Part shown: positions 1 through 64,000 of the stretch, in pieces
How positions within the stretch are numbered: position 1 is the first letter of the stretch
Layout of the letters: every line of letters begins with the position of its first letter
Assembly (NCBI GenBank): GCA_000004695.1
Contig: CM000153.2
Location: forward strand, 352,001 to 416,000
Length of the DNA: 64,000 bases
Direction of reading: 5' to 3'
From: Dictyostelium discoideum
Lineage: Eukaryota
Notes under the pieces: model-generated
The model's database searches: none
Seen by the model: only the letters and a program-made list of their open reading frames with translations
What the model was told of the DNA's origin: nothing
Made by a program: the position numbers and the translations under genes

Positions 1-334
1 TAAAATAAAAAGAAAAAAACTCTTTTTATTTGAAGGTCTTTCTCAAAAATTTAACAACGATTGAAAAAAAAAAAAAAAATAAAAAAAAAAAAAAAAAAAA
101 AAAAAAATAAAATTTTTAATTTTTTTTTATTTTTTTTTTTATTTTTTTTTCATTTTTTCTAATCTGAAATTTCGATTTGAAAAGATAATGAAAGTGCAGA
201 CTTATGAAAAAATAAAATATTTTTAAATTTCAATTTTATTATATTTATTTTATTTTAAGTAAAAATAAAAAATTGAAAAAAAAAAATAAAAAAGAACTTG
301 TTTTATTTATTATATAAAATTATGAAAGTAATCA

Positions 335-388
<54 letters not shown>

Positions 389-481
389 GTGGATAAACAA
401 AAAAGGATATAGGTAAAACATTATTATTTTATTTTATTTAACTTTATATTATTATTTTTTTTTTTTTTTTTTTTTTTTTTA

Positions 482-1822
482 TTATTTTTGTTTTAAAGTG
501 AATTTATTTGGAAAATGAATGATGGTTTGATAGACAATCCGAGAAACAAGTTCATTGGCCCTATTTTCCATACTTGGGATATCTTCTCCATTGTAGCGGC
601 CACTCAACAAATAATTTAGATAGTTTTGATTTTCATTAAATTCCCTTTTAATATTTAGTTCGTAAGGACCAATAGATGCTGTAATTTCTTTACTGTTTAT
701 ATAAGAATTGAAATAAGTTCTTTTATCACTTTCAACATGTGAAATTTCCATCTTTGTTTGATTTAAAAAATAAAAAGAATCATTGTATATTAAATTACTG
801 GTAATGCTTCCATTGATTATTTTATTATCTGTACCATTTTGTTTAAAAATTGAAAGTAAATCTTGATTTTTAAACCAAGGTAATTCCAATAATTGTTTAG
901 CACAGTACCTAGAATTTGGATCGACCCTAAGAGCATATCCCAATACTTCTTTACATTCATTTGATAAATAGCTATGAATTATTGGAAAATTATTAGAATC
1001 TTTTTTCAAATCACCAAACATTTCAAGAATGGCTAATCCGAAACACCAAATATCAGCTTTTCTTCCTTTTTTACCATTAGTGAAATTTTCCGGTGGAAGG
1101 TAATCATAGGTTCCTGCAAGAGAACTGAATATGGAGTTATCTGGTTCCCTTATTACTGACAACCCAAAATCAATTAATATTGGGTCATTATTTTCATCCA
1201 ATAAAATATTATTAATTTTGATATCTCTATGAATTATCGGATTTTCAAGAGAGTGTAAATAGTTGATAGCTTCTAAAAGCTTTTTAAATAATTTCCTACC
1301 TTCAGAATTTGTAAATGTTGGTGATTTTGCTATAGTTCTAAGTGTACCTTTTTCATAATATTTCATGATTATATAGTAAAACCTATCATCTCTACCCCAC
1401 CCAATTAATTTTATAATGTTTGGGTGGTCTAATGATTCAAGGATTCCGATTTCACTTTTAATCTAATTTTTAAAAATAAAAAATAATAAAAAAGAAAAAA
1501 CACTATTAGTAATAATTTTTATATATGATTAAAAATTAGGTTAATCAACTTATTTTACCTTTGATTCATTATTTTTAATTTCTATTTTTTTTATTGCAAT
1601 TGATTCATAGTTATTATTGTTATTGTTGTTATTGTTTATTAAATTTTCATTTTTTTTTTTTTTAAATAGTTTAACTTTCCCAAATGCTCCATTTTTAATA
1701 GAGTTACTAAATTGGTATTGATCTATGTCAAATTCAGATGAAAACTTCCTTTGAATAAAGTTAAATTCAGATGAAAACTTGCTTTTCTTATCCCCACCTT
1801 GATGTATTGTTAAACCAGTCAT
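482..1822 (-). CDS. Ser/Thr protein kinase. Kinase-domain exons are 482..1462 and 1559..1822. The intron 1463..1558 has donor AAG|GTAAAA and acceptor AATTAG|.
   Basis: The translation contains GAFGKV (glycine loop), AIKKI (catalytic Lys), HPNIIKL, HRDIKINNILL, DFGLS and a kinase C-lobe. When spliced the exons are in phase. The stop is at 482-484. Confidence 0.8.
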
Positions 1823-1828
1823 ATTTTA

Positions 1829-1840
1829 GATAATACTAGA

Positions 1841-1905
<65 letters not shown>

Positions 1906-2212
1906 AAAGATTTTTATTTTTTTTTGTGTAAAAAATATTAAATGCTCTTTGAAATTTTATATTCTGTAAAATAGGTATTCCCCAGTCTTTTAGTACTTCA
2001 TATTTCATAATTTCTAAATAAGATCCATCGAATTTATGTTTATCAAATAAATCCATTACATCTTGACCAATATTAAAATCATTTATCCATTTTAATATTG
2101 TAGGATTATCCCATGCATCATAATTACCAACAGATAACCAGTCTACTTCATTACTTCTTGCTGCATCAAAGCTGGGACCAAGTTGATTATTTTTTGGAAT
2201 TTTTGGTTCCAT
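1829..2212 (-). CDS. SAM (sterile alpha motif) domain ORF directly upstream of the kinase and in the same frame, separated from it only by TAA (1826-1828) and AAT.
   Basis: The segment LKWINDFNIGQDVMDLFDKHKFDGSYLEIMKYEVLKDWGIPILQNIKFQRAF fits the SAM fold consensus. An (AAT)n tract encodes poly-N at its C-terminal end. The geometry suggests a SAM-kinase (samk-like) gene carrying an internal nonsense codon. Confidence 0.55.
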
Positions 2213-3267
2213 TTTTAGTTACAAATTATAGGTTTGAAAAAAAAAAAAAAAAAATTAATTAATCAATAATAATAATTTTAATCAAATTTATATTTTTTTT
2301 TTTTTTAATATTTTTAATTTTTTTTTTTTTTAATATTTTTAAAAATATTTTTTTTTTTTCAATTTTTTTTTCTCCACCAAAAATACTTATATTTTTGAGT
2401 GAACTTAAAAAAAGTGTTTGATCTCATTATTCCTCAAACCATTGATCTGATTACAGAAACCCAAAACAACAAAAAATATCTAAATTTTTTTGGGTTTTTT
2501 GTAATTATAAAATTATAAAAATTAATAATAAAATTTTTTTATCAAAAAGATTCAAATAATTTTTATCGAAATGGTTTTTCTAATAAAAGTTGTATCTCAA
2601 AATTTTAAATAACACCCTAAAATTTTTTTTTTTTTTATTCTCTAAAAAAAAAAAGAGATCAACATAATTAAAAATAAAAAAATAAAATAATTTAAGAAAT
2701 CAGTATTTTCATTTTTTTTAATTTTAATTTTATAAAAATTTTTTATTGGTTGTTCCAATTTTACAAAACATCAAGTAACCAATTATTTTTTTTATTAATT
2801 TTTTTATTTTTCTATTTTTTCATTTAATTAATAGTTTATTATCTTTATAATTGAAAAAATTGAAAAATTGAAAAATTGAAAAATTAAAAAAAAAAAAAAT
2901 TATTGTATTTTTGGGTGCTCTATTTATTATACTTAATTCATCAGAAAGCAAATCAAGATAAAAAAAAAAAAAATAAAAAACTTTATATTATAAAAACAAA
3001 TAACATCCAAAAAATGATTTAATACAATTTTTTTTTTTTTATTTTTTTTGATTTTGATCAAATGAAATCAAATCAAAAAATGAAAAAATAAAGAAATAAT
3101 AATAATAATAATAATAATTTACATGTGAAAAATATCTCTGCCAAACGAAAAATTTGAAATGGGTTGAATTGGAACAAATTTTTTAATGTTCATAAAAGAA
3201 ATTCTAAAAATAAACTAAAATTTTAAAATAAATTTTTAAAAATATGAACAGTCATTTAGTTCGAATT

Positions 3268-3308
<41 letters not shown>

Positions 3309-4369
3309 CATTGTTAATTAATTGTAAATAAAAATGTTTGTTTTATAACACACTTAGAAAAAAAAAAAAAAATAAAAAAAAATTAAAAAAAAAAATAAAA
3401 AAAATAAAAATAAAAAAAAAACAATTTTTACTAAGATTTATTAAAAAATTGAAATATTTAAATTTAGATCTAAGAAAAAAAAAAGGAAAAATAAAAAAAA
3501 TAAAAAAATATAAAGAAAACAATTTGGAAACAATTTGTCAAAATCGAGTTTGCAGAGATGGGGTGAATTAATAATAAAAATAAAAGAAATTTTAATTGTT
3601 TAAAATCGGAATATATTATATTCACTCTTTTGGCATCAGTAGCAAAGAAAATATTTGATGGTAATTTTTTACCTTGATGAATCAAATCAAGTTTTAAAAT
3701 TGCATTTGCAAATTTATTTGGATCACCATTTGAAGTCAAAAGTTACTATGTCAAACTTCTTCAAAAAATGCCAATGTACTTCAATGGGTTAGTATCAAAC
3801 TAGATATGAATGCCAAAGTTGTCAGCTATACATCTATCCTACTTGACTCTATTATTATCACCAAAATATTAATATTAAAAAAAATAATAATAAAAAAAAA
3901 AAATTAAAAAATAATTTATAACCCACAAAATAAAATTAAAATACATGTAAAAAAATAATAACCCCCTTTACATAAAATAGATAATTTCTTAATTTAGAAT
4001 TTTAAAACAAAAGAAAAATAAAAACAATGAACCCTCAAATAAAAAAAAAAATAATAATAATTATAGTAATAATAACTAAAAACAAAAATAAAAAATAAAA
4101 TATCCACTTAAACAAAAATTAAATTTATATGATTATATAAAATAATTTTTTTTTTTTAATCCTGTTTTTAATGAAATATTAGAAATTTTTCCAATATCCA
4201 TTACAAAATTTTTAAAAAGTGTTTTTATTATTTTATTTTTTTTTTTTGACACTAATTTTAAAAAAAAAAATTTAAATTAAAATTAAAATTAAAATTAAAA
4301 TTATTATAAATAAAAAAAAAAAATGATAAAATAAAAAAAAAAAAATAACATTTAAAGATAAAAAAAAAA

Positions 4370-5076
4370 ATGATTGGGAGAATTAGTTCTAAAACCACTG
4401 CATTATTTATTTGTGATATCCAGACAAGCTTTTTAAAAACTGTTACCCAAATTGAGGAATTAATAATAAATAATAAAAGCCTGGTATTTATTTATGAAAA
4501 AAAAAAAAAAAATAAAAAAAAAATAAAAAAAAAATAAAAAAATTTAAATTTCCATATATTAATAATTTTTTTATTCTTTTTCAAAAGATGGATTCATGTT
4601 TAGAATTTAAAATTCCAATTATAATGACACAGCATGATAAAAATTTATTTGGTGAAATTGTTGAACCATTGAGATATTCTTCTTCTTCTTCTTCTTCATT
4701 ATCAAATGTTATGGTATTTGACAAAATAGCATATTCGATGTATACTAAGGAATTGGCTCAATATGTGAAAGAAAATTTACCAAATTTAAAATCAGTTATA
4801 TTAACAGGTTTAGAATCACATGTTTGTGTACTTCAAACAGCATTGGATTTATTAGAAAACGGATACGAAGTTCATGTTATAGATGATGCAACAACATCGG
4901 TACAACCGAAAGAATATAAATCTTCACTTAAACGTATGAAACAATCTGGTGTTTTTTTAACTTCAACTGAAACTGTAATTTATCAAATTCTTCAAAGTGA
5001 TAATCATCCAAAATTTAAAAAAATCGATGAATTAATTGTTAAAAGATTATTTCAAATAAATAATATAAATAAATAA
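4370..5076 (+). CDS. Isochorismatase-family protein (ISOC1/ISOC2-like hydrolase). Exons are 4370..4483 and 4588..5076.
   Basis: Exon 1 MIGRISSKTTALFICDIQTSF plus exon 2 ...LESHVCVLQTALDLLENGYEVHVIDDATTSVQPKEYKSSLKRMKQSGVFLTSTETVIYQIL matches the conserved core of animal ISOC proteins. The intron has donor CTG|GTATTT and acceptor CAAAAG|ATG. Confidence 0.8.
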
Positions 5077-5147
5077 TAATAAACTTTTAAAAATAAAAAT
5101 ATCCAAAGATAATTATTTCATTTTTTTATTTTTTTTATTTTAACACT

Positions 5148-5356
5148 TTGCAGTGCGAAAATATTTATTTGGAATTTTCTTTGCTTTTTAAAAAAACCAC
5201 ATTTTTTCAATTTCTTATGAGAAATTTTTTTTTTTTTTTTTTTATAAAAAAAAAAAAAATAAAGAGTAAAGAGAAACAAGGATTATTAGATACTATAAAT
5301 GAATTAAAAACAGAGATAATACAATTAAAATCAAAAATTTCAATTCTAGAATGTAC

Positions 5357-5449
<93 letters not shown>

Positions 5450-5573
5450 TAATAATAATGATAATAGTAATAAAGATGTTGATACTGAGAAAGATATAGA
5501 TACAAAAATGGAGGAATTAAAGAATAAATATATAAAGATATTAAAAAAATTGCAAAATCGAAATATGGTATAA
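5148..5573 (+). CDS. Hypothetical small coiled-coil protein with a poly-N tract. The true start is uncertain.
   Basis: Open frame with the heptad-like stretch LLDTINELKTEIIQLKSKISILE. The 5' end lies in low-complexity sequence. Confidence 0.2.
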
Positions 5574-6762
5574 AAGCAACACCAAAATAGTCAATTTTAT
5601 TAGAAAGTATTATTATTAATAATAATTATTTTGGAAAGTTTATAAAAATAAATATTTAAATAGACAAATTTTTAATCATGTATATACAGGTGAACATACA
5701 TTAAAGTATGATGAAATTTTCAATTTTAATTATTTAGTTGAACAAGGTGAAATTGGATTAATTAAAGATAAAGTAAATAGAAATCAATATTTAACAAATT
5801 TCAATAAACAATCTTTTTCAAAAACTTTATTCAAAAATTAAAGAATTTTATTCAAATTTTTTTAAATTTTATCCAAAGATTTCATTAAAAGGAATTAAAT
5901 CCCTCATCAGTCATTCACAACTTTCACTGGATTTTACCCACGTTAATGGAATTATTATATGGAAAGGATTATTTAATTATTTATTTCATTTCAAAATATT
6001 AAACATTTAATTTTGCAAATAATGTTTTACAATTTTAAAAGGTGGTTTCAAAATATCAATATCAATTATAGATTGGTTATGTAAATACTTTAAAAATTCA
6101 AATATCAACTGATATTACAACTCAACTTTTAAATAATAATAATTATTATGAAAAATGTAATAAAGATACTCAAATTGAATAAGATGTTATCAGATGGTAG
6201 AGAGAATATTATTATTACAAAAATAATTTGTCTCACATGATGATAAATCTGTAAAAGTTTTATTAAATTTACTACATTGTACTCAATGTTTAATTGATCC
6301 CGATTTCTCATTATTAGTAAATCCAAATTTTGATTCAAGTTGTAAAGATGATGATGATTCTCGTAAATGGGTAATTCCCGTTGCTGTCGTTGTTTCAGTT
6401 ATTGGTGTTGCAATTCTTGTAATTGTTTGTTTTATAATTTATAAAAGAAGTATCTTAATAAAAGTACAAGTACATAAACTTAAAAATTAAAAAATTGAAA
6501 ATTAAAAAAAAAAAAAAAATTTGTGTATGTGTGTAGTGTTGGAAATTATTTTTTAATATGAAAAATCAGTGTGTGAGATAATTTGAGATTTGCACTAAAT
6601 GATTATTTTTTTTATTTTTTTATTTTTATTTTTTTTTATTTTTTTGTTTTCATATTTTCATTTTTTTTTTTATTTTTTATTTTTTATTTTTTAAAAATAT
6701 CAAATTGTCGTTGTGTTTATTATACATATATATATATATAAACATTTAAACCAAAAATTACA

Positions 6763-7168
6763 ATGGATAATAATTCAAATAAAAGTAATAATATTAAAAA
6801 TACTTTACAAAGAAGAAATAAGTTATTTGCATTTGGAATATTAGGTGTAATTGGTTTAGGTTTATTATTCCCACTTTATTATATAACATCAAAACAAGAT
6901 AAACAAAAAATTGAAAAATATTCAAAAGGATCAGGTGTTAGAGGTAGTTTTTTAAATTCTGGTTCAAGTGTATGTAAAATAAATTATCAATAATAATAAT
7001 AATGGTAAAAATAAATATTTATTAAAAAAAAAAAAAAAAAAACAGGATATAGGTAAAGATACCACAACATATAAAAATAATTATGAAGAACACAAAAGAA
7101 AAATGACCGAAAAACATATTATTGAAGATATTAATAAAAATAATAATAATAATGATAACAAAAATTAA
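6763..7168 (+). CDS. Small single-TM protein, possibly COX16-like. Exons are 6763..6969 and 7046..7168.
   Basis: RRNKLFAFGILGVIGLGLLFPLYY resembles the COX16 N-terminal TM region. The donor AGT|GTATGT and acceptor AACAG|GAT give a phase-0 junction, and the short second exon ends at TAA 7166-7168. Confidence 0.35.
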
Positions 7169-7273
7169 TTAATTTTTTGAAAATAAAAAATAGACTTGTA
7201 CAAAAAAAAAATAAAAAAAAAAAAAAATAAAATAAAATAAAAAAAAAAATAAAAATTGATATATTTATTTAAT

Positions 7274-8656
7274 TTATTTATTTAAATATTTTTTAATTAA
7301 TTGATCAGCTAAAACTAAATCAATTTTTTCAATATTATAATCATCATTACCTTTAACTAATTCATTTAAGATTTGTTGATTTGCTAAACCAATTTTTTGA
7401 GCATAAGCGTATGGTTGAGTTGAGAAAGAAATTAATTCATAACGACTAATATAACGTGAAGGGAATTTAACTTCTAATAAATGTTCAACCTTTTTCTTGA
7501 AAAGGAATAAAGCATCACCAACATGATCACGCATTTCAAAAAAGTTTTCAACTGCCATTTCAGCAATAGCATCAGAATTTGCTTTTCTATTCTCTTGATA
7601 TTTTTTATAAATATTATTGAAATGATCATTATCAAATGGTTTATCAGTGGAGGATGGGTAGAGTGATTTATCCTCAAAACAATTAAATAATTCTAAAACA
7701 TCTTCAAATGCTGCATTCATACCTTGACCATAGAATGGAACGATAGCATGTGCAGCATCACCAACTAATACTACTTTACCTTGATAATGGTATGGTTCAG
7801 TTTTAACGGTGACTAATGATGAGGTTGGATTCTCAAAATAGTCATCCAAAAGATCTGGCATTAATTTATAGGCATCAGGGAAATAATCTTTAAAGAATTG
7901 GTCAACCTTTTCTCTTGTGTCTAGGGATGAGAAACTTAATGGACCGTCGAATGGGAAGAAAAGGGTGCATGTGAAACTTCCATCGATATTTGGCAAAGCG
8001 ATCATCATGAATGAACCACGTGGCCAAATGTGAAGTGAGTTTTTGTCGATTTGAAATGTTTGATTTGGGCCGCTTGGTATGCAAAGTTCCTTATAACCAT
8101 GCTTTAAATAAGATTGGGAGTAGTCTTGTCTGTCCAATTTCACCATAGATCCTCTGACGGCAGAGAAGGCACCATCGCAACCGATGATTGTGGATGCTTC
8201 GATTGTTTGATTGGAATCTTGAGTTTGAATTGTACATTGCTTCAAATCAATAGATTTACAAGCATCAGAGAATATGAATTTAACATTTTCCAATTTCTCT
8301 GTATGTTCACGTAATCTATCATTTAATAATTGACGTGATACACTATATAAATGTTTATTTGAATCTGAACTGTATGCTTGAAATGTTTGAACACTATCTA
8401 ATGAATGAATCATTCTACCTTTCATTGGTATTGCAATCTTTAATATATCATCAACATATCCTGTCTTTGTCAATGTTTTTACACCACGATCTGATAATGC
8501 TAAATTAATTGATCTTGCTCTAATATTTTCACTTTGTTTTGGTCTTTTTTCTATAACTTGAATTGGAAATCCTTTTTGTCCTAATAATAATGCTAATGCA
8601 CTACCTGCTAATCCACCACCAACAATTGTAATTGGTTTATTTAAAAGAATATCCAT
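7274..8656 (-). CDS. kmo: Kynurenine 3-monooxygenase (FAD-dependent)
   Basis: N-terminal GGGLAGS FAD-binding motif, the stretch ARSINLALSDRG, an internal DG motif and a GDAAH signature. Single 460-aa exon colinear with KMO proteins. Confidence 0.9.
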   Translation of the reverse strand: MDILLNKPITIVGGGLAGSALALLLGQKGFPIQVIEKRPKQSENIRARSINLALSDRGVKTLTKTGYVDDILKIAIPMKGRMIHSLDSVQTFQAYSSDSNKHLYSVSRQLLNDRLREHTEKLENVKFIFSDACKSIDLKQCTIQTQDSNQTIEASTIIGCDGAFSAVRGSMVKLDRQDYSQSYLKHGYKELCIPSGPNQTFQIDKNSLHIWPRGSFMMIALPNIDGSFTCTLFFPFDGPLSFSSLDTREKVDQFFKDYFPDAYKLMPDLLDDYFENPTSSLVTVKTEPYHYQGKVVLVGDAAHAIVPFYGQGMNAAFEDVLELFNCFEDKSLYPSSTDKPFDNDHFNNIYKKYQENRKANSDAIAEMAVENFFEMRDHVGDALFLFKKKVEHLLEVKFPSRYISRYELISFSTQPYAYAQKIGLANQQILNELVKGNDDYNIEKIDLVLADQLIKKYLNK

Positions 8657-8796
8657 TATTAAATTATTTATGAAAAAAAAAAAATAAAAAATAAAAAATA
8701 AAAAAGTGTGATAAAAAATAAAAAAAGAAATTTGATTTTAAAAAATTAATTAAAAAAAAAAAATAAAATAAAATAAAAATAAAAAAAAAAATAAAA

Positions 8797-8841
<45 letters not shown>

Positions 8842-9298
8842 AAAATCATTTTTTTCATTTTTAAAAAATTAAACGAAAACCCAAATCATTTCATTAATTC
8901 ATATATTCCATTAAAAAAAAGAATATATATATACATTTTTAAATTATAAAAATGTTTAGATCATTAAATAAATTATTAATTTCAAATAATTTAATTATAA
9001 AAAAAAATAATATAATAATACCCTATAATTATAAATTTTCAATTAAAAATAATAATAATAATAATAATAATTTTATATATAGGAATTTTTGTAATAATAA
9101 TAATAATAAAAACAATAATAATAATAATAATAATATTGATGAATGTAAGAAAAAATTAAAATTATTATTTCTGAAAAAAAAAAAAAAAAAATTAATTATT
9201 TATTTATTTAATTTTTTTTATTTTTTTTTTTTTATTTTTATTTAATAGTATTTAATAAAACAAGTATACCACCAAATATTGTTTTTAGATTAAATTTA

Positions 9299-10348
9299 AT
9301 GGGTAAAAAAAGTAAAGAGTTAAGGAATATGATTGATAGTAATATGGGATTAGGACAAAGTGAAATTAAGAAAATTTCAAAAGAGTTACAAGAAACTGCA
9401 GAACCATTGGGATATTTTGGAGATTTGATAGAGAAATTAAAAGAATTAAAAGAGTTACAAACAATGTTGGTTGAAGAAACTGATGAGGATGGTAAACAAA
9501 TGATAAAATCTGATATAAATAAATTGAAGCAAGAAGAGATTGAACCATTGGAGAAACAATTACTATTTAGTTTATTACCAGGTAGCAAAGATGATGCAGG
9601 TGATGCAATATTGGAGATTAGGGCAGGCACGGGCGGCAGTGAGGCTCAGTTGTTTACACAGGACGTGTATGAGATGTATCGTAGTTATTGCCTGCAAAAA
9701 GGGTGGACTTTCGAGCCATTGGAGTTGTCAGTCACCGAGGTGGGCGGCTATCGTGACGTGACCGTGTCGGTGTCGGGCAAAGGCGTGTTTGGGTTCTTAA
9801 AGTACGAATCGGGCGTCCACCGTGTCCAGCGTGTGCCATTGACCGAGACCCAGGGTCGTATCCATACGAGTACCATCACAGTGGCTATATTGCCTGAGCC
9901 TAAGGATGTGGATATTCAAATCCACGATAGAGATTTGAAAGTCGATATCTACCGTTCGTCAGGTAATGGTGGCCAATCTGTAAATACCACTGATTCCGCC
10001 GTGAGAATCACTCATTTGCCAACGGGTATAACTGTGGCAATGCAAGATGAACGTTCTCAACATCAGAATCGTTCAAAAGCAATGAAAATCTTAAAAGCTC
10101 GTATCTATGAAAGAGAACGTATACGTTTACAAAATGAACGTGTATCTGAAAGAAATGCTCAAATTGGTTCAGCTTTACGTTCTGAACGTATTCGTACTTA
10201 TAATTATCCTCAAGATCGTATCACTGATCATCGTGTTTCAATAAATGGAAATTTAAATAGTTGTATGAATTCTGATGGTTTGGATTCTTTTATTGATGAA
10301 ATTTTAGTTGAATTCCATACCAAAGAATTGGAAGAATTATTAAGTTAA
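9299..10348 (+). CDS. Class-I peptide chain release factor (RF1 type, probably mitochondrial)
   Basis: GGQ motif in [24 protein letters not shown] and RF-1 domain conservation throughout. A possible presequence exon (MFRSLNKLL...) lies upstream at about 8952..9141, but the splice phase is unresolved. Confidence 0.88.
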
Positions 10349-10368
10349 ATTAAATCAAAAAAAATAGG

Positions 10369-10399
<31 letters not shown>

Positions 10400-10728
10400 A
10401 TTTTTTATTATTATTTTTTTTTTTTTTTTAAACACACAAACAATCAGAAAATAAATATATCTTTTTTTTTTTATTTTCCCAAACAACCCCCAACCTGGTG
10501 ATTTTTCCAAAAAAAATAAAAAAATAAAAAAATAAAAAATAAAAAATAAAAAAAAAATATTTAATTTATTTTTTTTTTTTTTTTTTCATAATTAAAATAG
10601 TGCACACACACCAATAATAAATTTATTTATTTATTTGTTTATTTATTTTATTATCATCACCATTGTGTTCACACGACTAAACTATAAATTATATTATATT
10701 ATATTAAATTATTAAATTATATTTATAA

Positions 10729-12548
10729 ATGAGAAGATCACAATTTACAACATTAACACAATCAAATCAAGATGTTTCAAATACTACCAATATATCACCA
10801 CCACAACCACCACATCAAATAATCAATAAAACAAATTATTGTTTATTAATTAAAGATAATAGTAATAATGAACAAAATGATAAATCATTTACATTAAAGA
10901 CTGTTCAATCAAATTGTTCAGAGTCTTTAGAATTTAATATAAAATCATTCATTTATCAAAAAATAACAAAAAATATGATTTATAAATCTGGTTCTTTTGG
11001 TATTTTAGAAAATAATAATAACAATAATAATAATACTCAAAATCAACCAATTAATAATAGTAATAATGATAATAATAATAATAATAATGATAATAGTGAA
11101 AAGAAATTTACGTTATCATGTTTTTATACAATGATTGAAGTACCAATAATACATAATAATACAAATGATGTTAGTAATAATAATAGTAATAGTAAATCAA
11201 CTCCATCTAGTCCAATGAAATTATCAGTATCAGATTTATTAGAAGATGAAGAATTAATATCAAAAAATAATAATTTTCAAGATGATTTAGAAAATTTAAA
11301 TAGTTTAGTAGATTTCTCTATAAATGATGATTTAGATGATATTGTAAATGATATAGATGGTGATGTTTCTTCACCTTCAAATAAAAATACAACATCAACT
11401 AATCTTACAAAAACAGAGAATGATGTAAATTTAAAAAAGAAACAGCTTGAAAACTCATTAAAGGAATATTATTTATGTTTAGTATGTGAAACAGAGAATG
11501 ATGTAAATTTAGGTTTATTCCATTTAGAAATATCTGAATTTTGTTCATCATTAACAATATTAATTAGTGAAATTATTAATAGTAACAATTGTAATAATAA
11601 TGGTAATAATATCACTGATAGTAATAATAATAATATTAGTATATATAGTGATTTATCAATTCAAAATAAATTATCAAATTGGTATTCAAAATGTATAGAT
11701 TATATAAGTAGAGCAGTTAAATTGTTAGATATAAATATTCAATATATAATTTATTCAACACTTACTGGAAACACTTTTAAAATTATAACTTCACCATTGT
11801 CATCATCACCACAAACATTGGCAACAATGAAAACAATATCAGATGATATAATTAGCTTTTTAAAAACTATTAGTATTGTAAATTTATCAACAAAAGAACT
11901 ATCACCAAATCAATTCATAATTAAACCAGATGAAAGTAATAACTCTGTAATATTTGATAATAGTAGTAGTAGTAATAATAATAATAATACAATTGCAAAC
12001 ACAACAAATTATGATTCAATAGATGATACTACCACTGATAATAATAATAATAACAATAATAATAATAATAATGATAATCTATTTATAATCGAAATAAAAG
12101 AATCTGAAGAAAGTAATGATAAATTTAATATTGTTTTAAATAAACATGGTAAGTTTTATTATTTATTATTTATTATTTATTAAGCTGTTTATTAATTTTT
12201 ATTTTTATTATTATTTATTAATTTAAATTATTAGATGATAATTTATTTTGTAAGAAATGGTCAAATAAATATATTGAAAATATAAATAATTCAATTTCAC
12301 TTAGAAATTTATCAGAGGATTTAAAATTGAAGGTTATTCAAGAATTCAATATGTTTAGAAGAATGATTGATATTTCAACTTTAAATAATTATTTATTATA
12401 TAAATCTTTTCTATTTCTAAGTTGTAATGATAATAGTGATATTCTTTTATACCTTTTAAAAAAAGATAACATTCAAGATATCAAAGAGGTTTTAATAGTT
12501 TTAGAGAATCAATTAAAACAACACCAACTTAAAATAAATAATAATTAA
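10729..12548 (+). CDS. Hypothetical Asn/Ser-rich protein. Exons are 10729..12148 and 12235..12548.
   Basis: Long ORF with several poly-N tracts. The donor CATG|GTAAGT at 12149 and acceptor ATTAG|ATG at 12234 keep the downstream ORF (KVIQEFNMFRRMID...) in phase. Confidence 0.55.
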
Positions 12549-12836
12549 ATAAATAAAAAAAAAAAAAAATTAGAAATAAAAAAAAAAAAGTTTAAATTTT
12601 ATAAAAAAAAAAAAGTAATAAAGGTTTTAAAATTATAGAACATAGTTTATTAAAAAATATTTATAATTTTTTCATTTATCAGTTTGGTTTAATTGGACGA
12701 GGGTTTTTTTATTTTTTTTATTTTTTTATTTTTTTTTTTTGTCAAAGATTGAAACTTCATTTTTTAAAATGATATCGTATATTGAATTATTTTTAGAAAT
12801 AGGAAAACATTAAATATTTGTATTTGAATTTTAAAA

Positions 12837-13001
12837 TCACATGACCAACAAATTGCCAATACCCCCTTGATTACCGAGTGGATTATATATTTGAATTTTT
12901 GATTTATTATCAAAATTAATTTGAAGAGATTTGGAATTTTTATTATAATTATTTAATGATGATGATTTATTTAAAATATTAGTTAAAGAATTGAAAATCA
13001 T
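12837..13001 (-). CDS. Small ORF family member (55 aa): MIFNSLTNILNKSSS...NPLGNQGGIGNLLVM
   Basis: Paralogous to the 14668..14883 ORF. Both copies have a (TTTTA)n-containing upstream region, and the conserved 3' motif encodes NPLGNQGG. Confidence 0.4.
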   Translation of the reverse strand: MIFNSLTNILNKSSSLNNYNKNSKSLQINFDNKSKIQIYNPLGNQGGIGNLLVM

Positions 13002-13045
13002 TTTTTTATTTATATTATAATCAATATTTAAAATTTAAAATTTTT

Positions 13046-13105
13046 TTATATTTTATTTTATTTTATTTTATTTTATTTTATTTTATTTTATTTTATTTTA
13101 TTTTG
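13046..13105. repeat. (TTTTA)n of about 11 units upstream of the small-ORF family member. A second copy lies at 14960..15000.
   Basis: Direct reading. The element is duplicated together with its downstream gene. Confidence 0.85.
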
Positions 13106-14609
13106 AATAATGAAATAAAAATAAAATTTTTGATTAAATACTTTTATTTTTTTAAAACAAAAACAATGATAAAACAATTAAAATTTAATTTTCTTATCAG
13201 GGTTGCAAATTAAAAAAATAGTTAAAAATGAAAAGAGGTTTGAAATGATCTAATTATAGTTTTGTTATTTTTAAATCCAGAAAAATGAAGATAGAGTGAA
13301 TAAAATCAAATCGAATCCAATCCAATCCAATTGTTTTTTTTTTTAGAAACAATCATTGTACAAAAACAATCAATTTTTTACACATTATTCAATTTGATTT
13401 AACCCCATATTATTTTTTAAATTGATTTTATTTATCTATGAGTTTTATCGAACAACCCCCACAAAAAAAAATTAAAAAAAAATAAAATAAAAAAAAAAAA
13501 ATTAAATAATTAAATAAATTAATAAATGATGAAACGGTTATTTTTATGTGGTGGACTACCATTAAAAAGATGAATGATTATAGTTTTTATAATTTAAAAC
13601 TTTTTTTACACATAATAATATTACTTTTCATATTGTTGTTATTTTCAGTTTATAGTTTTTTTAAACTCCATCTTATCGATTAAATAAGATTAATAAAGAT
13701 TAGATAATCTAATTATAAAAAACTTAATTCCATAATGGCCATTAGTTCCTTAATAATATGCAAACGCCTGGGAATAATAAATCTATTTTTAAGATTAAAA
13801 TTGAAAATTAATTAAATAATAAATTAACAGCTCTCATCAAAGAAATAAATAAACTCTATATTACGGTACTATCTCAAAAAAAAAATTAAATTCTTAATTT
13901 TTAAATTTTTAAAATTTAAGAATATAAAGTTTATTTTTAAACCCATATGGTTGTGTGGAATTAAAATTTGCTGTCATACCACCTTGGTTACCAAGTGGAT
14001 TTTTATTTTAAAAAAGGGTAAAGTAAAAGGGGGTGTTAGATTTTTTTTTTTTAATAAAATCAAAATCAATTTTTTACACATTGTTCATTTAATTAAAATA
14101 ATTTAATAAAATTATTAAATTTTAAAATTATAACCCCATATTATATTTTAATTGATTTTATTTATCTATGAGTTTTATTGAACAACCCCAACCACAAAAA
14201 AAAAAAAAAAAATTAAATTATTAAATAAATATTAAATAATGATGAGATCATCTCACTGTAAAAAATTGGTTTCCTTAATAAAATACATTATCGGCAATTT
14301 TAAATACATTTTAAGATTATTATCTTTTATCGAATAAAATTAACAAATTATTAAAAATAAACAAAAGTTCGTGTTTTCAATAATTTAGTAAAATAATTAA
14401 AAACTATAAAATAATATAATAAAATAAAATAAAATAAGTTAAATTAAAATTAAAAGAATATTCTTTAATAGTTTAAAATAAAAATATATTCTTTTAAAGG
14501 TTTATTTTTTTTGTTTTTCGATATTTGTTGATAATTTTTTATAAACCAACTATGTATTATTTATTCGATTCGGAAAGTTTTATTTTTTGCAATTTATTGG
14601 AACTTTTTT

Positions 14610-14640
<31 letters not shown>

Positions 14641-14667
14641 TCTTATTTGGTTTAAAACAATGATTAA

Positions 14668-14883
14668 TTAATATTTGTCGATACCACCTTGGTTACCAAG
14701 TGGATTATTTTTAATACTTGTACCACTTTGGTTACCAAGTAGACTTTTTAAAATACTAACACCTTGAATATTTAATTTTTCAAAATTAATAACAATTGAT
14801 TTTGAATTGATATCAAAGTTTTTATTTAGGGCTGATGATGACGAGGAGTTATTTAAAAATTTAGTTAATGAAGTGAAAATCAT
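14668..14883 (-). CDS. Small ORF family member (71 aa): MIFTSLTKFLNNSSSSS...NPLGNQGGIDKY
   Basis: Appears in the ORF track. Its N-terminus (MIF.SLT..LN.SSS) and C-terminal NPLGNQGG match the 12837..13001 copy, and the upstream (TTTTA)n is also duplicated. Confidence 0.45.
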   Translation of the reverse strand: MIFTSLTKFLNNSSSSSALNKNFDINSKSIVINFEKLNIQGVSILKSLLGNQSGTSIKNNPLGNQGGIDKY

Positions 14884-15545
14884 TTTAAAATTTTATTTTA
14901 ATTTATTTATTTTATTATCTTATAAAATTAAATTATATTTTTATATCAAATTATTATTATTTTAAATTTTATTTTATTTTATTTTATTTTATTTTATTTG
15001 TATTGAATAATGAATATTTATGAAAAATCATTTTTTTTTATTAAATACTTTTTTAAAAAAAAAAAAAATAAAAAAAAAAAGTATAATAAAATAATAAATA
15101 AATAATAAATGTTATAAATAGAAATCTATTTTATTTGTGACTTAACAAGTCGATGCTTGTGAATGTATTAATAAAAAAACGAGAAATAAGTTAATCCTAA
15201 CATTATGTTGATGATATAAATAGATCGAAATGATGGAGAGAATAATATCAAAAATAATTTTTAAACTGAAAATTAACAATATAATGATAGTTTTAATTCA
15301 GTACAATTATTCACTTTTACACAAATATTTCAATTTTAATTTTGACGAATCCACAAATTACATGCAAACAAATATTTCACCCCTTTTTTATTTTAAATTA
15401 TTTGTTTTTATTTTAAATTATTTTTTTATTTTTTTTTTATTTTTTTTTTTTTAGTGGTTGAACAAATAAATTTAAGGTTTCAAATTAAAACAATTATTTA
15501 AAAAAATAAATAAAAAAAACCTAATTCAATGATTAATAATTATTG

Positions 15546-15580
<35 letters not shown>

Positions 15581-16210
15581 ATAATTCTATATTAAAAATA
15601 AAATTTCAAGTAAATTATATTTTTTTCTTTAAAATAATCTTAAATTCCTACTTTCTTTGTATCAAAATTAAATTTTTTTTTTTTTTTTTTTTTAAGGTTA
15701 TTTTAAATTTAAATTCCTACTTCTTTGAAAGTAATATTAATTTTTAAATTGAAATTAAAACACTTTGGTAAAACTAATTATAAAATGAACAATTATATTT
15801 ATATATCATTTTTAAATATTTAATTTTTATAGGAATTAATTTGTTCAACAAACATTAATTTTTGTATTGTGGAATAATTTAAATAATTTGGGTGTAAAAA
15901 TGATTGTTATTTTTTTACACACAATAAAATTGGTACTATCATTATATTATGATTGTTATTTTTCCGTTGGGAATTCCTCATCGATCTGATTTAATCATAA
16001 ATTAGATAATCCAAATTAATAAAAACAAAAATAAAAACAAATAAAAAAAATAAATTTAAAAATTAATTCAATTAAAAAATGATTTTCAATACTTAAACTT
16101 AAATTTTATTTTTTATTTTTTTATTTATTTTTTATTTAATTTACAAATTTATAATAACTTTTCCAAATAAATCATTTTTTTCAATAAATTTATAAGCATC
16201 AATAATTGAA

Positions 16211-17137
16211 TCAAAACCTTTGATAACGTTTACCAATTAATAATTTAAATTTATTTTGTTCTAAATTTTTAGTAATAAAATCAACAGCTTCTTTCAATTG
16301 GATTGGATCAGTTGAATAATTAAAAACTAAATAAGCTTCCATTTTAATATTTCTATAAAACAATTGACGAGTTGGGAAAGGAGTATCACCACCAGTAACA
16401 CCATAGATAATGACACGTGCATTTTGAGCACAAACATTTATGATATTTGTAATGAATGGTCCACCAATGGGATCATAAACAATATCCACTCCTTTACCAT
16501 TTGTAATTTCTAAAATCTAATTTTCAAAATCCTTTGAATCTGATGTATTTACGAAATAATCAGCACCAAAATCTAAAAGTTGTTGCTTTTTTGAATTACT
16601 ACGACTTGTTGCAATAACTATTCCACCCAATATCTTTGCAATTTGAATGGCACCTAAACCAGTGCTACCAGTGGCTGCAGTGATTAAAATGAATTGACCT
16701 TCTTTAATTGATTTTAGTGGGTAGTAAGCTGTTAAATATGAAAACCAAATTGATGCAGCTTGTTCATGTGTTACGTTGGATGGATTCTTTACTATTGAAC
16801 CCTCTGGTTGAATACAATATTCTGAATTTGTATTATACTTATCCTGGGTTGTATTTTGTAAAACTGATACTGAATCACCAATTTTAAAATTTTTAACATC
16901 TTTACCAATTCCATCAATCACACCTGACGATTCGTATCCTAATGATGTTGGAAATTTAACATCAATACCTTGAATGTATCCACTATAATATATAGTTTCA
17001 ACTCTACCAATACCAATTGAAACATTTTTAATTCTAACTTCATTATCTTTTGGTTCTACTTTCTCTTTAATATCTTTAATATATAAATTATTAACTGATC
17101 CAAATTTATCAAATAGTAATGTTTTATTTGTTTCCAT
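16211..17137 (-). CDS. Zinc-type alcohol dehydrogenase / quinone oxidoreductase-like protein (MDR superfamily), interrupted by an in-frame TAG at 16517-16519.
   Basis: An N-terminal GroES-like part is followed by the cofactor-binding stretch LITAATGSTGLGAIQIAKILGG, then ...DYFVNTSDSKDFEN*ILEITNGKGVDIVYDPIGGPF... with both halves in the same frame. The stretch around the stop is too short (36 nt) to be an intron. Confidence 0.6.
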
Positions 17138-17157
17138 TTTATTTTTATTATTTATTA

Positions 17158-17312
<155 letters not shown>

Positions 17313-18290
17313 TTATTTGTTTTGATATGATATTATTATTATAAAAAAAAAAAATTATTAAAAAAGGTTTTATTTTAGAACCAATTCACATTTTTGTCAT
17401 TAAAAAAAAAATTTTCAAAAAAAAAAAAATATTAATTAAAAAAAAAGATATCAAGAATATCGGGTGTGGAATAAAGAATTATTTTTTTTTTTTCGAATTT
17501 ATTTATTTTATTTTTTTTATTTTATTTTTTTTTTTTTTATTTTTTTATTTTTTATTTTTTTTTTTTTTATTTTTTTTTTTTATTTTTTTTTTTTTTTTTA
17601 ACACAAATCAGATCAGTGGTTTAGTTTGGAAAATGATCATTTAAGAGCTATAGGACTTAATAAACAGTAATTTATAATCATACTTGATATTCTCATGGTC
17701 ATAATGCTGGTTACACCCCTTACATCAAGAAAACTGAAAAAGAATTATCAACTATTCAAGGTTTTACAATTTCAAGAAATCTCGGCTGATTAGTATTTTA
17801 ATTTATTCACACCTCAACATCAACAACATATTGAACTCACCAAAAACAATTTACATACACACAACCAACAACACCTACTGCACCTTCACTATGAATTAAT
17901 CGACATCAACAACAACACCAACAGTAACAACTACAACACAGCAACGGATTGTTTCACTCCACAAAATTAAAGATAGCTTATGGATTAAATATAAATTCAA
18001 ACTTCAGATGATTTAACACCAATTGGAAAGAATAGTAATGTTAGTAGCAGTAGTATTAATAGTTGTTGTACAAATAGTATTAGTAGTAGTAGTACAAACA
18101 TTAGTTCAATATCAAGTTCAAATTCATTAATAATTATAATATTAATAAAAGAAATAGGTCATCAGTAAATGTTTCAAATAACGAAATTAAGATACAATAA
18201 TAATAAAATAAATTAAAATATAAATATAAATAAAAATTAGAATTTATTAATGTAAAGTTATTTATTTATTTATGGTTTTTTTTTTTTGTT

Positions 18291-20918
18291 TTAAATATTT
18301 GAAATGAATAATGAAATTATTATAATGATTAAAATTGATAATAATAGATTTTGAAAGATATTTCTAGCATCAGAGTATTGATGAACATCATCAGATTGAG
18401 TTAAATATTTGAATACTTTTGATATACCACTTTTACCATTGGTTGAAACATTGATAAATATCATTTCACCATTTTTAATATTATTAAATGTATAATTAGT
18501 TGCTTGAATAAAACATGTTATCATTGTATCATTAATATACTTTGCTTCATTACAATTTAAACTACTATTACCACTACCATTACCATTACCAATTATTGTA
18601 ACTTTATCAATTGGATAATAGAAATCATTTCCAATAATTGTTAAAATACCTCCTTGTTTTAAATTAATTATACTAGTTTGATTAATTGATGGTGATTTAT
18701 ATATAAAACTAAATGTTGATACTATATTATTATCATTATTAAATAATAATTTACAAGTTTTACCATTTGGACCATTTAATTTAATGTAGCATTCTAATGA
18801 TGTACTGCTATTATTTAATTTACATTCTTTTTCTATAATTTGTTCACCATTACATTCAATTGTAAAATTTGTATTATTATTTAAATATTTACCAATAATA
18901 ATGATATTACCACCATTTGTATCAAACAAGTTAGGAATCGATACATTTTTAAAAATTGGAAATGTATTAATATTTACTTTATTTGATAATAAACCACATA
19001 CATTTAAATACAATTCACCAAGAATATTATACTCATCATTCATTTGAAATGATATTGATTCATAAATACTATTATTAATTTCTTTACTAAGGGCTATTGA
19101 TTGACCTGAAATAAAAATACTTGTTTCATTATATTTATTTACAAAACCTTTACCAATACAAGTAACAATTTCATTTGAATTTAAATTACATTTATTAATC
19201 AATGGTGATTCATATGAAAATGATGATTGATATATTTGATTACCAATTTCAATTTCATAATTTATAATACCACAATTATTTTCAATTAAAAATGAACATG
19301 ATACAACACTTTCATTTACATTGGTTGAAATTGATTTACTTGTTTGATTTGATTTTTCATTAATTATTTTAATTGTTGGTATTAAATTAATATTACTTGA
19401 ATTTACATAAAATAATGTAAAATTAATTAATTTATTACTAACCAATGGAATTTCATTTATTCTTGCATACATTTCTACATCTACATTGATTCCATTTGAT
19501 TTGATTGAATTTGATTCAATTGAAATGTTGAAATTATAAATTTGATTTTGTATTTTTAATATTAAATCTGTTTCATCATTATTAATTGATTTTATTTGGC
19601 CAAAAACTTGTTTATCATTGATATGAATTTGAGTTGAATTAATATTACCAAAACAACCACCAATTATATGAATTTCATCATTAACTTGAGAGAATGTTGT
19701 AATATACGGAGTATCATAAATTAATAATAATGTATTTGTATTTACGACATCATTAATCGATACAGCAATTGGTGATGAATTATTAAATGTTGAATTTGAT
19801 AATGGTTGTAAATTACATTTAATTTCATTTGAAGATGACGAAACAATTGAACAAATAGAATCACCAACTGTTACTGATATATTATTATTATTTGATGATG
19901 ATGGTGATGAAGTTAATCTATTACCATTAATTATTAATAAACCACCTTTTAATTTTGGAATACTATTTACAATTGATGGAATTGGTGGATATGTAATTTG
20001 AAATTGAGATGACCAATAATCACAACAACCGACTTGAACATTAAATTTTGATGAGAATGGATCTGAATAATTAAATTTTAATTTAATAATTTCAAAATCA
20101 ACTGAAATAATATCATTTGGGTCAATAATGTTATTATCAATTTTAACAGAAACAAAAATTGATTGATTATAGAAATTTGTACCAGTTATATCAAGAAATG
20201 ATTGATTAATATCAATTTTTTCAATGTTTGGCTCTTGATATGTAAAATTCAATGTTTCATGATTCTCCCAAATAATTGTTCTGTATCCACAACCTGGATA
20301 GACTTTTAAAATTAAATTTATTCTATCAGGTGTTTTTGATTGAAACACACCAGGAATTAAATATACATAGCCAGAATAAAAAAACTGATCTTTTCTATAG
20401 GAATTTTCAAATTGAACATATATTCTTTCTTTTAACTCTAAATAATAACCGCTTAATGTTGTATTTCCACCTCTTGTTTTTGGTTTAAACTCTGAAATTA
20501 ATAATGGACTTGGGAAATAAAATAAAGGAAGATCATAACCACACATTTTAAAAGTACCATTATTTTCTGTACATGCAGATATTTCCTCTGAATACATTTG
20601 AGCATGATCAGATTCTTTCACTGGTAAAGTACAAGTTCTAATTGTATTATTTAAAACACAATTAAAACTCATATCATAACGACTTTTACCTTTCCATAAA
20701 AATGAAATATTTGTATAATAATTTTCTATTTCACGATATCTAATCACAAGAGAATCATTGTGACTTTCATAACCTAAAAAAATAATTAATAAATTATTAA
20801 TATATTAAAAAAAGGGACAAGAAAAAAAAAAAAACAATTTACCCAAAGGAATTACTTCGTCATAAGAAATGGAAAATGAAAATAAATAAAAAAGTATAAA
20901 AAATAATAATATTTTCAT
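18291..20918 (-). CDS. Signal-peptide type-I membrane glycoprotein with about 5 IPT/TIG-like repeats and a C-terminal TM; Tgr (tiger)-like family candidate. Exons are 20843..20918 and 18291..20773.
   Basis: Exon 1 MKILLFFILFYLFSFSISYDEVIPL (signal peptide) has donor G|GTAAAT, and the acceptor TTTTTTAG|GT joins in phase to ...GYESHNDSLVIRYREIE. The repeated motif P.I.S..P..GG..I.I.G..L/F is typical of IPT/TIG domains. There are many NxS/T sites and a terminal hydrophobic helix LLLSILIIIIISLFISNI. Confidence 0.55.
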
Positions 20919-21439
20919 TTAAAAATATTGATTTCTAATTTAATGAATTATAATATTGTGGAGAATAATAATAGTAATAATAATAATAATAAAAATAATA
21001 ATATTAATAATTATTTAAAAATTAAATAACAATAATAATAAAAAAAAAAAAAAAAAAAAAAAAAAATAATATTAAATGTTATATTTTTTTCAATCAAAAT
21101 TAAAAAAAGAAAAGGGTGTGGGGTGGGGTAAATCAATTTCAAACCCCTCAATGAGTCCAAAATAGGTACCCCTTTCTAAAAATAAAAAAATTCAAAAACT
21201 GTAAAATATAAAAATGGGTTTAAAAAAAATAATAATAACATTATTAAAAAAAAAAAAACAACCCAAATAAAATGATGTTAAAAATAAAAAAAAAATTTGT
21301 GGTTAAATCACAATGGAAAAGAATTTTTTTTTTTAATTTTTTTTTAATATAAATTTATCATAAAACCATTAATTTTTATAATACAAAAAAAAAAAAAATA
21401 TAATTAATTAAATAAATTAATATTAAAAGTAAAATATAA

Positions 21440-23260
21440 ATTTAATTTTAATTGTTTTCACAGATATAATAGATAAAGAATATTTTACACTTTTTTATAA
21501 AGTAAAATGAACCTTACATTTCCAAATATATATTCAAAGATATAGATGTAAATGTTTTTGAATACAATTATAATTGTAACGTGGATGGTGATTAAAGGGG
21601 GTGTAATTTAACTACTGATTACTATTTTAAATATAATGCTTTTGTAAGCAGCAGATGGTCTACCGTTCCCATGGACTTTTTCAAAAATCTTACCAATTTT
21701 GAACCAGAATTAAAACCAGAAACTAAAAGAGGTAATTTTCAATTCAATATTACATATTTTTTATTATCAAAAAATAAGAACCCTATTTTCCAAAATGATT
21801 ATGATAAAATTGATATTTTGATAACTCCAAATGGAAAAAACGGTTCTGAATATTTAATGATTTTTCCAAGTGGTTGTGGATTTTTAAAATATTTGGTCTT
21901 TCGTTTGTTTATAATTCATCATACCAAAATCCATATATAGAAAAAGTAGAAAAAAATAAAAAAACTGTGACACTAATTGGCTCTAATTTCTGTACTGAAA
22001 TGTATCCAAAAGAAATTTTAATCAACAATCAAAAAATTAAAAATGAACAAATTATTAAAAATGATCATGAATATATTGAATTTATTTTTGAATATTCAGA
22101 ATTCTTTTGTACTTCATTTACAATTCAATTTATTGCAAGTAAAGTACCTTCAAATAAAATGGATTTAGTATATCCTCCAGTATTAAATTCAATTAATAGT
22201 ATTCCAAGAAACAAAAATGTTACAATTATTATCAATGGAGAAAGATTAACATCAAATTCTTCAATTATTATAGCAGAGGTTAAAATAGGAGATTACCCAT
22301 GTTCAATTATTACACTTTCACCAAATAATATTACTTGTTATTTGGCTCATAGAATTTTAGATAACAACTTACCAGTTACCGTAAACATAGATGGTATTAC
22401 CAACCAAAACAAAATATATTTCAACTATGACTAAACGCTTATTTCATCTTATGGTATTTCCAATGGTGTCTTGACAATATATGGCCAACGTCTTGGTGAA
22501 GTAGGATCAGAAACTATATTTAATGATAAAATCCCAATTTGTTTACAAAACCTTAAAATTAATGATAATGAAACTGTTATGTCATTCACCATTCCCGAAG
22601 CAATGTCCTCTATTAATATTTCGGTGAAATCTTATGAAAAACAATCAAACAGTAATTTTATTGGCTTATCATTCATAACTAAGTTTGATACTCAACCAAT
22701 GGTAAATGGATCAAATTGCATTGTTAAATTATTTAATTCCAGTTATGATGAAAATAAAGAAAATCCATTACTTTCAATCTATTCATATTTTGGTGATGAA
22801 TTTAAATCAAGGGAACACTCATTGGTAAAAATTCAAATGATTTAGATTATTCGTTTTTCGTTGTACCAGGTTGTGGTAGAAAAGGTTAGAATATAAATTT
22901 TGATAATAAATAATACCAGTCAACATTTAAATATAAAAAACCAATTATAGAATCATTTTACACAAAGGATGAATTCATAATCTGTACTGGTGAATTTAAC
23001 AATTATGGCTTTTATAATAATACACTTATTACATTTTCAAACCAATCAGTTTCTCCAATAAAAATAAGTTCCAATGAAATTACAACCAAAGAGGAACAAT
23101 ATTTTACAAGTGACCTAATTACAATCGGTTGTTGTGGTATTATTTCTGATCCATATGAATTAACCATTAAACCTACCATTAAGGGTGCAATTTCAATAAC
23201 ATTTGATAATAAGGGTATAGTGTTTATAGATGGAGAAAATTTTCATTCAAAACAAAATTG
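21440..23260 (+). pseudogene. Degenerate paralog of the 18291..20918 IPT/TIG gene. It is frameshifted and truncated.
   Basis: The ORF pieces 21671..21940, 21874..22434, 22471..22845 and onward to about 23260 align colinearly with the neighbour (YPPVLNSINSIPRNKNVTIIINGERL versus YPPIPSIVNSIPKLKGGLLIINGNRL). They sit in three different frames with no splice signals between them. There is no signal-peptide exon and no TM. Confidence 0.6.
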
Positions 23261-23470
23261 AAATAATAAAAAAAATAATAATTAAAAAATTATAATTAAA
23301 AAAAGAAAATTAATATTATATATATTTAAAAAGTATAAACAAAAAAAAAAAAATGTACAAGTAAAAAAAAAAAAGAGAGAAGAGAAAACAGGTCATTTAT
23401 ATTTTGAGCACACTACAATTACTATTGAAAATTACCCCTACTATCTTAGATCTCCTCTATGCAAACACCA

Positions 23471-23502
<32 letters not shown>

Positions 23503-23505
<3 letters not shown>

Positions 23506-23725
23506 CCCTTTTATATTCAAAAAAAAAAAATATTTAAATTTATAGTGTGATTTTCACCACCATCAATTAAAAAGGATATTAGTGGTTTATGTATTTATTT
23601 AAATAAAAATTAAAAAAAATAATTAAAAAAATTATAAAAAAAAAAAAGACCCTTTTATATTCAAAAAAATTTTATATATTTGTATGGTATAGTGATTTTC
23701 ACCACCATCATCAAAAAGGATAAAT
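23503..23725. repeat. Two direct copies of an approximately 75-bp unit (AGACCCTTTTATATTCAAAAAAA...TGTGATTTTCACCACCATCA..AAAAAGGATA) spaced about 145 bp apart
   Basis: Copies at 23503..23580 and 23648..23725 are near-identical and lie in an intergenic region. Confidence 0.7.
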
Positions 23726-24150
23726 TATTGGTTGTGTTAAAAAGTATGTAAAAAATAAAATATGAATAAAAATTATAAAAATAAATAAATTATAAATTAT
23801 TCAAAAATTAAAAATATGGATTTCCTTTTTTAAATTTAAAAATAAAAAAAATAAAAAAAATATTAACTTCGTGTTTAACATTGTAGTTAAAATAATAATT
23901 TTATGGTGGCTTTTAACATGATATCGCAATTTCAAGGCATTTGGATTTGTTGTCTAAAATCCAACCTAATGATTGCTAATCAATAACATCCAAACTGTTT
24001 AATTTAAAATTTATACTAATGGGGTTTCGTGTGAAAATAAATAAAAAAAATAAAAAAATGAATAAATAAAAAGCACACTATTTTTTTTTTTAATATTTTT
24101 AAAATAAATTCACAGCTGCTATAAAACCCCATTTGTATAAAATTTATTAA

Positions 24151-24187
<37 letters not shown>

Positions 24188-24370
24188 TCGATAAATAACC
24201 TCTCGAGAAATTTTAAAAAACTTACAAAAATAAAAAAAATAAAAAAATAATAATATTAAATTTTACCGTTGTAATTGAAAAAAACAATAATTAATAATTA
24301 TTATGTTTATTTTTAATTTTGTGCTTATTTTTATTCATTTTTTTTTTTTATTATTTTTTTTATTATTTAT

Positions 24371-25762
24371 TTGATTTATTTTTTTACCAATAAAAAAACA
24401 ATCACTAAAATAATAAAAATGACAAAAAAACTAAATATTCTTATTTTTAATGAAATTTTAAATTATTTAATATTCAATAATAAATCATTTCAAAAAATTA
24501 TTGAATACAGTTTATTATCAAAATCTATTTTTAAAAAAATTCAAAATTTATTAGTTTCATATGAATATAATAAATTTGAATTTATTTTAACAACTGACGA
24601 ATTAGTTGAATATTTAAAATTTAATAATAATAATAATAATAATAATAATTATAATAAAAAAATAATTCAATATAAAGATATTGAATTTATTAGATTTTCA
24701 AATCTTGGTTATCAAGGTATAAGTATTTATTATACATTGAATCAATTTTGTAAGAATTTAAAAAAGATTTTTATTCTTGATGAAATTAAAGCACAATTTG
24801 ATATTTCATATGACTATACACAAAATAATAAAATTAAATTTAAAAAATTATCAATGTCATGGAGAATTGGTGCACCACCAGTTTCAATTAAAGAAATTTA
24901 TAGAGAAACATTCATTGAATCAAATTATACTTTATCAAAATGTCATTTCACTTTTGATTTCATTAGAAAATATAATCCAACAAAAATTAAAATTTCAACA
25001 ACTTATATGTATTTTATAAATTTAAAATATTTAAATAATTTATTTATTTCAAATAATAATAAGAGTAATAATAAAATTAAATCAATTAAATTTAAAAATC
25101 ACAAAACTCCAATTAATTTTTTAAATTTTTTATTTAATAAAGAAGGAAATGAAATAAAATCATTAACAGTCGAATTTGATCCAAATAAAATCAATTTTGA
25201 AGAAAAGTTTTATGATTTTTTAATAGGAAATAATAATTTTAAAAATAATAAAATTGCTTTAAAAAAATTAATTATAAATGAATATAATTCATGTTGTTCA
25301 ACAAATGAAATCAATTGGAGTAATAATCCAACTTATTTTATTGAAAATATTTTAAAATTAAATAAATCAATTAATTCAATTGGTTTTAATATTTTTCAAA
25401 TTAAAGATTATGAAACTTTATCACCATTAAAGCAAATTTCAAATATTAAAAAAATATATTCAAATGAAAATTCATTTCAAGTAATTTATGAACATTGTTT
25501 AGAAAATTCAAATATTAAAGAATTAATAGTTGAATTAACTTCAATTAATCCAATTAATTTTAAGAATAAAATTTTATTACCATTAAAAACTATAACTTTA
25601 TTCAAAACAAAATTAAAACAATTATCACTCTATTCGGTAACTTTTAAATTTCAAAATTATAATGATTATTTAAAAGATTCATTCAATCAAGAATTAGAAT
25701 TATTATTTAAAGAAATTTTAATTTTAAAATCAATTTATTTTAAAATAAAAATTAAAAAATAA
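24371..25762 (+). CDS. Hypothetical Asn/Lys/Ile-rich protein (463 aa)
   Basis: Single long ORF in the window's dominant coding style. No recognisable domain. Confidence 0.4.
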   Translation: MIYFFTNKKTITKIIKMTKKLNILIFNEILNYLIFNNKSFQKIIEYSLLSKSIFKKIQNLLVSYEYNKFEFILTTDELVEYLKFNNNNNNNNNYNKKIIQYKDIEFIRFSNLGYQGISIYYTLNQFCKNLKKIFILDEIKAQFDISYDYTQNNKIKFKKLSMSWRIGAPPVSIKEIYRETFIESNYTLSKCHFTFDFIRKYNPTKIKISTTYMYFINLKYLNNLFISNNNKSNNKIKSIKFKNHKTPINFLNFLFNKEGNEIKSLTVEFDPNKINFEEKFYDFLIGNNNFKNNKIALKKLIINEYNSCCSTNEINWSNNPTYFIENILKLNKSINSIGFNIFQIKDYETLSPLKQISNIKKIYSNENSFQVIYEHCLENSNIKELIVELTSINPINFKNKILLPLKTITLFKTKLKQLSLYSVTFKFQNYNDYLKDSFNQELELLFKEILILKSIYFKIKIKK

Positions 25763-25936
25763 TTATTATTATTTTTATTATTATTATTACTAAATTTAGT
25801 TTTAGTTTTATTACTACTTATTTTATTTATTTTTATTTATAAGAATATTTTTTTTTTAATTTTTTTTTTTTTTTATTTTATTTTATTTTTTTATTTATTT
25901 ATTGGTGTTTTAAAAAATTGAATGGTGAATGTATTG

Positions 25937-26476
25937 TTACAAATTTGATAATTTTGGTAAATCAACCCATTGATTTAAAATTAAATCACTCAAAGTTTTA
26001 CCATGACGATCTATTCTTCTACTAACACAAACACCACCATCTAAAGCATTATTTAAAACTATATTTAATGAAGAGATACCAGGAAGACTATAAATTGAAA
26101 TATCGGGCTCGCCTCTTAAAAGATTTCCATAAATCTTTGAAACCCATTCTTTTGTAACTACCTTTTTAATTCGATCGAAATCTTTTATATCATATGGAAT
26201 CAAACTAACATTGGTAGTATCTCCTTTATCTCCACTTCTTGAATGACAAATATTATATAATAAAACTTTACCATTATTATTACTATTATTATTATTATTA
26301 TTATTACTATTACTACTATTATTATTATTGTTTTTATTACACCTATTAAATCTAAAACCTTTACTATACGTTATTATATTTTGATTTTTAATTGTTTTAA
26401 ATTCATTTATAAATATATCTAAATCATTATTATTATTATTGTTTATTATTTTATACCCATTATTTATACTATTTAA

Positions 26477-26533
<57 letters not shown>

Positions 26534-27256
26534 TTGAAATATAAATGTATTCCAATTTATTTTTTCTCTTGGTATTAATTGTTTAACTAATCTAACATCT
26601 TTTTTAATACCAAATGCGAAACCACCACCACCAGCAGGACCACATAAACCTAAACCTTGTAATTCCATACCTAATGCTTCGGCATCCTCTTTATTTTGAA
26701 ATAATCCATCTAATCTTAATCTTACTTCTGGTGGATATTGATTATTAAATTGTTGAAAATTTTTAATATTTATATCGTTATTATTACTATTATTATTATT
26801 ATTATTATTATCATTATTATTATTATTATTATCATTATTACTATTATTATTATTTAATAATTTTTCAATTGAAATTGGTGGATAAGAAAAGTTTGAACCA
26901 TGTGGAAAATATAAACTATTATAACCAAGTAAATAACTAAAAACATCATTCATTATACCTTTTTTCCTAGATTCCATCCAATGATATATTAATTTATTTG
27001 CCCAATAAGCTCTCTCTACACAACCTAATCCACCATAACTAACTTCTGCCCATGCTTTAAATCCTGCATTCCTTGCAACTAATCTTAATAATGTTTTTGG
27101 TCTTTGGGTACCAATTGCTCCTCTTGCAATCACTGAATTCTCTGAAATTGGTATAAATTCAACTTTACTAAAATCTACAATTGCATCTGGCTAAATATAT
27201 ATATATATAATTGGAAATTTTAAAATTAGTATATTATTTATCTGTATATTTATTAA

Positions 27257-27308
<52 letters not shown>

Positions 27309-28372
27309 CAAACAGTTATATATTCTTTTGGATTACCAATTTCATAAGTTAATTGTTGTTTACAAGTTCTTTCAGATAATTCACCACCACTACCTTCAAC
27401 TTTACCCAATATGATACGACCATTACAATCGATATCACAAAATGGTAAAGAAAGGTTTAATAAATCTTCAAATTTCATATCTCTTCCCAATGGATGAGCA
27501 AAATAACCACCTGTTAAATGACATGCACATTCCAATAAATGACCTGCCAATGTTGCTTGTGCTATTAAATTCATATCATTCTTTAAATCCCATCCAAATG
27601 TAAATGCAATTGGTGCTACAAATAATGATGGATCTGCAACTCTACCTGCAATCTAAAATTAAAAATATATAACAAAAAAAAAATAAAAAAAAAAATAAAA
27701 AAATGAATTTATTTTAGTGATCATTATAATTCTTTTTTTTTTTTTTTAATATATATATATATATAATACACTTACAACTAAATCAGGATTTAATTTTAAA
27801 GCATCAATTATAGCATCGGCACCTAAATATGTACAACCAACTTCCCAATTCTCTTCAATTGAATGTTGATCTGAATCTAATCCACCATCAACTGCAAACC
27901 CATTTGTACTTGATAATTTTATATTATATTTTTTATTATTATTATTATTATTATTACTATTATTTTGATTATTATCATTATTATGTATATTTTCACTAAT
28001 TACAACTATTTTAATATGATTTAAACCTAAAGATTTTGCAATTTCAAATGCTTCTTCACCTGCACCTTTTGGATCGGCTGCACCCATATTAGTGATGATT
28101 GTAACATTTCTTTTCTTTGCAGGTGGTAATAATGATGTTAACCACTCTTTTAAACGTGGATCGTAACCTTTACCATTGTTTTTCATTCTTCTTATGCTAT
28201 CTGTCAAGGTTCTCTCTGCTAAACACTCTAATACTAAATAATCTAATTTACCCTTTTCAACTAATTGAACCGCTGGTGGTACCCTATCTCCTTGATATCC
28301 TGCACCACTTCCAATTCTTAAAATATCTTTATTCATTTTAATTGTTGTTGTTGTTGTTTGTTTCATCTTCAT
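25937..28372 (-). CDS. DUF1446 (AtuA-like, acyclic terpene utilisation family) protein. Exons are approximately 27777..28372, 27310..27655 and 25937..27188.
   Basis: MKMK...IGSGAGYQGDR...LDYLVLECLAERT / IAGRVADPSLFVAPIAFTFGWD...LAGHLLECACHLTGGYFA / PDAIVDFSKVEFIPI...IARGAIGTQRPKT...SRSGDKGD... The introns begin GTAAGT and GTTTGT and carry (AT)n and (TA)n runs. Confidence 0.7.
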
Positions 28373-29029
28373 TTTCTTTTTTTTTATAAAAATAAAAATA
28401 AAAATAAAAATATATTTATATATTTATTTCTTTTTTATTTCTTTTATTTATATGTATATATATATATAAGTCTATTATTTGAATAGATTGTGTTAATTTA
28501 TTTATTTTTTTTTTAATATTTTTTTATTTTTTTTTTAGTGGTTTTGTGTTGTGTGTGTTTGACAAAAGTGGGTGAAATTGTATTGTTTTTAAGTTTAAAT
28601 AGTGTCGCTAAAGGTAGAGGTTTTCAAAAAAAAAGAAAAAAATAAAAAATAAAAAATTAAAAAAAAAAAATTAAAAAAAAAATAAAAAAAAAAAATAAAA
28701 AAAAAAAATTTTAAAATATGTTATATTGTTGGATATTTATTTATTACGATTCACGAACCAATTTGATAAGTATTTTTGAACTTGAAATGAAAAATAATTA
28801 AAGTATTGAATAATAAAAAAAGAAAAAAAATGAAATATAATAAAATAAAATATGATTTTTTAATTTTTTATAATTTATAACAAATAAAAAAATAAAATTT
28901 TAATTAAAAAAAAAAAAATATGATTTTTTAATTTATTATAATTTATAAAATTTTATACCCTCTTTTTAAAATTTTATTATCATATTTAAATAAAAAAAAA
29001 AAAAAAAAAAAAAAACTAATGAATTAATT

Positions 29030-29060
<31 letters not shown>

Positions 29061-29278
29061 AAAAAATATCTATCTAAACGTCATTTTAATTTGGATAAAA
29101 TAATAAAAAAAATAGGGGGAAAGATCGGTAAATGGAAATTTTTTATTTTTTTTTTTTTTTGGTAAATTATTGTTTTTATACATATTAAAAATAAAAATAA
29201 AATAAAAAATAAAAAAATAGAAAAATAAAAACAGTTGGACCAATTTTAATTTTTTATTTGTTTTATTTGATGTTTTCA

Positions 29279-29321
<43 letters not shown>

Positions 29322-29510
29322 ATTACATATAGACAAAGAGGCACTCGAACTTTTTCGTTTGTTAAAAAAAGATTTAAAAATAGATTAAATAAAAGATTAT
29401 CCTTATTTTATTTTTTTTTTTATTTTATTTTTTTTTAAACATTAAAAAAAAAAAAAAAAAATTTTAAAAAAAAAAATAAAAAAAAAATAAAATAAAAATA
29501 AAAAAAAAGA

Positions 29511-29541
<31 letters not shown>

Positions 29542-29818
29542 AAACTCCTCCAATTGTGATCACTCAATTACAAATACACAATAAAAAAAAATATTTATAA
29601 ATAAACTCATCACCCAACAACACTACCTACCCAATTAACCAACTAAATAACTAACCAACCAAACAGCACCAAACAACAACACCCAACCAAACAAACAAAT
29701 AAATAAATAAATAACAACACTCGTAATACCATACACAACACATACCCACACTATATATATATATAAATATTATTTTATATATAAAAAAAAAAACAACAAC
29801 AACAACTATATATAAAGA

Positions 29819-30020
29819 ATGAATACATCAACATTTAATTTGGATCATTGTATTGAAAAACTACAAAAATGTGAGATTTTACCAGAATCAACAATTAAAG
29901 AGATCACCGATAAAATGAAGGAGTTATTAATAAGTGAATCAAATGTTCAAGAAATCAGATCCCCTGTTACCGTTGTAGGTGATGTTCATGGGTAAATTTA
30001 TTATAATTATTATTAAACAC

Positions 30021-30051
<31 letters not shown>

Positions 30052-30260
30052 CACTAACTTTATTAACTGTATTATTATTATTTAATTTTATTATAGTCAA
30101 TTTTATGATGTTTTAGAAATATTCAAAATTGGTGGTCAATGTCCAGATACAAACTACTTATTTTTAGGTGACTATGTTGATAGAGGTTATCACAGTGTAG
30201 AAACTATATCACTCTTAACTTGTTTGAAATTAAGGTAAGGGTTAAAATAATAAAAAAAAA

Positions 30261-30292
<32 letters not shown>

Positions 30293-30642
30293 TTTTTTTT
30301 TTTTTTTTTTTTATTAAAATAATAAAATAAAATAAAAAAGATATCCATCACGTATTACACTTTTAAGAGGTAATCATGAATCTAGACAAATTACACAAGT
30401 TTATGGTTTTTATGGAGAATGTATGAGAAAATATGGTAACCCAACAGTTTGGAAATACTTTACAGAGATGTTTGATTATTTATCAGTTGCAGCAATCATT
30501 GATGAAGCAATCTATTGTGTACATGGTGGTTTATCACCATCTGCTTTATCAATTGATCAAATTAAAGTTTTGGATAGATTCCAAGAAGTACCAAATGAAG
30601 GTGCTTTAAGTGATATCCTTTGGAGTGGTAAGATTTTTTTTT

Positions 30643-30687
<45 letters not shown>

Positions 30688-31085
30688 TATATTAATACTA
30701 ACACTTAAATATATAAATTTATATATTTATTTATATAAATTTAGACCCAGATCCAGATAGAGAAGGATTTGTTGAAAGTCAAAGAGGAGCAGGTTATAGT
30801 TATGGTAAAGATGTTACACTAAGATTCTTACAAAATAATAAAATGCAACATATCATTAGAGCACATCAATTGTGTATGGATGGTTATCAAACATTATTTG
30901 ATAATAAACTTTCAACAGTTTGGTCCGCTCCAAACTATTGTAATAGATGTGGTAATATGGCTTCAATTGTAGAGGTCAATGAAAAATTGGAAAGATATTT
31001 TAACACCTATGCTGCTGCTCCACAAAGTTTATCAAATAAACCAACTTTAGATACAAATAAAGAATTACCTGATTATTTCTTGTAA
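29819..31085 (+). CDS. PPP-family Ser/Thr protein phosphatase catalytic subunit (PP2A/PP4/PP6-like). Exons are 29819..29991, 30097..30234, 30341..30627 and 30745..31085.
   Basis: [64 protein letters not shown] and a C-terminal DYFL. All three introns are phase-consistent with GTAAAT, GTAAGG and GTAAGA donors. Confidence 0.9.
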
Positions 31086-31090
31086 TTCTA

Positions 31091-31150
<60 letters not shown>

Positions 31151-31157
31151 AATAATG

Positions 31158-31207
<50 letters not shown>

Positions 31208-31383
31208 CAAACAACACAAACAAACAAACAACACAAACAAACAAACAAACAAACAAACAAACAAACAAACAAACAAACAAACAAACAAACAAACAAACAA
31301 ACAAACAAACAAACAAACAAACAAACAAACAAACAAACAAACAAACAAACAAACAAACAAACAAACAAACAAACAAACAACAA
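31086..31383. repeat. Compound microsatellite: (AAT)n at 31086..31205, then (CAAA)n of about 45 units at 31206..31383, in the 3' UTR of the phosphatase gene
   Basis: Direct reading. The opposite-strand ORFs here (poly-CLFV, poly-Y, poly-I) are artefacts of the repeat. Confidence 0.95.
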
Positions 31384-31812
31384 ACCATTTCATCTTTACG
31401 CAACCTTCATCATCTATTCCGAATCACCGAATAATAACAAATAATTAATAATCAAAAAAAAAAAAAGAAAAAAAAAAAAAAAAGAAAAAAAAAAAAAAAA
31501 GAAAAAAAAAAAAAATACTCTATCGACTATAAACTCTTTAAATAGTAATAATAAATAAAAATGGATTTCGTTATCCAATTTGTAATTCTATTGTAAAAAA
31601 AAAAAAAAAGATTCTATTTTTCAAAGTTTCTTTTATTTTTACTCATTGCAACATTTTCCAAGGATATTGTTTGAAAAGAAAAAATAAAATAATAAAAGTG
31701 CAAAATATAATATTAAGTGTTTAAAGATTTGGTTTATTTTATTTATATATTTACAAGTAGACAACAATTTCTATTTTAAAGAATTATTATTATTAATTAT
31801 TATTGATTATTG

Positions 31813-31844
<32 letters not shown>

Positions 31845-31854
31845 TATATATTTA

Positions 31855-31992
31855 ATAACTATTATCAGCATTGAAAGCTCTTGGAATTTTAGATGATGTA
31901 AAATTATGGACATGATTTAATTCATTTAATTTGTCTCTACAGAAATCTGCAACTTTTTGGTTTTCATTAGCATCTTCACCTTTTATTTAAAA

Positions 31993-32023
<31 letters not shown>

Positions 32024-32293
32024 AAGAATATTAGTTTTAAAATTTAATTCTAAAAAAAGATAAAACAATATTTAAAAAGAGAAAATAAAAAAAAAAAACA
32101 TACCTGCAATAGACCAATTGATTTGGAAAGTGAGTGGTAAAGTTTCATAAATTTTATAAGCATCTACAGCTTCATCTTTTGATAATGAAGTTTTCTTTAC
32201 TTGGGTTTCTAAATTTAAAAGAGTTTCTTTAACATCTAAAACTGATTTCTTTGCTTGAGCTGGATCGAAACAAACACCTTTAACAAATGTCAT
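31855..32293 (-). CDS. Small hypothetical protein (about 107 aa). Exons are 32104..32293 and 31855..31984.
   Basis: MTFVKGVCFDPAQAKKSVLDVKETLLNLETQVKK...NWSIAG, then donor CAG|GTATGT, then GEDANENQKVADFCRDKLNELNHVHNFTSSKIPRAFNADNSY. Confidence 0.5.
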
Positions 32294-32754
32294 TTTATTA
32301 TACTATTAAGATTATTAATTATTATTTAAAGAAAATAAGGTGGCTAGTTTGTTGTATGAATTAATGAGAAAAAAAAAAAAAAAATTAGTAAATAAAAAAT
32401 TATTTATTTTATATATATGTTACTATTATTTATTATCTATTTTGTTTGTTAAAATTACCTTTTTTTTTTAAAGTGTCAGGGTTTTTATAAAATAAAAAAT
32501 AATAAAAAAAAAAATTTTATTTTTATAGGAAAAAAAAAAATAAAAAAAAAATAAAATTTAATTAAAAATATCTTTTAAAAAAAAAATTTTCAAATAAAAT
32601 AAAAAAAAAAATAGATTTTTGAGAGGAGTATTCAGATGTTTATTATGAAAATAATGAAATAGTCAAATGTCACTTTTGGTGTGTGGAGGGGGTGTATTAT
32701 AAAAAACTCGTAGAAATGTTTATGTTTTTAATTTTTATTTTATTTTTTTTATTT

Positions 32755-32785
<31 letters not shown>

Positions 32786-34040
32786 GATTAATAAAAATAA
32801 AGGACAACTATTTTTTTTTATTTTTTTTATTTTTATTTTTATTTTTATTTTTATTTTTATTTTTATTTTTATTTTTATTTTTTTTATTTTATTTTATATT
32901 ATTTTATTTGTTTATAATAATATCTAATTATTAGAAATTATATTTGTAATTATTTAGAAATCCACCAACCAAAAAAGAATTTAAATTAAAAAATAAAGGT
33001 AAAAAAAAAAAAAGTAAACTGATCGTGTCCTTTTTTTTTTTTTTTTTTTCATTGGATATTTAAATGAAAATAGATTAATATTTACTATTTTATTATTTTT
33101 TTTTTTTTCACTCCAATTGTGCCAAATTACAATTTTTTCCCCCTTTTTTTTATAAACGATTTAAATATGATATAACCATTATTATAAATTATTCAATGAG
33201 TTTTCATTTTGAAATTTAAATTTAATTTATTGTTTTTTTCACTTATTTTTAAAATAATATTTTCATTTTTTTCATTTTATTTTTTTTATTATTTTTTAAT
33301 ATGGATTTAGTATTGACAAATAGAACACTCGAAAATACATAAAATGATATCATAAATAAAAAAAAAAAAAAAAAATTAAAATGAAACAAAAAATAAAATA
33401 ATTATTTTTTTTTTTATTTATTTTATTTCTTTTTTAATCACAATTTTTTTTTTTTTTATTAGTTTATAATTATTTACCATTCATACACAGCAACAATGCA
33501 GTTTACTTAATAAGGATGCATTGATGAACCTGATAATCAAATGATAGAGAAAGTAAAGAAATTTCAATGTCATTATGGTTAATTTCAATCATTTAAATCC
33601 AGTGTCAGGGATCAAGGAACGATTATAAATCTATCTACTATGACATTAAGAATGATAAACAAATAAAAAAATTTTATTTTTATAAAAAAAAGCAAATTAA
33701 TAAATATAAATATAAACAAAATTTATTTTAATTCCAATGGATATTGTTTTTTTTTTTTTTAATTTTTATCATTTATATTGGTTAATATTAAATGATATTA
33801 ATATTATAATATTTATTAAAAATGTATATATTTATTATATAATATTAAAATGATTTTTTTTTTAAAATAAAGTTTTTTTTTATTTTTTTAATTTTTAGTT
33901 TTTTTATTTTTTATTTTATATGTACAATTAAATAAATTTGGATAATGAATCAACAGTCTCACCTAACCATTCAAAATTATGATATTCTGCAATACTTTTA
34001 AAGATAATTAAACTAAAATAAAAAAAAAGGAATTAGTCAT

Positions 34041-34079
<39 letters not shown>

Positions 34080-34093
34080 ATAATAATAAAAAC

Positions 34094-37000
34094 TTACTCT
34101 TTAGAAAATAAATTATTTGATTGAGTACATTCCCATTGACCAGAACATTGTGGACAAATATCACCAAGGTTATCAGATTTAACATCATTACATTTTGAGC
34201 ATCTTAAATCTTGTAATTGATAAGATAATGAACGTCTTTGAATGATTTCAACTAATTGACTTTCGATAGTATTTTTAGAATAATGACCTTTACATTGAAT
34301 ACAAGATAATTCTGGAACTCTAATAATATTGTCATCATCACCTTCATTTTCTTCATTATCATCATCACTATCATCACTGTCATTGTTGTTACTCTTTTGT
34401 TGAGAAGATAATCTTGAAGAGATAGAAGTTGTATTTGTATTTCTTAATAAATCAATATCTCTACATGAATGACAAGATGAACAAATTACATCAGGTAAAG
34501 TGAAAGACACGCATGGATCTTTGAATTTAGCTTCATCAGAGAATTCTCTAACTTTCATTGATGTCATTAATTTCATTCTTAAACGTGATACTCTTGATGA
34601 GATTGATTTATCAATTGATAATACATGACAAACGAATTTAATGAATTCTAATGGTGGATTATTTAATTTCAAATAACCACCTGGTAATTGTGGAAATTCT
34701 AATGATGATTGATTAACTTGGAAATGATCCAATAATGTAAAAATACGATTAACATCAATTAATAAATCAAATTTAGATGTAGCTTTCTTTGTTTTTGATG
34801 TAGTTGTAGTTGTTGATGATGATGAAGATGGTGGAATACTAATATCTTCATCCTCTTCTTCATTCCAAGTTGAACTTTTTCTTAAATCTGGTTTAGTTGG
34901 TTCATTAATAGTATCTTTTGTAGTTGTTGTTGTTGCTGCGGTTGAATCATTATTAGAGGAGGAGGAAGTTGTACTAATTTTTTGTTTTAATAAATATCTT
35001 TGTTGTTGTTCTTTTTGAATTCTATTTAATTCATCTCTTTCAGTATGCAATTTATAAATATAATCTGAAATGATAATAATGAAAGAAGTTTGAATTTGTG
35101 GTGGTAAAAATTCTGCAATATTCCAATTGGTTATGATTTTACCATTTTTAATTTTTTTTAATTTTTTATTTTTATTCTGTTGTTGCTCTTCTTCATTTTC
35201 AGATACATCATCATCATCGTCATCATCAGCATTATCTTGTTGTTGTTGTTGTTGTTGTTGATTTTTATTAATTAATGGATTAAAATATAAAATACCAGAA
35301 TAATTTGAATTATTTAACCATAATAAATTATGATAATAATTTGTTTGTTTAAAATTAATCCAACTAAATAATTCTTTCTTTTTAATTACAGCCAAGATAT
35401 AGTTACAATAAGAACGAGCATCTTCAATTGAATCCTTTTGAGAACAAATGATAATCTTATTGAAATTTGCATAAACTATTTTACTACCCAATTTTTTAAA
35501 TTCGAAAATCAATTGAATGAAAACTTTTTTCATTAATTGATGTAAAGTACGATAAAGGATAGGATCATAAAGTTTTGAATTGGTCGAGCTAATCCAACGA
35601 TAGAAATGTAATAAAAGATAATTTGAATAACGTGAACTAATTTCATTTCTTTTACTATTACTACCTGATACTAAATCCAATTTCCATTTTGATACTAAAT
35701 TTCTAAGAATATTAAATTCTTTTTCACAACCACTAATTTGATGATTAATTGCTGATCTAAATTTATTTGTAATTGATAATTTATCAAATGATGATGTTGT
35801 ATCATTTGTAGTATTTTGATTTGCACCATTTTTGGTATTGGAATTATTTGAAGTATTTTTAATATCATCAAACATTGCAACATTTGATTCATCACCTAAT
35901 TCATTACCTAAAATACCTTCAATTTCAGCCAAATGAATTGATTCCAAGATTGTATTTGTTGCTAAATTTTCAATATCCAATTCGAAACAAACTTGATTAT
36001 AACAATCTGAATTATTAATTTCAACATTATTTAATTCTTCATAGAATTTTGCATCATCTTCTTCTGAACCACCTAAATCTGGGAAGTTTGAATCAGACAT
36101 CCAAAGGAGATGTTTTTGTTCAACCAAAGAACGAGCATAGAGAATATCACACATGAATGATGCATTATCAGTTGGAATATTACCAATGGGTATATTTGCA
36201 TAACGTGACATATTTGCATAGTAAACCCAAAGTTTTGGTGCATCCATTAAACGTAATGGTAAGGGTTTCAATGAATGAACATCCCAATTGAATGGTGAAT
36301 ACATTGAATCGTTGTCATGGTAAGGTACTGGTACACGTGGGAATTCTCTAAGTATTGGAATTTGTTCCAATATTCCAATTGCATTTGGAACTTGTAGTAG
36401 AATGATAGTTGGTAAACCTTTACGTTGATATTCCATAATTAATGAACCAATTTCTTTTTTTGCCAAAGACATACTTGATTTTTGGTCCATTGTAAAGGTG
36501 ATTTCTGGTAGTTTCTCCTTTATGGAATTCAATACTCTTGCATCGATTTTGTTGGCGGCCATATAAGGATTTGAGAAAATAACTGAACATTGTTGAGTAT
36601 TCATATTGAAAAGAACGAAATAACCGTCTTTTCCATCACGACTATTATGATACAAAAAGAGTTGATTAAAGTTATGTTCTGCAAGATAATGAAATTGTTT
36701 ATCAGGTTTTGAAGCGATATCCTCCAAAGAGAATCTTGTGTTACTATTGACTATTTTAGTAAAGAATGGTGATACTCTTGACAAAGTAGCTACACAACCA
36801 CATTGAATAATGGCTTTAATATCCAATGGTACCTTTGTTTCATAGACACCCTCAATCATTGGATTGGTGAATAGTGTATTCAATTCCTTTGATTGTTCTA
36901 AAAATTGACTTTCACTCATTGTCACTGAAAAAACATTAAATCTTTGTTTACCTCTTGGTGGTATTACATTTGTATTCTTTTGTGCATCTTCATATGGATC

Positions 37001-40000
37001 GGTATCAATTGAATTTAAATAAAACACTCTACCAATGTCAACTTTAATTGGTATCAATTGATCCTCAATCAATGACCACATTTGATAAATACCTGGTTCA
37101 CCGCCATAAATTGGTTCAATCGATATAATATTCCAATATCCTTTTTTAATTATATCTGATTGACTCTTAAAGAATGACGATGATGAACTTTCTCTATTTG
37201 TTAATTTTGAACCAATTCTAAAACTATCACTATCAAATAATGATCCACCTAATCTTTGTCTTCTCTTTTTTAATAAACGTTGAATTTTCCATTTCTTTTT
37301 TGATATTGATAACCAACCTTGGAAATCTTTATCAATAGATGGTGTTTTAGTTTCCATAATTTGTTTTTCTTGTTCATTTGTAAATGTTTCAATTGATGAT
37401 TTTGATTTTTTAATTAAAAGACTTGAAACATCACTTGATGATTGTTTACTTCTTTTAAATTTAGTAACTTTTGGATTAAATGCTGGTAAATCTTTAAATC
37501 TTGATGAAAACATATTTTCAATATCATCAGTTTGTTGTGGTTTCGAATTATCATTATCATTATCGTTATCATTATCATTATCATTATCATTGTCTTGATC
37601 ATTATCTTCAGTTTTTTCAAAAAATGAAGTAATTGAAGTTTGTTGACGACCATCTTCATTTCTTCTAATTTCTTTTAAAATCCAATCTGGATGAATAACA
37701 CGTGGTACTGGATTTGTAACATTTTGAAGTGCAGCAGGAATTGTAATAATTTTTTGAATTACACCAGATAAACGTTGACGATAATAATCCCAATCGATTA
37801 ATTCACGAATATCTAAATCACCACTTGGAGATTTTGTCCATCTTCTAAGATAATGACAACGAGTTTCAAAATCTGCATCAAAAATTGCAACTGGTAAAGC
37901 ACGTTCAGTAATTGGTGAACCGGCTGGTTTATTGGAGATAATGTATTGACATGATAAACCTTTATCCTTGATCATATCGTCACCTAAAAACTCTGCTAAC
38001 TTTTTGGCAGTACTAATAGCTGAACTCTTTTGTGTACCATATTCTTCTAATTTTCTACTCATATTACTACTTTCGGTAATTAGTTCTATTAGATCCTTTT
38101 CTTCATAGTTTTCAGCATGACTATCTAGAATGTCTAACCAACGATTTGCAACGGCACCAACCGACTGATAACAGCCTTCCAAACTATCACCACCTAAAAA
38201 TTCTTTAAACACTTCAGATTGGAAAAGTTTAATCAATTTCAATTCACCACGTCTTTTAATTTCGAAACCTTTTAATTCACAAATACGACCTTCACGATTG
38301 AATACAGCGTAACGTTTCTTTAATTTCACATCTTTCTCTTTACTAGTTGGAATTAACATACAACGATAAGGACCATCACATTCGAATAGAATGGAACATT
38401 CGTCACGAATTGTATAAGTGTTGGTTTCAGCATTGTAATCTTGGTATTGATGATTTGTGAAACTTTTTGCAACTTTTTCATTCAACATTTCGCAAATGTA
38501 AGAAAAAGTAACTTTTTTACCAGTACTGGCTGATTTTAATGTGTAATTCTCTGGGAAATGTGATGGAAGTATACACCAAATACCATCGGTATCAATCTCT
38601 AATGGTCTACCCATTTGCTCTACCACTTCTCTTGCTTCTTTAATGATGTTTGAACCTGTATGTGTTACAATACCTGCCATTTGCATAGAATACCAACGAG
38701 CACCTTTTCTCATTACATAACCATAGAAAGAGTTTAGAATACACTTGTGAGCTAATTGAAGACTTTCATAGAGTACAACCATACCTTGTGCAGCTACCAC
38801 AGCAACACTATTGGTACCACCAGATTCTTGCATTGCTTGATCATACTTTATCTTCCAATCACGATGATGATTCTTGAAAACATAACGACGATCACGGAAT
38901 AGACGTACAGTATCGACGTAGAATGAATTTTCACGCATACAAATAGTGTCGGAACGAATTTCTTGTGTGATTTGATGGGTTTTTCTATAGACTTTTCTAG
39001 AGTACTCTTTTAAACGTTTTCTTAATAATTCATTACGTTTCTCTTCACTTAGTGATAAGAATGATTTTCTTTCATCTCCATCACCAAATTTCTCAGATTC
39101 CAATTGTTGTAGAATTAAACGATACTCTGACTGATTCGATGGTGAATAGTCACCCCTCCATTGCCAGTCGAGAGTACGTTGACATTGAGACTCTGGTTTA
39201 TTGTAGACACAAGTGGCACAAACCTCGTCATTGACCACTGCAGTTGGTTGAAGTTTATTGGTGAGAATAATATTGGGATACATAGCAGACACATCAAGAT
39301 GGTAAATTAATGGATGTGATTGTTGTTTTGGATTCTCTTTTAACAATGTGAATTTCTTTAATACGTCTTCTTTCACTTCTTGATAATTACTAACGGTATC
39401 TAATGGAATGCCGCCCTCCTTCAATGCAAACTTCAAAACTTGATCAATGTTACCCATATGCTTTTCAATTGAAGCAGGGTCTAATGAGAAATTAGTTGGA
39501 ATATCTGATCTGAATACACCAGACTCTAAACACTCTACATGACCACCCACATAAGTCTCGCTCTCTAATAAATGACCCTTATACATACTATTAATATCAT
39601 CCTTATGTTTATTTGGAAATATTACATCAGCTTTAAAAGCTTGAGTCATTAACAAGGCTTCACATAATGTACCTGAACCTTTTCTAAGCACATCGTCTGG
39701 ATTCATTGGAATAATTGTACAAAGTGAGAAAATGAATGGATGAACATAATTCATATAGAGATAATAAGTTGCAACTGCATCGGAAACTGAGTAATTTGCT
39801 AAAGTTTCAGGATCCTCTTGAGCAGATTTTAACATTAACTCTGGATCCAACTCTAATGGATCGTATCTTAACTTTTCTCTTGTGACCGCTTTCAAACCGT
39901 GACTGCCATGTGGAAGATAACTGTCTCTCTTCACCCAGCAAAATGCATCCATATGAGGGTTGATCTTACTTCTATACTCGCCATTATCATTTCTAAATCC

Positions 40001-41596
40001 AATCTGATGAAACATACTCAAACCATGATACTCTGCTCTACTTTCAACAAAAGGCCAATCAAACATATCACCATTGTACGATACGAATATATGGGGTTTC
40101 TCTCTTTTAATTTCACTGAAAAACCTCTCCAATACTGATTTCTCATCGGGTTCATTAAAAACGGTGAATGGGCCATAATATTCAGGCTTTGGAGTATATT
40201 CGAAATCTTTGATATCCTCAGACACGATTTCACGATTTACAATTAAATAACCTTGTTTATCCAACATATAAGAGATCATCATAATTGAATCAATTGAAGA
40301 ATCTGGAAATTTCAAAGGTAGCTTAGTAGTTTCAATATCATATGCCAACACTTTTGGATCAGGTCTATCAACACGAGTCGTTAATTCATTCACTGTTGTC
40401 AATCTACCATTCTTTATAACTGTATACCATAACCCAACACGAATATTTAAATCAATTGCTGCTCTAACATAATATGGTACATCATATTCTCTAATATCTA
40501 ATATATATTCAGTTGCTTGTTTATTTAATTTACTATTATTATTATTATTATCATCTTTATTTAATTCTTTATTAAAATTATTATTATTTTGATTATTATT
40601 ATTATTATAATTTTGATGATTATTATTATTATTATTTCCTTTATTATAATATGAATTTAAAATTTTATTTAATGATTCATCTTCATATGCTTCACTTGTA
40701 TTTGATTTTTGTTTATTTCTTTTAATGATTGGGAATAAATCATTACGAACTGATAAAAGTGTTGAAACGTTATGAAAACGAATTTTTAAATATTTTCTTT
40801 TTAAACCTGATAAATGATTCTCTAAATCTAAATCCTCTTTATCCATAATATCAATACCTGCTATATCTTTTTCATAGGTACTCTTTAAATATGATTCTAC
40901 TTCTGATTGATGACCTTCCTTTACATAAATATAAAAATATGGATTATAAGGTATCCATACTCTAAATGATGTTGCATCATCTTGAATAAAAAATAATTCT
41001 AATGAAGCTTTTTCAATATCAAGTCCATCTTTTGATGATCCCTGGGGAGGGGGTTTATAAATAAAAAATAAAAAATAAAAAATAACAAATAATAAAAAAT
41101 AAAAAAATTTATTATTTTGGGGGTGGTAATAATTTGAAAAAATTATTAATTTGGTAATTTAAAAATAGAAATGAAAAAATAAAAATAAAAATAAATATAA
41201 TTATTAGTATAAAAAAGGAAAATTTATTTATATCATAATTAAAAATAGAAAAAAGTAAATTACTATTATTATAATTTTAAGATTTTATTTAGATAGTAGT
41301 TATAATAATAATAATGTGGTGGTGGTTGTGGTGGGTAGTGTGTTTATGTGTGATTTTTATATAAAAATAAATAATTTATAGCAATTGCTATTTATGAATG
41401 TTTATTTGATATTAATCGTTTATCGTTGTTTTTTTTATTTTTGAAAAAAAAAAAAAAAAAAAAAAAAAAAGGTACTACTTACAGGTTGCATATTTAATAA
41501 CCAACCCTCCTTTTCATAATTTTTGAAACCAACATATTTATCGTTTTCATCTTTTTCATCTTTATTTTTTTTATTTTCATTCCATTTTTGAGACAT
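34094..41596 (-). CDS. DNA polymerase epsilon catalytic subunit A. Exons are 41483..41596 and 34094..41043; the intron is 41044..41482.
   Basis: Exon 1 MSQKWNENKK...EGWLLNMQP has donor |GTAAGT, and the acceptor CCCCAG|GGA leads into GSSKDGLDIEKASLELFFIQDD...EDLDLENHLSGLKRKYL. Exonuclease motifs DIETTKLPLKFPD and YNGDMFDWPFVE are present, along with family-B polymerase motifs (YHLDVSAMYPNII, LDTDGIW) and C-terminal CysX2Cys zinc modules. Confidence 0.95.
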
Positions 41597-42506
41597 GGTT
41601 TGATTATTATTATTATTATTTTATTATTTGCGTGTGTTTTTACACACCTTTGCTATTATTACTTAAAATGATAACAATTGATGTGAATTATAACACTTTT
41701 TTCATATAAAAAAAAAGTAATTTTTTTAATGAAAGAAAAAAAAAAAAAAAAAAAAAAAATAAAAAATAATTTTACAAAAAAAAAAAAAAATAAAAAAAAA
41801 AAACCCGCCAAAAATTTATGGAGGGAAATTGGATGAAAAATAATTTTGTTTCTGAAAATAAAAAAAAAAAAAAGAAATCTTGGATATTTTAAATACACCA
41901 AACACATATAATTTATATTAATATAATAATAATTTTTGGTTATACTAAAAAATAATGATTAATATAATTTCCCCCCTTTTCCCCCCACCACCTAATAATA
42001 TTATTGCTTTTATTTTTATATGATGTTTTAAAAAATCAATACTTACACATATCTAAGTACACCATTTCTTTATCCATAAAACACTAATAATTAATTAATA
42101 GTTACATATATGTAAATGCATAATTCATTATTACTATTTTTATATCAATCACCCCTCCACACATTTTTTATTAAAAAAAAAATAAAAATGAAATAAAAAA
42201 AAAAAAAAAAAAAAAAAAACTCTAGGAACCACATGGTGAAAAAGGGAAAGATCATCTTATATCTTTAAAAGTAAAAAAAACATGTGTTTTTTTTATTATT
42301 TCAAAACTTATTTTTTAAAATTTTTTTCATTTTATTTTATATTATTTTATATTATTTTTTATTATTTTTTAAAATTATTTGATTTTTTTATTTGTTTTTA
42401 CTATTTAAACTTTTATTTTTTTTTTTTTTTCATTTTCTTTTTCAAAGTTTTGAAATAATTTATACATTTACATACATAAATACACCAATTAAAATGATTT
42501 AGAAAG

Positions 42507-42546
<40 letters not shown>

Positions 42547-42761
42547 AAAAAGAAAAATTAATAAAACAAAAAAAAAAAAAAAAAATAAAGCTTACTATTA
42601 TTTATTATATTTATATATACATATAATATATATATATATACGATTAGTATTAATACAACCCATAAGAAATAAAAAATAAAAAAAAATAAAAAATTTAATA
42701 AATAAAAAAAAAAAAAAATAATTAAATAAAATAATAATAATAATAATAAAAATATAAAAAG

Positions 42762-44456
42762 ATGATAAAAAATAATAGTAATGAAAATATATTAGTTATA
42801 AATTCAAATGATAATATTGAATTAGAATTAGAAAGTGATTTATTATTATATGATAATAATAAAAAGGAAATGTTTATAAAGAAAGAGAAAAAGATAAAGA
42901 CAATAAATATATCAATAGTATTTGCAATATTATTTTTTGGTGAAGTTGCAAGAGGTATAATTATTCCAACAATAAATTACTATTCAATATTGGTAGGTGG
43001 TACAGCGACGACATTGGGAATGGTGATATCGGCATTTAGTGCCGGTAGATTTTTAGCAACGATAGTACTTGGTTATTTCTCGAAATTCGATACCTATAAA
43101 AACATATTCAACATATCAATGGTACTTTGTATTATCGGTTCACTTTGGTATAGTTTCAGTTACATAGACCAAGGTAATCCGTTCATTGGTCAATCGTCAT
43201 TGGTAATTTCAAGATTCGTTTTGGGATTTGGTGCTGGTACATTGAGTACTGCACGTTCATTCCTCGCTGATATAACCATTCCATCAGAGCGTACCACTTG
43301 GATTGCACTATCATCAGCACTCCAATTCCTTGGATTTGCAGTTTCACCAATCATAGGTTCACTCCTATCCTATATACCACCCTTCTCAATTGATGAAGTT
43401 ATTAAAATAGATTCTATAACTTTACCTGGTTGGTTTTTAACATTCCAAAATTTCATACTTTTATTAATGATCATTTTCTATTTTCAAAATCCAACTTTAA
43501 ATCAATTAGCATCAAATAATAATAATATGATTAATTCATCATCAGATTTAAATTTAAATAAAAAAAATAATAAAAGTGGTAGTAATAATAATAGTGATAA
43601 TGAACAAGATGATTTTGAAATCGAAAGTTCATCATTAAAAAGTAGTGGTGGTGATGGTGATGGTGGTGATGGTGGTGGTGGTGGTGATAGTAGTACTACA
43701 CAATTATTATTAAATCAACAATCATCAAATAATTCAAAACAACAACAACAACAACAACAAAATCAATCAATTTATAGAATATTATATAATAATAAAAGAA
43801 TTTTTATAAATTTAATTATATTTATAATTTTAAATTTCTTTATTAGAGCAATACTTGGTATTTATGAAACATTAGGTTCAACATTCTATAGTAAATTAGA
43901 TACTAGTATTAATAGTAGTACAAATTCTGGTTACTTTTTTGGTAGTATGGGATTCTTGGGTATTGTATTATTGCTTGTTATAAGTTGGCTTTGCAAAAAG
44001 GAATTGCTACATGACTATTGGATATTATGCTTTGGTAATTTAATAATCACGATTGGCTGTTTCGCAACTATGGTTCATCAATTAAGTTGGACTCGATTTG
44101 TATTTGGTTATATTTGCATTTGGGGCATTGGTTTCACTTTGGCTCAAACCGTCGTAGTTTCAATGTTTTCAAAAATTCTCTCAAACACAATTGGTAACGC
44201 ATCTCAAGGTACTTTAATTGGTATCATCACTGCAAGTGGTTCATTGGGTCGTGTAATTGGTCCATTATTCTCGGGTTTACTCTATAATGAAAATGACCTC
44301 TTACCATTATTCTCTTTTGCTTTTGCTTTATCTTTAATCATATTATTCTCTTCAATTTTAATGATTCCAAAAGATATTTTAAAAATTAAATATTTAAATC
44401 ATAATGATAATAATAATAATGAATATAATGAAGAAAATTATAATTTAATAAAATAA
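42762..44456 (+). CDS. Major facilitator superfamily (MFS) transporter
   Basis: There are about 12 hydrophobic helices. The loops GFGAGTLSTARSFLADITIPSERTTW and GSLGRVIGPLFSGLLY are MFS-like. A central low-complexity loop carries poly-G/D and poly-Q. Confidence 0.7.
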   Translation: MIKNNSNENILVINSNDNIELELESDLLLYDNNKKEMFIKKEKKIKTINISIVFAILFFGEVARGIIIPTINYYSILVGGTATTLGMVISAFSAGRFLATIVLGYFSKFDTYKNIFNISMVLCIIGSLWYSFSYIDQGNPFIGQSSLVISRFVLGFGAGTLSTARSFLADITIPSERTTWIALSSALQFLGFAVSPIIGSLLSYIPPFSIDEVIKIDSITLPGWFLTFQNFILLLMIIFYFQNPTLNQLASNNNNMINSSSDLNLNKKNNKSGSNNNSDNEQDDFEIESSSLKSSGGDGDGGDGGGGGDSSTTQLLLNQQSSNNSKQQQQQQQNQSIYRILYNNKRIFINLIIFIILNFFIRAILGIYETLGSTFYSKLDTSINSSTNSGYFFGSMGFLGIVLLLVISWLCKKELLHDYWILCFGNLIITIGCFATMVHQLSWTRFVFGYICIWGIGFTLAQTVVVSMFSKILSNTIGNASQGTLIGIITASGSLGRVIGPLFSGLLYNENDLLPLFSFAFALSLIILFSSILMIPKDILKIKYLNHNDNNNNEYNEENYNLIK

Positions 44457-44518
44457 ATAAATAATTTTTTTTTTTAAAATTTACAAATTTATTATATCAT
44501 TAAATATTATTATTATTA

Positions 44519-45346
44519 TTACTTTTTGAAATTTCTAATCATTGTATAAAAGTGTGGTGCATCTTGTGTATTTGAATGTTGTTGATAAAATTTTGAAGTT
44601 TTAAAATTATGAGTTTTAAAGAATTGAGTGAATTCTAAATCACATTCAGTATAGATTGAAGCATTTTGACTATCAGCTAAATTTAAGACATGTTGAATTA
44701 AATCACTACCTCTTTTACTACGTCTATAGGAATGTTCAATTGCAATACAATTTAAATACCAATGTTTGTTTGGATGATTTTTCATCTCAGCTTGATGTAT
44801 ACGTTCTGCGAAATCTGATGATTTTAAAATTCTTGATAAAACTGATACACCCAATTTAATTGGTGCCATATACATACCAACTTTAAACATCTCTGCAATG
44901 CTAACACCATTTACATCATGTGGTGGTTGTGCTATCATTATACCACTAATTGTTTGTTTATTATTATTATTATTATTACTATTATTACTATTATTATTAC
45001 TATTATTATTAAGTTCAAAACATCCCCAAACTCTTGCTTTTTTTAAAGCATAGGTTAACATTTTATTACAAAACCAAGTTCCACCACTGATACGATATTC
45101 TGGTGAATTGTTGAAAAAGAAATTCATAAATATATCCTCACGTGTTGATTTCTCTAATAGTATTGCTGCTTCTTGAATATCATCTTGACAAAGTTCTCTT
45201 ATTATATATGGTTTATTTTTTGGTGTTTCTTTTATAGCTTTTTCTCCATTATTATTATTATTATTTATATCTCTAAAGTTTTCAATGTTTTGAATATTTG
45301 ATGACGATGATTCATCTGGTTGTTGATGATGTAATTGTTTATCTTT

Positions 45347-45384
<38 letters not shown>

Positions 45385-45589
45385 CCATATGTTTTATAAT
45401 ATCCCTTAAAGAATAATTTGGAGTAAGATCATTGGTTGTTATTTTAATATTACAAATTGGACATGTTTCTTTTTTTTGTAACCAAACTATAATTGAATCA
45501 TTAGAGAATGAATGACCACATAATTTAGAAATTACTGGATCACTCATTATTTCCATTGTTATGGGATCTAATAAAATATCATTATCCAT
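44519..45589 (-). CDS. U-box domain protein with a C-terminal GNAT-like acetyltransferase-fold domain
   Basis: The N-terminus LLDPITMEIMSDPVISKLCGHSFSNDSIIVWLQKKETCPICNIKITTNDLTPNYSLRDII fits the U-box consensus. The C-terminus ...WYLNCIAIEHSYRRSKRGSDLIQHVLNLADSQNASIYTECDLEFTQFFKTHNFK resembles GNAT motif A/B. Confidence 0.6.
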
Positions 45590-45871
45590 TTTTTTTTATA
45601 TTTCTAGATATGTTTGTAGAAAAAATAAAAAAATAAAAACAAAAAAAAAAAAAAAAAAAAACAAAAGGTGAAAAAATAAAAAAATAAAAAAAAAAAAAAA
45701 ATAAAAAAATAAATTCCCTAACCCCTAAAGTGTTGTCTCTCTAAAAATGGTTGATGTATGATATTCAGTGAAACCCACCCTTATATAATTACAAAATAAT
45801 ATATTTAAATGAATAAAATAATGTTTATTTTATTTTTTATAATTATGGCTTTTTTAAATGAAATTTTTTTT

Positions 45872-45909
<38 letters not shown>

Positions 45910-46027
45910 CGAAATTGGTTTGTTTTAATTTAAAGGGTCTATATTTATTTTTGTTGATTTAATTTAAATAAATATTTATTTGCTTATATTATTTTTTTTT
46001 AATTTTATCATATTTTCCAAAAACAAA

Positions 46028-46077
<50 letters not shown>

Positions 46078-46212
46078 CTCGATATTAAATTTTTTTTTTT
46101 TTTATTTTTTTTTTTTTGTTGATTAAATTTTTTTTTTTTTTTTTTTTAATTTTATTTTATTAATTTTATTTTTTTTAAAACCAAATTAGAGTTGAAGGAT
46201 TAACCAATATTT

Positions 46213-46570
46213 TTGGATATTGATAGAAAAGAGCTTTCCATGGAAAGTAAAAAAAATAAAAATAGTAAAAAAAAAATAAATAAAAATAAAATTAATAAAA
46301 ATAACAATAAAAATAAACAACATGACAGATTATTAGGTGGTACTTCTATCACATGTGTTGATCAACTACAACAACAACAACAAAAAAAACAACAGCAACA
46401 ACAACAACAACAAAATATAACTTTAAATTTTGAAATTTTACCAAAGAAATCGTTAGAGAGTTCAAAAATATTTAGAAATTCAAGAGTAATTTACACTACA
46501 TATGGAAATGTGAGTTTAGTTAGTGCTAATCAAACTGGTTTTTTCCCTAATAATAATAATAATAATAATA

Positions 46571-46654
<84 letters not shown>

Positions 46655-46960
46655 GTAATAATAATGAATATAGTCTTTGTGTAAATAAAACTAAAAGTCT
46701 TGGGGATAAAATTGGACAACTGAATGAAAAAATAGAACAACAAGAGAGATTACTTGAAACAACTAAAATAAATGATAGTCCAACTGACAGTAAAAACAAT
46801 AGTAGCAATAACATTAACTGTAGCAGTAGCAGTAGCAGTAGCAGTAGCAGTAGCAGTAGCAGTAGCAGTAGCAGTAGCAGTAGCAGTAGCAGTAGCAGTA
46901 GCAGTAGCAGTAGCAGTAGCAGTAGCAGTAGCAGTAGTGGTGGCAGTTACAGTAATATTA

Positions 46961-46991
<31 letters not shown>

Positions 46992-47035
46992 TAGTAATAA
47001 TAATGCTAATAGTAATAATAATAATAATAATGATG

Positions 47036-47089
<54 letters not shown>

Positions 47090-47952
47090 GTAATAATAAT
47101 AAATGCCTTAACAAACCTGTTTTTTTGTGTTGTAAAATAAAAATCTGTCTTGATTGTGCATTAGAATCTCATCCAAAACACAAATATGCTTTAATCGAAA
47201 ATAATCATAGTAATAATAAAAGTGTACTTGACAATAATGATAATAAAAAAACTGTTATTGATTTAAATCAACAAAAGGAACTACCAACTGAAGATAATAT
47301 TTTAAAACCTCAAGCACTTCCAAAAGATGAAATTAATGATATTGCAGAGAAAACAAAGGATTTGAAATCAGTAAGGTGTAGTTTTCATAACAAAAATATA
47401 AACTCTCTATGTATATCTTGTGAGTTGGTTCCATTATGCGAGGAGTGCAAGACTAATCACAGAGGACACGAATTAGATAACTTGGATGAAAAAGTTGGTG
47501 GTTTTTTCAAGAGTTTAGACTTAAAACGACTTTACACAGATCTAAATAATGAAGAAAACTCTAAACATATAAATAAATATGCAGATGGGAATTTTTCTAA
47601 AGACTTCAACGAAATTTCTCAAGAATTTGAAAAGAAATTTAAAAAAGAAGTAATTTCTGTTCAAGAACAATTCAATAAACGAGATTCGGATTTCATAAGA
47701 AAAAAAACCAAACTTGAAGAAAAAAACAAATGTTTAATAGAAATGGGGGAACGTGTTTTAGAAAATGGTCATTTATATAATCCAAACTCTTTGAACGAAT
47801 CAGTTCACTATTATCAAAGGTTAATAGAATTGGTCCTAATTTCAAAAGAATTAGGGTTTAAACCAATAGATTTCCGTTCCTTGTTTCCTACAATTAGTAA
47901 ATTTTTATCGGAAATTAAAACCCTCGAAACTGATATCAATAATTTTTTATAA
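46213..47952 (+). CDS. B-box zinc-finger protein with poly-N and poly-S tracts (family member 1)
   Basis: B-box-like Cys/His clusters are CLNKPVFLCCKIKICLDCALESHPKH and CSFHNKNINSLCISCELVPLCEECKTNHRGHELD. The C-terminal region LIEMGERVLENGHLYNPNSLNESVHYYQRLIELV is shared with the 55180 gene. Confidence 0.7.
46830..46936 (+). repeat. (AGCAGT)n hexanucleotide repeat encoding a run of about 36 serines in B-box gene 1
   Basis: Direct reading. It lies inside the ORF and in frame. Confidence 0.9.
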
Positions 47953-48626
47953 ACAATTAGTATCATAAAACCATTTTATTATTTTTTTTTTGGTTTATTT
48001 TAATTTTAACCTGGAAATAATAAAAATAAAAAACCCAAAACATTTGAATCTGACAAAATTTTTTTTTTTTTTGGATTTTTTAAAATTTAGTCAAAAAAAA
48101 AAAAAAAAACAGAATGATTACCTTTTTTTTTTTTTTTTTTCTTTTATATCATTTTGTGTATTTTTGAGTGCTCTATTTATCTATACAAAACTCATATTAA
48201 AAATAAATAAAATTAAATTGTTGTTAAACACAACAAATTCAAAATGTGGGACTTTGTTAAAAGTGAGAATTTTTATATGGCCAAATTAAAAAAATTTGCT
48301 TTTATGCCTATGTTTTATACAAATAAAACCAGATTTTACAAAAATAAAATTAAAAAATAAATATTTAACAGTGTTTCTGAATTGTGGTATTTTGTTAAAA
48401 TAAAATAATAAAAAAATTAATCCAAACCAGCAAAATTGCAATTTTATTTTTTTTTTTTTTTTAAACAAAATGCCAATTTTTAACCGCTATTAGTGAATGG
48501 CCACAATTTTAATATAAATGTTTTTACCATCACGATATTATTTTAAAAAATTTCACTTTTTTTTTTTTCAAATTTTCTTTTTTTTTTTTTAAATTTTTTT
48601 TATTTTTTATTTTTTATTTTTTTTTT

Positions 48627-49257
48627 TTGTTTATTTACCAAAAAATGATAAACTCAGAAAAACAATGTATACATCACAATAGAGATTTGGTAGTATTTTG
48701 TTTAAGTTGTTGTTATCCATGTTGTGTTGAATGCATGGCAAGTGAAAAACATCACTACCACGATTTTAAAAAAATAGAAGATGATAACTTTGATGTTTAC
48801 GATAATAAAAAAATTATCTCAATTCTAGAAAAATCAAAAGAAATTTTTGAAAATAAAAAAGCAAGTTACTATATAGATATCAAATCAGTTCATGATGGGT
48901 TTATTTTGATTCAAGAGCAATTAGAATTATTTAAAGATGGCATTTTAGAAAAACTGTTTAATTCTTTCAAGGAAAATTTGGTCATTAATGCAAAGATTGA
49001 AACTTTGGCTGGTGATATTTTAGTCACTGATAAAAATAGTGTATTTAAAATGATCGATCAATATAAAGAAAATAATATGGTAGGTTTGGTTCATACTTTG
49101 GTAGATAATATAAAAAACAATATAAACAATTGTTTTCAACAATTTAATGGAAACTATACAATTAATAAAAATAAAGATGCTGATAAAATTTCTGATTTTG
49201 AAAAAGGAACTATAGATCATATAAATAACAATCAAAATAATACCATCGTAAATAATA

Positions 49258-49317
<60 letters not shown>

Positions 49318-51732
49318 TTTTAATAGATAATAATGATAATATTAAAATAATAGTACCAAAAGATGTTGAATCATTGTCCTTAGATGGTTTAAAACAAGAA
49401 TTAATTATTGACTCAATTCCTAATTCTGTAATTCATCCCCCTTTAGAAGATGAATTCAATAAATGTACATTACACCCAAACAAAGACATAATATCCTTGT
49501 GTTTATATTGTGAATTAATGCCATGTTGTGCTCTATGTATATCAAGTGAAGGGGAGCATCATGGTCATAATTCTGATTCATTAAAATCAACTTCAAATAT
49601 TCTTTCATTAGCGAAAAATTTTAAAGATGATATATATCAAAAAGTAATAGGCAGAATAGAATCAAATCAAAAAATATTAAAAAAATCAAATGATATATAC
49701 TATGAAATTAAAAGAATTTACGATATTATTTCAATGATAGATTTAGATATTAAAAAACAATTAGAAACAACCTTTGACGATAATACATTAATAATAAATA
49801 CAAGTATAACTTCAATCAATAATGAAAATGAAATACTCTCAACAATAATTAATAATAATAAACATAACGATAATGATGTTGATAATGGTCAAACAGTAAT
49901 TGAAATATTAAATCAAATTATTATAAAAAACAATCAACAACTTGATAGAGATACAATTAAAATTATTAAACAATATCAACAATCATTAATAGTATTAAAT
50001 AATTATAATAATATATATAATTTTAATAAATTAAAAGAATATAAAAACCAAAGTATTCATTTTAATAATCAAATAATTGATGATATTAAAAATAATTTAA
50101 ATTCAATTTATATCTTAAATGACACTAATATTCATAAAAATAATAGATACAAAGTAGAAATCGATGAAAACAATAATGAATTTATTAACTGTAAGTTTTA
50201 TTTATACAAATTTTTTATAAATGATATTCACAATCTTCTAATTACCAAATATAGATGATGGTTTAAAGTTTTATATTTATACATATAGTGATTCTTTTAA
50301 ATTAAAAAATGGTTGTGGTATAGCATTTACAGACCATTGTAATATTTTATCAAAATTAAAAAATAAATTACCATTAAATGTAATGCTGTTAGATGGATTC
50401 AATCAAAAATTAACACCAGGTATATTACCAGAAGGTGTTCAGTTATTGTATTTAGGTGATATTAAACAAGAATTAATGATTGGTTCAATTCCTAAAACTG
50501 TATTTAATGTCTATTTACTTGATGGATTCAATCAAAAACTATTACCAGAACGTGTTCGATCATTGCATTTAGGTGATATTAAACAAGAATTAATGATTGC
50601 TTCAATTCCTAAAACTGTATTAAGTCTCTATTTAGAAAATGGATTCAATCAAAAATTAACACCAGGTATATTACCAGAAGGTGTTAGATCATTGTATTTA
50701 CGTGATATTAAACAAGAATTAATAATTGGTTCAATTCCTAAAACTGTATCTAGTGTCCATTTAGAAAATGGATTCAATCAAAAATTAACACCAGGTATAT
50801 TACCAGAAGGTGTTATATCATTGTATTTATGTGATATTAAACAAGAATTAATAATTGGTTCAATTCCAAAAACTGTATATAGTGTCCATTTAGAAAATGG
50901 ATTCAATCAAAAATTAACACCAGGTATATTACCAGAAGGTGTTAAATTATTGTATTTAGGTGATATTAAACAAGAATTAATGATTGGTTCAATTCCTAAA
51001 ACTGTATCTAGTGTCCATTTAGAAGATGGATTCAATCAAAAACTAACACCAGGTATATTACCAGAAGGTGTTAAATCATTGGATTTAGGTGATATTAAAC
51101 AAGAATTAATAATTGGTTCAATTCCTAAAACTGTATCTAGTGTCTATTTAGAAAATGGATTCAATCAAAAATTAACACCAGGTATATTACCAGAAGGTGT
51201 TGAATCATTGGATTTAGGTGATATTAAACAAGAATTAATGATTGGTTCAATTCCTAAAACTGTATCTAGTGTCTATTTAGAAAATGGATTCAAACAAAAA
51301 TTAACACCAGGTATATTACCAGAAGGTGTTAAATCATTGCATTTATGTGATATTAAACAAGAATTAATGATTGGTTCAATTCCTAAAACTGTATTTAGTG
51401 TCTATTTAGAAAATGGATTCAATCAAAAATTAACACCAGGTATATTACCAGAAGGTGTTAAATCATTGCATTTACGTAATATTAAACAAGAATTAATGAT
51501 TGGTTCAATTCCTGAAACTGTATCTAGTGTCCATTTAGAAAATGGATTCAATCAAAAATTAACACCAGGTATATTACCAGAAGGTGTTAAATTATTGCAT
51601 TTAGGTGATATTAAACAAGAATTAATAATTGGTTCAATTCCTAAAACTGTAACTGAAGTGGTTATTTTTAGTAGTTTTAAACTACAAATTAAACCTTATG
51701 TTTCTGATACTGTTAAAATAACTATCGTGTAA
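48627..51732 (+). CDS. B-box zinc-finger plus FNIP-repeat protein (family member 2). Exons are 48627..50190 and 50255..51732.
   Basis: Two B-boxes are CIHHNRDLVVFCLSCCYPCCVECMASEKHHYHDF and CTLHPNKDIISLCLYCELMPCCALCISSEGEHHGHN. The donor AACT|GTAAGT at 50191 and acceptor ATATAG|AT at 50254 join in phase (..EFIN-Y-DGLKF..) into 17 tandem FNIP units (LENGFNQKLTPGILPEGVKSLYLGDIKQELMIGSIPKTVSSV). Confidence 0.65.
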
Positions 51733-51949
51733 AAAAAAAAAAACGGGTTTAATAAAGAATTCCAATAAAAAAAAATTGAAACCACAACATTTTAATTACT
51801 TTTTTTTTTTTTTTTTTTTTTTTTCCTTAAACCCTTAAAAACAAGTTAGAGTATTAGAACTAACCAATTATTCAACTTCAACTTCAATATCAATATCAAT
51901 ATCAATATCAACTTCAACTTCAACGAGCCCACATCGAGATCAACATCAA

Positions 51950-52090
51950 AAGCAAAGTCTTGGGGAGAAAATTAGACAACTTAACAAAGAAAATAAGACA
52001 ATAAGAAATATAACTTGAAACAACTAAAACAAATGATAGTCCTCCTGAAAAACAATAGTAATAGTAGTAGTAATAGTAGTAGTCAGCGGT
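51950..52090 (+). pseudogene. Fragment copied from inside the B-box gene at 46213
   Basis: The stretch AAGTCTTGGGGAGAAAATTAGACAACTTAACAAAGAAAATAAG...GAAACAACTAAAACAAATGATAGTCC closely matches 46695..46790 (SLGDKIGQLNEKIEQ...LETTKINDSP), but stops occur in every frame. Confidence 0.55.
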
Positions 52091-52467
52091 GGTAGTAGCA
52101 CAATTTAATTATCATTACCAAAATATAATCAAATTCCATTCAGATATTAAATATTCAAATTGAGATTATAATTGATGAAAATGAAATTATCAAAGATTTA
52201 TCATCAATTGTTGTAGGGAAATTTCAAAAAAATTTCACTACATTAACAGTAGTGATTTTTTGCAGTGAAAAACCAAAATGTATATTCAGTGAAAAAATTA
52301 ATAAACAATTACTTGATTGTTTAGATTAACAATTTACTTTCAAATTTGCGCCAAATTTTTTTTTTTTTTTAATTTTTTTTTAATTTTTTTTTTTTAATTT
52401 TTATAAAAAATATAAATATAAAAATGAAATAAAAAATTAAAGAAATATGAAAAAATGAAATAATAAC

Positions 52468-52601
<134 letters not shown>

Positions 52602-52711
52602 TTAATAATAATTAATAATAATTTAAACTGTTTAAAAATAGTTGTTTTTTATTGTTTTGGTTAACAATTTTTATATTTTATTTTTCTTATTATTAAATTT
52701 ATTGTTATATA

Positions 52712-53456
52712 ATGGAAATAGAGATATTAAAACTCATAATATTTTATTGGATGGAAAATAATGATCCAATATTAATTGATTTTGGATTGTCAATAATAAA
52801 GGAACCAGATAACTCCAATTTTACTTCTAAATGTGGAACCACAAAATATTTACCACCAAAAAATTCCACTATGACTGATAAAGCTGATATTTGGTGTTTC
52901 GGATTAGCCATTCTTGAAATGTTTGGTGAATTGAAAACAGATTCGAATAATTTGCCAATAATTCATACTCATTTATCAAATGAATGTAAAGAAGTATTGG
53001 AACAGCTCTTAGGGTCGATCCAAATCATAGGTACAGTGCTAAACAATTATTGGAACTACCTTGGTTTAAAGATAAAGATTTACTTTCAATTTTTAAACAA
53101 AATGGTACAGATAATAAAATAATCAATGGAGGTATCACCATTAATTTAAAATACAATGATTCTTATTATTTTTTAAATCAACAAAGATGCAAATTCCACA
53201 CGTTGAAAGTGATAAAAGAACTTTTTTCAATTTTTATATAAACACTAAAGAAATTACAGAAACTATTGGTCCTTACGAATTAAATATTAAAAAAGAGTTT
53301 AACGAAAATCAAAACTATCTAAATTATTTGTTGAGTGGCCGCTACAATGGAGAAGATATTTCAAGTATGGAAAATAGGGTCAATGAACTTGTTCCTCGGA
53401 TTGTCTATCAAACTATTATTCATTTTCCAAATAAATTCATTTTAAAACAAAAATAA
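52712..53456 (+). pseudogene. Truncated, frameshifted copy of the Ser/Thr kinase gene at 482..1822
   Basis: The pieces NNDPILIDFGLSIIKEPDNS..., ADIWCFGLAILEMFGELKTDSNNLPIIH, ELPWFKDKDLLSIFKQNGTDNKIING and ...NELVPRIVYQTIIHFPNKFILKQK are near-identical to the left-end kinase but are split over three frames. Subdomains I-VI are missing. Confidence 0.75.
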
Positions 53457-53619
53457 AAAAAAAAAAACTAAAATAAAATATAATAATGTTTTACCTATAT
53501 CCTTTATGGATAAAAAGTGTTTTTTTGTATATCCCCTCAATCCTTTTTTTAAAAATAATTATTCAAGAACAACAACAATTATCATTACCACTTTTTTTAA
53601 TTTTAATCAAAAATTAGTA

Positions 53620-53930
53620 CCTGGAATATTATATTGGATCCACTTTCTATGCAAAAAGGTGATATTAAACTACAAGTGATAGTTTCAATTCCCAATATTG
53701 TAAAAACTATCTATATAGAAAGTGGATTCAATAAGTATAAACACCTGCTATATCACACAGGGTGTTATAAAATTGCATTTAGGTGGATTATACCAATGTT
53801 TCAAAGAAGAAAAAGCAAGAAAAGTTTTCATTCCAAAATTTTCAATATTTCAAGGAGGAGAAAAAAAACGATTTCAGTTGGTAACCAACAACAAATTGAA
53901 ACTAATCAAAAATCAAACTAACAACCATTA
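53620..53930 (+). pseudogene. Degenerate FNIP-repeat fragment
   Basis: VPGILYW...TIYIESGFNKYK... and VIKLHLGGLYQ echo the FNIP unit (TPGILPEGV...VYLENGFNQKL...LHLGDIKQ), with stops and frame changes. Confidence 0.45.
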
Positions 53931-54180
53931 ATTTTTTAGGTATTGATTAACCAATTTAAATCACCTTAATGACCCGACCATCACTCAACTCAAAGGCATT
54001 ACTTTCAAAAATTATAAAACATAAAATAAATATGTTATTAAACTCTTAAAGAGTTTGATGTAGTCAACTTGTTGTTGATCTATATTCTCTATCAAAAACC
54101 TAATTTGTAAATAAAAAAAAATAAAAAAAGGCCTTGTTGCCATTTTTATTTTAAAATTATCTTTTATTTGTTTTTTTTTT

Positions 54181-54600
54181 CAATATGACTTTGAATGAGT
54201 TACCTGTACCCCATGCTCATCTTCTTTATAATAGGATGGTATGTGTACTTCTATTGTATTTAACTTGATTACTTTTAAACTCTTGGGATTAGTGCATCTT
54301 AATAATCGGAACTAAATTGCTTCAGTTGTTGTTAAATATGAACCTGATTGTTTTAATCTCCTTAAAGAGGCTGTATATTCTAAATAGGTAATTGATGCTG
54401 TTGCAAAAATAACAAAACTAAATAATAATAGTAACAATAAATTAGTTAAAAATTTTTTTAATTTAATTTTTACCTCTGAATCAGATGATATTACTGTTCT
54501 GAGGAATCTATTTTATTCAAATTTAAAATTCATCTATATGTTTTTTAAAATCTTTTTTATATATTGAAAAAAGTGTTTTTTCAAAAACAAGATGATTCGA
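54181..54600 (-). pseudogene. Degenerate partial copy of the isochorismatase paralog at 57273..58244
   Basis: 54181..54420 aligns to 57281..57500 (...CTGTACCCCAT.CTCAT.CTCTTTATAATAGGATGGTA... and CTTCAGTTGTTGTTAAATAT..ACCTGATTGTTTTAATCTC.TTAAAGAGGCTGTATATTCTAA). 54520..54600 aligns to 57871..57930. In-frame stops are present. Confidence 0.6.
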
Positions 54601-54643
54601 TTATTGTTTTACTTGGCTTGGATAATTTTTAGAAAATTATCTA

Positions 54644-54686
<43 letters not shown>

Positions 54687-55131
54687 AATTAAATTATTTT
54701 TGTTTAGGTTTTTATTATTTTTATTGTTTTGTTGTAAGGAATTATTATTTTTGAGTGGGCTATAGTTTTTTTTTTTTTTTTTTTTTTGCTTTTTATAAAC
54801 AAAATTAAAATAAGTAGAAACTAAAAACAAACTAAAAGAAAATAATAAATAAAATGTTTTTATTTTTTTTTAAAAAAAAAGATAATGGTTTTAAGATAAA
54901 ATAAAGTTTTTAAAAAAAAAAAATAAAAAAATAAAAAAAAACCAATTTTTGATTGATTAAAAAAAAAAAATAAAAATAACTTAATATTTTGAGAATTAAT
55001 TTTTTTTTTATATTTTAATTTGTTTTTTTATTTTTAAACCACCCAACCATTTTCCAACATAAATAAATATTTATTTTTACCCACCTTCATTTTTTTTAAT
55101 CAATAATTGTTTTCTTTAAAAAAAAAACCAA

Positions 55132-55172
<41 letters not shown>

Positions 55173-55179
55173 GATAAAA

Positions 55180-56038
55180 ATGGAAGATGAAGAGGATATT
55201 TTTGAAGATGTTGGAATTTTTAATTTTAATTTTCCAAGTATGTTTAAATCTTCTGGAAATGTTAATGATAATGATGGTTTCAGATGTTCGCAAGCAAATT
55301 GTAATAAAGCTTTTAAAAACAAAGGTCAACTATCTTCGCATGTTAGATGGCATAGAAGACTTGATGCACAATTAGAAAGTGAAACCGATAATGGTGAAGA
55401 AGAAGAGTATTCAAATCCAATTAAACCTTCACAAAGAGGAATTCAATTAAGAAATCAAATGATTCGTTATGGCTTAAGTTTATTTAGAGTAGATTCTCAT
55501 GGAAAATACCTTTGTTTCTTTGAAGGTTGTAATCTTCGAATGCTAACAAACTTTTCTAGACATATCCATAAACATGAACAAAGAAATGACAAAATTAAAC
55601 CTGATCTTGTTGATTTAATTCCAAACTCAAATAATATTCCAGAAACCCAAAATATAAGGCCATATTCTTTACCTTCATCACCAACAAATTGTAAAATTTC
55701 ACCAGTTTTTTCAAAAAACATTCAAAATTTAATTATTAATCAAAATAAATATAACAACAATTATAATACCAATAATACCAATAATAACTCTAATAATACA
55801 AATAGTAATACAAATAATTATAACCATAATGAAGAAAATCAAAAAACAATTGATTTTGATTTTAGAAAAAAAAATTTAAAATTTTTTAAAAATAAAATTG
55901 AATATAAAAATAAAAATGTTGTAAATAATAAAATTAATACTAATAATATTATTAATAATAATGATGAAAATAATGAAATTAATGAAATTAATGAAATTAA
56001 AGAAATTAACGAAACTAATGAAATTAGTATTAATAATC

Positions 56039-56106
<68 letters not shown>

Positions 56107-57147
56107 TATAATAGTAATTGGTTGAAAGGTGATCAAAAGTCAGTCTTTGAAAATATAATAAAAGAAACAAAATTAAAATTATTACATAGTGGAAAAGAAG
56201 ATCTCTCTACAAAAAAAAAGGATTTCAACAATGATCCATCGCAAAGATTTATTTTCAAAATTCAAAGAAAATTTGTAAAATATATGGTTTCTAAGTACTT
56301 AGAAAATCATACAATAATTCATAATCCAGAACAACTTAAATTATGTGCGCCACCAATCATTAAAGAATATCTTGAAGAATTAATGTTGGAACAATCTAGT
56401 TTTAAAGAATTTTGTGATTTAATTGCAACAAATATTGGAAATGATAAAATTTTTGATGGAATAATTAAAAACAATAATTTAATGAGCATTAATTTTATAA
56501 ACAACAATAATAATATTAATAAAAAAAGTAAAGATCAAAATATAGAAAATATTAAGGATTTACAATCAATTAGATGCAGCCATCACTCTGATAAATTCAT
56601 TAACTTTATATGCAAAGATTGCAACTATCTACCATGTTGCGAGAGATGTAAAGATATTTTTTATCATAAAAGACACCAAGTTGAAGAATTGGATGAAATC
56701 AATGTTGACAATTTCATAAACAATTTAGATAGAAAACGTTTTAATATTGAAGTAATTAATGAAAACAATTGTCAATCTATAAATAAAAAAATAAATGGAC
56801 TTGGTTTGGGACATTTCAAAGAAACTCTTACAAATTTAATAGATAAAATAAATAAATGTGTATCAAAGACTATTGAACCACAATTTACAGATAGGGAAAT
56901 AAAAAACTTGGAGAAAATCATTACAATTGATGAAAAAAACAATAAATTAAAAGAAATGGGTGAACTTGTTATGCAGAATGGTGATTTAAAAAATCCAAAT
57001 TCTTTAAAAACTGCCGTTCACTATCTTCAAAATTTAGTGGAATTTGAAGAAATTAAAAAAGATTTGGAATTTACTCGTATAAATTTTGAAAAATTATTGG
57101 ATCTACTCAAATTGTTTGAATCAACAATTTCAAACCCCAATTGGTAA
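55180..57147 (+). CDS. C2H2 plus B-box zinc-finger protein (family member 3)
   Basis: FRCSQANCNKAFKNKGQLSSHVRWH and YLCFFEGCNLRMLTNFSRHIHKH are C2H2 fingers. CSHHSDKFINFICKDCNYLPCCERCKDIFYHKRHQVEELDE is a B-box. The C-terminus LKEMGELVMQNGDLKNPNSLKTAVHYLQNLVEF is paralogous to the 46213 gene. (AAT)n encodes poly-N. Confidence 0.7.
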
Positions 57148-57154
57148 ATCAATC

Positions 57155-57185
<31 letters not shown>

Positions 57186-57272
57186 CCATTTAAAAAATTG
57201 TATACATTTAAATAAACTTTTATTATTTTTTAATTTTAAATTTTTGAATGGCGTAGTTGTTTGTTTGTTTTT

Positions 57273-58244
<972 letters not shown>

Positions 58245-58684
58245 TTTCTTCTTCTTCTTTTTCAATTTTAATTTTAACGAATGGTTGTTGTATTAAAATT
58301 GAAAAGAAAAAAAAATAAAAAAAAAAATAAAATTTTTCATTTTATAAAAAAAAGCAATAAAAAAAATCTGGAGATATTTATTTTTATTTTTTTTTTATTT
58401 TTATATTTTTCTGTTTTTTCAATAATTTTTTTAATTACCAAATTTAAAATATTTTGATAAAAATAATAGAATTAATTCTTTTTTTTTGGGAAAAAAAAAA
58501 AAAATCTCAACTTATTTTTTCGATTACTATTTTATTTTCATCAAAACTATTTCTAAAAATATAAATATAACATTTTTTTTTTTTTTTTTTTTTTCTTTTT
58601 TTTTTGTTGAAAAAAAAAAAAATAATGCATAAAAAATAAATGTTATTAAATTAATGTATAATTATAAGTAAATTTACAATGATT

Positions 58685-58721
<37 letters not shown>

Positions 58722-59137
58722 AAAAAAAAAAATTAAAATCTAAGTATACTTTCACATAAATAAAAAGGAGAGTGAGATTGATAAGAAGAAAAAACAATGT
58801 GCCATTAATATTAAATTACAAATTGTAATAAAATTTTGAATAAAAAAAGTAATAAAATACAAACTTTTAAACCCAATTATAATGGGTTTCAAAATACAAA
58901 TTTTTTTTTTTTTTTACAACTAAATTTATTATTATAATTAATTTAACAGCTATTCATATGCAAAAAAACAAAAAGACAGTGTTTAAGTGGTAAATAAATA
59001 GAAAAAACAAATGTAAAATCTCTTTTATTTTATTTTTAATTTAATTCATTTTTTTTTATTTTTTTTTTTAATTGTTAATTCTGATGTGGTAAAATTGGGT
59101 GAGTGAATTATAATTTGAATAGTAATAATGGGATATG

Positions 59138-59170
<33 letters not shown>

Positions 59171-59565
59171 AATATGAAATACAAACAATTCACCACTTCA
59201 TTACACCCACAATAACACATATACACCCTAGACTTTTTACAATTACCAATTATATTTATTCAAATATTGTATATGAAAAAAAAAAAATAAAAAAAAAAAA
59301 TAAAATAATAAAAATAATAAAAAAAAAAAAATACAATGTTGCATCGCAATAGATTATCACACACACTTCGCACACTGTATAATATTAACACTAACACCCA
59401 TTTTCACACAACAAGTAATTATTTTTACCACTACAATTTTCAGCCATACCTATATGAATTCATATGATTAATTTACAATTATACATTGCTCAATGTTATT
59501 ATTATTATTATTATTATTTTTAAATTTATTTTTTTATTTTTTTTTTTTTTTTAAATTATTTATGA

Positions 59566-59598
<33 letters not shown>

Positions 59599-59745
59599 TT
59601 AAATAAATAAAAATAAAAAATAAATATTTTTTATAATTATAAAAGGGTATTAAATTTCAAATTCTTTTTCATTCATTCAATTTTGTAATTATAAAAAAAG
59701 GAATCAAATAATTATATATATATATAAAAATATAAAAAAAATAAA

Positions 59746-61523
59746 ATGAGAATTTTATATTTAGCTTCTCTTTTATTTTTAATTACATTATATCTATCAC
59801 CAACTTTTGGTTGGGGTGGTGGCAGAGGTAATTAATTTTATTTTATTTAAAATTTATTAATATTATTATTAAATAATAAAATTTCTAATAATAAATATTA
59901 TTTACTTTTTTTTTTTTTTTTTCTCTCTCAATATTAGATTGTGAAAGTCATCGTTCAGAATATACATGTAAATCAGATAGAAGTTGTGCATATTTACCAT
60001 TTGTATCATGTTGTGGTAAGAAAGAATTTTTCTGTGTTAATCGTGATCATAGAAATTGTTGTGATGATTTATCATGTGCTAAAAACACGAGAACTGGTGA
60101 AATCTTTGAGATTTGGTCAAGTTGTAAACCACATAGAGATTTTGTACCATATCATTCACCAAATACAACCACATGTGAATCATTAGGTTGTGAAGCAAGA
60201 GGTATGGAATGTGAATGGGTTGAATCATCACCATGTTATGGAACTTCTTGTTGCCCAAGAATTCCAAGATGTGTTGGTCATCATGGTGGCGGTCATAAAT
60301 GTGACAGAATGAGATGTCCAGAAGGATTCTATTGTGAAGAACAAGGTGGTAGTGCATGCTGCGTACCACATCATGACGGTTGTGGTAATATTCAATGTCC
60401 ATGGGGCCACTATTGTGTCAATGAACATGGTAAATGCAGATGTGTACCACACAGACCACCACCACGTCCACCAGTTGACCAATGCCGTAATCAACATTGT
60501 CCACATGGTTATTCATGTCGTGTCATTAAAGGTTGTGCCACTTGTGTCAGAGATGCCCGTCCACCACATAACCTTTGTCGTGGTTTTGGTTGTCCAGAAG
60601 GCTCCCATTGTGAAGTTCTTGAAAAACATCCAGTTTGTGTTAGAAATCATGTTCCACCACACCCACCACCACCACCACAAATTTGCGGTAGTGTAAATTG
60701 TGGTCCAGGTTATATTTGTACAATTATCAATGGTCATCCAACTTGTATTCGTGGTGATGGTTATTTATGTAATCAAACCCGTTGTCCACACGATTATCAA
60801 TGTGAAACCATTAGCACCAATATCGTGAAATGTTCACCAAAGAATGACGAATGTAAATGGCATCGTTGTCCACCAGGTTCCAGCTGCTTCAATAGTAGAA
60901 ACGGTCCACACTGTCTTGCCAATAATGTATTCCCACAACTTTGTAAAGTTACTCAATGTCCAACTGATTTCTCTTGTAAAATGATTAGAGGTAATCCAAC
61001 TTGTATTAAAGCAAGACCACCGGTACCACCACCACATTGCTCAACTTGTGCAGAGCTATCATCAGCATGTAATCACGTTGGAATGATTTGTATTCAAGTA
61101 CCAAGCAATTGTACCAATACTAGATTCCCATGTTGCCCATCTCATCCAATTTGTATTCATCCATCAACTACTGCTGCTTCAACCATTGCAACAACTGCAT
61201 CAACTGTCGCAACTACAACCTCTGCAACTACTGCAGGTACAACAACTGGTGGAACTACAACTGGTGGTTCAACTTCTGATAGTAGTGCTGCTTCCTCAGC
61301 CGATAGTAGCGCTGCCTCCTCATCACCATCAAGCAGTGCTGCTTCAAGTGCCGCTTCAAGTGAACCATCAAGTAGCGCCGCTTCAAGTAGTGCTCCATCC
61401 TCTGCTTCAAGTAGCGCTCCATCCTCTGCCTCAAGTAGTGCTCCATCATCATCAGCTTCAAGTTCAGCTGCATCATCAGCTGCAAGCTCAGAAAGCTCAG
61501 AAAGCTCATCAGCCACTTCATAA
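59746..61523 (+). CDS. Secreted cysteine-rich repeat protein with Pro-rich linkers and a Ser/Ala/Thr-rich C-terminal tail (spore-coat SP96/CotA-like architecture). Exons are 59746..59827 and 59938..61523.
   Basis: Exon 1 MRILYLASLLFLITLYLSPTFGWGGGR is a signal peptide with donor G|GTAATT, and the acceptor TATTAG|AT is in phase. There are about 12 repeats of C.{4-6}CP.G..C....G...C(V/I), PPHPPPPPQ linkers, and a tail of SSAASSAPSSSA repeats (mucin-like, O-glycosylation-type). Confidence 0.7.
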
Positions 61524-61537
61524 ATAAAACTTTGATC

Positions 61538-61569
<32 letters not shown>

Positions 61570-61940
61570 GAACCAAACAATAAAAAAAAAAAGAAAAAAA
61601 AAAAAACTTTAAAAAATAAAAAAAAAAATTAAATAAAAGTAATATTACAATAAAATATCCAAATCCCTATAAAAAATTTTATTATTATTTTAATTTTTTT
61701 TTTTTTTTTTTTGGATAAGATCATGATTAGTTCAAGATATTTTTATTTTTATTTTTTTAATTTTTTTTTCCAATTTTTTTTTTTTTTTTTTTTTCTTTTT
61801 GATGATTTTTTATCAATCGCATAATTTGAATCATTTTAAAAAAAATTAAATTTATAGATCAAAAATGGTATTATCATAGTATACCCACTTTTTTCCTCTT
61901 TTTTTAAAAAATAATAATTTTAAAAATAATAATACTTACA

Positions 61941-61987
<47 letters not shown>

Positions 61988-62243
61988 CTAAATAAAAAAG
62001 GAAAAAGAAATTTTAAATAATTTCCACCATTTTGATAATGAAATTTTAAATAATAACTACTTTAATAAAAATTATAAACACCAAGAATTTAAAAAATATT
62101 CACCTTCAATTCCACCATTACTTTCACCATTTAGTTCCATTAATCACATTCCATTCCAACAAAAAAATAATCCATCACTAATACCTACAAAATATATTCC
62201 ATCCATTTATAAAAATTCAAATAATGATAATAATAATTATTAT

Positions 62244-62300
<57 letters not shown>

Positions 62301-62384
62301 TTAAAAATTCAAGAAAAAATTCAATATGATTTATCAATTGAAAAAATTAAAGTTTTAGAGAAAACTTTAATTTCATTAGATGAA

Positions 62385-62903
62385 ATGATAGAAACTTTAG
62401 AAAACCAAGCATCAGTTTTAAAACAACAACAAATTCAAATACAAGAAAGAGAAAAAGAAAAAGAAAACAATTCAAAATTAGATTATAATTCAAAATCGAA
62501 ATCCAGAATTTCTTATTATGTTAAAAAGATGAAACCATTTGAAGAGAATAAAGTATCACAATGTTATTGGAATGATTGTAAAGATGAACCTAAAAAAATA
62601 TTTGATAATTTATCTGAACTTGGTGAACACATTGATGAACATGTAAATTCGTTAACAATGACTCAACTTAAATGTAAATGGAAAGATTGTCAAGCTTCAC
62701 AAAATACATTTTATAACAAGTATTCATTAATCAACCATATTAGATATAGACATACTGGTATAAAACCATTTATATGTAGAGATAGTAATTGTAGGAAAGC
62801 ATTTGTACGTAAGGCTGATTTAGACTCACATGAATCATCTCATCAAAAAAGAAATTTATCACTACAAAAATCAAATGATCAATTATTTGAAATAAAAATA
62901 TAA
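62385..62903 (+). CDS. C2H2 zinc-finger protein. Upstream exons are possible.
   Basis: CYWNDCKDEPKKIFDNLSELGEHIDEH, CKWKDCQASQNTFYNKYSLINHIRYRH and CRDSNCRKAFVRKADLDSHESSH are three C2H2-type fingers. Confidence 0.6.
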   Translation: MIETLENQASVLKQQQIQIQEREKEKENNSKLDYNSKSKSRISYYVKKMKPFEENKVSQCYWNDCKDEPKKIFDNLSELGEHIDEHVNSLTMTQLKCKWKDCQASQNTFYNKYSLINHIRYRHTGIKPFICRDSNCRKAFVRKADLDSHESSHQKRNLSLQKSNDQLFEIKI

Positions 62904-62961
62904 AAATAATAATAATTTCCTTTTTTTTTTTTTTTTTATTTCTTGGATTAAAATTTTGATC

Positions 62962-63024
<63 letters not shown>

Positions 63025-63278
63025 GTTGGAAATAAAAAAATATGTGAAATCAAGATGTAAATATTTCTAAATACATATTATTAAAATAATAAAGTAATGT
63101 TTTATTCAATTAAATTAAATTAAATTAAATTTTTTTTTTTTTTTTTTTTTTTTTTTCCAATTTTCAATTTTTTTTTTTTTTTAATTTTAATTTTCAATTT
63201 TTTTATTGATTTTTAATTAAATATAAAAAAAAAAAAATTAAATAAACAAATAATATATAGAAATAGAGAAATATAGAA

Positions 63279-64000
63279 ATGAGAAGAGGTATTGGAATTC
63301 AAGCTGCACAAAAACAAACTCAAACACAAAAACAATTACAAAATGTTAGTGAACAATTAAATACAGAGAATATTAATAAAATTAAAGAACAACTATTAGT
63401 GTTTAAAGAGAATTTAGAGATATTTGCAACTAAACATAAAAAAGATATAATTAAAAATCCAGAATTTAGAAAATACTTTCAAGATATGTGTAATATGATT
63501 GGTGTTGATCCATTAGCGTGTATGATATAATTTTATTATTTTAATTACTCTCTCTCTCTCCCTCAATTAGTATATACCAATACCAATACTAATAATAATA
63601 ATAAATTTAGCAAATAAAGGATTTTGGTGTCAAGTTTTAGGAGTTGGTGATTTTTATTATACATTAGGTGTTCAAATTATTGAAATTTGTTTAAAATATA
63701 GAAGTAGTAATGGTGGATTAATGGAGATGGATACATTAGCAGAACATTTAAGAAAACTTAGAGGAAAGAATTCACAAGAAATTAGTTGTGATGATATAGA
63801 ATGTTCAATTTCAAAATTAAAAGTATTGGGTAATGGTTTCAATATTATTAAAGTTAGTGGTGGTAAAAAATTGGTACAATCCGTACCTTGTGAATTAAAT
63901 AAAGATCATACCGATATAATCATTTTAGCACAAGATAATAATGCTTCAATAACTCAATCTTTAGTAATATCAAAATTAAAATGGAGTGAAGAAAGAATAA
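63279..64000 (+). CDS. vps22: ESCRT-II subunit VPS22/SNF8 (EAP30), 5' part. Exon 1 is 63279..63519 and exon 2 runs from 63611 past the window end.
   Basis: MRRGIGIQAAQKQ...FKENLEIFATKHKKDIIKNPEFRKYFQDMCNMIGVDPLA has donor T|GTATGA, and acceptor ATTTAG|CA gives S-NKGFWCQVLGVGDFYYTLGVQIIEICLKYRSSNGGLMEMDTLAEHLRKL...LVQSVPCELNKDHTDII. The whole is colinear with metazoan SNF8. Confidence 0.85.

Follow-up and report, generated by a model that had tools for sequence, protein, structure and literature searches.

Tracts of GC-biased gene conversion (gBGC), which leave biased clusters of substitutions, are the closest precedents for the locus described here, and are represented by mouse Fxy at the pseudoautosomal boundary and by many human accelerated regions. 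The island of G/C-ending codons that we analysed in the RF1 gene of Dictyostelium discoideum resembles them in being a short burst of A/T-to-G/C change that raised GC3 in one lineage and left the orthologues of sister species unchanged, proceeded independently of protein change, and lies beside normally evolving sequence. It differs from them in its setting, because D. discoideum is 78% AT, has a genome-wide mutational equilibrium of about 12% GC, recombines without Spo11 and is reported to lack gBGC (PMC8321536, PMC6369745). It also differs in form: the tract is about 0.35-0.47 kb long and wholly within a coding exon, the hotspot is putative, and the codon families Arg CGT, Pro and Ala are exempt from the change.

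Raised exon GC has been described in Dictyostelium beside lost introns and attributed to cDNA-mediated biased gene conversion (PMC4683709). The RF1 island shares with these cases a locally raised exon GC in D. discoideum and a possible attribution to gene conversion, but its effect is far larger and graded by lineage, and no coincident intron loss is apparent. In tblastn comparisons with D. firmibasis, D. citrinum and D. purpureum, the RF1 exon-2 ORF aligns without a break, which suggests, as an alignment and not a formal comparison of introns, that the GC gain was unaccompanied by intron loss; the intron-loss/cDNA conversion model was accordingly set aside. Literature searches brought up no relevant earlier account of the RF1 island or of Dictyostelium AT-to-GC clusters in general. 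The island is a new example of a lineage-specific AT-to-GC cluster, in an organism reported to lack the force behind such clusters. The locus is of interest because D. discoideum serves as a gBGC-free reference species when selection on codon usage is studied, and because its meiotic recombination starts by a route that does without Spo11.

The RF1 gene and its GC-rich segment

The window, by which we mean the whole 64-kb stretch of D. discoideum AX4 DNA that was analysed, has a GC content of 0.218 (21.8%). It contains a nuclear gene for a mitochondrial-type RF1, whose coding sequence, join(8952..9144, 9249..10348), was derived from the sequence and from orthologous models and specifies a protein of 430 aa, equal in length to XP_639198.1 (peptide chain release factor 1 of D. 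discoideum AX4). Exon 1 (8952..9144, plus strand) starts with the ATG at 8952, encodes the Asn-rich N-terminal presequence region and stays open up to a GTAAG donor at 9145. The 104-bp intron (9145..9248, plus strand), bounded by GTAAG...TAG, is extremely AT-rich (GC 3-9%) and lies outside the island; the exon junction was placed by reading of the sequence and comparison with an orthologous model. Exon 2 (9249..10348, plus strand), recognized by Pfam matches and identity to AX4, carries the PCRF and RF-1 domains, the PLT and GGQ motifs and the stop codon. Within the ORF at 9299..10348, Pfam detects PCRF (PF03462, E = 2.9e-56) at residues 6-195 and, downstream of it, RF-1 (PF00472, E = 2.6e-40) at residues 203-312, and all three segments compared with the AX4 protein (3/3) are 100% identical to it. 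The translation contains both the GGQ motif (SGNGGQSVN), which serves peptidyl-tRNA hydrolysis, and the PxT tripeptide of stop-codon recognition, the two signatures that define the class I RF1 family; the x position is occupied by L in members of the D. discoideum complex, whereas other dictyostelids have E or D there. Judged from its sequence, the gene is a class I peptide chain release factor RF1 of the mitochondrial/bacterial type, and the initial annotation was right both in calling it RF1 and in regarding it as dictyostelid.

Comparison of syntenic loci showed that the gene order KMO-RF1-Njmu (Njmu-R1-like) is kept from D. discoideum to Heterostelium. KMO (kynurenine 3-monooxygenase; 7274..8656, minus strand) is the divergently transcribed neighbour of RF1, and its product, like that of RF1, is presumably mitochondrial. 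About 2.3 kb from the island region lies a junction that is rearranged between species.

The initial annotation had described a GC-rich codon island inside RF1 that returns abruptly to AT-rich codons on both sides. The island itself is evident: GC is 0.540 at 9590-9900, compared with 0.282 at 9299-9589 and 0.301 at 10050-10348 (28% and 30-34% in the rest of the ORF). Positions 9701-9900 form the top 200-bp GC window of all 64 kb (0.575), and GC reaches at least 0.50 in just 0.56% of the 200-bp windows of this stretch. The excess sits at third codon positions, with GC1 and GC2 little changed. At codons 131-150 GC3 reaches 0.75-0.85, whereas the flanks have 0.00-0.25, and 63 of the 104 codons at 98-201 are G/C-ending, as against 31/196 in the flanks (Fisher p = 4e-15; binomial tail 5e-25). 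Across the long ORFs of the window, the top 60-codon GC3 value (0.72) falls in RF1, and the runner-up among real coding frames is 0.43. Two other GC peaks in the window were rejected as further islands: 60204-61523 is GC-rich through its amino-acid composition and 46771-46950 is a poly-Ser repeat, so that neither is comparable. A protein search with the low-complexity ORF at 46204-47946 gave no match.

The limits of the island are slightly wider than those first proposed. Maximum-likelihood segmentation places the GC3 island at 9611-9958 on the plus strand (GC3 0.62 inside and 0.18 outside; log-likelihood ratio 34), with a core at 9690-9850 (plus strand; GC3 0.75-0.85), and the full zone in which the D. 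discoideum complex has accumulated an excess of AT-to-GC changes, as defined by internal-branch counts, extends over 9560..10030 (plus strand, codons 88-245). The 5′ edge is sharp, as annotated, but on the 3′ side GC3 decays gradually to about 10050. The shifted codons are GGC, GTG/GTC, GAG, ACC/ACG, TCG, TTG and CAG. Thus, GGC, GTG, GAG, ACC and TCG were correctly listed as island codons, whereas CGT was not, since this Arg codon is equally used in the flanks and the island, and CGC or CGG never arose.

Stepwise history of the island in the D. discoideum complex

The syntenic locus was compared among D. firmibasis, D. citrinum, D. purpureum, P. violaceum, H. album and A. subglobosum, together with two further D. 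discoideum isolates and two cryptic sister strains, cf. discoideum 1 and 2, at the same locus; the isolate genomes of D. discoideum and cf. discoideum are described in bioRxiv 10.1101/2025.08.01.668227. With AX4, the D. discoideum complex is thereby sampled by five sequences. GC3 over codons 98-201 rises from 0.14 in D. purpureum and 0.17 in D. firmibasis through 0.27 in D. citrinum and 0.30 in cf. discoideum 2 to 0.55 in cf. discoideum 1, 0.61 in AX4 and 0.64 in the two other D. discoideum isolates. Local GC3 differences of this size are not seen in the control genes (those for DNA polymerase epsilon and an MFS transporter, a 356-aa gene and the Njmu-like gene): the best 60-codon window of the AX4 minus D. 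firmibasis difference reaches +0.57 in the RF1 island and at most +0.28 in the controls, whose per-gene means are 0.00 to -0.06 with standard deviations of 0.04-0.08.

Substitutions were placed by parsimony on a ladder tree. On its successive internal branches, codons 98-201 gained 6, 11, 16, 9 and 4 AT-to-GC changes and underwent just 3 in the GC-to-AT direction, the tree being nearly a trichotomy for AX4, the two other D. discoideum strains and cf. discoideum 1. In a site-by-site matrix, the less advanced strains have their G/C sites dispersed over the entire island and not gathered in a sub-tract; therefore, the island was built cumulatively and is still changing. Over the full zone (codons 88-245), internal branches carry 62 AT-to-GC and 8 GC-to-AT changes, compared with 19 and 11 in the rest of RF1 and with 43:33 when the parts of RF1 and KMO outside the islands are pooled (Fisher p = 1.7e-5 for 62:8 against 43:33). 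The first two codon positions show ratios of 7:4 in the island and 6:8 outside, although these are small counts. Changes between A and T and between G and C are not raised (10 per 158 codons inside the island, 12 per 191 outside), and the island is for this reason not a general mutation hotspot. In RF1 the process is symmetric between strands, 46% of the ancestral A-ending and 39% of the T-ending sites having switched.

The island nevertheless diverges fast. Within the complex it differs by 4.2-10.5%, about three times the 1.6-3.5% of non-island coding sequence, and among D. discoideum strains 4.2-4.4% of it is variable, as against 1.6-1.7% of non-island coding sequence. These differences leave the protein almost untouched. 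Between AX4 and cf. discoideum 2, the island has 38/312 nucleotide differences and no amino-acid difference, and those from sister species are almost all synonymous; the protein of this segment is in fact more conserved than the flanks. Taken together, the aligned loci show, at the level of sequence comparison, that the island arose in place in the D. discoideum species complex, A/T-ending codons having been swapped singly for G/C-ending synonyms with the protein almost unchanged. A GC3 increase from about 0.17 to about 0.7 in a sub-kilobase tract within one complex means that a strong local G/C-favouring force exists in this genome.

The mosaic codon usage had been read in the initial annotation as a patch acquired by gene conversion or horizontal transfer from a bacterial, organellar or other foreign RF1 (prfA-like) gene. 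The island does share with horizontally acquired or mosaic D. discoideum genes of bacterial origin a base composition and codon usage atypical of the genome, and the RF1 family has many alphaproteobacterial relatives, at about 50% identity overall. Its protein, however, tracks the dictyostelid tree. In blastp searches the island protein is 96-100% identical within the D. discoideum complex, 93% to D. firmibasis, 91% to D. citrinum and 76% to P. violaceum, but only 60-65%, and at most 65%, to the best bacterial (alphaproteobacterial) matches, and this ranking follows the species tree in the same order as that of the flanks. A blastn search of 9560-10030 against 5,426 E. coli genomes retrieved only the conserved-motif core of prfA (72-74% identity over 73-86 bp, E = 2). 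A bacterial or organellar donor is excluded because the island protein follows the species tree as its flanks do and the E. coli DNA match is not meaningful. More generally, the island is not foreign DNA, since silent codon positions switched stepwise inside the species complex while the protein remained unchanged; the interleaved gains and the gradual 3′ boundary speak against an acquired patch as well. We thus consider foreign acquisition very improbable. Distant donors are refuted by these alignments, and to invoke a close relative outside the sample, with GC-rich codons for the identical protein, would merely relocate the question.

Nothing but the odd composition speaks for a chimeric assembly or for contaminating reads in the reference. 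AX4 and four independently assembled genomes of other isolates all have the island in frame and at the syntenic position, at graded strength, and a chimera is excluded because all five independent assemblies carry the island; we assign this explanation a negligible weight, and even jointly with foreign acquisition it accounts for a very small share of the probability. An ancient selected feature common to dictyostelid orthologues is contradicted too, as the closest sister species are without the island. The locus thus illustrates that horizontal transfer should not be deduced from strongly atypical composition within a gene.

The neighbouring KMO gene and the AT-rich region between

A weaker GC3 island is present in KMO at 7920..8220 (codons about 146-245), as indicated by the lineage gradient and by substitution counts. 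GC3 at codons 146-205 of KMO is 0.05 in D. purpureum, 0.20 in D. firmibasis, 0.25 in D. citrinum, 0.23 and 0.24 in the cf. discoideum strains, 0.40 in AX4 and 0.45 and 0.50 in the other D. discoideum strains. The internal branches carry 31 AT-to-GC and 6 GC-to-AT changes in this segment, compared with 24 and 22 elsewhere in KMO. In AX4 the size of this island does not exceed the largest fluctuation among the controls; in 20-codon windows of one D. discoideum isolate, however, its GC3 climbs to 0.7-0.8. Based on gradient and counts, the sequences show a weaker version of the same change in KMO, about 1.5 kb away from the RF1 island. Most of the KMO changes are T-to-C, at codons ending in a pyrimidine (22, against 6 A-to-G), a pattern that codon preference could also produce. 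Strand asymmetry was considered as a sign of replication- or transcription-linked mutation and rejected as inconsistent, RF1 being symmetric and KMO moderately T-to-C-biased.

Everything between the two islands is extremely AT-rich, namely, KMO codons 1-140, the intergenic region, RF1 exon 1, the intron and the N-terminal domain of RF1. KMO codons 1-50 have a GC3 of about 0.00 in every member of the complex, and the intergenic region (8657..8951) stays cold at 2-13% GC. No AT-to-GC excess was found over 8600-9199 between AX4 and cf. discoideum 2, where AX4 has G/C at 8 and A/T at 17 of the differing sites.

Fixation bias, mutation and codon selection

The explanation that we favour, with a probability of roughly one half, is a persistent and narrowly local AT-to-GC fixation bias, most likely gBGC, combined with purifying selection at the codon level. 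The RF1 pattern is clustered, AT-to-GC-biased, strand-symmetric, indifferent to the gene, persistent over several speciations and free of raised A-T and G-C swaps, which is the classic signature of a local fixation bias, and gBGC at a long-lived hotspot is the process known to generate such a pattern. Two marks of gBGC, a substitution cluster with a raised rate and an AT-to-GC excess without elevated swaps, are both found here, and the unrelated neighbour KMO, with the same lineage gradient, supports this reading. According to the proposed mechanism, a long-lived recombination or repair hotspot would have existed around the divergent KMO/RF1 pair, and repair of heteroduplex mismatches at this hotspot would have resolved A/T:G/C mismatches towards G/C. 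On top of this, codon-level purifying selection might have vetoed the worst codons, so that Arg would stay CGT and most Pro and Ala codons A/T-ending. The island itself is probably without function. Incidentally, its formation has filled the best-conserved portion of RF1 with G-ending codons of the kind reported as non-preferred.

The involvement of recombination is something we infer. D. discoideum has about one crossover per Mb per meiosis, mostly in A/T-rich noncoding DNA (PMC6369745), and the RF1 and KMO islands flank a noncoding region of this crossover-prone type. The reported absence of gBGC was established at 5-kb and chromosome-half scales (PMC8321536), and these tests could not see the island because it measures 0.4 kb and they worked at 5 kb and above; the chromosome-scale evidence on gBGC is mixed (PMC5635611). 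Against gBGC stands the cold, AT-rich stretch that separates the islands; such a stretch is not predicted by a simple conversion gradient centred on the promoter. The RF1 island is, in addition, wholly coding, with no noncoding sequence inside it, and the adjacent intergenic region lacks an AT-to-GC excess. We tentatively view the locus as a fine-scale footprint of strong gBGC at a narrow hotspot that has persisted across the D. discoideum complex, in a Spo11-less organism reported to be without this process. Should this be true, AT-to-GC clusters could map the start sites of Spo11-independent recombination, and gBGC would be able to overwhelm locally one of the strongest AT mutation pressures known in eukaryotes.

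A local mutation bias, in which error-prone repair synthesis or a lesion-prone site raises A/T-to-G/C mutation in a short stretch, would account for the threefold divergence at synonymous sites and for the fact that 50 of the 62 AT-to-GC changes in the island are transitions. The proximity of the rearranged junction would suit it, as would the observation that GC-rich DNA raises mutation and recombination in yeast (Kiktev et al. 2018, as cited in PMC8321536). It is also compatible with the most recent changes, since terminal branches carry 9 AT-to-GC and 15 GC-to-AT substitutions, compared with 62 and 8 on internal branches; this ratio is uninformative between fixation and mutation bias because the raised GC of the island changes mutational opportunity by about the same factor. 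Nevertheless, such a bias would have to affect one mutation class alone, as neither A-T and G-C swaps nor GC-to-AT changes are elevated, would have to oppose the AT-directed mutational equilibrium of the genome, and would have to act symmetrically on both strands in RF1. Moreover, GGT became GGC while CGT never became CGC, despite the same base preceding the T that changes, which points to filtering at the codon level after mutation. We regard mutation bias as an unlikely cause.

Codon families responded unevenly. In the island, G/C-ending Val codons went from 0/14 to 13/13 and Gly codons from 0/11 to 10/11, whereas none of the six Arg CGN codons switched (0/6, all remaining CGT in every strain) and none of the four Pro codons did (0/4), Pro and Ala staying mostly A/T-ending; with post hoc grouping of the families, the hypergeometric p for this unevenness is 9e-7. 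Among the new codons G-ending ones predominate (GTG, GAG, CAG, TTG, TCG), those gained as GTG, GGC, TCG, ACG and CTG are largely missing from the flanks, and CGC, CGG, CCG and GCG are avoided. Translational optimisation was ruled out because the new codons are mostly G-ending while the preferred codons of D. discoideum are reported not to be GC-rich (PMC8321536).

The same unevenness and choice of codons could be attributed to natural selection on local nucleotide content, the fallback explanation of the initial annotation, which we keep as a rival to the fixation bias although it is not the best fit. Candidate targets are a slow-codon cluster pacing the co-translational folding or mitochondrial import of RF1, a nucleosome-positioning or otherwise GC-dependent chromatin element, and down-tuning of expression. 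The change is directional and sustained over several branches, and both affected genes, RF1 and presumably KMO, encode mitochondrial proteins. Like the rare-codon clusters proposed to pace folding, the RF1 run consists of codons reported as non-preferred and lies in a folded domain. Unlike them, it is missing in sister species whose identical protein segment functions with AT-rich codons, and it has a counterpart in an unrelated neighbour, KMO, which shows the same drift. Nor does it have the appearance of a designed pause cluster, because CGC, CGG, CCG and GCG, which such a cluster could use equally well, are avoided. The island is, furthermore, more variable among strains than its flanks, so that no specific sequence is preserved.

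Selection for a structured element finds no more support. The island folds less stably than shuffled sequences on both strands (z = +1.36 for plus and +1.43 for minus), Rfam gave 0 matches at E <= 1 over 8500-11000 and ARAGORN found no tRNA in the window, and a structured RNA or antisense element was rejected on these grounds. A G-quadruplex trigger was likewise discarded, the window containing no G3+ motif and just weak two-tetrad patterns. On balance, selection on nucleotide content appears improbable, to about the same degree as mutation bias. Because dozens of island positions still vary between natural strains, the locus is directly testable.

Codon families and a recognition residue within the RF1 island

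Drift towards GC across positions 9611-9958, the GC3 island of the mitochondrial-type release factor 1 gene (RF1), is very uneven between codon families. Val, Gly, Glu, Thr and Leu codons have switched almost completely; Pro and Ala codons are for the most part A/T-ending, and all six Arg CGT codons are unchanged in every strain. The island also contains codon 181 (9839-9841), which encodes the middle residue of the PxT tripeptide responsible for stop-codon recognition. This residue is Leu (TTG) in all five sequences of the D. discoideum complex. D. firmibasis and D. citrinum carry Glu (GAG) at the corresponding position, and D. purpureum, Polysphondylium, Heterostelium and Acytostelium have Asp. 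The change at codon 181 involves two bases and is not of the AT-to-GC type.

Further GC3 islands and other GC peaks

A second, weaker GC3 island lies on the minus strand at 7920-8220, within the kynurenine 3-monooxygenase gene (KMO; 7274..8656). Its lineage gradient matches that of the RF1 island, with GC3 reaching 0.7-0.8 in 20-codon windows in D. discoideum isolate L008, and the main class of change is T-to-C at pyrimidine-ending codons. A smaller, AX4-specific rise is found at about 40,050-40,230 in the DNA polymerase epsilon ORF (34097..41158, minus strand), where GC3 over codons about 311-370 is 0.37 in AX4 versus 0.08 in D. firmibasis. Since D. firmibasis also has local rises of its own, exceeding AX4 by up to 0.23, minor GC3 islands may come and go in both lineages alike.

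The second-highest GC peaks of the window (0.48-0.53) fall in a plus-strand ORF at 60204-61523, encoding a Cys/Pro-rich protein with a Ser/Ala/Thr-rich tail, and result from amino-acid composition (GC2 of 0.63) rather than from GC3 (0.16). Local GC3 of 0.43 at 46771-46950, in the plus-strand ORF 46213..47952 for a B-box-like, Asn-rich protein, is due to a long poly-Ser run, and the segment represents a repeat effect rather than a codon island.

Rearrangement downstream of RF1 and gene models

A segment of ~33 kb, from about 12,600 to 45,400, is inverted relative to D. firmibasis (L011 1013-18827), in which 32487-45384 of the window is followed directly by 12587-4366 in reverse. The right-hand junction of AX4 is shared with cf. 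discoideum (L012). In D. purpureum, the Njmu-R1-like gene is followed by an AtuA-like gene, whose position in the window is 25.9-26.7 kb. Judging from the inversion and this gene order, the junction ~2.3 kb downstream of RF1 appears to be rearrangement-prone.

At the D. purpureum RF1 locus (L005 2620-3672), the public gene model (P0009, 226 aa) is N-terminally truncated: in tblastn, the AX4 exon-2 ORF aligns there over its full 349 residues without a break. Finally, the plus-strand ORF at 50383-51732 consists of very regular tandem repeats of ~40 residues each (GFNQKLTPGILPEGV...IKQELxIGSIPKTV), which are FNIP-like in appearance.

Follow-up and report, generated by a model that had tools for sequence, protein, structure and literature searches.

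Two short open reading frames (ORFs) on the minus strand of this stretch of Dictyostelium discoideum DNA encode similar peptides, and the 24 nucleotides that specify their C-terminal motif form a near-palindrome that recurs close by. This raises the question of whether the core is conserved for the sake of the peptide or as a DNA-level element such as a palindromic binding site or a recombination hotspot, two readings that an earlier note on the sequence had considered equally possible. It also raises the question of whether the ORFs are genes at all. Here, the window is the whole stretch of 64,000 nucleotides that was analysed.

The gene family and its units in the window

Both ORFs, which the earlier note had singled out by a common peptide pattern, are present exactly as described, and both are annotated hypothetical genes of D. 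discoideum AX4 chromosome 4. The ORF at 12837..13001 is DDB_G0283209, encoding a protein of 54 amino acids (exact protein match to XP_639200 / Q54RE5), and that at 14668..14883 is DDB_G0283179, encoding 71 amino acids (exact match to XP_639201 / Q54RE4); a neighbouring gene model in the window matches DDB_G0283177 exactly. Both are members of a family that counts at least seven annotated genes in AX4, four on chromosome 1 (DDB_G0268672, DDB_G0268676, DDB_G0268688 and DDB_G0268690), one on chromosome 3 (DDB_G0278467) and these two on chromosome 4. In an hmmsearch with the family profile, the 71-residue ORF was recovered at E=1.7e-26 and the 54-residue ORF at E=8.6e-19, and matches within the window were confined to the sites of a cluster at 12.8-16.1 kb. 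Unannotated family copies were found at the syntenic site in D. citrinum, in Logan contigs and at the chromosome 3-type locus of another D. discoideum assembly. No homologues were detected beyond D. discoideum and its closest relatives in an exhaustive profile search, which returned only the family itself.

As an unfiltered self-BLAST was swamped by AT-rich low-complexity matches, we used GC-weighted alignments with shuffle controls instead. The features of the cluster are as follows, in window coordinates.

12837..13001, minus strand: gene A1 (DDB_G0283209), MIFNSLTNILNK...NPLGNQGGIGNLLVM, placed by the family alignment, with an orthologue in Logan contig L003, which comes from a related species
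13002..13143, minus strand: proximal promoter and putative 5' leader of A1, with a TATA-like box AAGTATTTAAT at 13133-13143, a T-rich stretch, TTCATTATTC at 13105-13114 and (TAAAA)10 at 13051-13100
13347..13510, minus strand: block 2, copy 1 (B1), distal 5' flank belonging to A1, ~350-510 nt upstream from its start codon
13909..14007, minus strand: third family copy, a relic with a core and a read-through tail (NPLGNQGGMTANFN...)
14055..14240, minus strand: block 2, copy 2 (B2), what remains of the distal 5' flank in the unit with the internal deletion
14668..14883, minus strand: gene A2 (DDB_G0283179)
14884..15050, minus strand: proximal promoter and putative leader of A2, with AAGTATTTAAT at 15040-15050, TTCATTATTC at 15005-15014 and (TAAAA)6 at 14967-14996
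15302..15467, minus strand: far-upstream module of A2, TTGTTCAACCAC...GGGGTGAA...TGTGTAAAAGTGAA
15885..16096, plus strand: fourth, decayed family unit, head-to-head with A2, with a far-upstream module at 15885-16010 and a truncated start ATGATTTTCAATACTTAA (MIFNT*) at 16079-16096

This interval holds four copies of one gene unit, of which two are intact, one is internally deleted and one has decayed. The unit, of ~0.9-1.1 kb, runs from a distal 5' flank through a TATA-like box, a T-rich stretch and an AT-rich (TAAAA)n leader to an intron-less ORF of 53-71 codons. The copies arose by tandem and inter-chromosomal segmental duplication in which the promoter was carried along, and this explains why block 2, the GAATAATGAA box and an upstream block are common to them. 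What changed later was an expansion of the microsatellite, an internal deletion of ~410 nt that left the relic at 13978, and an in-frame internal duplication of 39 nt that gave A2 its second core.

The alignments reveal the duplication structure directly. The A2 unit is 78-80% identical to two units on chromosome 3 over 840-960 nt, including ~600 nt of 5' flank, and 500 nt of 5' flank in the A1 unit, with block 2 among them, run collinear with L003. The far-upstream module of A2 was detected by nhmmer at E=1e-18 with a model built from the chromosome 3 and D. citrinum units only. The decayed unit aligns to the minus-strand unit of chromosome 3 and to D. citrinum copy 2, and its head-to-head layout is also seen in D. 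citrinum and in the chromosome 3-type locus L001. The unit that adjoins a gene of the Njmu-R1 family keeps its syntenic place in the L003 species as well as in D. citrinum, which indicates vertical inheritance.

The relic, also found in the other D. discoideum assembly, matches the chromosome 3-type C-terminus NPLGNKGGISRTFN with 64% identity over 14 residues (tblastn). B2 lies 54 nt upstream of its core, while the same distance in the intact A1 unit is ~460 nt. We also considered whether this orphan core could be spliced to an exon further upstream and rejected this, as the sequence from block 2 to the core contains no AG acceptor. The A2 gene carries an in-frame 39-nt internal tandem duplication (14682-14720 / 14721-14759), seen as an insertion relative to the chromosome 3 copies, and it is this duplication that produced the diverged second core of A2. 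The tail of the 12837..13001 ORF appears, from its sequence, to be a frameshifted version of the chromosome 3-type tail.

The core and selection on the reading frame

The core occurs four times in 64 kb, with none expected from shuffled sequence:

12861-12884: three mismatches, codons of A1
13978-14001: exact, in the relic copy
14683-14706: exact, terminal core of A2
14722-14745: three mismatches, internal core of A2, encoding SLLGNQSG

The count of four given in the earlier note was thus right, though its start positions were off by 1-6 nt and the copy at 12861, listed there without distinction, is not identical to the others. The inverted repeat CTTGG-N3-CCAAG that it described within the core is perfect in the two exact copies and absent from the other two. 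Its observation that the relic copy (placed at 13975, actually at 13978) lacks a start codon holds; there is no ATG, and an in-frame TAA stands three codons upstream, at 14008-14010. It was also correct that the core is better conserved than its flanks in the two window ORFs (21 of 24 positions identical, compared to 72% across the coding sequence), and the 5' end of the coding sequence is conserved about as well as the core between the same two genes.

The ORFs are under purifying selection at the protein level. Pooled over four independent contrasts, pN/pS is 0.38 (Fisher p = 3.4e-8), and dN/dS by NG86 lies at 0.12-0.57 in all 15 of the 15 pairs. The unambiguous indels in the coding sequences are all multiples of three (9, 12, 3, 33, 3, 39, 6, 15, 3, 12 and 9 nt), whereas those in the flanks have arbitrary lengths. 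In a neutral simulation, the probabilities that the ORF stays open in the four contrasts were 0.24, 0.45, 0.18 and 0.02, with a product of ~4e-4; the chance of an open frame of 54 codons in sequence of flank-like composition is 0.003, and in a genome of ~20% GC open frames of the length of the family ORFs are very unlikely to arise by chance. The coding sequences are 80-89% identical at the nucleotide level, no higher than the 81-87% of the 5' flanks; the case for selection is thus made by the type of substitutions and indels, and not by overall conservation. The other D. discoideum assembly of the locus shows zero substitutions relative to the window.

These data bear on the view that the ORFs are spurious annotations, either duplicated non-coding DNA that is open by chance or dying pseudogenes without function. 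Several observations would fit it: the proteins belong to no Pfam family (in a Pfam-A scan at E<=10, one ORF gave only a sub-threshold KTSC match and the other nothing), the seven family gene identifiers are absent from searchable full texts, the annotations of other assemblies leave both window ORFs uncalled, the paralogues are almost untranscribed and the family identifiers searched for in proteome supplements are missing from them, the window's four units include two that are clearly dead, and the flanks are as identical as the coding sequences. Against this stand the pooled pN/pS (p = 3e-8), the restriction of frame-preserving indels to the coding sequence, and frames that remain open across species at 10-37% divergence, although ~10% of random codons in flank-like sequence are stops. 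In addition, the start codon, the N-terminal dodecapeptide and the C-terminal motif have been kept on three chromosomes and in at least three species. We therefore regard spurious annotation as unlikely.

The core itself is the coding sequence of the C-terminal peptide motif, and not a DNA-level signal. The two window genes differ at three positions of the core, each time synonymously, and the palindrome is lost through these differences; among the terminal cores, five of six independent changes are synonymous, while the three substitutions in the internal core of A2 are all nonsynonymous. Only two of the eight sequenced terminal cores that encode the full motif have a perfect palindrome. In the 12837..13001 ORF it is lost through the synonymous changes and in the chromosome 3 copies through a Q to K change, so that the disrupting changes are synonymous or conservative for the peptide, and the chromosome 1 paralogues encode NPLGPQGG, which is incompatible with keeping it. 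The core is always in frame, at a constant distance from the stop codon and in a constant orientation relative to the ORF, and no copy lies outside a family reading frame in any of the DNA examined. A scan of JGI metagenomes with the core pattern gave a single match, a chance one inside an unrelated bacterial ORF that, from its sequence, looks like a RelE/ParE-type toxin; the same kind of scan with a pattern from the 5' end of the coding sequence gave none. The near-palindrome exists because of the codons used for L-G-N-Q-G (CTT GGT AAC CAA GG).

That the core is a binding site, a terminator-like hairpin or a hotspot of replication or recombination, with the ORFs incidental to it, thus seems highly improbable to us. 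What speaks for such an element is that CTTGGTTACCAAG forms a perfect 5+3+5 inverted repeat in two copies, which a generic scan flags as hairpin-like, that the copy at 13978 persists without an intact ORF, and that the 39-nt tandem duplication in the 14668..14883 ORF includes a core, which might have favoured slippage. However, the palindrome is disrupted in six of the eight full-motif terminal cores, the frame, stop distance and orientation are fixed, the orphan core is explained by internal deletion of a full unit, and the lone metagenome match is fortuitous. (The scan for bacterial-style promoters and terminators is irrelevant in a eukaryote; its "terminators" are the core palindrome.) Of the two readings offered by the earlier note, it is the protein motif that is borne out: the motif is conserved in all members that end in it, changes in its codons are mostly synonymous and the ORFs are constrained. 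We consider it highly likely that the region at 12.8-16.1 kb is a cluster of small-gene copies in which the core represents motif codons maintained by selection on the peptide.

Upstream elements and block 2

Between the ORFs and their distal flanks, the TATA-like box is invariant in five aligned units, and D. citrinum copy 2 has it as well, which makes a sixth; in the other copy from that species the position reads AAGTATATAAT. The sequence TTCATTATTC is the reverse complement of GAATAATGAA, which is found at 13105 and 15005 and once more in the window, at 18306. The only perfect (TTTTA)n runs of at least four units in the window are the two upstream of the two ORFs. The earlier note had put these at 9-11 units, which fits the ten units upstream of A1 but not the six upstream of A2. 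At the homologous position, the chromosome 3 copies, L003 and D. citrinum have two to three units or degenerate repeats. Judged from these sequences, the (TTTTA)n run is best described as a microsatellite of variable length between the conserved TATA-like box and the ATG. The upstream elements may act as a TATA box and in transcription initiation.

The second duplicated block of the earlier note is real, with 87% identity over 111 nt between 13400-13510 and 14131-14240 and a local alignment z-score of 12.3 relative to shuffles; the 26 nt at its centre have exactly two copies in the window. The block had been called unrelated to the ORFs, and this was mistaken. B1 is collinear with positions 1-165 of L003, upstream of the A1 orthologue, and since block 2 occupies the same place there, it is part of the same duplicated gene unit. 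We rejected the idea that it is a specially constrained enhancer, as its conservation does not exceed that of the remaining flank when the orthologues are compared. Nor can it be presented as a homologue of the far-upstream module of A2, chromosome 3 and D. citrinum: collinear anchors are visible by eye, but nhmmer gave only E=5 and E=75 and the pairwise z-scores were 1.6-3.8, so that homology is not demonstrated and our claim is one of positional equivalence via L003.

Small non-coding RNA genes provide another reading of block 2, as a DUSE and TGTG-box promoter of a gene of the Class I RNA type that was duplicated together with the peptide genes. The DUSE consensus is [AT]CCCA[CT]AA; there is no exact match to it at 12-16 kb, and the window has fewer matches than shuffled sequence. 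In Class I RNA genes, the TGTG box is reported to lie ~60 nt downstream of the DUSE, and the DUSE in Group 4 species contains three consecutive C residues (PMC7919456). The likeness of block 2 to such promoters consists of a DUSE-like octamer on the gene strand (ACTCATAG, or ACCCATAG in L003), a long T-run ahead of it, and AATGTG 57 nt downstream, similar to a TGTG box; the TGTG-like heptamer at about this distance is seen in one copy. However, neither D. discoideum copy has the run of three C residues, the spacing between the DUSE-like and TGTG-like elements is 57, 72 and ~97 nt in three copies, folding is no better than in shuffles (z of -1.4 to 0), and the block stands out from the remaining flank neither in conservation nor by an Rfam match, even at E<=10. 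With no CCC, variable spacing and neither RNA gene nor structure following it, we rejected this promoter reading and give it very little credence. A plus-strand box C/D snoRNA driven by block 2 was likewise discarded: AATGATGA follows both copies, but nothing is conserved after ATGATGA, and there is neither a box D (CTGA) nor an Rfam match. Rfam searches returned nothing at gathering thresholds across the whole window and nothing at E<=10 in 12.4-15.6 kb.

That the repeats, block 2 especially, are pieces of a mobile element or known dispersed repeat with element-borne ORFs is extremely unlikely. In its favour are copies on three chromosomes, truncated copies in local clusters and head-to-head arrangements. 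However, we saw neither terminal inverted repeats nor target-site duplications, and no ORF for a transposase or a reverse transcriptase; tRNA genes, which Dictyostelium TRE elements usually target, are absent nearby and from the window, core and block 2 occur only in this cluster within the 64 kb, the Njmu-R1-adjacent unit is syntenic across species, and the copy number is low. The locus is an ordinary gene-duplication cluster, and the finding is real but ordinary.

The peptides and their place among known systems

The family proteins are tiny and rich in Ser, Asn and Lys, with a conserved N-terminus MIFTSLTKILNK, a middle box INSKSI.INFEK and a C-terminal NPLG[N/P][Q/K]GG[I/V]. Both window ORFs start with MIF[TN][ST]L[TI]K/N[IF][LS]N[KN] followed by a run of Ser, and M1, I2, F3, S5, L6, L10 and N11 are invariant in an alignment of ten sequences. 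Both ORFs, as well as the relic at 13978, have NPLG[NP][QK]GG followed by I or V and a short variable tail; N60, P61, L62, G63, G66 and G67 are invariant in ten annotated or Logan members. D. citrinum copy 1 ends in SPLGNQGGI, and the diverged copies cit2 and chr3c lack the C-terminal motif. After the I or V, the tail has 0-6 residues and is free in length and sequence. An AF2 model has a pLDDT of 57 and a pTM of 0.19, with residues 3-11 as its only helix, and the proteins are predicted to be largely disordered. The N-terminus is broken by polar and charged residues and, by eye, is unlike a classical signal peptide. We suggest that both conserved ends may be short motifs for binding or processing in a peptide that is largely disordered.

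The chromosome 1 paralogues are nearly silent in every data set seen; during cAMP-pulsed development they have no reads at 0-6 h and 1-6 raw reads at 8-12 h (PMC4403905, supplement 3). By extrapolation from them, the window genes may be expressed at a low level after aggregation. Four family gene identifiers and two UniProt accessions were searched for in the supplementary text of a life-cycle proteome paper and none was present, nor was any of six family gene identifiers in a bacterial-response data set.

In members that end in the motif, the GG and the motif residues before it are invariant and the next residue is always I or V. We speculate, while holding it to be very improbable, that the proteins are disordered pro-peptides cleaved after the GG (NPLGxxGG | I/V-tail) to give a conjugable modifier or a post-aggregative signalling peptide; in the first case, the modifier would be specific to this lineage and would resemble Pup or ubiquitin in its logic only. 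The family resembles di-glycine modifiers (ubiquitin-like proteins and Pup) in its invariant GG after a conserved motif and its tail of 1-7 residues, counting the I/V; ubiquitin-like precursors are trimmed to expose the GG, but the likeness is one of form only. Prokaryotic Pup is intrinsically disordered, as the body of the window family is predicted to be. In contrast, there is no sequence similarity to these modifiers, and the low-confidence AF2 model shows no beta-grasp.

Closer to home, the HssA/2C/7E and SigN groups of Dictyostelium are multigene families of small proteins, arranged in tandem clusters on several chromosomes. Their tiny, intron-less, low-complexity ORFs are rich in Ser, Asn or Gly, restricted to dictyostelids and developmentally regulated, and have a short conserved N-terminus of the M-x-[IL]-F-x-S-[IL]-[ST] type. 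The window family is like them in its tiny ORFs, type of N-terminus, tandem arrays, lineage restriction and possible developmental regulation, but no sequence relationship was detected (neither the Pfam-A scan at E<=10, in which their model did not appear, nor the exhaustive profile search revealed one), and the NPLGxxGG[IV] motif and the INSKSI.INFEK box are its own. It also shares features with orphan microprotein or smORF families: fewer than 100 codons, a narrow clade, promoter-carrying duplication, intact next to decayed copies, moderate constraint (pN/pS ~0.4) and very low expression. These are a category and not a family, however, and the comparison is silent on biochemical function.

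Given the near-silent expression of the paralogues, the biological importance of the family may be slight. The conserved near-palindrome follows from the codons of a peptide motif and is no DNA element of regulation or recombination. Seven "hypothetical protein" entries that were scattered through the D. discoideum reference genome are now grouped into one family with defined motifs, a promoter architecture and several unannotated or decayed copies, and the locus provides a small, clean example of a young microprotein family that expands by promoter-carrying segmental duplication.

The annotated genes and their family

The window has a GC content of about 20%, and it encodes ORFs rich in poly-Asn. 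By exact protein look-up, the minus-strand ORF at 12837..13001 is DDB_G0283209 of D. discoideum AX4 (XP_639200, Q54RE5, 54 aa), and that at 14668..14883 is DDB_G0283179 (XP_639201, Q54RE4, 71 aa); both carry the database label 'hypothetical protein', on a contig of 5,450,249 bp. The predicted 71-aa product contains the stretches SIVINFEK, NFDINSK, LNIQGVSILK and SLLGNQSGTSIK. The upstream neighbouring gene, which has orthologues in D. citrinum, D. firmibasis and remoter dictyostelids, contains a single intron at 12149-12234 (GTAAGT...TTAG), and the exact match of its spliced product confirms both locus and intron:

10729-12148 and 12235-12548 (+): DDB_G0283177, Njmu-R1 family (PF15053); spliced 577-aa product an exact database match

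At the syntenic locus of a second D. discoideum assembly (L006), genes with Ig_TgrO1 and TIG domains are found at 17555-21820 (~18.3-22.5 kb of the window by offset), past a zinc-type alcohol dehydrogenase-like gene; the small-ORF cluster therefore adjoins tgr-type (kin-recognition family) genes.

Sequence and profile searches found seven annotated AX4 members of the family, and further members in another D. discoideum assembly and in Logan assemblies of related isolates.

Annotated family members in AX4
Chromosome 1, clustered: DDB_G0268672, 676, 688, 690, all ending ...NPLGPQGGVGPYF
Chromosome 3: DDB_G0278467
Chromosome 4, in the window: DDB_G0283209, DDB_G0283179

Beyond these, when 1.84 billion cluster representatives were searched exhaustively with an HMM, only low-complexity noise in unrelated repeat proteins came back; Pfam holds no model for the family, and the cluster matches none of the curated families. 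In kind, it resembles other lineage-restricted, tandemly arrayed Dictyostelium small-protein families, and young microprotein families generally. In the alignment the N-terminus is invariant (MIF.SL..(I/F)LN, then a Ser run), a middle box reads (I)NSKS(I/L).INF(E/D), and the C-terminal end is NPLG[N/P][Q/K]GG, always followed by I or V and then by 0-6 further, freely variable residues.

The comparison DNA comprised a chromosome 3-type locus from another D. discoideum assembly (L001), four Logan contigs (L002-L005) and the syntenic chromosome 4 loci of the second D. discoideum assembly (L006), D. citrinum (L007) and D. firmibasis (L008). Besides two tandem units, L001 has a diverged third copy that runs the other way (4834-5019, -); it keeps the N-terminal half (MIFNTLIKISNKSSSPSLSSNTRFGINSKSVEINFGNN) and then continues into a hydrophobic tail (LKMIASWSMFSFVTIFGLMFIYF) that replaces the NPLG motif. 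Neither family protein search returned this member, which could be a variant with a membrane anchor or else a pseudogene carrying a frameshift.

Conservation of the core as peptide and as DNA

The 24-nt core, which encodes the C-terminal motif, occurs four times in the 64 kb, where chance would predict none; the earlier note had counted four copies and found the right sites, with small offsets in their positions.

Copies of the core in the window
12861: 3 mismatches; end of the 12837..13001 ORF
13978: exact; orphan core
14683: exact; end of the 14668..14883 ORF
14722: 3 mismatches; inside the 14668..14883 ORF

The core could have been kept either as a peptide motif or as a DNA-level element, for which its inverted repeat (CTTGG-N3-CCAAG) was the attraction. 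That repeat is indeed perfect in two of the four window cores, but imperfect in the other two, and of the eight terminal cores sequenced with a complete motif just two have the perfect dyad, which argues against the DNA-level reading. The terminal cores of the two window ORFs differ in three codons (CTC, AAT, GGG); all three differences are synonymous, and jointly they abolish the inverted repeat. It is broken as well in the chromosome 3 copies, by a Q->K change (CAA->AAA), and the cores of L002 and L003 contain two more synonymous changes. The inverted repeat is a consequence of the codons CTT GGT AAC CAA GG.

Over the whole CDS, dN/dS (Nei-Gojobori) was 0.12-0.57 in 15/15 pairs, and the pooled pN/pS of four phylogenetically independent contrasts was 0.38 (one-sided Fisher p = 3.4e-8). 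The unambiguous CDS indels (9, 12, 3, 33, 3, 39, 6, 15, 3, 12 and 9 nt) are all multiples of three, unlike those of the flanks, which have arbitrary lengths. At flank-like composition stops make up ~10% of random codons, and an open 54-codon frame has a probability of 0.003; in neutral simulations at the observed divergence, the four contrasts stayed open with probabilities of 0.24, 0.45, 0.18 and 0.02. Raw nucleotide identity is not higher in the CDS (80-89%) than in the 5' flank (81-87%); since the duplications are recent, the signal of selection lies in the kind of change and not in its amount. We conclude from these sequence comparisons that the ORFs are very probably true protein-coding genes on which purifying selection acts moderately, and that the encoded peptide is in all likelihood the reason why the core has been kept. 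The peptide-family reading is right, and the finding is real.

The internal core at 14722 stems from an in-frame 39-nt tandem duplication that is absent in the chromosome 3 and D. citrinum copies. Each of its three differences is nonsynonymous (N->S, P->L, G->S), the opposite of what is seen in the terminal cores, which suggests that the motif is constrained at the C-terminal position only. Past the motif, the tail IGNLLVM of the 12837..13001 ORF looks frameshifted relative to chromosome 3-type ISRAFN and to MTANFN at the orphan core (12837-12860 vs 13957-13977, -; DNA ATTGGCAATTTGTTGG vs ATGACAGCAAATTTTAAT), consistent with a post-GG tail that would be unconstrained.

Among metagenomes, the core pattern matched just once (L009 969-992, +; JGI contig Ga0099364_10037928, ~38% GC), inside a 110-aa bacterial ORF (…GGHGNPLGNKGGVNLTGCMKIKF…) whose sequence has the look of a RelE/ParE-type toxin. 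We rejected it as a relative, the peptide NPLGNKGG being a chance coincidence in an unrelated ORF.

The duplicated unit and its decayed copies

Window 14711-15622 is 78-80% identical to the two tandem L001 units, ~600 nt upstream of the ATG included. A TATA-like box, AAGTATTTAAT, lies 142-173 nt upstream of the ATG and is invariant in five aligned units and also present in a sixth, D. citrinum copy 2; in the other D. citrinum copy it is a canonical TATA (AAGTATATAAT). The box is followed by a T-rich stretch, by TTTCATTATTCAA and by (TAAAA)n. TTTCATTATTCAA is the reverse complement of the GAATAATGAA box of the earlier note; between the 12837..13001 unit and L003, no other 30 nt of the flank are as well conserved. 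The (TTTTA)n block reported upstream of both ORFs does precede both, with 10 units at 13051-13100, but just 6 at 14967-14996; these are the only two perfect runs of at least four units in the window, and each is followed by GAATAATGAA. Against the 10 and 6 copies of the window genes, the chromosome 3, L003 and D. citrinum units have ~2-3 or degenerate ones, and (TTTTA)n is therefore a microsatellite, locally expanded within a co-duplicated promoter/leader, rather than a conserved element of fixed length. The earlier description is essentially correct once three points are amended, namely the offsets, the shorter second microsatellite and the number of cores with the palindrome.

In early promoter work by Kimmel and Firtel, Dictyostelium genes reportedly had a TATA box with an oligo(dT) run after it, immediately ahead of the transcription start. 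By analogy with this pattern, we infer that transcription may start near TTTCATT; the promoter model would predict a start close to TTTCATTATTC, ~25-35 nt downstream of AAGTATTTAAT, which would place the microsatellite within the 5' leader.

Most units have ATGATTTTTCAT or ATGATTTTTTAT, much like the CDS start ATGATTTTCA, some 125-150 nt ahead of the true start codon, with the TATA-like box on one side and the TTCATTATTC box on the other:

Window 15020-15031 (-): element resembling the CDS start
L001 3994-4005 and 5850-5861: same element
L003 363-372: same element
L007 12470-12481 (-): same element

It opens a frame of 15-18 codons (e.g. MIFHKYSLFNTNKIK*), and that ATG is missing from the 12837..13001 unit. 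It could be an upstream ORF or the relic of a partial 5' duplication, and may or may not be transcribed. A near-palindromic AACCATATGG(G)TT(T), a possible 3'-end element, occurs ~110 nt downstream of the stop in chromosome 3 units and directly after the tail at the orphan core:

L001 4405-4425 and 6262-6285: near-palindromic AACCATATGG element
L002 266-290: same element
Window 13940-13965 (-): same element

At the chromosome 3-type locus, the alanyl-tRNA synthetase gene is closely followed, on its downstream side, by a long perfect (TATTG)n microsatellite of ~22 units (L001 3120-3230).

A second duplicated block had been described as unrelated and interleaved with the ORFs; in the present analysis its copies span:

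13347..13510 (-): block 2, copy 1
14055..14240 (-): block 2, copy 2

The duplication is genuine (87% identity over 111 nt, z = 12.3 vs shuffles; its 26-nt centre has exactly two occurrences in the window), but the block is not unrelated. The 12837..13001 unit has its orthologue in L003, from a related species in which the neighbour gene end is only ~55% identical to that of DDB_G0283177; L003 is collinear with window 13520-12990 over ~500 nt and has block 2 at an equal distance from the ATG. Copy 1 thus belongs to the 12837..13001 gene as its distal 5' flank. Per 30-nt bin, block 2 is no better conserved between the orthologues (73-90%) than the remaining flank (69-100%).

Block 2 is at most a candidate homologue of the far-upstream module of the 14668..14883, chromosome 3 and D. 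citrinum units: several collinear anchors can be made out by eye, but an nhmmer model built from non-window units, which gives E=1e-18 for the module of the 14668..14883 unit, finds the two block 2 copies with E-values of no better than 5 and 75. A reading of the block as the kind of promoter that Class I RNA genes use, a DUSE plus a TGTG box (PMC7919456), was rejected: the D. discoideum copies read ACTCATAG and lack the three consecutive C residues of the DUSE, no exact DUSE is present in 12-16 kb, the DUSE-to-TGTG spacing varies between copies, Rfam gave no match, and the block folds no better than shuffles.

As the earlier note had stated, the orphan core at 13978 has no start codon: there is no ATG and no AG acceptor, and an in-frame stop stands three codons upstream. 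Its read-through tail MTANFN resembles chromosome 3-type ISR(T/A)FN, and copy 2 of block 2 lies 54 nt upstream of it, vs ~460 nt in the intact unit. This second unit is therefore an internally deleted relic: ~410 nt are gone, comprising its proximal promoter and the initial two thirds of the CDS, a loss that leaves just block 2 and the core looking 'interleaved'. HMM scans and alignments revealed a fourth, decayed unit, which the earlier note does not mention:

15885-16096 (+): fourth, decayed unit
15885-16010 (+): its far-upstream module, a close match to that of the chromosome 3 minus-strand copy
16079 (+): its truncated start ATGATTTTCAATACTTAA (MIFNT*)

It stands head-to-head with the 14668..14883 ORF, a layout shared by the two D. 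citrinum copies and the minus/plus-strand pair of L001; the syntenic interval of D. firmibasis has no family member. The second D. discoideum assembly is 99.84% identical to the window across 3.66 kb, with two gaps and zero substitutions, and is thus uninformative on polymorphism. An origin of the repeats as a transposon or dispersed repeat, which would have undone the earlier reading, has no support in the DNA accessible for search.

Properties and expression of the predicted peptides

Given the family alignment, AlphaFold2 yields a low-confidence model (pLDDT 57, pTM 0.19) that has a helix at residues 3-11 only, the remainder being unstructured. Judged by eye, the twelve N-terminal residues are amphipathic (I2, F3, L6, I9 and L10 fall on one face) and unlike a signal peptide.

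The expression data covered here concern the chromosome 1 paralogues. In Rosengarten et al. 2015 (PMC4403905), no replicate of cAMP-pulsed development has a read for them at 0-6 h, and raw counts are 1-6 at 8-12 h; filter development adds scattered late reads. Kin et al. 2018 (PMC6198379) give them near-zero values in spores, stalk, cup and vegetative cells. Four family gene IDs and two UniProt accessions were not found in the sections consulted of the supplementary text of a life-cycle proteome paper.

We infer that the products are small, largely disordered peptides whose conserved termini would serve as short linear motifs, with very low, post-aggregation expression. In form, an invariant GG with I/V behind it and then a free tail recalls precursors trimmed after a di-glycine, although such processing seems improbable here. 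The genes were already annotated, and the mechanism behind the cluster is ordinary segmental duplication that carries the promoter along, with decay of copies.

Follow-up and report, generated by a model that had tools for sequence, protein, structure and literature searches.

The window, a 64,000-nucleotide stretch of Dictyostelium discoideum DNA, has a GC content of approximately 20% overall (mostly 15–30%) and contains long (TAA)n tracts and Asn-rich ORFs. On its minus strand lies the 997-nt remnant of an intronless gene of the MDR (quinone-oxidoreductase-like) type, a length equal to the 996 nt of intact alleles plus one inserted base (Table 1). Immediately upstream of the start codon is a (TAA)n/(ATT)n microsatellite of about 200 nt (17140–17342), and similar tracts are found at about 52400–52625, 55890–56120 and 57570–57775. 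An Ig/TIG-domain gene of the TgrO1 type occupies 18291–20771 on the minus strand (818-aa ORF; Pfam Ig_TgrO1, 100 bits; TIG, 35 bits). Other neighbours in the window are the DNA polymerase epsilon catalytic subunit (2250-aa ORF, 34094–40846, minus strand), an organellar-type class I peptide chain release factor with PCRF and RF-1 domains, and an FAD-dependent monooxygenase-like ORF; the last two together occupy 9299–10348 (plus) and 7274–8656 (minus). These housekeeping neighbours account for the higher GC at 36–40 kb and the lesser rise at 7–10 kb. The highest-GC stretch (0.40 at 60–61 kb) holds a 439-aa ORF (60204–61523, plus strand) that had no Pfam match at E<=1e-5.

Table 1. Parts of the oxidoreductase gene remnant and sites discussed in the text, in window coordinates
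Feature	Position	Strand	Basis or remark
Whole remnant of intronless MDR / quinone-oxidoreductase-like gene	16141..17137	-	Pfam, protein identity, DNA alignments
N-terminal ORF, 206 codons + TAG	16517..17137	-	Identical to 206-aa UniParc entry UPI00004E5375
Missense A105S, private to the window	16823..16825	-	Allele comparison
Missense K173I, private to the window	16619..16621	-	Lys in 8/8 dictyostelid orthologs
36-nt GT...AG stretch (GTAAAT...AATTAG), treated as intron by KAM9943459.1	16517..16552	-	Judged coding
Lesion 1: nonsense TAG at codon 207 (Q207*)	16517..16519	-	Sense codon in other alleles
Codons 208-306 minus last base of 306, original frame open	16222..16516	-	ILEITNGKGVD...LLIGKRYQ
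Lesion 2: AAA run with one inserted A, +1 frameshift at codon 306/307	16219..16221	-	Alignment gap
Premature TGA made by the frameshift, ending the second ORF (...GKRYQRF*)	16211..16213	-	Translation
Original C-terminal 25 codons + TAA, now out of frame: GFDSIIDAYKFIEKNDLFGKVIINL*	16141..16218	-	Translation

The N-terminal ORF begins with the ATG at 17137. It includes the GroES-like domain, whereas the Rossmann domain is represented by no more than roughly its first third. Reading across the TAG (*) gives ...DYFVNTSDSKDFEN*ILEITNGKGVDIVYDPIGG... or, with more of the N-terminal side, ...GADYFVNTSDSKDFEN*ILEITNGKGVDIVYDPIGG.... The repaired translation matches Pfam ADH_N (PF08240; 37.3 bits against a cut-off of 23.5; residues 31–108), as expected of an MDR protein, and, for the Rossmann fold, ADH_zinc_N (PF00107; 93.4 bits against 31.8; residues 160–289), the domain that the stop at codon 207 cuts. 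It also matches ADH_zinc_N_2 (51.6 bits). Since the Pfam matches span the stop and the joined sequence aligns end to end with intact orthologs of 331–333 aa (E=2e-194), the continuity across the TAG is not a matter of chance.

A second lesion lies downstream. In the window the sequence at codon 306/307 is TATCAAAGG as opposed to TATCAAGG in all orthologs, and the DNA alignment pairs TATCAAAGGTTTT of the window with TATC-AAGGTTTT of each ortholog; codon 306 has its last base inside the A run. The displaced C-terminus is identical to that of the intact alleles. Among 40 distant homologs the segment lost to the frameshift holds near-invariant residues at Ala314 (38/40), Gly325 (39/40) and Lys326 (38/40). 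The original prediction placed the TAG exactly at 16519..16517, put the ORFs 16517..17137 and 16211..16489 in one frame, read them as a contiguous oxidoreductase and named the MDR/quinone oxidoreductase family, all of which is borne out. Its description of the gene as otherwise intact is not, as the second ORF reaches its TGA only through the 1-bp insertion.

When intact, the gene specifies an MDR protein of 331 aa with two domains, in whose translation the glycine-rich motif AATGSTG can be read directly. Both the Cys/His ligands of a catalytic zinc and the Cys cluster of a structural zinc are absent. Because the first 107 residues contain neither Cys nor His, and because GYE stands in place of the GHE of zinc alcohol dehydrogenases, the intact protein is of the zinc-free, quinone-oxidoreductase/zeta-crystallin-like MDR type. 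The best relatives of solved structure are the quinone oxidoreductases 3qwa, 2j8z and 1qor (E=1e-26 to 1e-29), together with a Thermus "alcohol dehydrogenase" (2eih), and the best NCBIfam models are the PIG3 type and NADPH:quinone reductase. The intact allele P0069 falls under the curated NCBIfam cut-offs for both of these named subfamilies (PIG3 TIGR02824, 134.6 bits against 296.8; PRK10754, 110 bits against 348), so the protein was placed in neither. Beyond the group-4 dictyostelids the closest relatives are 36–38% identical. They come from metagenomic contigs that are compact and bacteria-like, in which gene ends overlap and a response regulator lies nearby (e.g. L008, 3308–4300). The protein search returned no other amoebozoan or closer eukaryotic homolog, the best named eukaryote being Basidiobolus at 26–27%. 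This pattern could mean a horizontal origin or simply limited sensitivity of the search.

To compare alleles, orthologs were collected by protein search and cluster look-up. The closest matches in the protein search were all from Dictyostelium. D. citrinum gave an intact protein of 333 aa (91% identity over 99% of the length) and D. discoideum a model of 296 aa; the others were an entry of 206 aa corresponding to the N-terminal ORF and a D. purpureum model that is partial. Through the cluster look-up came further intact proteins, of 331 aa in two assemblies each of D. discoideum and cf. discoideum, and of 333–334 aa in another D. citrinum and in D. dimigraforme. The orthologous alleles compared number eight, from two diverged D. 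discoideum, two cf. discoideum, two D. citrinum, D. dimigraforme and D. purpureum. DNA of six alleles of the intact set was fetched for alignment, and the D. purpureum DNA was read besides.

Neither Q207* nor the insertion at 306/307 is present in any of the eight alleles. The codon at the TAG position, which the original prediction had singled out for comparison with other isolates, is a sense codon in all of them: CAG (Gln) in the D. discoideum alleles L004 and L005, CGG and CAA in cf. discoideum, CAA in D. citrinum and CAA in D. purpureum. The TAG is caused by a single C-to-T transition at 16519 (CAG, Gln207, to TAG). The extra A is confined to the window and to one further assembly, L003 (GCA_054883475.1), which also carries the TAG. 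At the frameshift site D. purpureum reads TAT AAT GGT with no additional base.

The D. purpureum ortholog (L002, GL871070.1, 4998–6059) is intact and has two exons, 4998–5204 and 5277–6059, separated by a 72-nt intron (5205–5276). This intron is missing from the discoideum, citrinum and dimigraforme alleles and was therefore lost or gained. In the public D. purpureum models the gene is split, with a protein of 202 aa labelled 'partial' and another gene of 66 aa. As the partial model ends near the TAG position, a conserved stop or intron in D. purpureum was considered and rejected, since the DNA there is uninterrupted (EFEKQVLEIT) and continues to a normal C-terminus. The partial model is an annotation split.

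The TgrO1-like gene adjoins the oxidoreductase in the window and in L001 and L003–L006, so that the broken gene occupies the same position as its intact counterparts. The protein search found only one D. discoideum-type locus per genome, hence the remnant is neither a duplicate nor a retrocopy. In D. citrinum the syntenic TgrO1-like gene has 82.7% DNA identity compared with 88% for the oxidoreductase gene region. The window matches other D. discoideum loci at 93–96% identity at best, within and beside the gene, and at 83–87% deeper in the flank; flank identity overall is 83–93% for L004 and L005 and drops to 75% for cf. discoideum L006. Between the window allele and L004/L005 dS is ~0.09, and it is 0.49 to D. 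citrinum. Mean gene diversity within D. discoideum is given as 0.003 in a preprint (10.1101/2025.10.22.684067). The tropical isolates are known to be diverged, which may explain the gap between 0.09 and 0.003; so may linkage to the polymorphic tgr gene next door.

Over 10.9 kb L003 differs from the window by no substitutions and three indels, all of them in long A or T homopolymers. L003 is therefore an assembly in its own right of what is essentially one genotype with the window, and the three differences show that it was not copied from it. Holland et al. 2025 (PMC12745789) describe de novo Nanopore and Illumina assemblies that include the laboratory strain AX2-214, the tropical, diverged D. 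discoideum CR116C and OT3A, the possible cryptic species M4B and S6B, and D. citrinum and D. dimigraformum. That study is the apparent source of the new assemblies, to judge by which species are named and how the assemblies are mixed. The laboratory lineage derived from NC4 would then be represented by the window (AX4-like) and L003 (AX2-214), while CR116C and OT3A would be the origin of the intact D. discoideum alleles. Both lesion-bearing assemblies are of one genotype. The lesions may also occur in close North American wild isolates or in NC4 itself, so that 'lab-lineage specific' is a lower bound on their distribution.

Selection was examined by the Nei-Gojobori method, with the repaired window sequence compared to intact alleles. 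dN/dS is 0.06–0.19. The two halves, which the original prediction had proposed to compare with orthologs, show no decay yet: the upstream half has dN/dS of 0.10–0.24, and the part beyond the TAG differs from L004/L005 at 7 synonymous sites and at 0 nonsynonymous ones. Relaxed constraint, that is dN/dS approaching 1, was found in neither half. Apart from its lesions the coding sequence has been under strong purifying selection for almost all its history. Because there is no detectable relaxation, and not one nonsynonymous against seven synonymous differences past the TAG, inactivation seems to have been very recent, either after or late on the branch that divides the tropical isolates and the laboratory lineage. 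The window's private changes comprise 6 synonymous, 2 missense (A105S and K173I), 1 nonsense and 1 indel. That 2 of the 10 are disabling fits a second hit added after the first. The unrelaxed dN/dS fits a very young pseudogene and fits equally a gene kept functional by some bypass, and with relaxation missing the claim is limited to 'young'.

A rival reading is splicing, in which a short intron spanning the TAG is removed and the stop never meets the ribosome. The deposited 296-aa model KAM9943459.1 (P0002) adopts it. This model joins ...GADYF to ILEIT..., ends in ...RYQRF and spans 927 nt, that is 296 codons, a stop and 36 nt; because junction, end and span agree, it cuts out exactly the 36-nt stretch and accepts the frameshifted end. 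The stretch has GT...AG borders and a length that is a multiple of three. The original prediction knew of the 36-nt stretch, rightly distrusted it as too short, and wrongly called it the only candidate, as GT...AG pairs of 36, 43, 50 and 57 nt span the stop, of which the 36- and 57-nt pairs keep the frame. The 57-nt alternative (GTGCTG...TTTTAG, from gene position 572) was rejected: its removal would take out the conserved GAD motif, and GTGCTG is a poor donor.

Apart from its borders the 36-nt stretch does not look like an intron. In intact alleles it encodes VNTSDSKDFENQ, a peptide conserved across the eight orthologs, and D. citrinum carries an in-frame 3-nt indel within it. Intact alleles hold the same GT...AG pair, and their models leave it unspliced. 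Its GC content of 25% is similar to that of the gene (27.7%); the flanks (6.5–14.5%) and the real intron of D. purpureum (13.9%) are much lower. GT...AG pairs of 30–60 nt number 81 in the gene by chance. Introns of D. discoideum have a median of 104 nt (PMC4683709) and a mean of 133–146 nt (PMC4683709, PMC3188802); a literature search for a published minimum intron length in Dictyostelium gave mean and median values only. Splicing would also delete part of the Rossmann fold and leave the downstream frameshift unrepaired. A real short intron here, of 36 or 57 nt, is thus very unlikely. Since the 36 nt are conserved coding sequence in every intact allele and exon-like in composition, the 296-aa model is probably an annotation artefact that bridges the stop.

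We also considered a rescue by 'intronization'. The C-to-T change turns ...ATCAG at the would-be acceptor into ...ATTAG, which may resemble AT-rich 3' splice sites more closely. The mutation that created the stop may then also have improved a 3' splice site and converted 36 nt of coding sequence into a newly born intron, in line with the 296-aa model. If true, this would be a dated, lineage-specific intron birth at a size far below the normal Dictyostelium intron length, and we regard it as improbable to much the same degree as a real intron.

Another reading holds that the 206-aa N-terminal fragment is itself functional and retained by selection. The annotation lists the 206-aa ORF as a protein, and dN/dS in the upstream half is low. 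Most of the cofactor-binding domain is missing from the fragment, however, and its low dN/dS goes back to the long intact period. Both private missense changes fall in the upstream half, and none of the orthologs is truncated. A selected role for the fragment is therefore highly doubtful.

Recoding would require the TAG to be read through, possibly together with a +1 frameshift at CAA-AGG-T, to give the full-length enzyme. The low dN/dS downstream of the TAG is in keeping with this, and AGG is a rare codon in this AT-rich genome; rare codons can favour +1 shifts. On the other hand the recency of the lesions explains the low dN/dS, and one mRNA would need two separate rare events, as the ORF downstream of the stop is itself frameshifted. 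Since all orthologs have a sense codon and lack the insertion, nothing here is 'programmed' or conserved as a recoding signal. We know of no readthrough motif in the context TAG-ATT-TTA. A search with ARAGORN, whose scope was the window, detected no tRNA gene of any kind, which rules out a suppressor tRNA encoded within this stretch. The readthrough offered by the original prediction is accordingly implausible, and recoding in general is extremely unlikely.

Just as remote is a sequencing or assembly error, in which the true genome would have a sense codon and no extra A: single-base differences are typical of such errors and the extra A sits in a short homopolymer, but both lesions recur in identical form in an independent assembly, which is set apart from the window by three long homopolymers, its project apparently combined Nanopore and Illumina reads de novo, the 206-aa database entry equals the cut-down ORF, and the A run is just 3 bases long.

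These results make it very probable that the remnant is a very young unitary pseudogene, neither duplicated nor processed; that is, a null allele with two lesions, private to the laboratory-type genotype among the available genomes. A young pseudogene and a strain-specific nonsense allele, which the original prediction listed separately, are the same thing here, and other isolates have CAG within an uninterrupted 331-aa ORF. The C-to-T change of Gln207 would have cut the NAD(P)H-binding Rossmann domain after about one third of its length. The one-base insertion in the short A run would remove the conserved C-terminal 25 residues, and the later of the two lesions, whichever it was, may have accumulated neutrally after the earlier. 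The predicted product in the laboratory genotype is a 206-aa fragment without most of the cofactor-binding fold, and it is presumably inactive. A functional enzyme is probably not made in this genotype, as far as can be judged from sequence.

Two database records, UPI00004E5375 (206 aa) and KAM9943459.1 (296 aa), appear to be artefacts of the broken gene and call for a pseudogene flag. Group-4 dictyostelids conserve this oxidoreductase, for which the standard laboratory genotype seems to be a natural knock-out. What laboratory strains show about redox or xenobiotic metabolism may therefore not be representative of wild D. discoideum. The pseudogene is otherwise an ordinary one that bears on no open question, and its value is mainly in annotation hygiene and strain awareness.

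Three known systems offer a comparison. The first is the quinone oxidoreductase branch, represented by E. coli QOR (1qor), yeast Zta1 (3qwa) and human PIG3/TP53I3 (2j8z). The Dictyostelium gene shares with it the GroES-like ADH_N domain followed by the Rossmann ADH_zinc_N domain, the glycine motif AATGSTG, and the lack of Cys or His at the zinc-ligand positions. It differs in being only ~30–38% identical to any non-dictyostelid relative, in scoring below the curated PIG3 and PRK10754 cut-offs, and in being broken in the window.

The second is the annotation artefact of predicted introns that bridge in-frame stops, in the spirit of Roy and Penny 2007 (PMC1950532). Here too a 3n intron was called within what comparison shows to be coding sequence, and it is invoked only in the stop-bearing Dictyostelium allele. 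The miscalled 3n introns in that paper's example lack in-frame stops, and the cause in the present case is a genuine nonsense mutation as opposed to an assembly error.

The third is that of unitary pseudogenes and segregating loss-of-function alleles, such as the many tgr pseudogenes annotated in AX4, part of which other strains carry in intact form. Literature on this set of genomes describes reference-strain pseudogenes that differ in status between strains (bioRxiv 10.1101/2025.10.22.684067; PMC12745789). Unlike the tgr pseudogenes, the broken gene encodes a housekeeping-type enzyme that lies beside a tgr gene and does not belong to a birth-and-death family. As far as seen it is publicly listed as the 206-aa fragment and the 296-aa micro-intron model, not as a pseudogene. 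In common with unitary pseudogenes, it is a single-copy gene in its ancestral syntenic position, with point lesions in one lineage and intact relatives.

Follow-up and report, generated by a model that had tools for sequence, protein, structure and literature searches.

An intact gene of the Tgr (tiger) family, tgrI3, is found on the minus strand at positions 18291-20918 of the window, i.e. the whole 64,000-nt stretch of chromosome 4 of Dictyostelium discoideum AX4 that was analysed. It stands head-to-head with a tgrH-subfamily pseudogene of the unprocessed type on the plus strand (Table 1). After removal of its intron, the tgrI3 coding sequence is open over 2559 nt and in exact agreement with the database protein, the spliced product matching Tiger protein I3 in 852 of 852 amino acids (TGRI3_DICDI, Q54RE1, XP_639204.2, EAL65863.2). 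The initial annotation left membership in the Tgr family to a comparison with the TIG profile and with Tgr proteins; this comparison places the minus-strand gene in the family, as exactly TgrI3.

Table 1. Coordinates of features at the tgrI3 locus (window positions)
Feature	Position	Strand	Remarks
tgrI3 exon 2	18291..20773	-	residues 26-852: ectodomain and C-terminal hydrophobic anchor; stop codon 18291-18293
tgrI3 intron	20774..20842	-	69 bp, GT..AG, GTAAAT...TTTTTAG, phase 1
tgrI3 exon 1	20843..20918	-	ATG and signal peptide MKILLFFILFYLFSFSISYDEVIPL; AF2 helix residues 2-17
Shared intergenic region	20919..21400	.	78% identity with its tgrH1-tgrI counterpart at paralogous locus L006
G/C-rich conserved island	21109..21180	.	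candidate bidirectional developmental promoter element
Retained 3' part of tgrH intron	21401..21463	+	end ...TTTTCACAG; from pairwise alignment to the tgrH1 locus L006
tgrH-type pseudogene, exon 2 remnant	21464..23258	+	~residues 20-626 of a 1122-aa TgrH1-like protein
~4.6-kb deletion junction	23258..23263	.	tgrH 3' half and adjacent protein kinase gene missing

TgrI3 is a secretory-pathway, heavily N-glycosylated protein with about nine Ig-like/IPT domains and a C-terminal hydrophobic segment that anchors it at the cell surface without a cytoplasmic tail. All features previously read from this gene are present in the sequence: the hydrophobic N-terminus, encoded by exon 1, TIG repeats in five stretches (Pfam TIG, 2.2e-8, 34.4 bits against a cut-off of 20.9), 30 N-x-S/T sequons, and a C-terminal hydrophobic stretch that forms the end of the protein. 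The Pfam profile Ig_TgrO1 also matches (9.2e-29, exceeding the curated cut-off; three stretches). The AF2 model is composed of an all-beta ectodomain of ~9 beta-sandwich domains, a signal helix and a terminal helix (825-851). We infer that TgrI3 serves in adhesion or recognition at the cell surface during development; its anchor may be of the TM or the GPI type. The ADH-like neighbour of tgrI3 is a pseudogene in AX4, with a stop at codon 207 and a frameshift.

The divergent neighbour was placed 500-750 bp away, in accordance with the distances from the tgrI3 ATG: 545 bp to the retained tgrH coding homology (21464) and 752 bp to the first long ORF (21671). The head-to-head spacing of 545 bp compares with 783 bp for the paralogous pair that is intact, and the 5'UTR and exon 1 of tgrH are absent from the shared region, being deleted at ~21378-21400. 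G+C content across 20919-21462 is 13%. The G/C-rich island is conserved between tgrH and tgrI in L006 (95%) and L003 (84-91%), and in L005 it recurs upstream of two copies of tgrI (91-92%); it includes the densest cluster of GBF-type KGKGKGK half-sites in the window (21115-21128; consensus from PMC2257962). The upstream region of tgrI3, including this island, is intact.

A tgrH-type pseudogene and its intact paralogue

The plus-strand copy was initially described as clearly homologous to the intact gene. Homology to TgrI3 is supported by tblastn (E 2e-27 and 2e-5) and by a TIG match of the conceptual translation itself (1.4e-10), but with an identity of only ~28-31% the copy must belong to another Tgr subfamily and cannot have arisen by duplication of tgrI3; it is tgrH-derived. 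Alignment of the two copies, proposed as a way to date the duplication, is for this reason invalid: the plus-strand copy duplicates Q54R97 instead.

Q54R97 is encoded at locus L006, which lies at a distance of ~105 kb on this AX4 chromosome and comprises a Pkinase gene, a gene for a 1122-aa protein and a tgrI gene for 837 aa. The kinase gene is arranged tail-to-tail with tgrH, and tgrH is head-to-head with tgrI. The protein of 1122 aa matches XP_639150.1 / Q54R97 exactly, and the product of the partner tgrI is XP_639151.1 / Q54R96. Q54R97 is almost certainly tgrH1, a name derived from the exonic length of 3366 nt (within one codon) and from DDB_G numbers adjacent to those of tgrI1 and tgrI2. 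This TgrH has a signal peptide, a TM segment at about residue 802 and a ~296-aa tail with DVACSSNNNK-type repeats.

The window locus is a block duplicate of an L006-type kinase/tgrH/tgrI unit. Order and orientation are the same in both, and DNA identity is 93.5% for tgrH (1887 nt, against L006 7276-9157) and equally 93.5% for tgrI, with dS of 0.055 and 0.072 for the two halves. At the protein level, the pseudogene is 89-94% identical to Q54R97 across residues 167-626, and TgrI3 is ~93% identical to the L006 tgrI product; similarity extends through the intergenic region and its island. The two loci differ in that tgrH is open and the kinase gene present at L006, whereas in the window tgrH is broken and the kinase gene deleted.

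Two deletions are seen in alignment to the intact paralogue, in line with the earlier observation that N-terminal exon and TM are missing from the copy. The 5' deletion, of ~125-190 bp, eliminated exon 1 together with the 5'UTR and the splice donor. The ~4.6-kb deletion removed the last Ig-like domains, the TM and the cytoplasmic tail (~300 aa). The window tracks tgrH1 to ...CATTCAAAACAAAAT, breaks off cleanly at 23258 and then resumes beyond the L006 kinase gene, where window positions 23263-24104 match L006 2695-1833 (91%). Since an intron remnant and flanking DNA are retained, the plus-strand copy is an unprocessed, DNA-duplicated pseudogene of the tgrH subfamily. It is indeed broken, as the reported decay into three reading frames implied, but more severely: it carries four in-frame stops (21593, 22432, 22887 and 22911) and at least three frame changes resolved by tblastn, probably five by eye. 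These comprise a 1-nt insertion at ~21503, changes near 21890 and 22815, and two more probable ones near 21640-21700. The independent assembly GCA_054883475.1 shows zero differences across 18291-23260, lesions included, and the lesions are therefore no assembly errors. The dN/dS of the pseudogene is 0.82, indistinguishable from 1.

Across 21671-23261, a gene caller gave a 449-aa product with a TIG match (ACTFIT_006881 of the new long-read annotation), according to which the plus-strand copy would be a functional spliced gene for a secreted or soluble TIG protein. Expression of tgrB2 despite its missing TM domain, and loci pseudogenised in AX4 that can be open in other strains, lend this reading some precedent (bioRxiv 10.1101/2025.10.22.684067). 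The three introns of the model (41, 108 and 95 bp; 21902-21942, 22393-22500 and 22825-22919), however, correspond to continuous coding exon in tgrH1, in the part where the protein is conserved at 89-94%. An intron of 41 bp also seems too short for Dictyostelium. Furthermore, the model begins at an internal Met and, with exon 1 deleted, lacks a signal peptide; upstream of its ATG the homology to tgrH goes on across a stop and a frameshift. Together with the dN/dS value, this makes a functional spliced gene extremely improbable. The 449-aa model was rejected as an artefact in which false introns bridge the lesions.

Selection, expression and distribution of tgrH/tgrI pairs

In comparison with the L006 tgrI, tgrI3 shows 72 non-synonymous changes per 1985 sites and 34 synonymous changes per 496 sites, giving dN/dS of ~0.5 (chi-square on counts, p ~0.002 against neutrality). 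tgrI3 has stayed open, under moderate purifying selection. In comparisons drawn only from divergent lineages and paralogues, omega is 0.36-0.54 for tgrI3 and 0.06-0.13 for the flanking ADH gene, and dS against syntenic copies is 0.10-0.11 and 0.09-0.10, respectively. Domain D2 is hypervariable, and none of the TgrI3 domains has pN/pS above 1. Conservation is strong in the C-terminal anchor (pN/pS 0.12).

Head-to-head tgrH/tgrI pairs were also found in D. citrinum and D. firmibasis, and the pair is kept across four species, with one to three tgrI copies at the ADH-linked locus. In D. cf. discoideum both tgrH and tgrI are dead and the tgrI3 orthologue lacks the promoter and 5' end, with the reservation that single frameshifts in the non-AX4 assemblies, which are long-read assemblies of AT-rich genomes, may be errors. 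The syntenic locus of this species (L002) keeps ~4 kb at this place, including the tgrH 3' end and the Pkinase gene.

One published direct-RNA dataset (9 h, wild strain QS33, shallow depth, tgr genes with CPM > 0) contains no tgrI3 reads; tgrI1, tgrI2 and tgrH1 are represented by 9, 7 and 1 reads, respectively. Weak expression in clonal development has been described for genes of clade AHIO (bioRxiv 10.1101/2025.10.22.684067; PMC12745789). In a tree of 500 Tgr proteins, H and I belong to this clade, separate from BEJ and CDK (PMC12745789), which argues against membership in the TgrB/TgrC clades and thus against the suggested pair of tgrB/tgrC type.

The same data bear on the possibility that tgrI3 is a functionless, still-open relic, expressed nowhere and heading for pseudogenisation in a decaying neighbourhood. 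Both of its immediate neighbours, the tgrH pseudogene and the ADH-like gene, are pseudogenes in AX4, and the truncated orthologue in D. cf. discoideum, the missing reads in QS33 at 9 h and the weak constraint expressed by omega of ~0.5 all point in this direction. We nevertheless consider it unlikely, as replacement changes are significantly under-represented, the anchor is conserved and the upstream region with the island is intact; in addition, a reading frame of 852 codons whose splice sites are intact would hardly survive free of selection in DNA of ~78% A+T.

A role in allorecognition was also suggested for the locus, in which case tgrI3 and its partner would form an active or recent kin-recognition locus of the tgrB1/tgrC1 kind, in which TgrH proteins read TgrI3 as a polymorphic ligand. 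Fast evolution of TgrI3 (omega 0.4-0.5 against 0.06 for the flanking gene), its hypervariable D2 and persistence of the pair across four species with variable tgrI number would be expected under this scenario, as would the common layout (head-to-head, shared promoter, dissimilar partners), the asymmetry between tailed and tail-less partners, and repeated decay of the tail-bearing partner, as published for tgrB. However, in AX4 tgrI3 has a dead cis partner, and in D. cf. discoideum the two genes are both dead. For tgrI3, silent divergence is no higher than the background, while that of tgrC1 is elevated according to the published description, and pN/pS does not exceed 1 in any domain. In addition, tgrI3 went undetected in QS33 at 9 h, expression of AHIO genes is weak, and TgrH and TgrI fall outside BEJ and CDK. 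Such a role is highly unlikely.

Origin of the locus and comparison with known systems

The arrangement described initially, i.e. divergent orientation, a short shared intergenic region, and one intact and one decayed Tgr gene, is confirmed. We explain it, with a probability of about 0.9, by block duplication that left tgrI3 beside a tgrH pseudogene, in the course of routine Tgr birth-and-death and not as a second allorecognition locus. A kinase/tgrH/tgrI unit was duplicated as a block, after which the window tgrH lost its signal-peptide exon and, in the 4.6-kb deletion, its 3' half along with the kinase gene. It also gathered stops and frameshifts, and its evolution has since been nearly neutral.

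Published work assigns TgrC1 as the ligand and TgrB1 as the receptor, the latter with a conserved intracellular domain. By analogy, the tgrH/tgrI unit may be built in the same way, with a receptor-like TgrH (TM and ~300-aa tail) and a tail-less, ligand-like and possibly GPI-anchored TgrI, both presumably transcribed from a shared promoter with the conserved G-box-like element. The analogy is one of architecture, and neither protein belongs to the TgrB or TgrC clades. As the receptor-like partner is dead here, TgrI3 would have to work by itself or, in trans, with the TgrH1 encoded elsewhere, or else drift towards loss. A broader proposal, which we regard as doubtful, is that tgrH/tgrI represents a second, independently evolved receptor-ligand-type Tgr module, with a G-box-containing bidirectional promoter and a co-duplicated dedicated kinase gene, conserved since before the D. 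firmibasis split. The receptor half would be repeatedly lost and the ligand copies would multiply, and orphan TgrI3-type ligands could modulate recognition in trans or store variation.

As a locus this is nothing new, since tgrI3 is already annotated and the tgrH/tgrI pattern corresponds to the published birth-and-death evolution of the family. Two 2025 papers describe dissimilar head-to-head Tgr pairs, duplication as units, many pseudogenes and variation among strains (bioRxiv 10.1101/2025.10.22.684067; PMC12745789). By-products of our analysis are the placement of the decayed partner in subfamily H, the mapping of two deletions, and the observation that the tgrH/tgrI unit has both a conserved G-box-like island and a kinase gene that accompanies it. 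For the question whether further Tgr pairs besides B1/C1 act as receptor-ligand modules, the intact tgrH1/tgrI pair at ~105 kb would offer a starting point, with the orphan tgrI3 as a natural "ligand-only" control.

Among solved folds, those closest to TgrI3 (Foldseek) are ectodomains of plexin, contactin, DSCAM and Robo. With these receptors and Met, TgrI3 shares elongated strings of beta-sandwiches on a membrane anchor (E down to 3e-17), whereas identity is ~10%, TM-scores are 0.1-0.2, and TgrI3 has no sema, kinase or other signalling domain. The likeness to metazoan receptors is an analogy of architecture without family membership.

Many tgr genes are arranged head-to-head in pairs whose members are little alike; these pairs are duplicated in clusters and include many pseudogenes, and tgrB1/tgrC1 has the same layout (bioRxiv 10.1101/2025.10.22.684067). 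The window pair resembles tgrB1/tgrC1 in its short shared promoter and dissimilar partners. Moreover, only one partner in the tgrH/tgrI architecture bears a cytoplasmic domain of signalling type, duplication involves whole pairs, and the tail-bearing partner often decays. The window pair differs from tgrB1/tgrC1 in clade (AHIO instead of BEJ and CDK), in a tgrH partner deprived of signal peptide, TM and tail and carrying stops and frameshifts, and in a tgrI3 with no excess of silent divergence and no reads at 9 h, when tgrB1/C1 peak.

The published AX4 tally is 38 tgr genes, together with 26 pseudogenes, and clade AHIO is reported to duplicate often. Like the AX4 pseudogene pairs tgrB_ps / tgrC_ps1 and tgrC2-C5, the locus is a duplicated pair in which one member has stops, truncations or deletions and whose state differs among strains and cryptic species. 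Specific to it are the subfamilies involved, H and I, the two mapped deletions, and the loss of a co-duplicated kinase gene.

tgrI3 and its product

The window is about 20% G+C and contains poly-Asn and poly-Tyr tracts. Its minus-strand gene at 18291-20918 has two exons (table below), and the spliced coding sequence of 2559 nt translates into 852 aa, including 30 N-x-S/T sequons. Along its whole length this product matches the D. discoideum AX4 protein EAL65863.2 / XP_639204.2 / UniProt Q54RE1, 'Tiger protein I3' (TGRI3_DICDI), with 100% identity, which settles the Tgr family membership that the initial annotation had left to a Pfam TIG and protein database search. In Pfam, both Ig_TgrO1 (9e-29) and IPT/TIG (2e-8, five stretches) scored above the curated thresholds. 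The AlphaFold2 model (29 homologues as input, mean pLDDT 75) opens with a signal helix (residues 2-17), runs through about nine beta-sandwich domains (26-813) and closes with a hydrophobic terminal helix (825-851) with no residues beyond. The spliced model, Pfam and AlphaFold2 thus agree with the initial description of a signal peptide, a repeat-bearing ectodomain and a single C-terminal helix with almost no tail. Among solved folds, the ectodomains of plexin, contactin, DSCAM, Robo and cytokine receptors come closest, at ~10% identity. Judging from the sequence, the tail-less hydrophobic C-terminus following small residues (..YSDA..) could be a candidate GPI-anchor signal.

A HMMER search of a representative set gave 407 Tgr-family matches, and a third homologue search with the family alignment as query yielded no relatives beyond the close ones already found. 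Searching the literature by the gene names tgrI3, tgrH1, tgrI1 and tgrI2 returned nothing useful, and Rfam and tRNA scans across the window gave no matches. Elsewhere in the window, G+C is unusually rich for the genome across a 2250-aa ORF at 34094-40846 (minus strand, 0.29-0.36) and a 439-aa ORF at 60204-61523 (plus strand, 0.40 at 60-61 kb).

Identity and lesions of the plus-strand tgrH pseudogene

The intact gene and the decayed copy facing it had been taken for duplicates of each other. This is wrong: the plus-strand sequence is homologous to TgrI3, with an amino acid identity of only 28-31%, which excludes a recent duplicate of tgrI3. Its close database relatives are all fragmentary or short gene models. 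The counterpart is found in an AX4 locus ~105 kb away (L006), in which a gene encoding 1122 aa has a Pkinase gene tail-to-tail on one side and a tgrI paralogue of 837/855 aa head-to-head on the other. The 1122-aa protein is identical to AX4 XP_639150.1 / Q54R97, and the partner tgrI encodes XP_639151.1 / Q54R96. A published table lists tgrI2 (DDB_G0283317), tgrH1 (DDB_G0283323, 3366 nt exonic) and tgrI1 (DDB_G0283335); by exonic length, which agrees within one codon, and by adjacent DDB_G numbers, Q54R97 is almost certainly tgrH1. The plus-strand copy shares 93.5% DNA identity with tgrH1 over 1887 nt, and its conceptual protein, still with a significant TIG match, is 89-94% identical to residues 167-626 of the tgrH1 product.

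Coordinates of tgrI3 exons, tgrH pseudogene lesions and copies of the intergenic island (positions in the window unless a locus is named)
Feature	Position	Strand	Basis
tgrI3 exon 1	20843-20918	-	spliced model
tgrI3 intron, 69 bp, GT..AG	20774-20842	-	spliced model
tgrI3 exon 2	18291-20773	-	spliced model
5' deletion of ~125-190 bp (5'UTR, signal-peptide exon and splice donor gone)		+	alignment to tgrH1
Retained 3' part of tgrH intron	21401-21463	+	alignment to tgrH1
1-nt insertion	near 21503	+	vs tgrH1
In-frame stops	21593, 22432, 22887, 22911	+	vs tgrH1
Frame changes	near 21890 and 22815; two more probable at ~21640-21700	+	vs tgrH1
8-codon deletion in tgrH pseudogene		+	vs tgrH1
3' end of tgrH pseudogene, junction of ~4.6 kb deletion	23258	+	vs L006
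Island copies, tgrH1 locus	L006 9553-9651		
Island copies, ACTFIR strain	L003 9446-9520, 15143-15228, 15366-15450		
Island copies, divergent assembly	L005 1666-1759, 9318-9378		

Beyond the 3' junction, the segment 23263-24104 matches L006 sequence located past the kinase gene. This deletion has cost the pseudogene its final Ig-like domains, TM helix and ~296-aa cytoplasmic tail, along with the kinase neighbour. A putative decayed signal-peptide exon upstream ('MEKNFFF...', ~21313) was rejected, as it corresponds in alignment to promoter sequence at the tgrH1 locus, the true exon 1 having been deleted. Compared with the window, a second independent assembly differs only in homopolymer or microsatellite lengths and one substitution, with zero differences within 18291-23260, so the lesions are not assembly errors. 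A repeat scan downstream of the pseudogene disclosed only low-complexity matches and one short direct repeat of 54 nt just past the junction (23472-23525 and 23616-23669; an A-run followed by GACCCTTTTATATTCAAAAAAA), the copies being 144 bp apart in a region homologous to L006 1833-2695.

In the 2025-26 long-read annotation of that second assembly (GCA_054883475.1), the pseudogene is presented as ACTFIT_006881, a 449-aa 'hypothetical protein' (window 21671-23261, plus strand; L001 7658-9248). Its 'introns' of 41, 108 and 95 bp span the lesions, and in tgrH1 the corresponding DNA is conserved and coding; the model is regarded as an artefact with three false introns. Such bridging of lesions may falsely raise Tgr gene counts in long-read annotations.

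Origin, synteny and constraint

The window and L006 are 93.5% identical in the tgrI half and 78% in the intergenic region. Similar dS values for the tgrH (0.055) and tgrI (0.072) halves fit one block duplication. For the tgrH pseudogene against tgrH1, dN/dS is 0.82 (61.5 non-synonymous and 18.5 synonymous changes), on which counts it cannot be told apart from neutrality. Between tgrI3 and the L006 tgrI, dN/dS is 0.52 and replacements are significantly under-represented (72 replacement and 34 silent changes over 1985 and 496 sites; chi-square p ~0.002). Purifying selection has therefore acted on tgrI3 or its paralogue, and the tgrH copy has meanwhile drifted.

The kinase gene tail-to-tail with tgrH occurs at L006 2855-5227 and, in the orthologous locus of D. 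cf. discoideum (L002), at 13016-15301, and was thus co-duplicated with the tgrH/tgrI pair; it has been lost from the window at 23258-23263. A second kinase-domain gene is located at L006 14728-18340. The TgrH1-like tail (L006 5785-6700, minus strand; C-terminal ~300 aa) is made up largely of about eight tandem repeats of the DVACSSNNNK(I/T)NNNNISNNNN type with a conserved Cys-Ser-Ser core, and no known domain was found in this cytoplasmic tail.

The D. cf. discoideum locus is collinear with the window, carrying an ADH-like gene, tgrI, tgrH, the kinase gene and the same downstream genes. Its tgrI and tgrH are both fragmented, making the orthologous pair dead, and ~47 bp (L002 9825-9872) replace ~1 kb (window 20608-21646) that includes both 5' ends and the shared promoter. 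Since this locus still has the kinase gene and the 3' end of tgrH, the 4.6-kb deletion in AX4 is younger than the split from D. cf. discoideum.

The number of ADH-linked tgrI copies is one in AX4, three in the divergent 'D. discoideum' assembly L005 (1920-12799; intact, in tandem, no tgrH) and three in D. citrinum, where a tgrH-like gene is head-to-head with the first of them beside the ADH gene (L008 4747-13558) and one of the three is frameshifted. In D. firmibasis (L007), tgrI is head-to-head with a truncated tgrH-like gene, and the ACTFIR strain (L003) carries tandem repeats of [tgrH, tgrI] units. Contig-end distance and unshared flanks argue that the latter is more probably the tgrH1/tgrI cluster than the orthologous locus, and it was used as a paralogue source only. 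The non-AX4 genomes come from long-read assembly of AT-rich DNA, in which lone frameshifts may be errors. From these arrangements, the H/I pairing is old and varies readily in copy number, and damage usually falls on the tail-bearing partner.

The ADH-like gene flanking tgrI3 (zinc-type alcohol dehydrogenase / quinone oxidoreductase-like; 16100-17137, minus strand) is broken in AX4: codon 207 is TAG and one nucleotide is inserted after nt 916, compared with intact 331-aa orthologues in two other genomes; the new annotation conceals this stop in an implausible 'intron' of 36 bp.

As a background, the ADH-like gene between the AX4 and L005 lineages has dS 0.091 and omega 0.057. The corresponding values for tgrI3 and the three syntenic L005 copies are 0.097-0.114 and 0.40-0.51; protein evolution is fast and silent divergence is not in excess. 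'D. discoideum' proteins of other assemblies, 90-92% identical to TgrI3, could be read as elevated polymorphism, a reading we rejected: these genomes are deeply diverged (ADH dS 0.09), and the difference therefore reflects ordinary divergence and fast protein evolution. Among six intact tgrI copies, pN/pS exceeds 1 in none of the domains, and conservation peaks in the C-terminal anchor. Domain 2 (residues 118-206; window ~20303-20567, minus strand), which gives the best Ig_TgrO1 match, varies most; its pN (0.088) and pS (0.148) are both raised, a pattern more in keeping with mosaic ancestry than with positive selection. Within-genome tgrI copies (window, L006, L005, L003) show dS ~0.07 vs ~0.10 for between-genome positional orthologues; this slight gap, of only ~2 standard errors, is a hint of inter-locus gene conversion or of lineage-specific duplication.

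Putative shared promoter and comparison with tgrB1/tgrC1

Intergenic DNA between tgrH and tgrI is 13% G+C, except for a G/C-rich island of 72 bp (21109-21180), conserved at 95% in the tgrH1 locus and at 84-92% in other tgrH-tgrI or tgrI upstream regions. The island holds the densest KGKGKGK cluster of the window (four overlapping motifs, GBF-type G-box half-sites, at 21115-21128), which overall contains 57 such motifs vs 27.5 expected. KGKGKGK has been published as the response element of GBF, which lagC (tgrC1) needs for its expression (PMC2257962). The island is a candidate bidirectional promoter element, and it may reasonably be supposed that tgrH and tgrI share a post-aggregative promoter dependent on GBF; the consensus match is weak evidence, and more weight lies on how well the island is conserved.

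Many tgr genes are organized in head-to-head pairs of dissimilar members, the pairs duplicate as clusters, pseudogene status differs among strains, and the family evolves by birth and death (bioRxiv 10.1101/2025.10.22.684067, PMC12745789). The locus is one instance of this already published organization, read correctly from raw sequence. In the published tree, from which we took clade placement, TgrH and TgrI belong to clade AHIO, apart from BEJ and CDK; AHIO genes are reported to be numerous and mobile, with weak expression and unknown function (PMC12745789).

The proposed resemblance to an allorecognition locus holds for layout, tgrH/tgrI being head-to-head like tgrB1/tgrC1, but it is not borne out by silent divergence, which is at background level among the divergent lineages and paralogues compared, by the AHIO placement or by the domain pN/pS values. 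Unlike TgrI, TgrH combines a TM helix with a long tail, which parallels TgrB1, a receptor with a conserved intracellular domain, and its ligand TgrC1; by this analogy, the architecture is suggestive of a receptor-ligand pair.

What the first reader, a model, noticed from the sequence alone, without database searches (positions are those of the whole stretch)
48627..51732. B-box zinc-finger gene apparently spliced to a highly homogenised 17-unit FNIP repeat array, within a tandem three-gene B-box family
Three consecutive plus-strand genes (46213, 48627, 55180) share B-box Cys/His modules and a conserved C-terminal segment. The middle gene carries a GTAAGT donor at 50191 and an AG acceptor at 50254. 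These put the B-box ORF in phase with the downstream ORF, which consists of 17 tandem 23-aa FNIP units arranged as 46-aa double units. Many units are identical at the nucleotide level over 40 nt or more (GGATTCAATCAAAAATTAACACCAGGTATATTACCAGAAGGTGTT). That implies very recent expansion or ongoing concerted evolution by unequal crossing-over. The FNIP repeat is a dictyostelid and giant-virus repeat, and B-box plus FNIP is a known dictyostelid architecture. The array here is unusually uniform.
Basis: partly seen in the sequence, partly recalled or inferred. Interest (0 to 1): 0.55.

Follow-up and report, generated by a model that had tools for sequence, protein, structure and literature searches.

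The report
Fast-evolving B-box and FNIP-repeat amoeba gene
This is one intact, spliced Dictyostelium discoideum gene that joins two B-box zinc fingers to a very uniform leucine-rich (FNIP) repeat array; it is a new member of a known protein type, notable because the repeats differ almost only at their predicted binding-surface residues and the repeat number varies between strains.

Summary
The core of the finding holds. The window is D. discoideum AX4 chromosome 4.

**Gene model.** ATG 48645, a 64-nt phase-1 intron at 50191..50254 and stop 51730-51732 give a 1007-aa protein. It has two B-box/helical modules and a C-terminal FNIP (LRR) solenoid. Two other strains and a paralog have an intron at the same site (72, 73 and 75 nt), with in-frame stops where checked.

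**Corrections.**
- The array is 10 double units of 43 aa (129 nt), about 20 half-repeats, not 17 x 23 aa.
- The C-terminal segment is shared only by the two flanking genes.
- Pseudogene debris lies between the middle gene and the third gene.

**Homogenisation is supported.**
- Copy number differs between strains (10, 10 plus an extra half-unit, 8).
- Strain-specific variants have spread across units.
- Silent-site divergence among units is below allelic divergence.
- The array is identical in an independent assembly and is the most uniform of 34 family members.

**New observations.**
- Differences between units sit at the LxxLxLxx x positions (Fisher p 4e-5 to 1.5e-7 in AX4).
- The gene's amino-acid divergence is about 10-20 times that of its neighbours, yet the reading frame stays intact.

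Function is inferred: a B-box/coiled-coil scaffold with a variable recognition surface. This is a new member of a known kind, of moderate interest.

The parts
48645..50190 (+). Exon 1 (aa 1-515 plus the first base of codon 516): two B-box/helical modules
   Evidence: The ORF and splice reconstruction give 1007 aa with no internal stop. The orthologous reading frame is intact in L004 and L005.
48666..48761 (+). B-box 1, ligand pattern C-x2-H-x7-C-x2-C-x4-C-x2-C-x5-H-x2-H (C8..H39)
   Evidence: One of two Pfam zf-B_box stretches. The ligand spacing was read directly from the sequence.
49251..49352 (+). (AAT)n tract encoding the poly-Asn linker
   Evidence: TRF reports period 3 with 34 copies. 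Its length varies between strains.
49365..49430 (+). Relic single FNIP half-unit (VESLSLDGLKQELIIDSIPNSV) between the two modules
   Evidence: 50-58% identity to array units, E 1e-5 to 3e-4. Present in L004, largely deleted in L005.
49464..49568 (+). B-box 2
   Evidence: Best Pfam zf-B_box stretch, aa 272-311. AF2 pLDDT is about 80, and Foldseek matches the MuRF1 B2 box with probability 0.98 but E 0.1.
49590..49829 (+). Long predicted helix after B-box 2 (candidate coiled coil), followed by shorter helices up to the exon end
   Evidence: AF2 helix at residues 55-134 of the 254-aa segment, pLDDT 60-78. Confidence is low to moderate.
50191..50254 (+). Phase-1 intron, 64 nt, GTAAGT...TTCTAATTACCAAATATAG, 17% GC
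   Evidence: Homologous introns of 72, 73 and 75 nt occur in L004, L005 and paralog P0001; the three strain copies have in-frame stops if read through.
50255..50388 (+). Start of exon 2: N-terminal cap of the LRR domain, coding sequence upstream of ATG 50383
   Evidence: Conserved at protein level in orthologs and paralogs. AF2 predicts strands here at low pLDDT.
50389..51666 (+). FNIP/LRR array: 10 double units of 129 nt (unit 2 is 117 nt), 20 half-repeats
   Evidence: PDB Crov588 match at E 2.7e-59. AF2 pLDDT 83.9 with one strand per 21-22 residues. Foldseek match to 6nyr at E 1.2e-22.
51667..51732 (+). C-terminal tail (FSSFKLQIKPYVSDTVKITIV) and TAA stop
   Evidence: The tail resembles the ends of the paralogs (SFKHQIEPYV...). 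The tail differs in all three strains.
46240..47952 (+). Flanking gene 1: low-complexity N-terminus plus a C-terminal B-box and helical segment
   Evidence: Pfam B-box at E 2.6e-6. Paralogous to gene 3 over 195 aa.
55180..57147 (+). Flanking gene 3: weak C2H2 finger match, then B-box and the same C-terminal segment as gene 1
   Evidence: Pfam B-box at 20.4 bits, below the 24.1 cut-off; the C2H2 match at 19.4 bits is also below its 25.2 cut-off. 41% identity to gene 1, E 2e-31.
51954..54405 (+). Pseudogene debris: gene-1 fragment (51954-52100), kinase fragment (52718-53487), FNIP unit (53657-53785), copy of 57257-57504 (54164-54405)
   Evidence: Self-BLAST identities of 78%, 88%, 76% and 85%. 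The kinase fragment and the 54164-54405 copy had no counterpart in the parts of L004/L005 that were fetched.

Best explanation
**What is shown.** This is one protein-coding gene of D. discoideum AX4 chromosome 4, with two exons and 1007 aa.
- Exon 1 encodes two B-box type-2 zinc fingers. The second is followed by a predicted helical, probably coiled-coil, segment; the first was not modelled. A poly-Asn linker and one relic FNIP unit separate the two modules.
- This layout suggests an old in-frame fusion of two B-box-FNIP genes.
- A conserved phase-1 intron joins exon 1 to exon 2.
- Exon 2 encodes an LRR solenoid of 20 FNIP (IP22) repeats arranged as ten 43-aa double units.
- Recurrent unequal crossing-over or gene conversion keeps the array uniform. 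Repeat number and strain-specific variants therefore differ between strains.
- The differences that persist between units lie almost only at the x positions of the LxxLxLxx strand motif.
- The whole gene evolves far faster than its neighbours, yet its frame is preserved.

**What is inferred.**
- The B-box/helical part oligomerises or docks the protein.
- The concave LRR face binds a variable protein partner.
- The protein therefore works like a RING-less TRIM-type adaptor. The only studied B-box-FNIP protein, AreA, binds Atg101 and modulates autophagy.
For: **Organism.** Exact matches to KMO_DICDI and DDB_G0283191 place the window in AX4.

**Gene model.** Supported. An independent annotation of an identical sequence (L003) spans 48645..52018 for 1062 aa. 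Among models that keep the 64-nt intron, only adding one 121-nt 3' intron reproduces that length.

**Domains.**

**Array statistics.**
- Units 3-9 are 94-97% identical.
- Mean differences per 129 nt within arrays are AX4 8.6, L005 11.0 and L004 12.4, against 12.3-13.0 between strains.
- Codon 1 is GAA in 8 of 9 AX4 units but C-initial in the other strains. Codon 36 is AAT in 7 of 8 L005 units but AAA in the others.
- Double-unit counts are 10, 10 (with an extra half-unit) and 8.

**Position of the variation.**
- pN at x positions versus scaffold is 0.215 vs 0.014 (AX4), 0.256 vs 0.023 (L004) and 0.137 vs 0.036 (L005).
- Variable residues fall in the x set at Fisher p 4e-5 to 1.5e-7 (AX4), 1e-5 (L004) and 0.017 (L005).
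- Pooled minimum events at x codons are 29 nonsynonymous to 2 synonymous, against 10 to 5 in the scaffold, p 0.03.
- AF2 places the strands on xLxL of the motif.

**Rate and constraint.**
- The non-repeat part has pN 0.07-0.115 and dN/dS 0.6-0.8. The neighbours have pN 0.003-0.010.
- A neutral simulation expects 7-10 stop codons, with P(no stop) at most 5e-4. All 6-10 indels are in frame.

**Literature.** AreA (PMC4554924); the FNIP LRR structure paper (PMC9525666).
Against: - No transcript data were available, so splicing and expression are inferred from conservation and from gene predictions only.
- dN/dS of 0.6-0.8 and three different C-termini are also what relaxed constraint would give.
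- pN/pS above 1 at x positions rests on about 5 synonymous sites and is not significant on its own (binomial p 0.07 pooled).
- The x-position set was defined from the LRR motif only after the pattern had been noticed.
- Homogenisation is clear in AX4, marginal in L005 and absent by the mean-distance measure in L004.
- The coiled-coil model has low confidence (pLDDT 57). Matches to TRIM structures beyond the B-box are not significant (E at least 0.01).
- No binding partner is known.
Confidence: 0.75

Rival explanations
1. The locus is a decaying pseudogene or a gene under fully relaxed constraint. On this reading the uniform array is simply young, and the variable positions are the ones that tolerate change.
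For: - dN/dS is 0.6-0.8 overall and above 1 in some segments.
- The C-terminal tail differs in all three strains, and AX4 has a private 15-aa deletion.
- Pseudogene debris surrounds the locus.
- No protein at 90% identity or more appeared in the protein searches.
Against: - The reading frame of 923-1045 codons is intact in three diverged alleles. A neutral simulation expects 7-10 stops, with P at most 5e-4.
- All indels are in frame, whereas the intron changes length by non-multiples of three.
- The B-box segments show dN/dS of 0.26-0.5 and keep their Cys/His ligands.
- Absence from the protein collection is uninformative. The annotated orthologs of L004 and L005, reconstructed uniquely from the annotated span and product length, are also absent from it.
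Confidence: 0.1
2. These are two separate genes: a B-box protein ending at the TGA at 50256-50258, and a FNIP protein starting at ATG 50383.
For: Both ORFs exist as such. ATG 50383 is the first ATG in the frame of the second ORF.
Against: - The 42 codons upstream of ATG 50383 are open and conserved at protein level in orthologs and paralogs.
- The GTAAGT...TATAG element is conserved in position and phase while its length varies over 64/72/73/75 nt.
- Paralogous proteins run without a gap across the junction.
- Three independent annotations call a single gene.
Confidence: 0.04
3. The uniformity reflects strong purifying selection on every repeat, or an assembly collapse or expansion, rather than unequal crossing-over or gene conversion.
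For: Scaffold residues are almost invariant. Short tandem arrays can be misassembled.
Against: - Silent sites are homogenised too. pS among units is 0.02-0.07, against 0.11-0.14 between alleles of the non-repeat part.
- Copy number differs between strains, and strain-specific states have spread across units.
- The array is base-for-base identical in a second assembly, GCA_054883475.1, which differs from the window elsewhere by 23 gapped alignment columns (99.8% identity) over 11.7 kb.
Confidence: 0.06

Closest known systems
D. discoideum B-box-FNIP subfamily including DDB_G0289849, DDB_G0289777 and DDB_G0289799, and tandem clusters in D. cf. discoideum (P0001, P0002)
   Same: - 57-66% amino-acid identity from B-box 2 onwards.
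- The same helical region and the same C-terminal tail motif.
- A phase-1 intron at the same position with a shared 3' end, shown for P0001.
- The same 43-aa double FNIP unit.
   Different: - Those proteins have one B-box module and about 5-6 double units.
- Their adjacent-unit identity is at most 0.77, against 0.90-0.91 here.
- This gene carries an extra N-terminal B-box/helical module that has no detectable homolog.
- It lies on chromosome 4.
AreA (DDB_G0279871), the B-box plus FNIP protein that binds Atg101 (PMC4554924)
   Same: Both are Dictyostelium proteins that combine a B-box zinc finger with FNIP repeats. AreA is the only member of this architecture with functional data.
   Different: - AreA also has a DUF4559 domain, which Pfam did not find here.
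- AreA itself did not appear among the hits; DDB_G0279899, a locus tag close to AreA's, matched at only 31% identity.
- No interaction data exist for this gene.
Crov588 / Crov539 FGxxFN leucine-rich repeat proteins (PDB 6nyr, 7zal; PMC9525666)
   Same: - The same repeat family and fold.
- phmmer E 2.7e-59 and Foldseek E 1.2e-22.
- 22-residue LxxLxFGxxFNQxIxxxxLPxx units.
   Different: - Here every second repeat is 21 aa and has lost the FN motif (GD-IKQEL), which gives a 43-aa super-repeat.
- This is a cellular gene, not a viral one, and it is fused to B-boxes.
TRIM (RBCC) proteins
   Same: - A B-box type-2 ligand pattern followed by a long helix.
- A C-terminal variable binding domain.
- From general knowledge, some TRIMs are clustered and fast-evolving.
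- Weak matches to the MuRF1 and KAP1 B-box/coiled coil.
   Different: - No RING domain.
- The C-terminal domain is an LRR, not SPRY.
- Similarity beyond the B-box is not significant.
- The review read here names a single TRIM in D. discoideum, the TRIM37 ortholog DDB_G0273381 (PMC5758549).
LRR recognition receptors with hypervariable concave faces (plant NLR LRRs, lamprey VLRs; from general knowledge)
   Same: Variation is concentrated at the x positions of LxxLxLxx on a conserved scaffold. Arrays are shaped by unequal recombination.
   Different: - There is no NB-ARC or TIR domain and no somatic assembly.
- No ligand is known.
- Positive selection is not yet statistically established.

Membership tests
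FNIP / FGxxFN leucine-rich repeat (Pfam PF05725) | Profile match above the curated cut-off | tested here: met
   333.1 bits against a cut-off of 21, E 1.2e-101, 11 stretches.
FNIP / FGxxFN leucine-rich repeat (Pfam PF05725) | 22-residue hxxhxhxxxFNxxhxxxIPxx consensus in each repeat | tested here: inconclusive
   Alternate units fit the consensus (VxxVxLxxGFNQKLTPGILPEG, 22 aa). The other units are 21 aa and lack FN (VxxLxLxDIKQELxIGSIPKT).
FNIP / FGxxFN leucine-rich repeat (Pfam PF05725) | LRR solenoid fold like Crov588 | tested here: met
   AF2 pLDDT 83.9 and pTM 0.78, with one short strand per repeat. The best PDB match is 6nyr at E 1.2e-22, followed by TLRs and YopM. This is a predicted model, not an experimental structure.
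B-box zinc finger (PF00643) | Profile match above the cut-off and the eight-ligand Cys/His pattern | tested here: met
   33.5 bits against a cut-off of 24.1, in two stretches. B-box 1 reads C8-x2-H11-x7-C19-x2-C22-x4-C27-x2-C30-x5-H36-x2-H39, and the ligands are conserved in L004 and L005.
B-box zinc finger (PF00643) | Zinc binding | not testable with these tools
   Needs biochemical measurement.
TRIM / RBCC | N-terminal RING domain | tested here: not met
   Pfam gave no RING, U-box or related hit at E up to 1.
TRIM / RBCC | Coiled coil directly after the B-box | tested here: inconclusive
   AF2 predicts an 80-residue helix after B-box 2, but overall pLDDT is 57 and the model is a monomer. The KAP1 profile match has E 0.013.
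B-box-FNIP subfamily (DDB_G0289849-like) | Shared B-box 2 and helical region, phase-1 intron position, 43-aa double unit and C-terminal tail | tested here: met
   57-66% identity over 97-98% of the query. The intron lies at the same codon and phase and shares its 3' end. Period 43 is seen in family members.
Array under concerted evolution | Units more alike within an array than between orthologous arrays; copy-number variation; spread of lineage-specific variants; homogenised silent sites | tested here: met
   - Met for AX4 (8.6 vs 12.3), marginal for L005 (11.0 vs 12.4-13.0) and not met for L004 (12.4) on mean distance.
- Double-unit counts are 10, 10 plus an extra half-unit, and 8.
- Codon 1 and codon 36 states are strain-specific.
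- pS among units is 0.02-0.07, against an allelic pS of 0.11-0.14.
Diversifying selection on an LRR surface | dN/dS significantly above 1 at surface positions | tested here: inconclusive
   The ratio at x codons is 2.2-3.4 in each strain and 3.1 pooled, with p 0.07. The contrast with the scaffold gives p 0.03. The number of synonymous sites is small.

The most novel reading that the evidence does not exclude
B-box/coiled-coil/FNIP-LRR proteins may be RING-less functional analogues of TRIM 'receptor-regulators' in amoebae. On this reading, the gene's concave LRR face is under diversifying selection in wild D. discoideum because it recognises a variable target, such as a pathogen or giant-virus factor or a kin/self determinant. 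The B-box part would link the protein to the Atg1/Atg101 autophagy machinery, as AreA does.
Probability: 0.2. Interest if true: 0.7.

Novelty: new member of a known kind. Interest (0 to 1): 0.38.

Why it matters
[quoted passage not shown] Almost nothing is known about what they bind.

This gene offers a clean natural experiment. It has a near-identical repeat scaffold on which only the predicted contact residues differ. Its copy number varies between strains, and its amino-acid divergence is about 10-20 times that of neighbouring genes.

If the pattern holds across many strains, it would mark a family of candidate recognition proteins in a model phagocyte and give a concrete surface to mutate. 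As it stands, it mainly corrects and supports a gene model and documents concerted evolution in an ordinary member of a known architecture.

Tried and rejected
1. A search with the full-length protein returned only 2 hits. Only the 8000 candidates sharing most words were scored, and I suspect poly-Asn words crowded them. A query without the poly-Asn tract worked.
2. Exact look-ups of 8 versions of the proteins all failed: the 1007-aa and 1062-aa models, both separate ORFs, genes 1 and 3, and the L004 and L005 orthologs. The L004 and L005 proteins, reconstructed from the annotated spans, are also missing, so absence from the collection says nothing about annotation status. I could not find the AX4 gene identifier.
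4. Module 1 (aa 1-205) gave no homolog at E up to 1e-3. The 'fusion of two family members' idea therefore rests only on the relic FNIP unit and the second B-box.
5. The B-box/helix model has low confidence (pLDDT 57). Its fold search gave no hit at E 1e-3 or better, so TRIM-like remains an analogy, not a membership.
6. The 387-nt period reported by TRF is not a higher-order repeat. Units three apart are no more alike than neighbours.
7. Literature searches for FNIP with positive selection or copy-number variation in Dictyostelium found nothing relevant.
8. L001 and L002 are paralogous clusters, not the orthologous locus. Genes 1 and 3 have no match there.
Full report
**Source of the window.** The window is about 21% GC. 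Two of its ORFs are exact matches to D. discoideum AX4 proteins: kynurenine 3-monooxygenase (Q54RE8) and DDB_G0283191. The finding therefore lies on AX4 chromosome 4, just downstream of DDB_G0283191 and a U-box gene.

**Check of the observation.**
- GTAAGT begins at 50191, and the AG of ...AAATATAG ends at 50254.
- Joining ATG 48645..50190 to 50255..51732 gives 3024 nt, or 1007 codons, with no internal stop. Few other GT..AG pairs restore the frame, and this pair has the best consensus.
- Pfam finds FNIP at E 1.2e-101 and two B-box stretches. Gene 1 has a B-box above the cut-off. Gene 3 has one just below it, plus a C2H2 finger match that is also below its cut-off.
- The repeat period is 129 nt, or 43 aa. 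There are ten double units at 50389-51666, and unit 2 is 12 nt shorter. That makes about twenty 21/22-aa repeats, not 17 of 23 aa.
- The quoted 45-mer occurs seven times, and the longest exact repeat is 75 nt. Units 3-9 are 94-97% identical.

**The intron.**
- Two other D. discoideum assemblies carry the orthologous gene, annotated as one gene of 1045 aa (L004) and 923 aa (L005).
- In each, only one GT..AG pair reproduces the annotated length. It is the same GTAAGT...AAATATAG element at the same site, 72 and 73 nt long.
- Reading through gives stop codons in all three strains. The three lengths (64, 72, 73) do not preserve the frame, whereas every indel in the flanking coding sequence does.
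- The paralog P0001 has a 75-nt phase-1 intron at the same codon, with the same 3' end TTCACA.TATTCTAATTACCAAATATAG. Its protein crosses the junction without a gap.
- The 42 codons upstream of ATG 50383 are conserved as protein, which argues against an independent start there.
- No transcript data were available to me.

**Assembly and annotation.**
- L003 (GCA_054883475.1) is 99.8% identical to the window over 11.7 kb, with 23 gapped alignment columns. It is base-identical over 48400-52300, so a second assembly reproduces the array length.
- The L003 annotation spans 48645..52018 for 1062 aa. Among models that keep the 64-nt intron, only adding a 121-nt intron at 51729..51849 fits. That intron removes the TAA stop and reads into a gene-1-like pseudogene fragment.
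- The paralogs end as the 1007-aa model does, so I consider that 3' extension doubtful.

**What the protein is.**
- The FNIP part matches the crystal structure of Crov588 at E 2.7e-59, half-unit by half-unit.
- AF2 gives a regular solenoid (pLDDT 83.9) with one short strand every 21-22 residues, lying on the xLxL of the V/LxxLxL motif. The best fold match is Crov588, followed by TLRs.
- FNIP repeats are an LRR subclass (PMC9525666). Here every second repeat has lost the FN motif.
- B-box 1 has the full type-2 ligand spacing.
- B-box 2 is followed by an 80-residue predicted helix, but that model is weak (pLDDT 57) and its TRIM matches are not significant.
- Between the two modules lies one relic FNIP unit, with 50-58% identity to array units. 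This suggests an old fusion of two B-box-FNIP genes. Module 1 has no other detectable homolog.

**Family and context.**
- The closest relatives are AX4 DDB_G0289849 (66%), DDB_G0289777 and DDB_G0289799, together with tandem clusters in D. cf. discoideum.
- Genes 1 and 3 are paralogs of each other (41% over 195 aa). They share only the B-box with the middle gene.
- The 3.4 kb between the middle gene and gene 3 holds four decayed copies. They derive from gene 1, from the kinase at 451-1230, from a FNIP unit and from 57257-57504.
- The kinase fragment and the copy of 57257-57504 have no counterpart in the fetched parts of L004 and L005.

**Homogenisation.**
- Arrays have 10 (AX4), 10 plus an extra half-unit (L004) and 8 (L005) double units.
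- Mean differences per 129 nt are 8.6 within AX4, against 12.3-12.4 between AX4 and the other strains. L005 is marginal (11.0) and L004 is not distinct (12.4).
- AX4 units 3-9 are each other's nearest neighbours.
- Codon 1 (GAA) marks 8 of 9 AX4 units, and codon 36 (AAT) marks 7 of 8 L005 units.
- Some positional orthology survives: L004 unit 6 and L005 unit 4 differ at only 2 sites.
- Silent divergence among units (0.02-0.07) is below the allelic silent divergence of the non-repeat part (0.11-0.14). The uniformity is therefore not explained by protein-level selection alone.
- Adjacent-unit identity is 0.90-0.91 in all three alleles, against at most 0.77 in 31 relatives.

**Non-random variation.**
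- Almost all differences between units change the amino acid. They fall at codons 18, 19, 21, 23, 24, 39, 40, 42, 1 and 2, which are the x positions of LxxLxLxx.
- Enrichment is strong: Fisher p 4e-5 to 1.5e-7 in AX4, 1e-5 in L004 and 0.017 in L005.
- Pooled minimum events are 29 nonsynonymous to 2 synonymous at x codons, against 10 to 5 in the scaffold (p 0.03). The excess over neutral expectation at x codons alone is not significant (p 0.07).
- I noticed the pattern before fixing the position set, although the set follows the LRR motif.

**Rate and constraint.**
- Between strains the non-repeat part has pN 0.07-0.115 and dN/dS 0.6-0.8, falling to 0.26-0.5 in the B-boxes.
- The adjacent MFS and U-box genes have pN 0.003-0.010.
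- Neutral simulation predicts 7-10 stop codons where none is seen (P at most 5e-4). All 6-10 indels are in frame. Slippage in the AAT tract inflates the second figure.

**Function (inference).**
- The only studied B-box-FNIP protein, AreA, binds Atg101 and dampens autophagy (PMC4554924).
- TRIMs use a B-box/coiled-coil scaffold with a variable C-terminal domain as autophagy receptor-regulators (review PMC5758549).
- I therefore propose a RING-less adaptor of that kind, with the LRR concave face as the recognition surface.
- This is an analogy. The RING criterion for TRIM membership was tested and failed.

**Verdict.** This is a real, correctly spliced gene and a new member of a known Dictyostelium architecture. 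Its array is unusually uniform and varies in copy number between strains. It also shows a suggestive but unproven signature of surface diversification. Interest is moderate.

Noticed in passing
window 51729-52018: The annotation of the identical sequence in GCA_054883475.1 gives 1062 aa. It does so by splicing out the TAA stop with a 121-nt intron (GTAAAA donor) and reading into a gene-1-like pseudogene fragment. This is probably a prediction artefact.
   Followed up: partly
window 52718-53487 (+) and 451-1230 (-): An 88%-identical decayed copy of the C-lobe of the protein kinase gene at 482-1366 lies between the middle gene and gene 3, followed by a decayed FNIP unit at 53657-53785. Neither the kinase fragment nor the segment 54164-54405 was found in the fetched parts of strains L004 and L005.
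   Followed up: partly
window 50227-50254; L004 16566-16593; L005 15684-15711; L001 10877-10904: The last ~28 nt of the intron (TTCACA.TATTCTAATTACCAAATATAG) are conserved between strains and in a 61-62%-identical paralog, while the 5' part of the intron varies. TTCTAAT may be the branch site.
   Followed up: no
window about 49680 (after ...SNDIY, aa 346): AX4 has a private 15-aa in-frame deletion in the helical region after B-box 2, relative to L004, L005 and the paralogs.
   Followed up: no
L004 13342-14321 and 19299-21592; L005 11581-13380: The flanking B-box genes differ in structure between strains. The gene-1 position in L004 carries only a 243-aa product. The gene downstream of the middle gene in L004 resembles gene 1 rather than gene 3 at DNA level. 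The cluster is structurally polymorphic.
   Followed up: no
window 18291-20747 (-): An ORF with a TgrO1-like Ig domain and an IPT/TIG domain, that is, a tgr-family member, lies about 28 kb upstream.
   Followed up: no
window 44519-45589 (-): A gene with a U-box and a weak GNAT-like match sits head-to-head with B-box gene 1. An E3-type domain next to RING-less B-box genes is suggestive, but no link was tested.
   Followed up: no
L001 6042-15563 and about 19952-20158: D. cf. discoideum has a tandem cluster with four B-box/FNIP family genes plus a fragment. L002 has two family members, a fragment at its start and a FNIP-DUF4419 fusion prediction, next to a DDE transposase gene and a retrotransposon.
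   Followed up: partly
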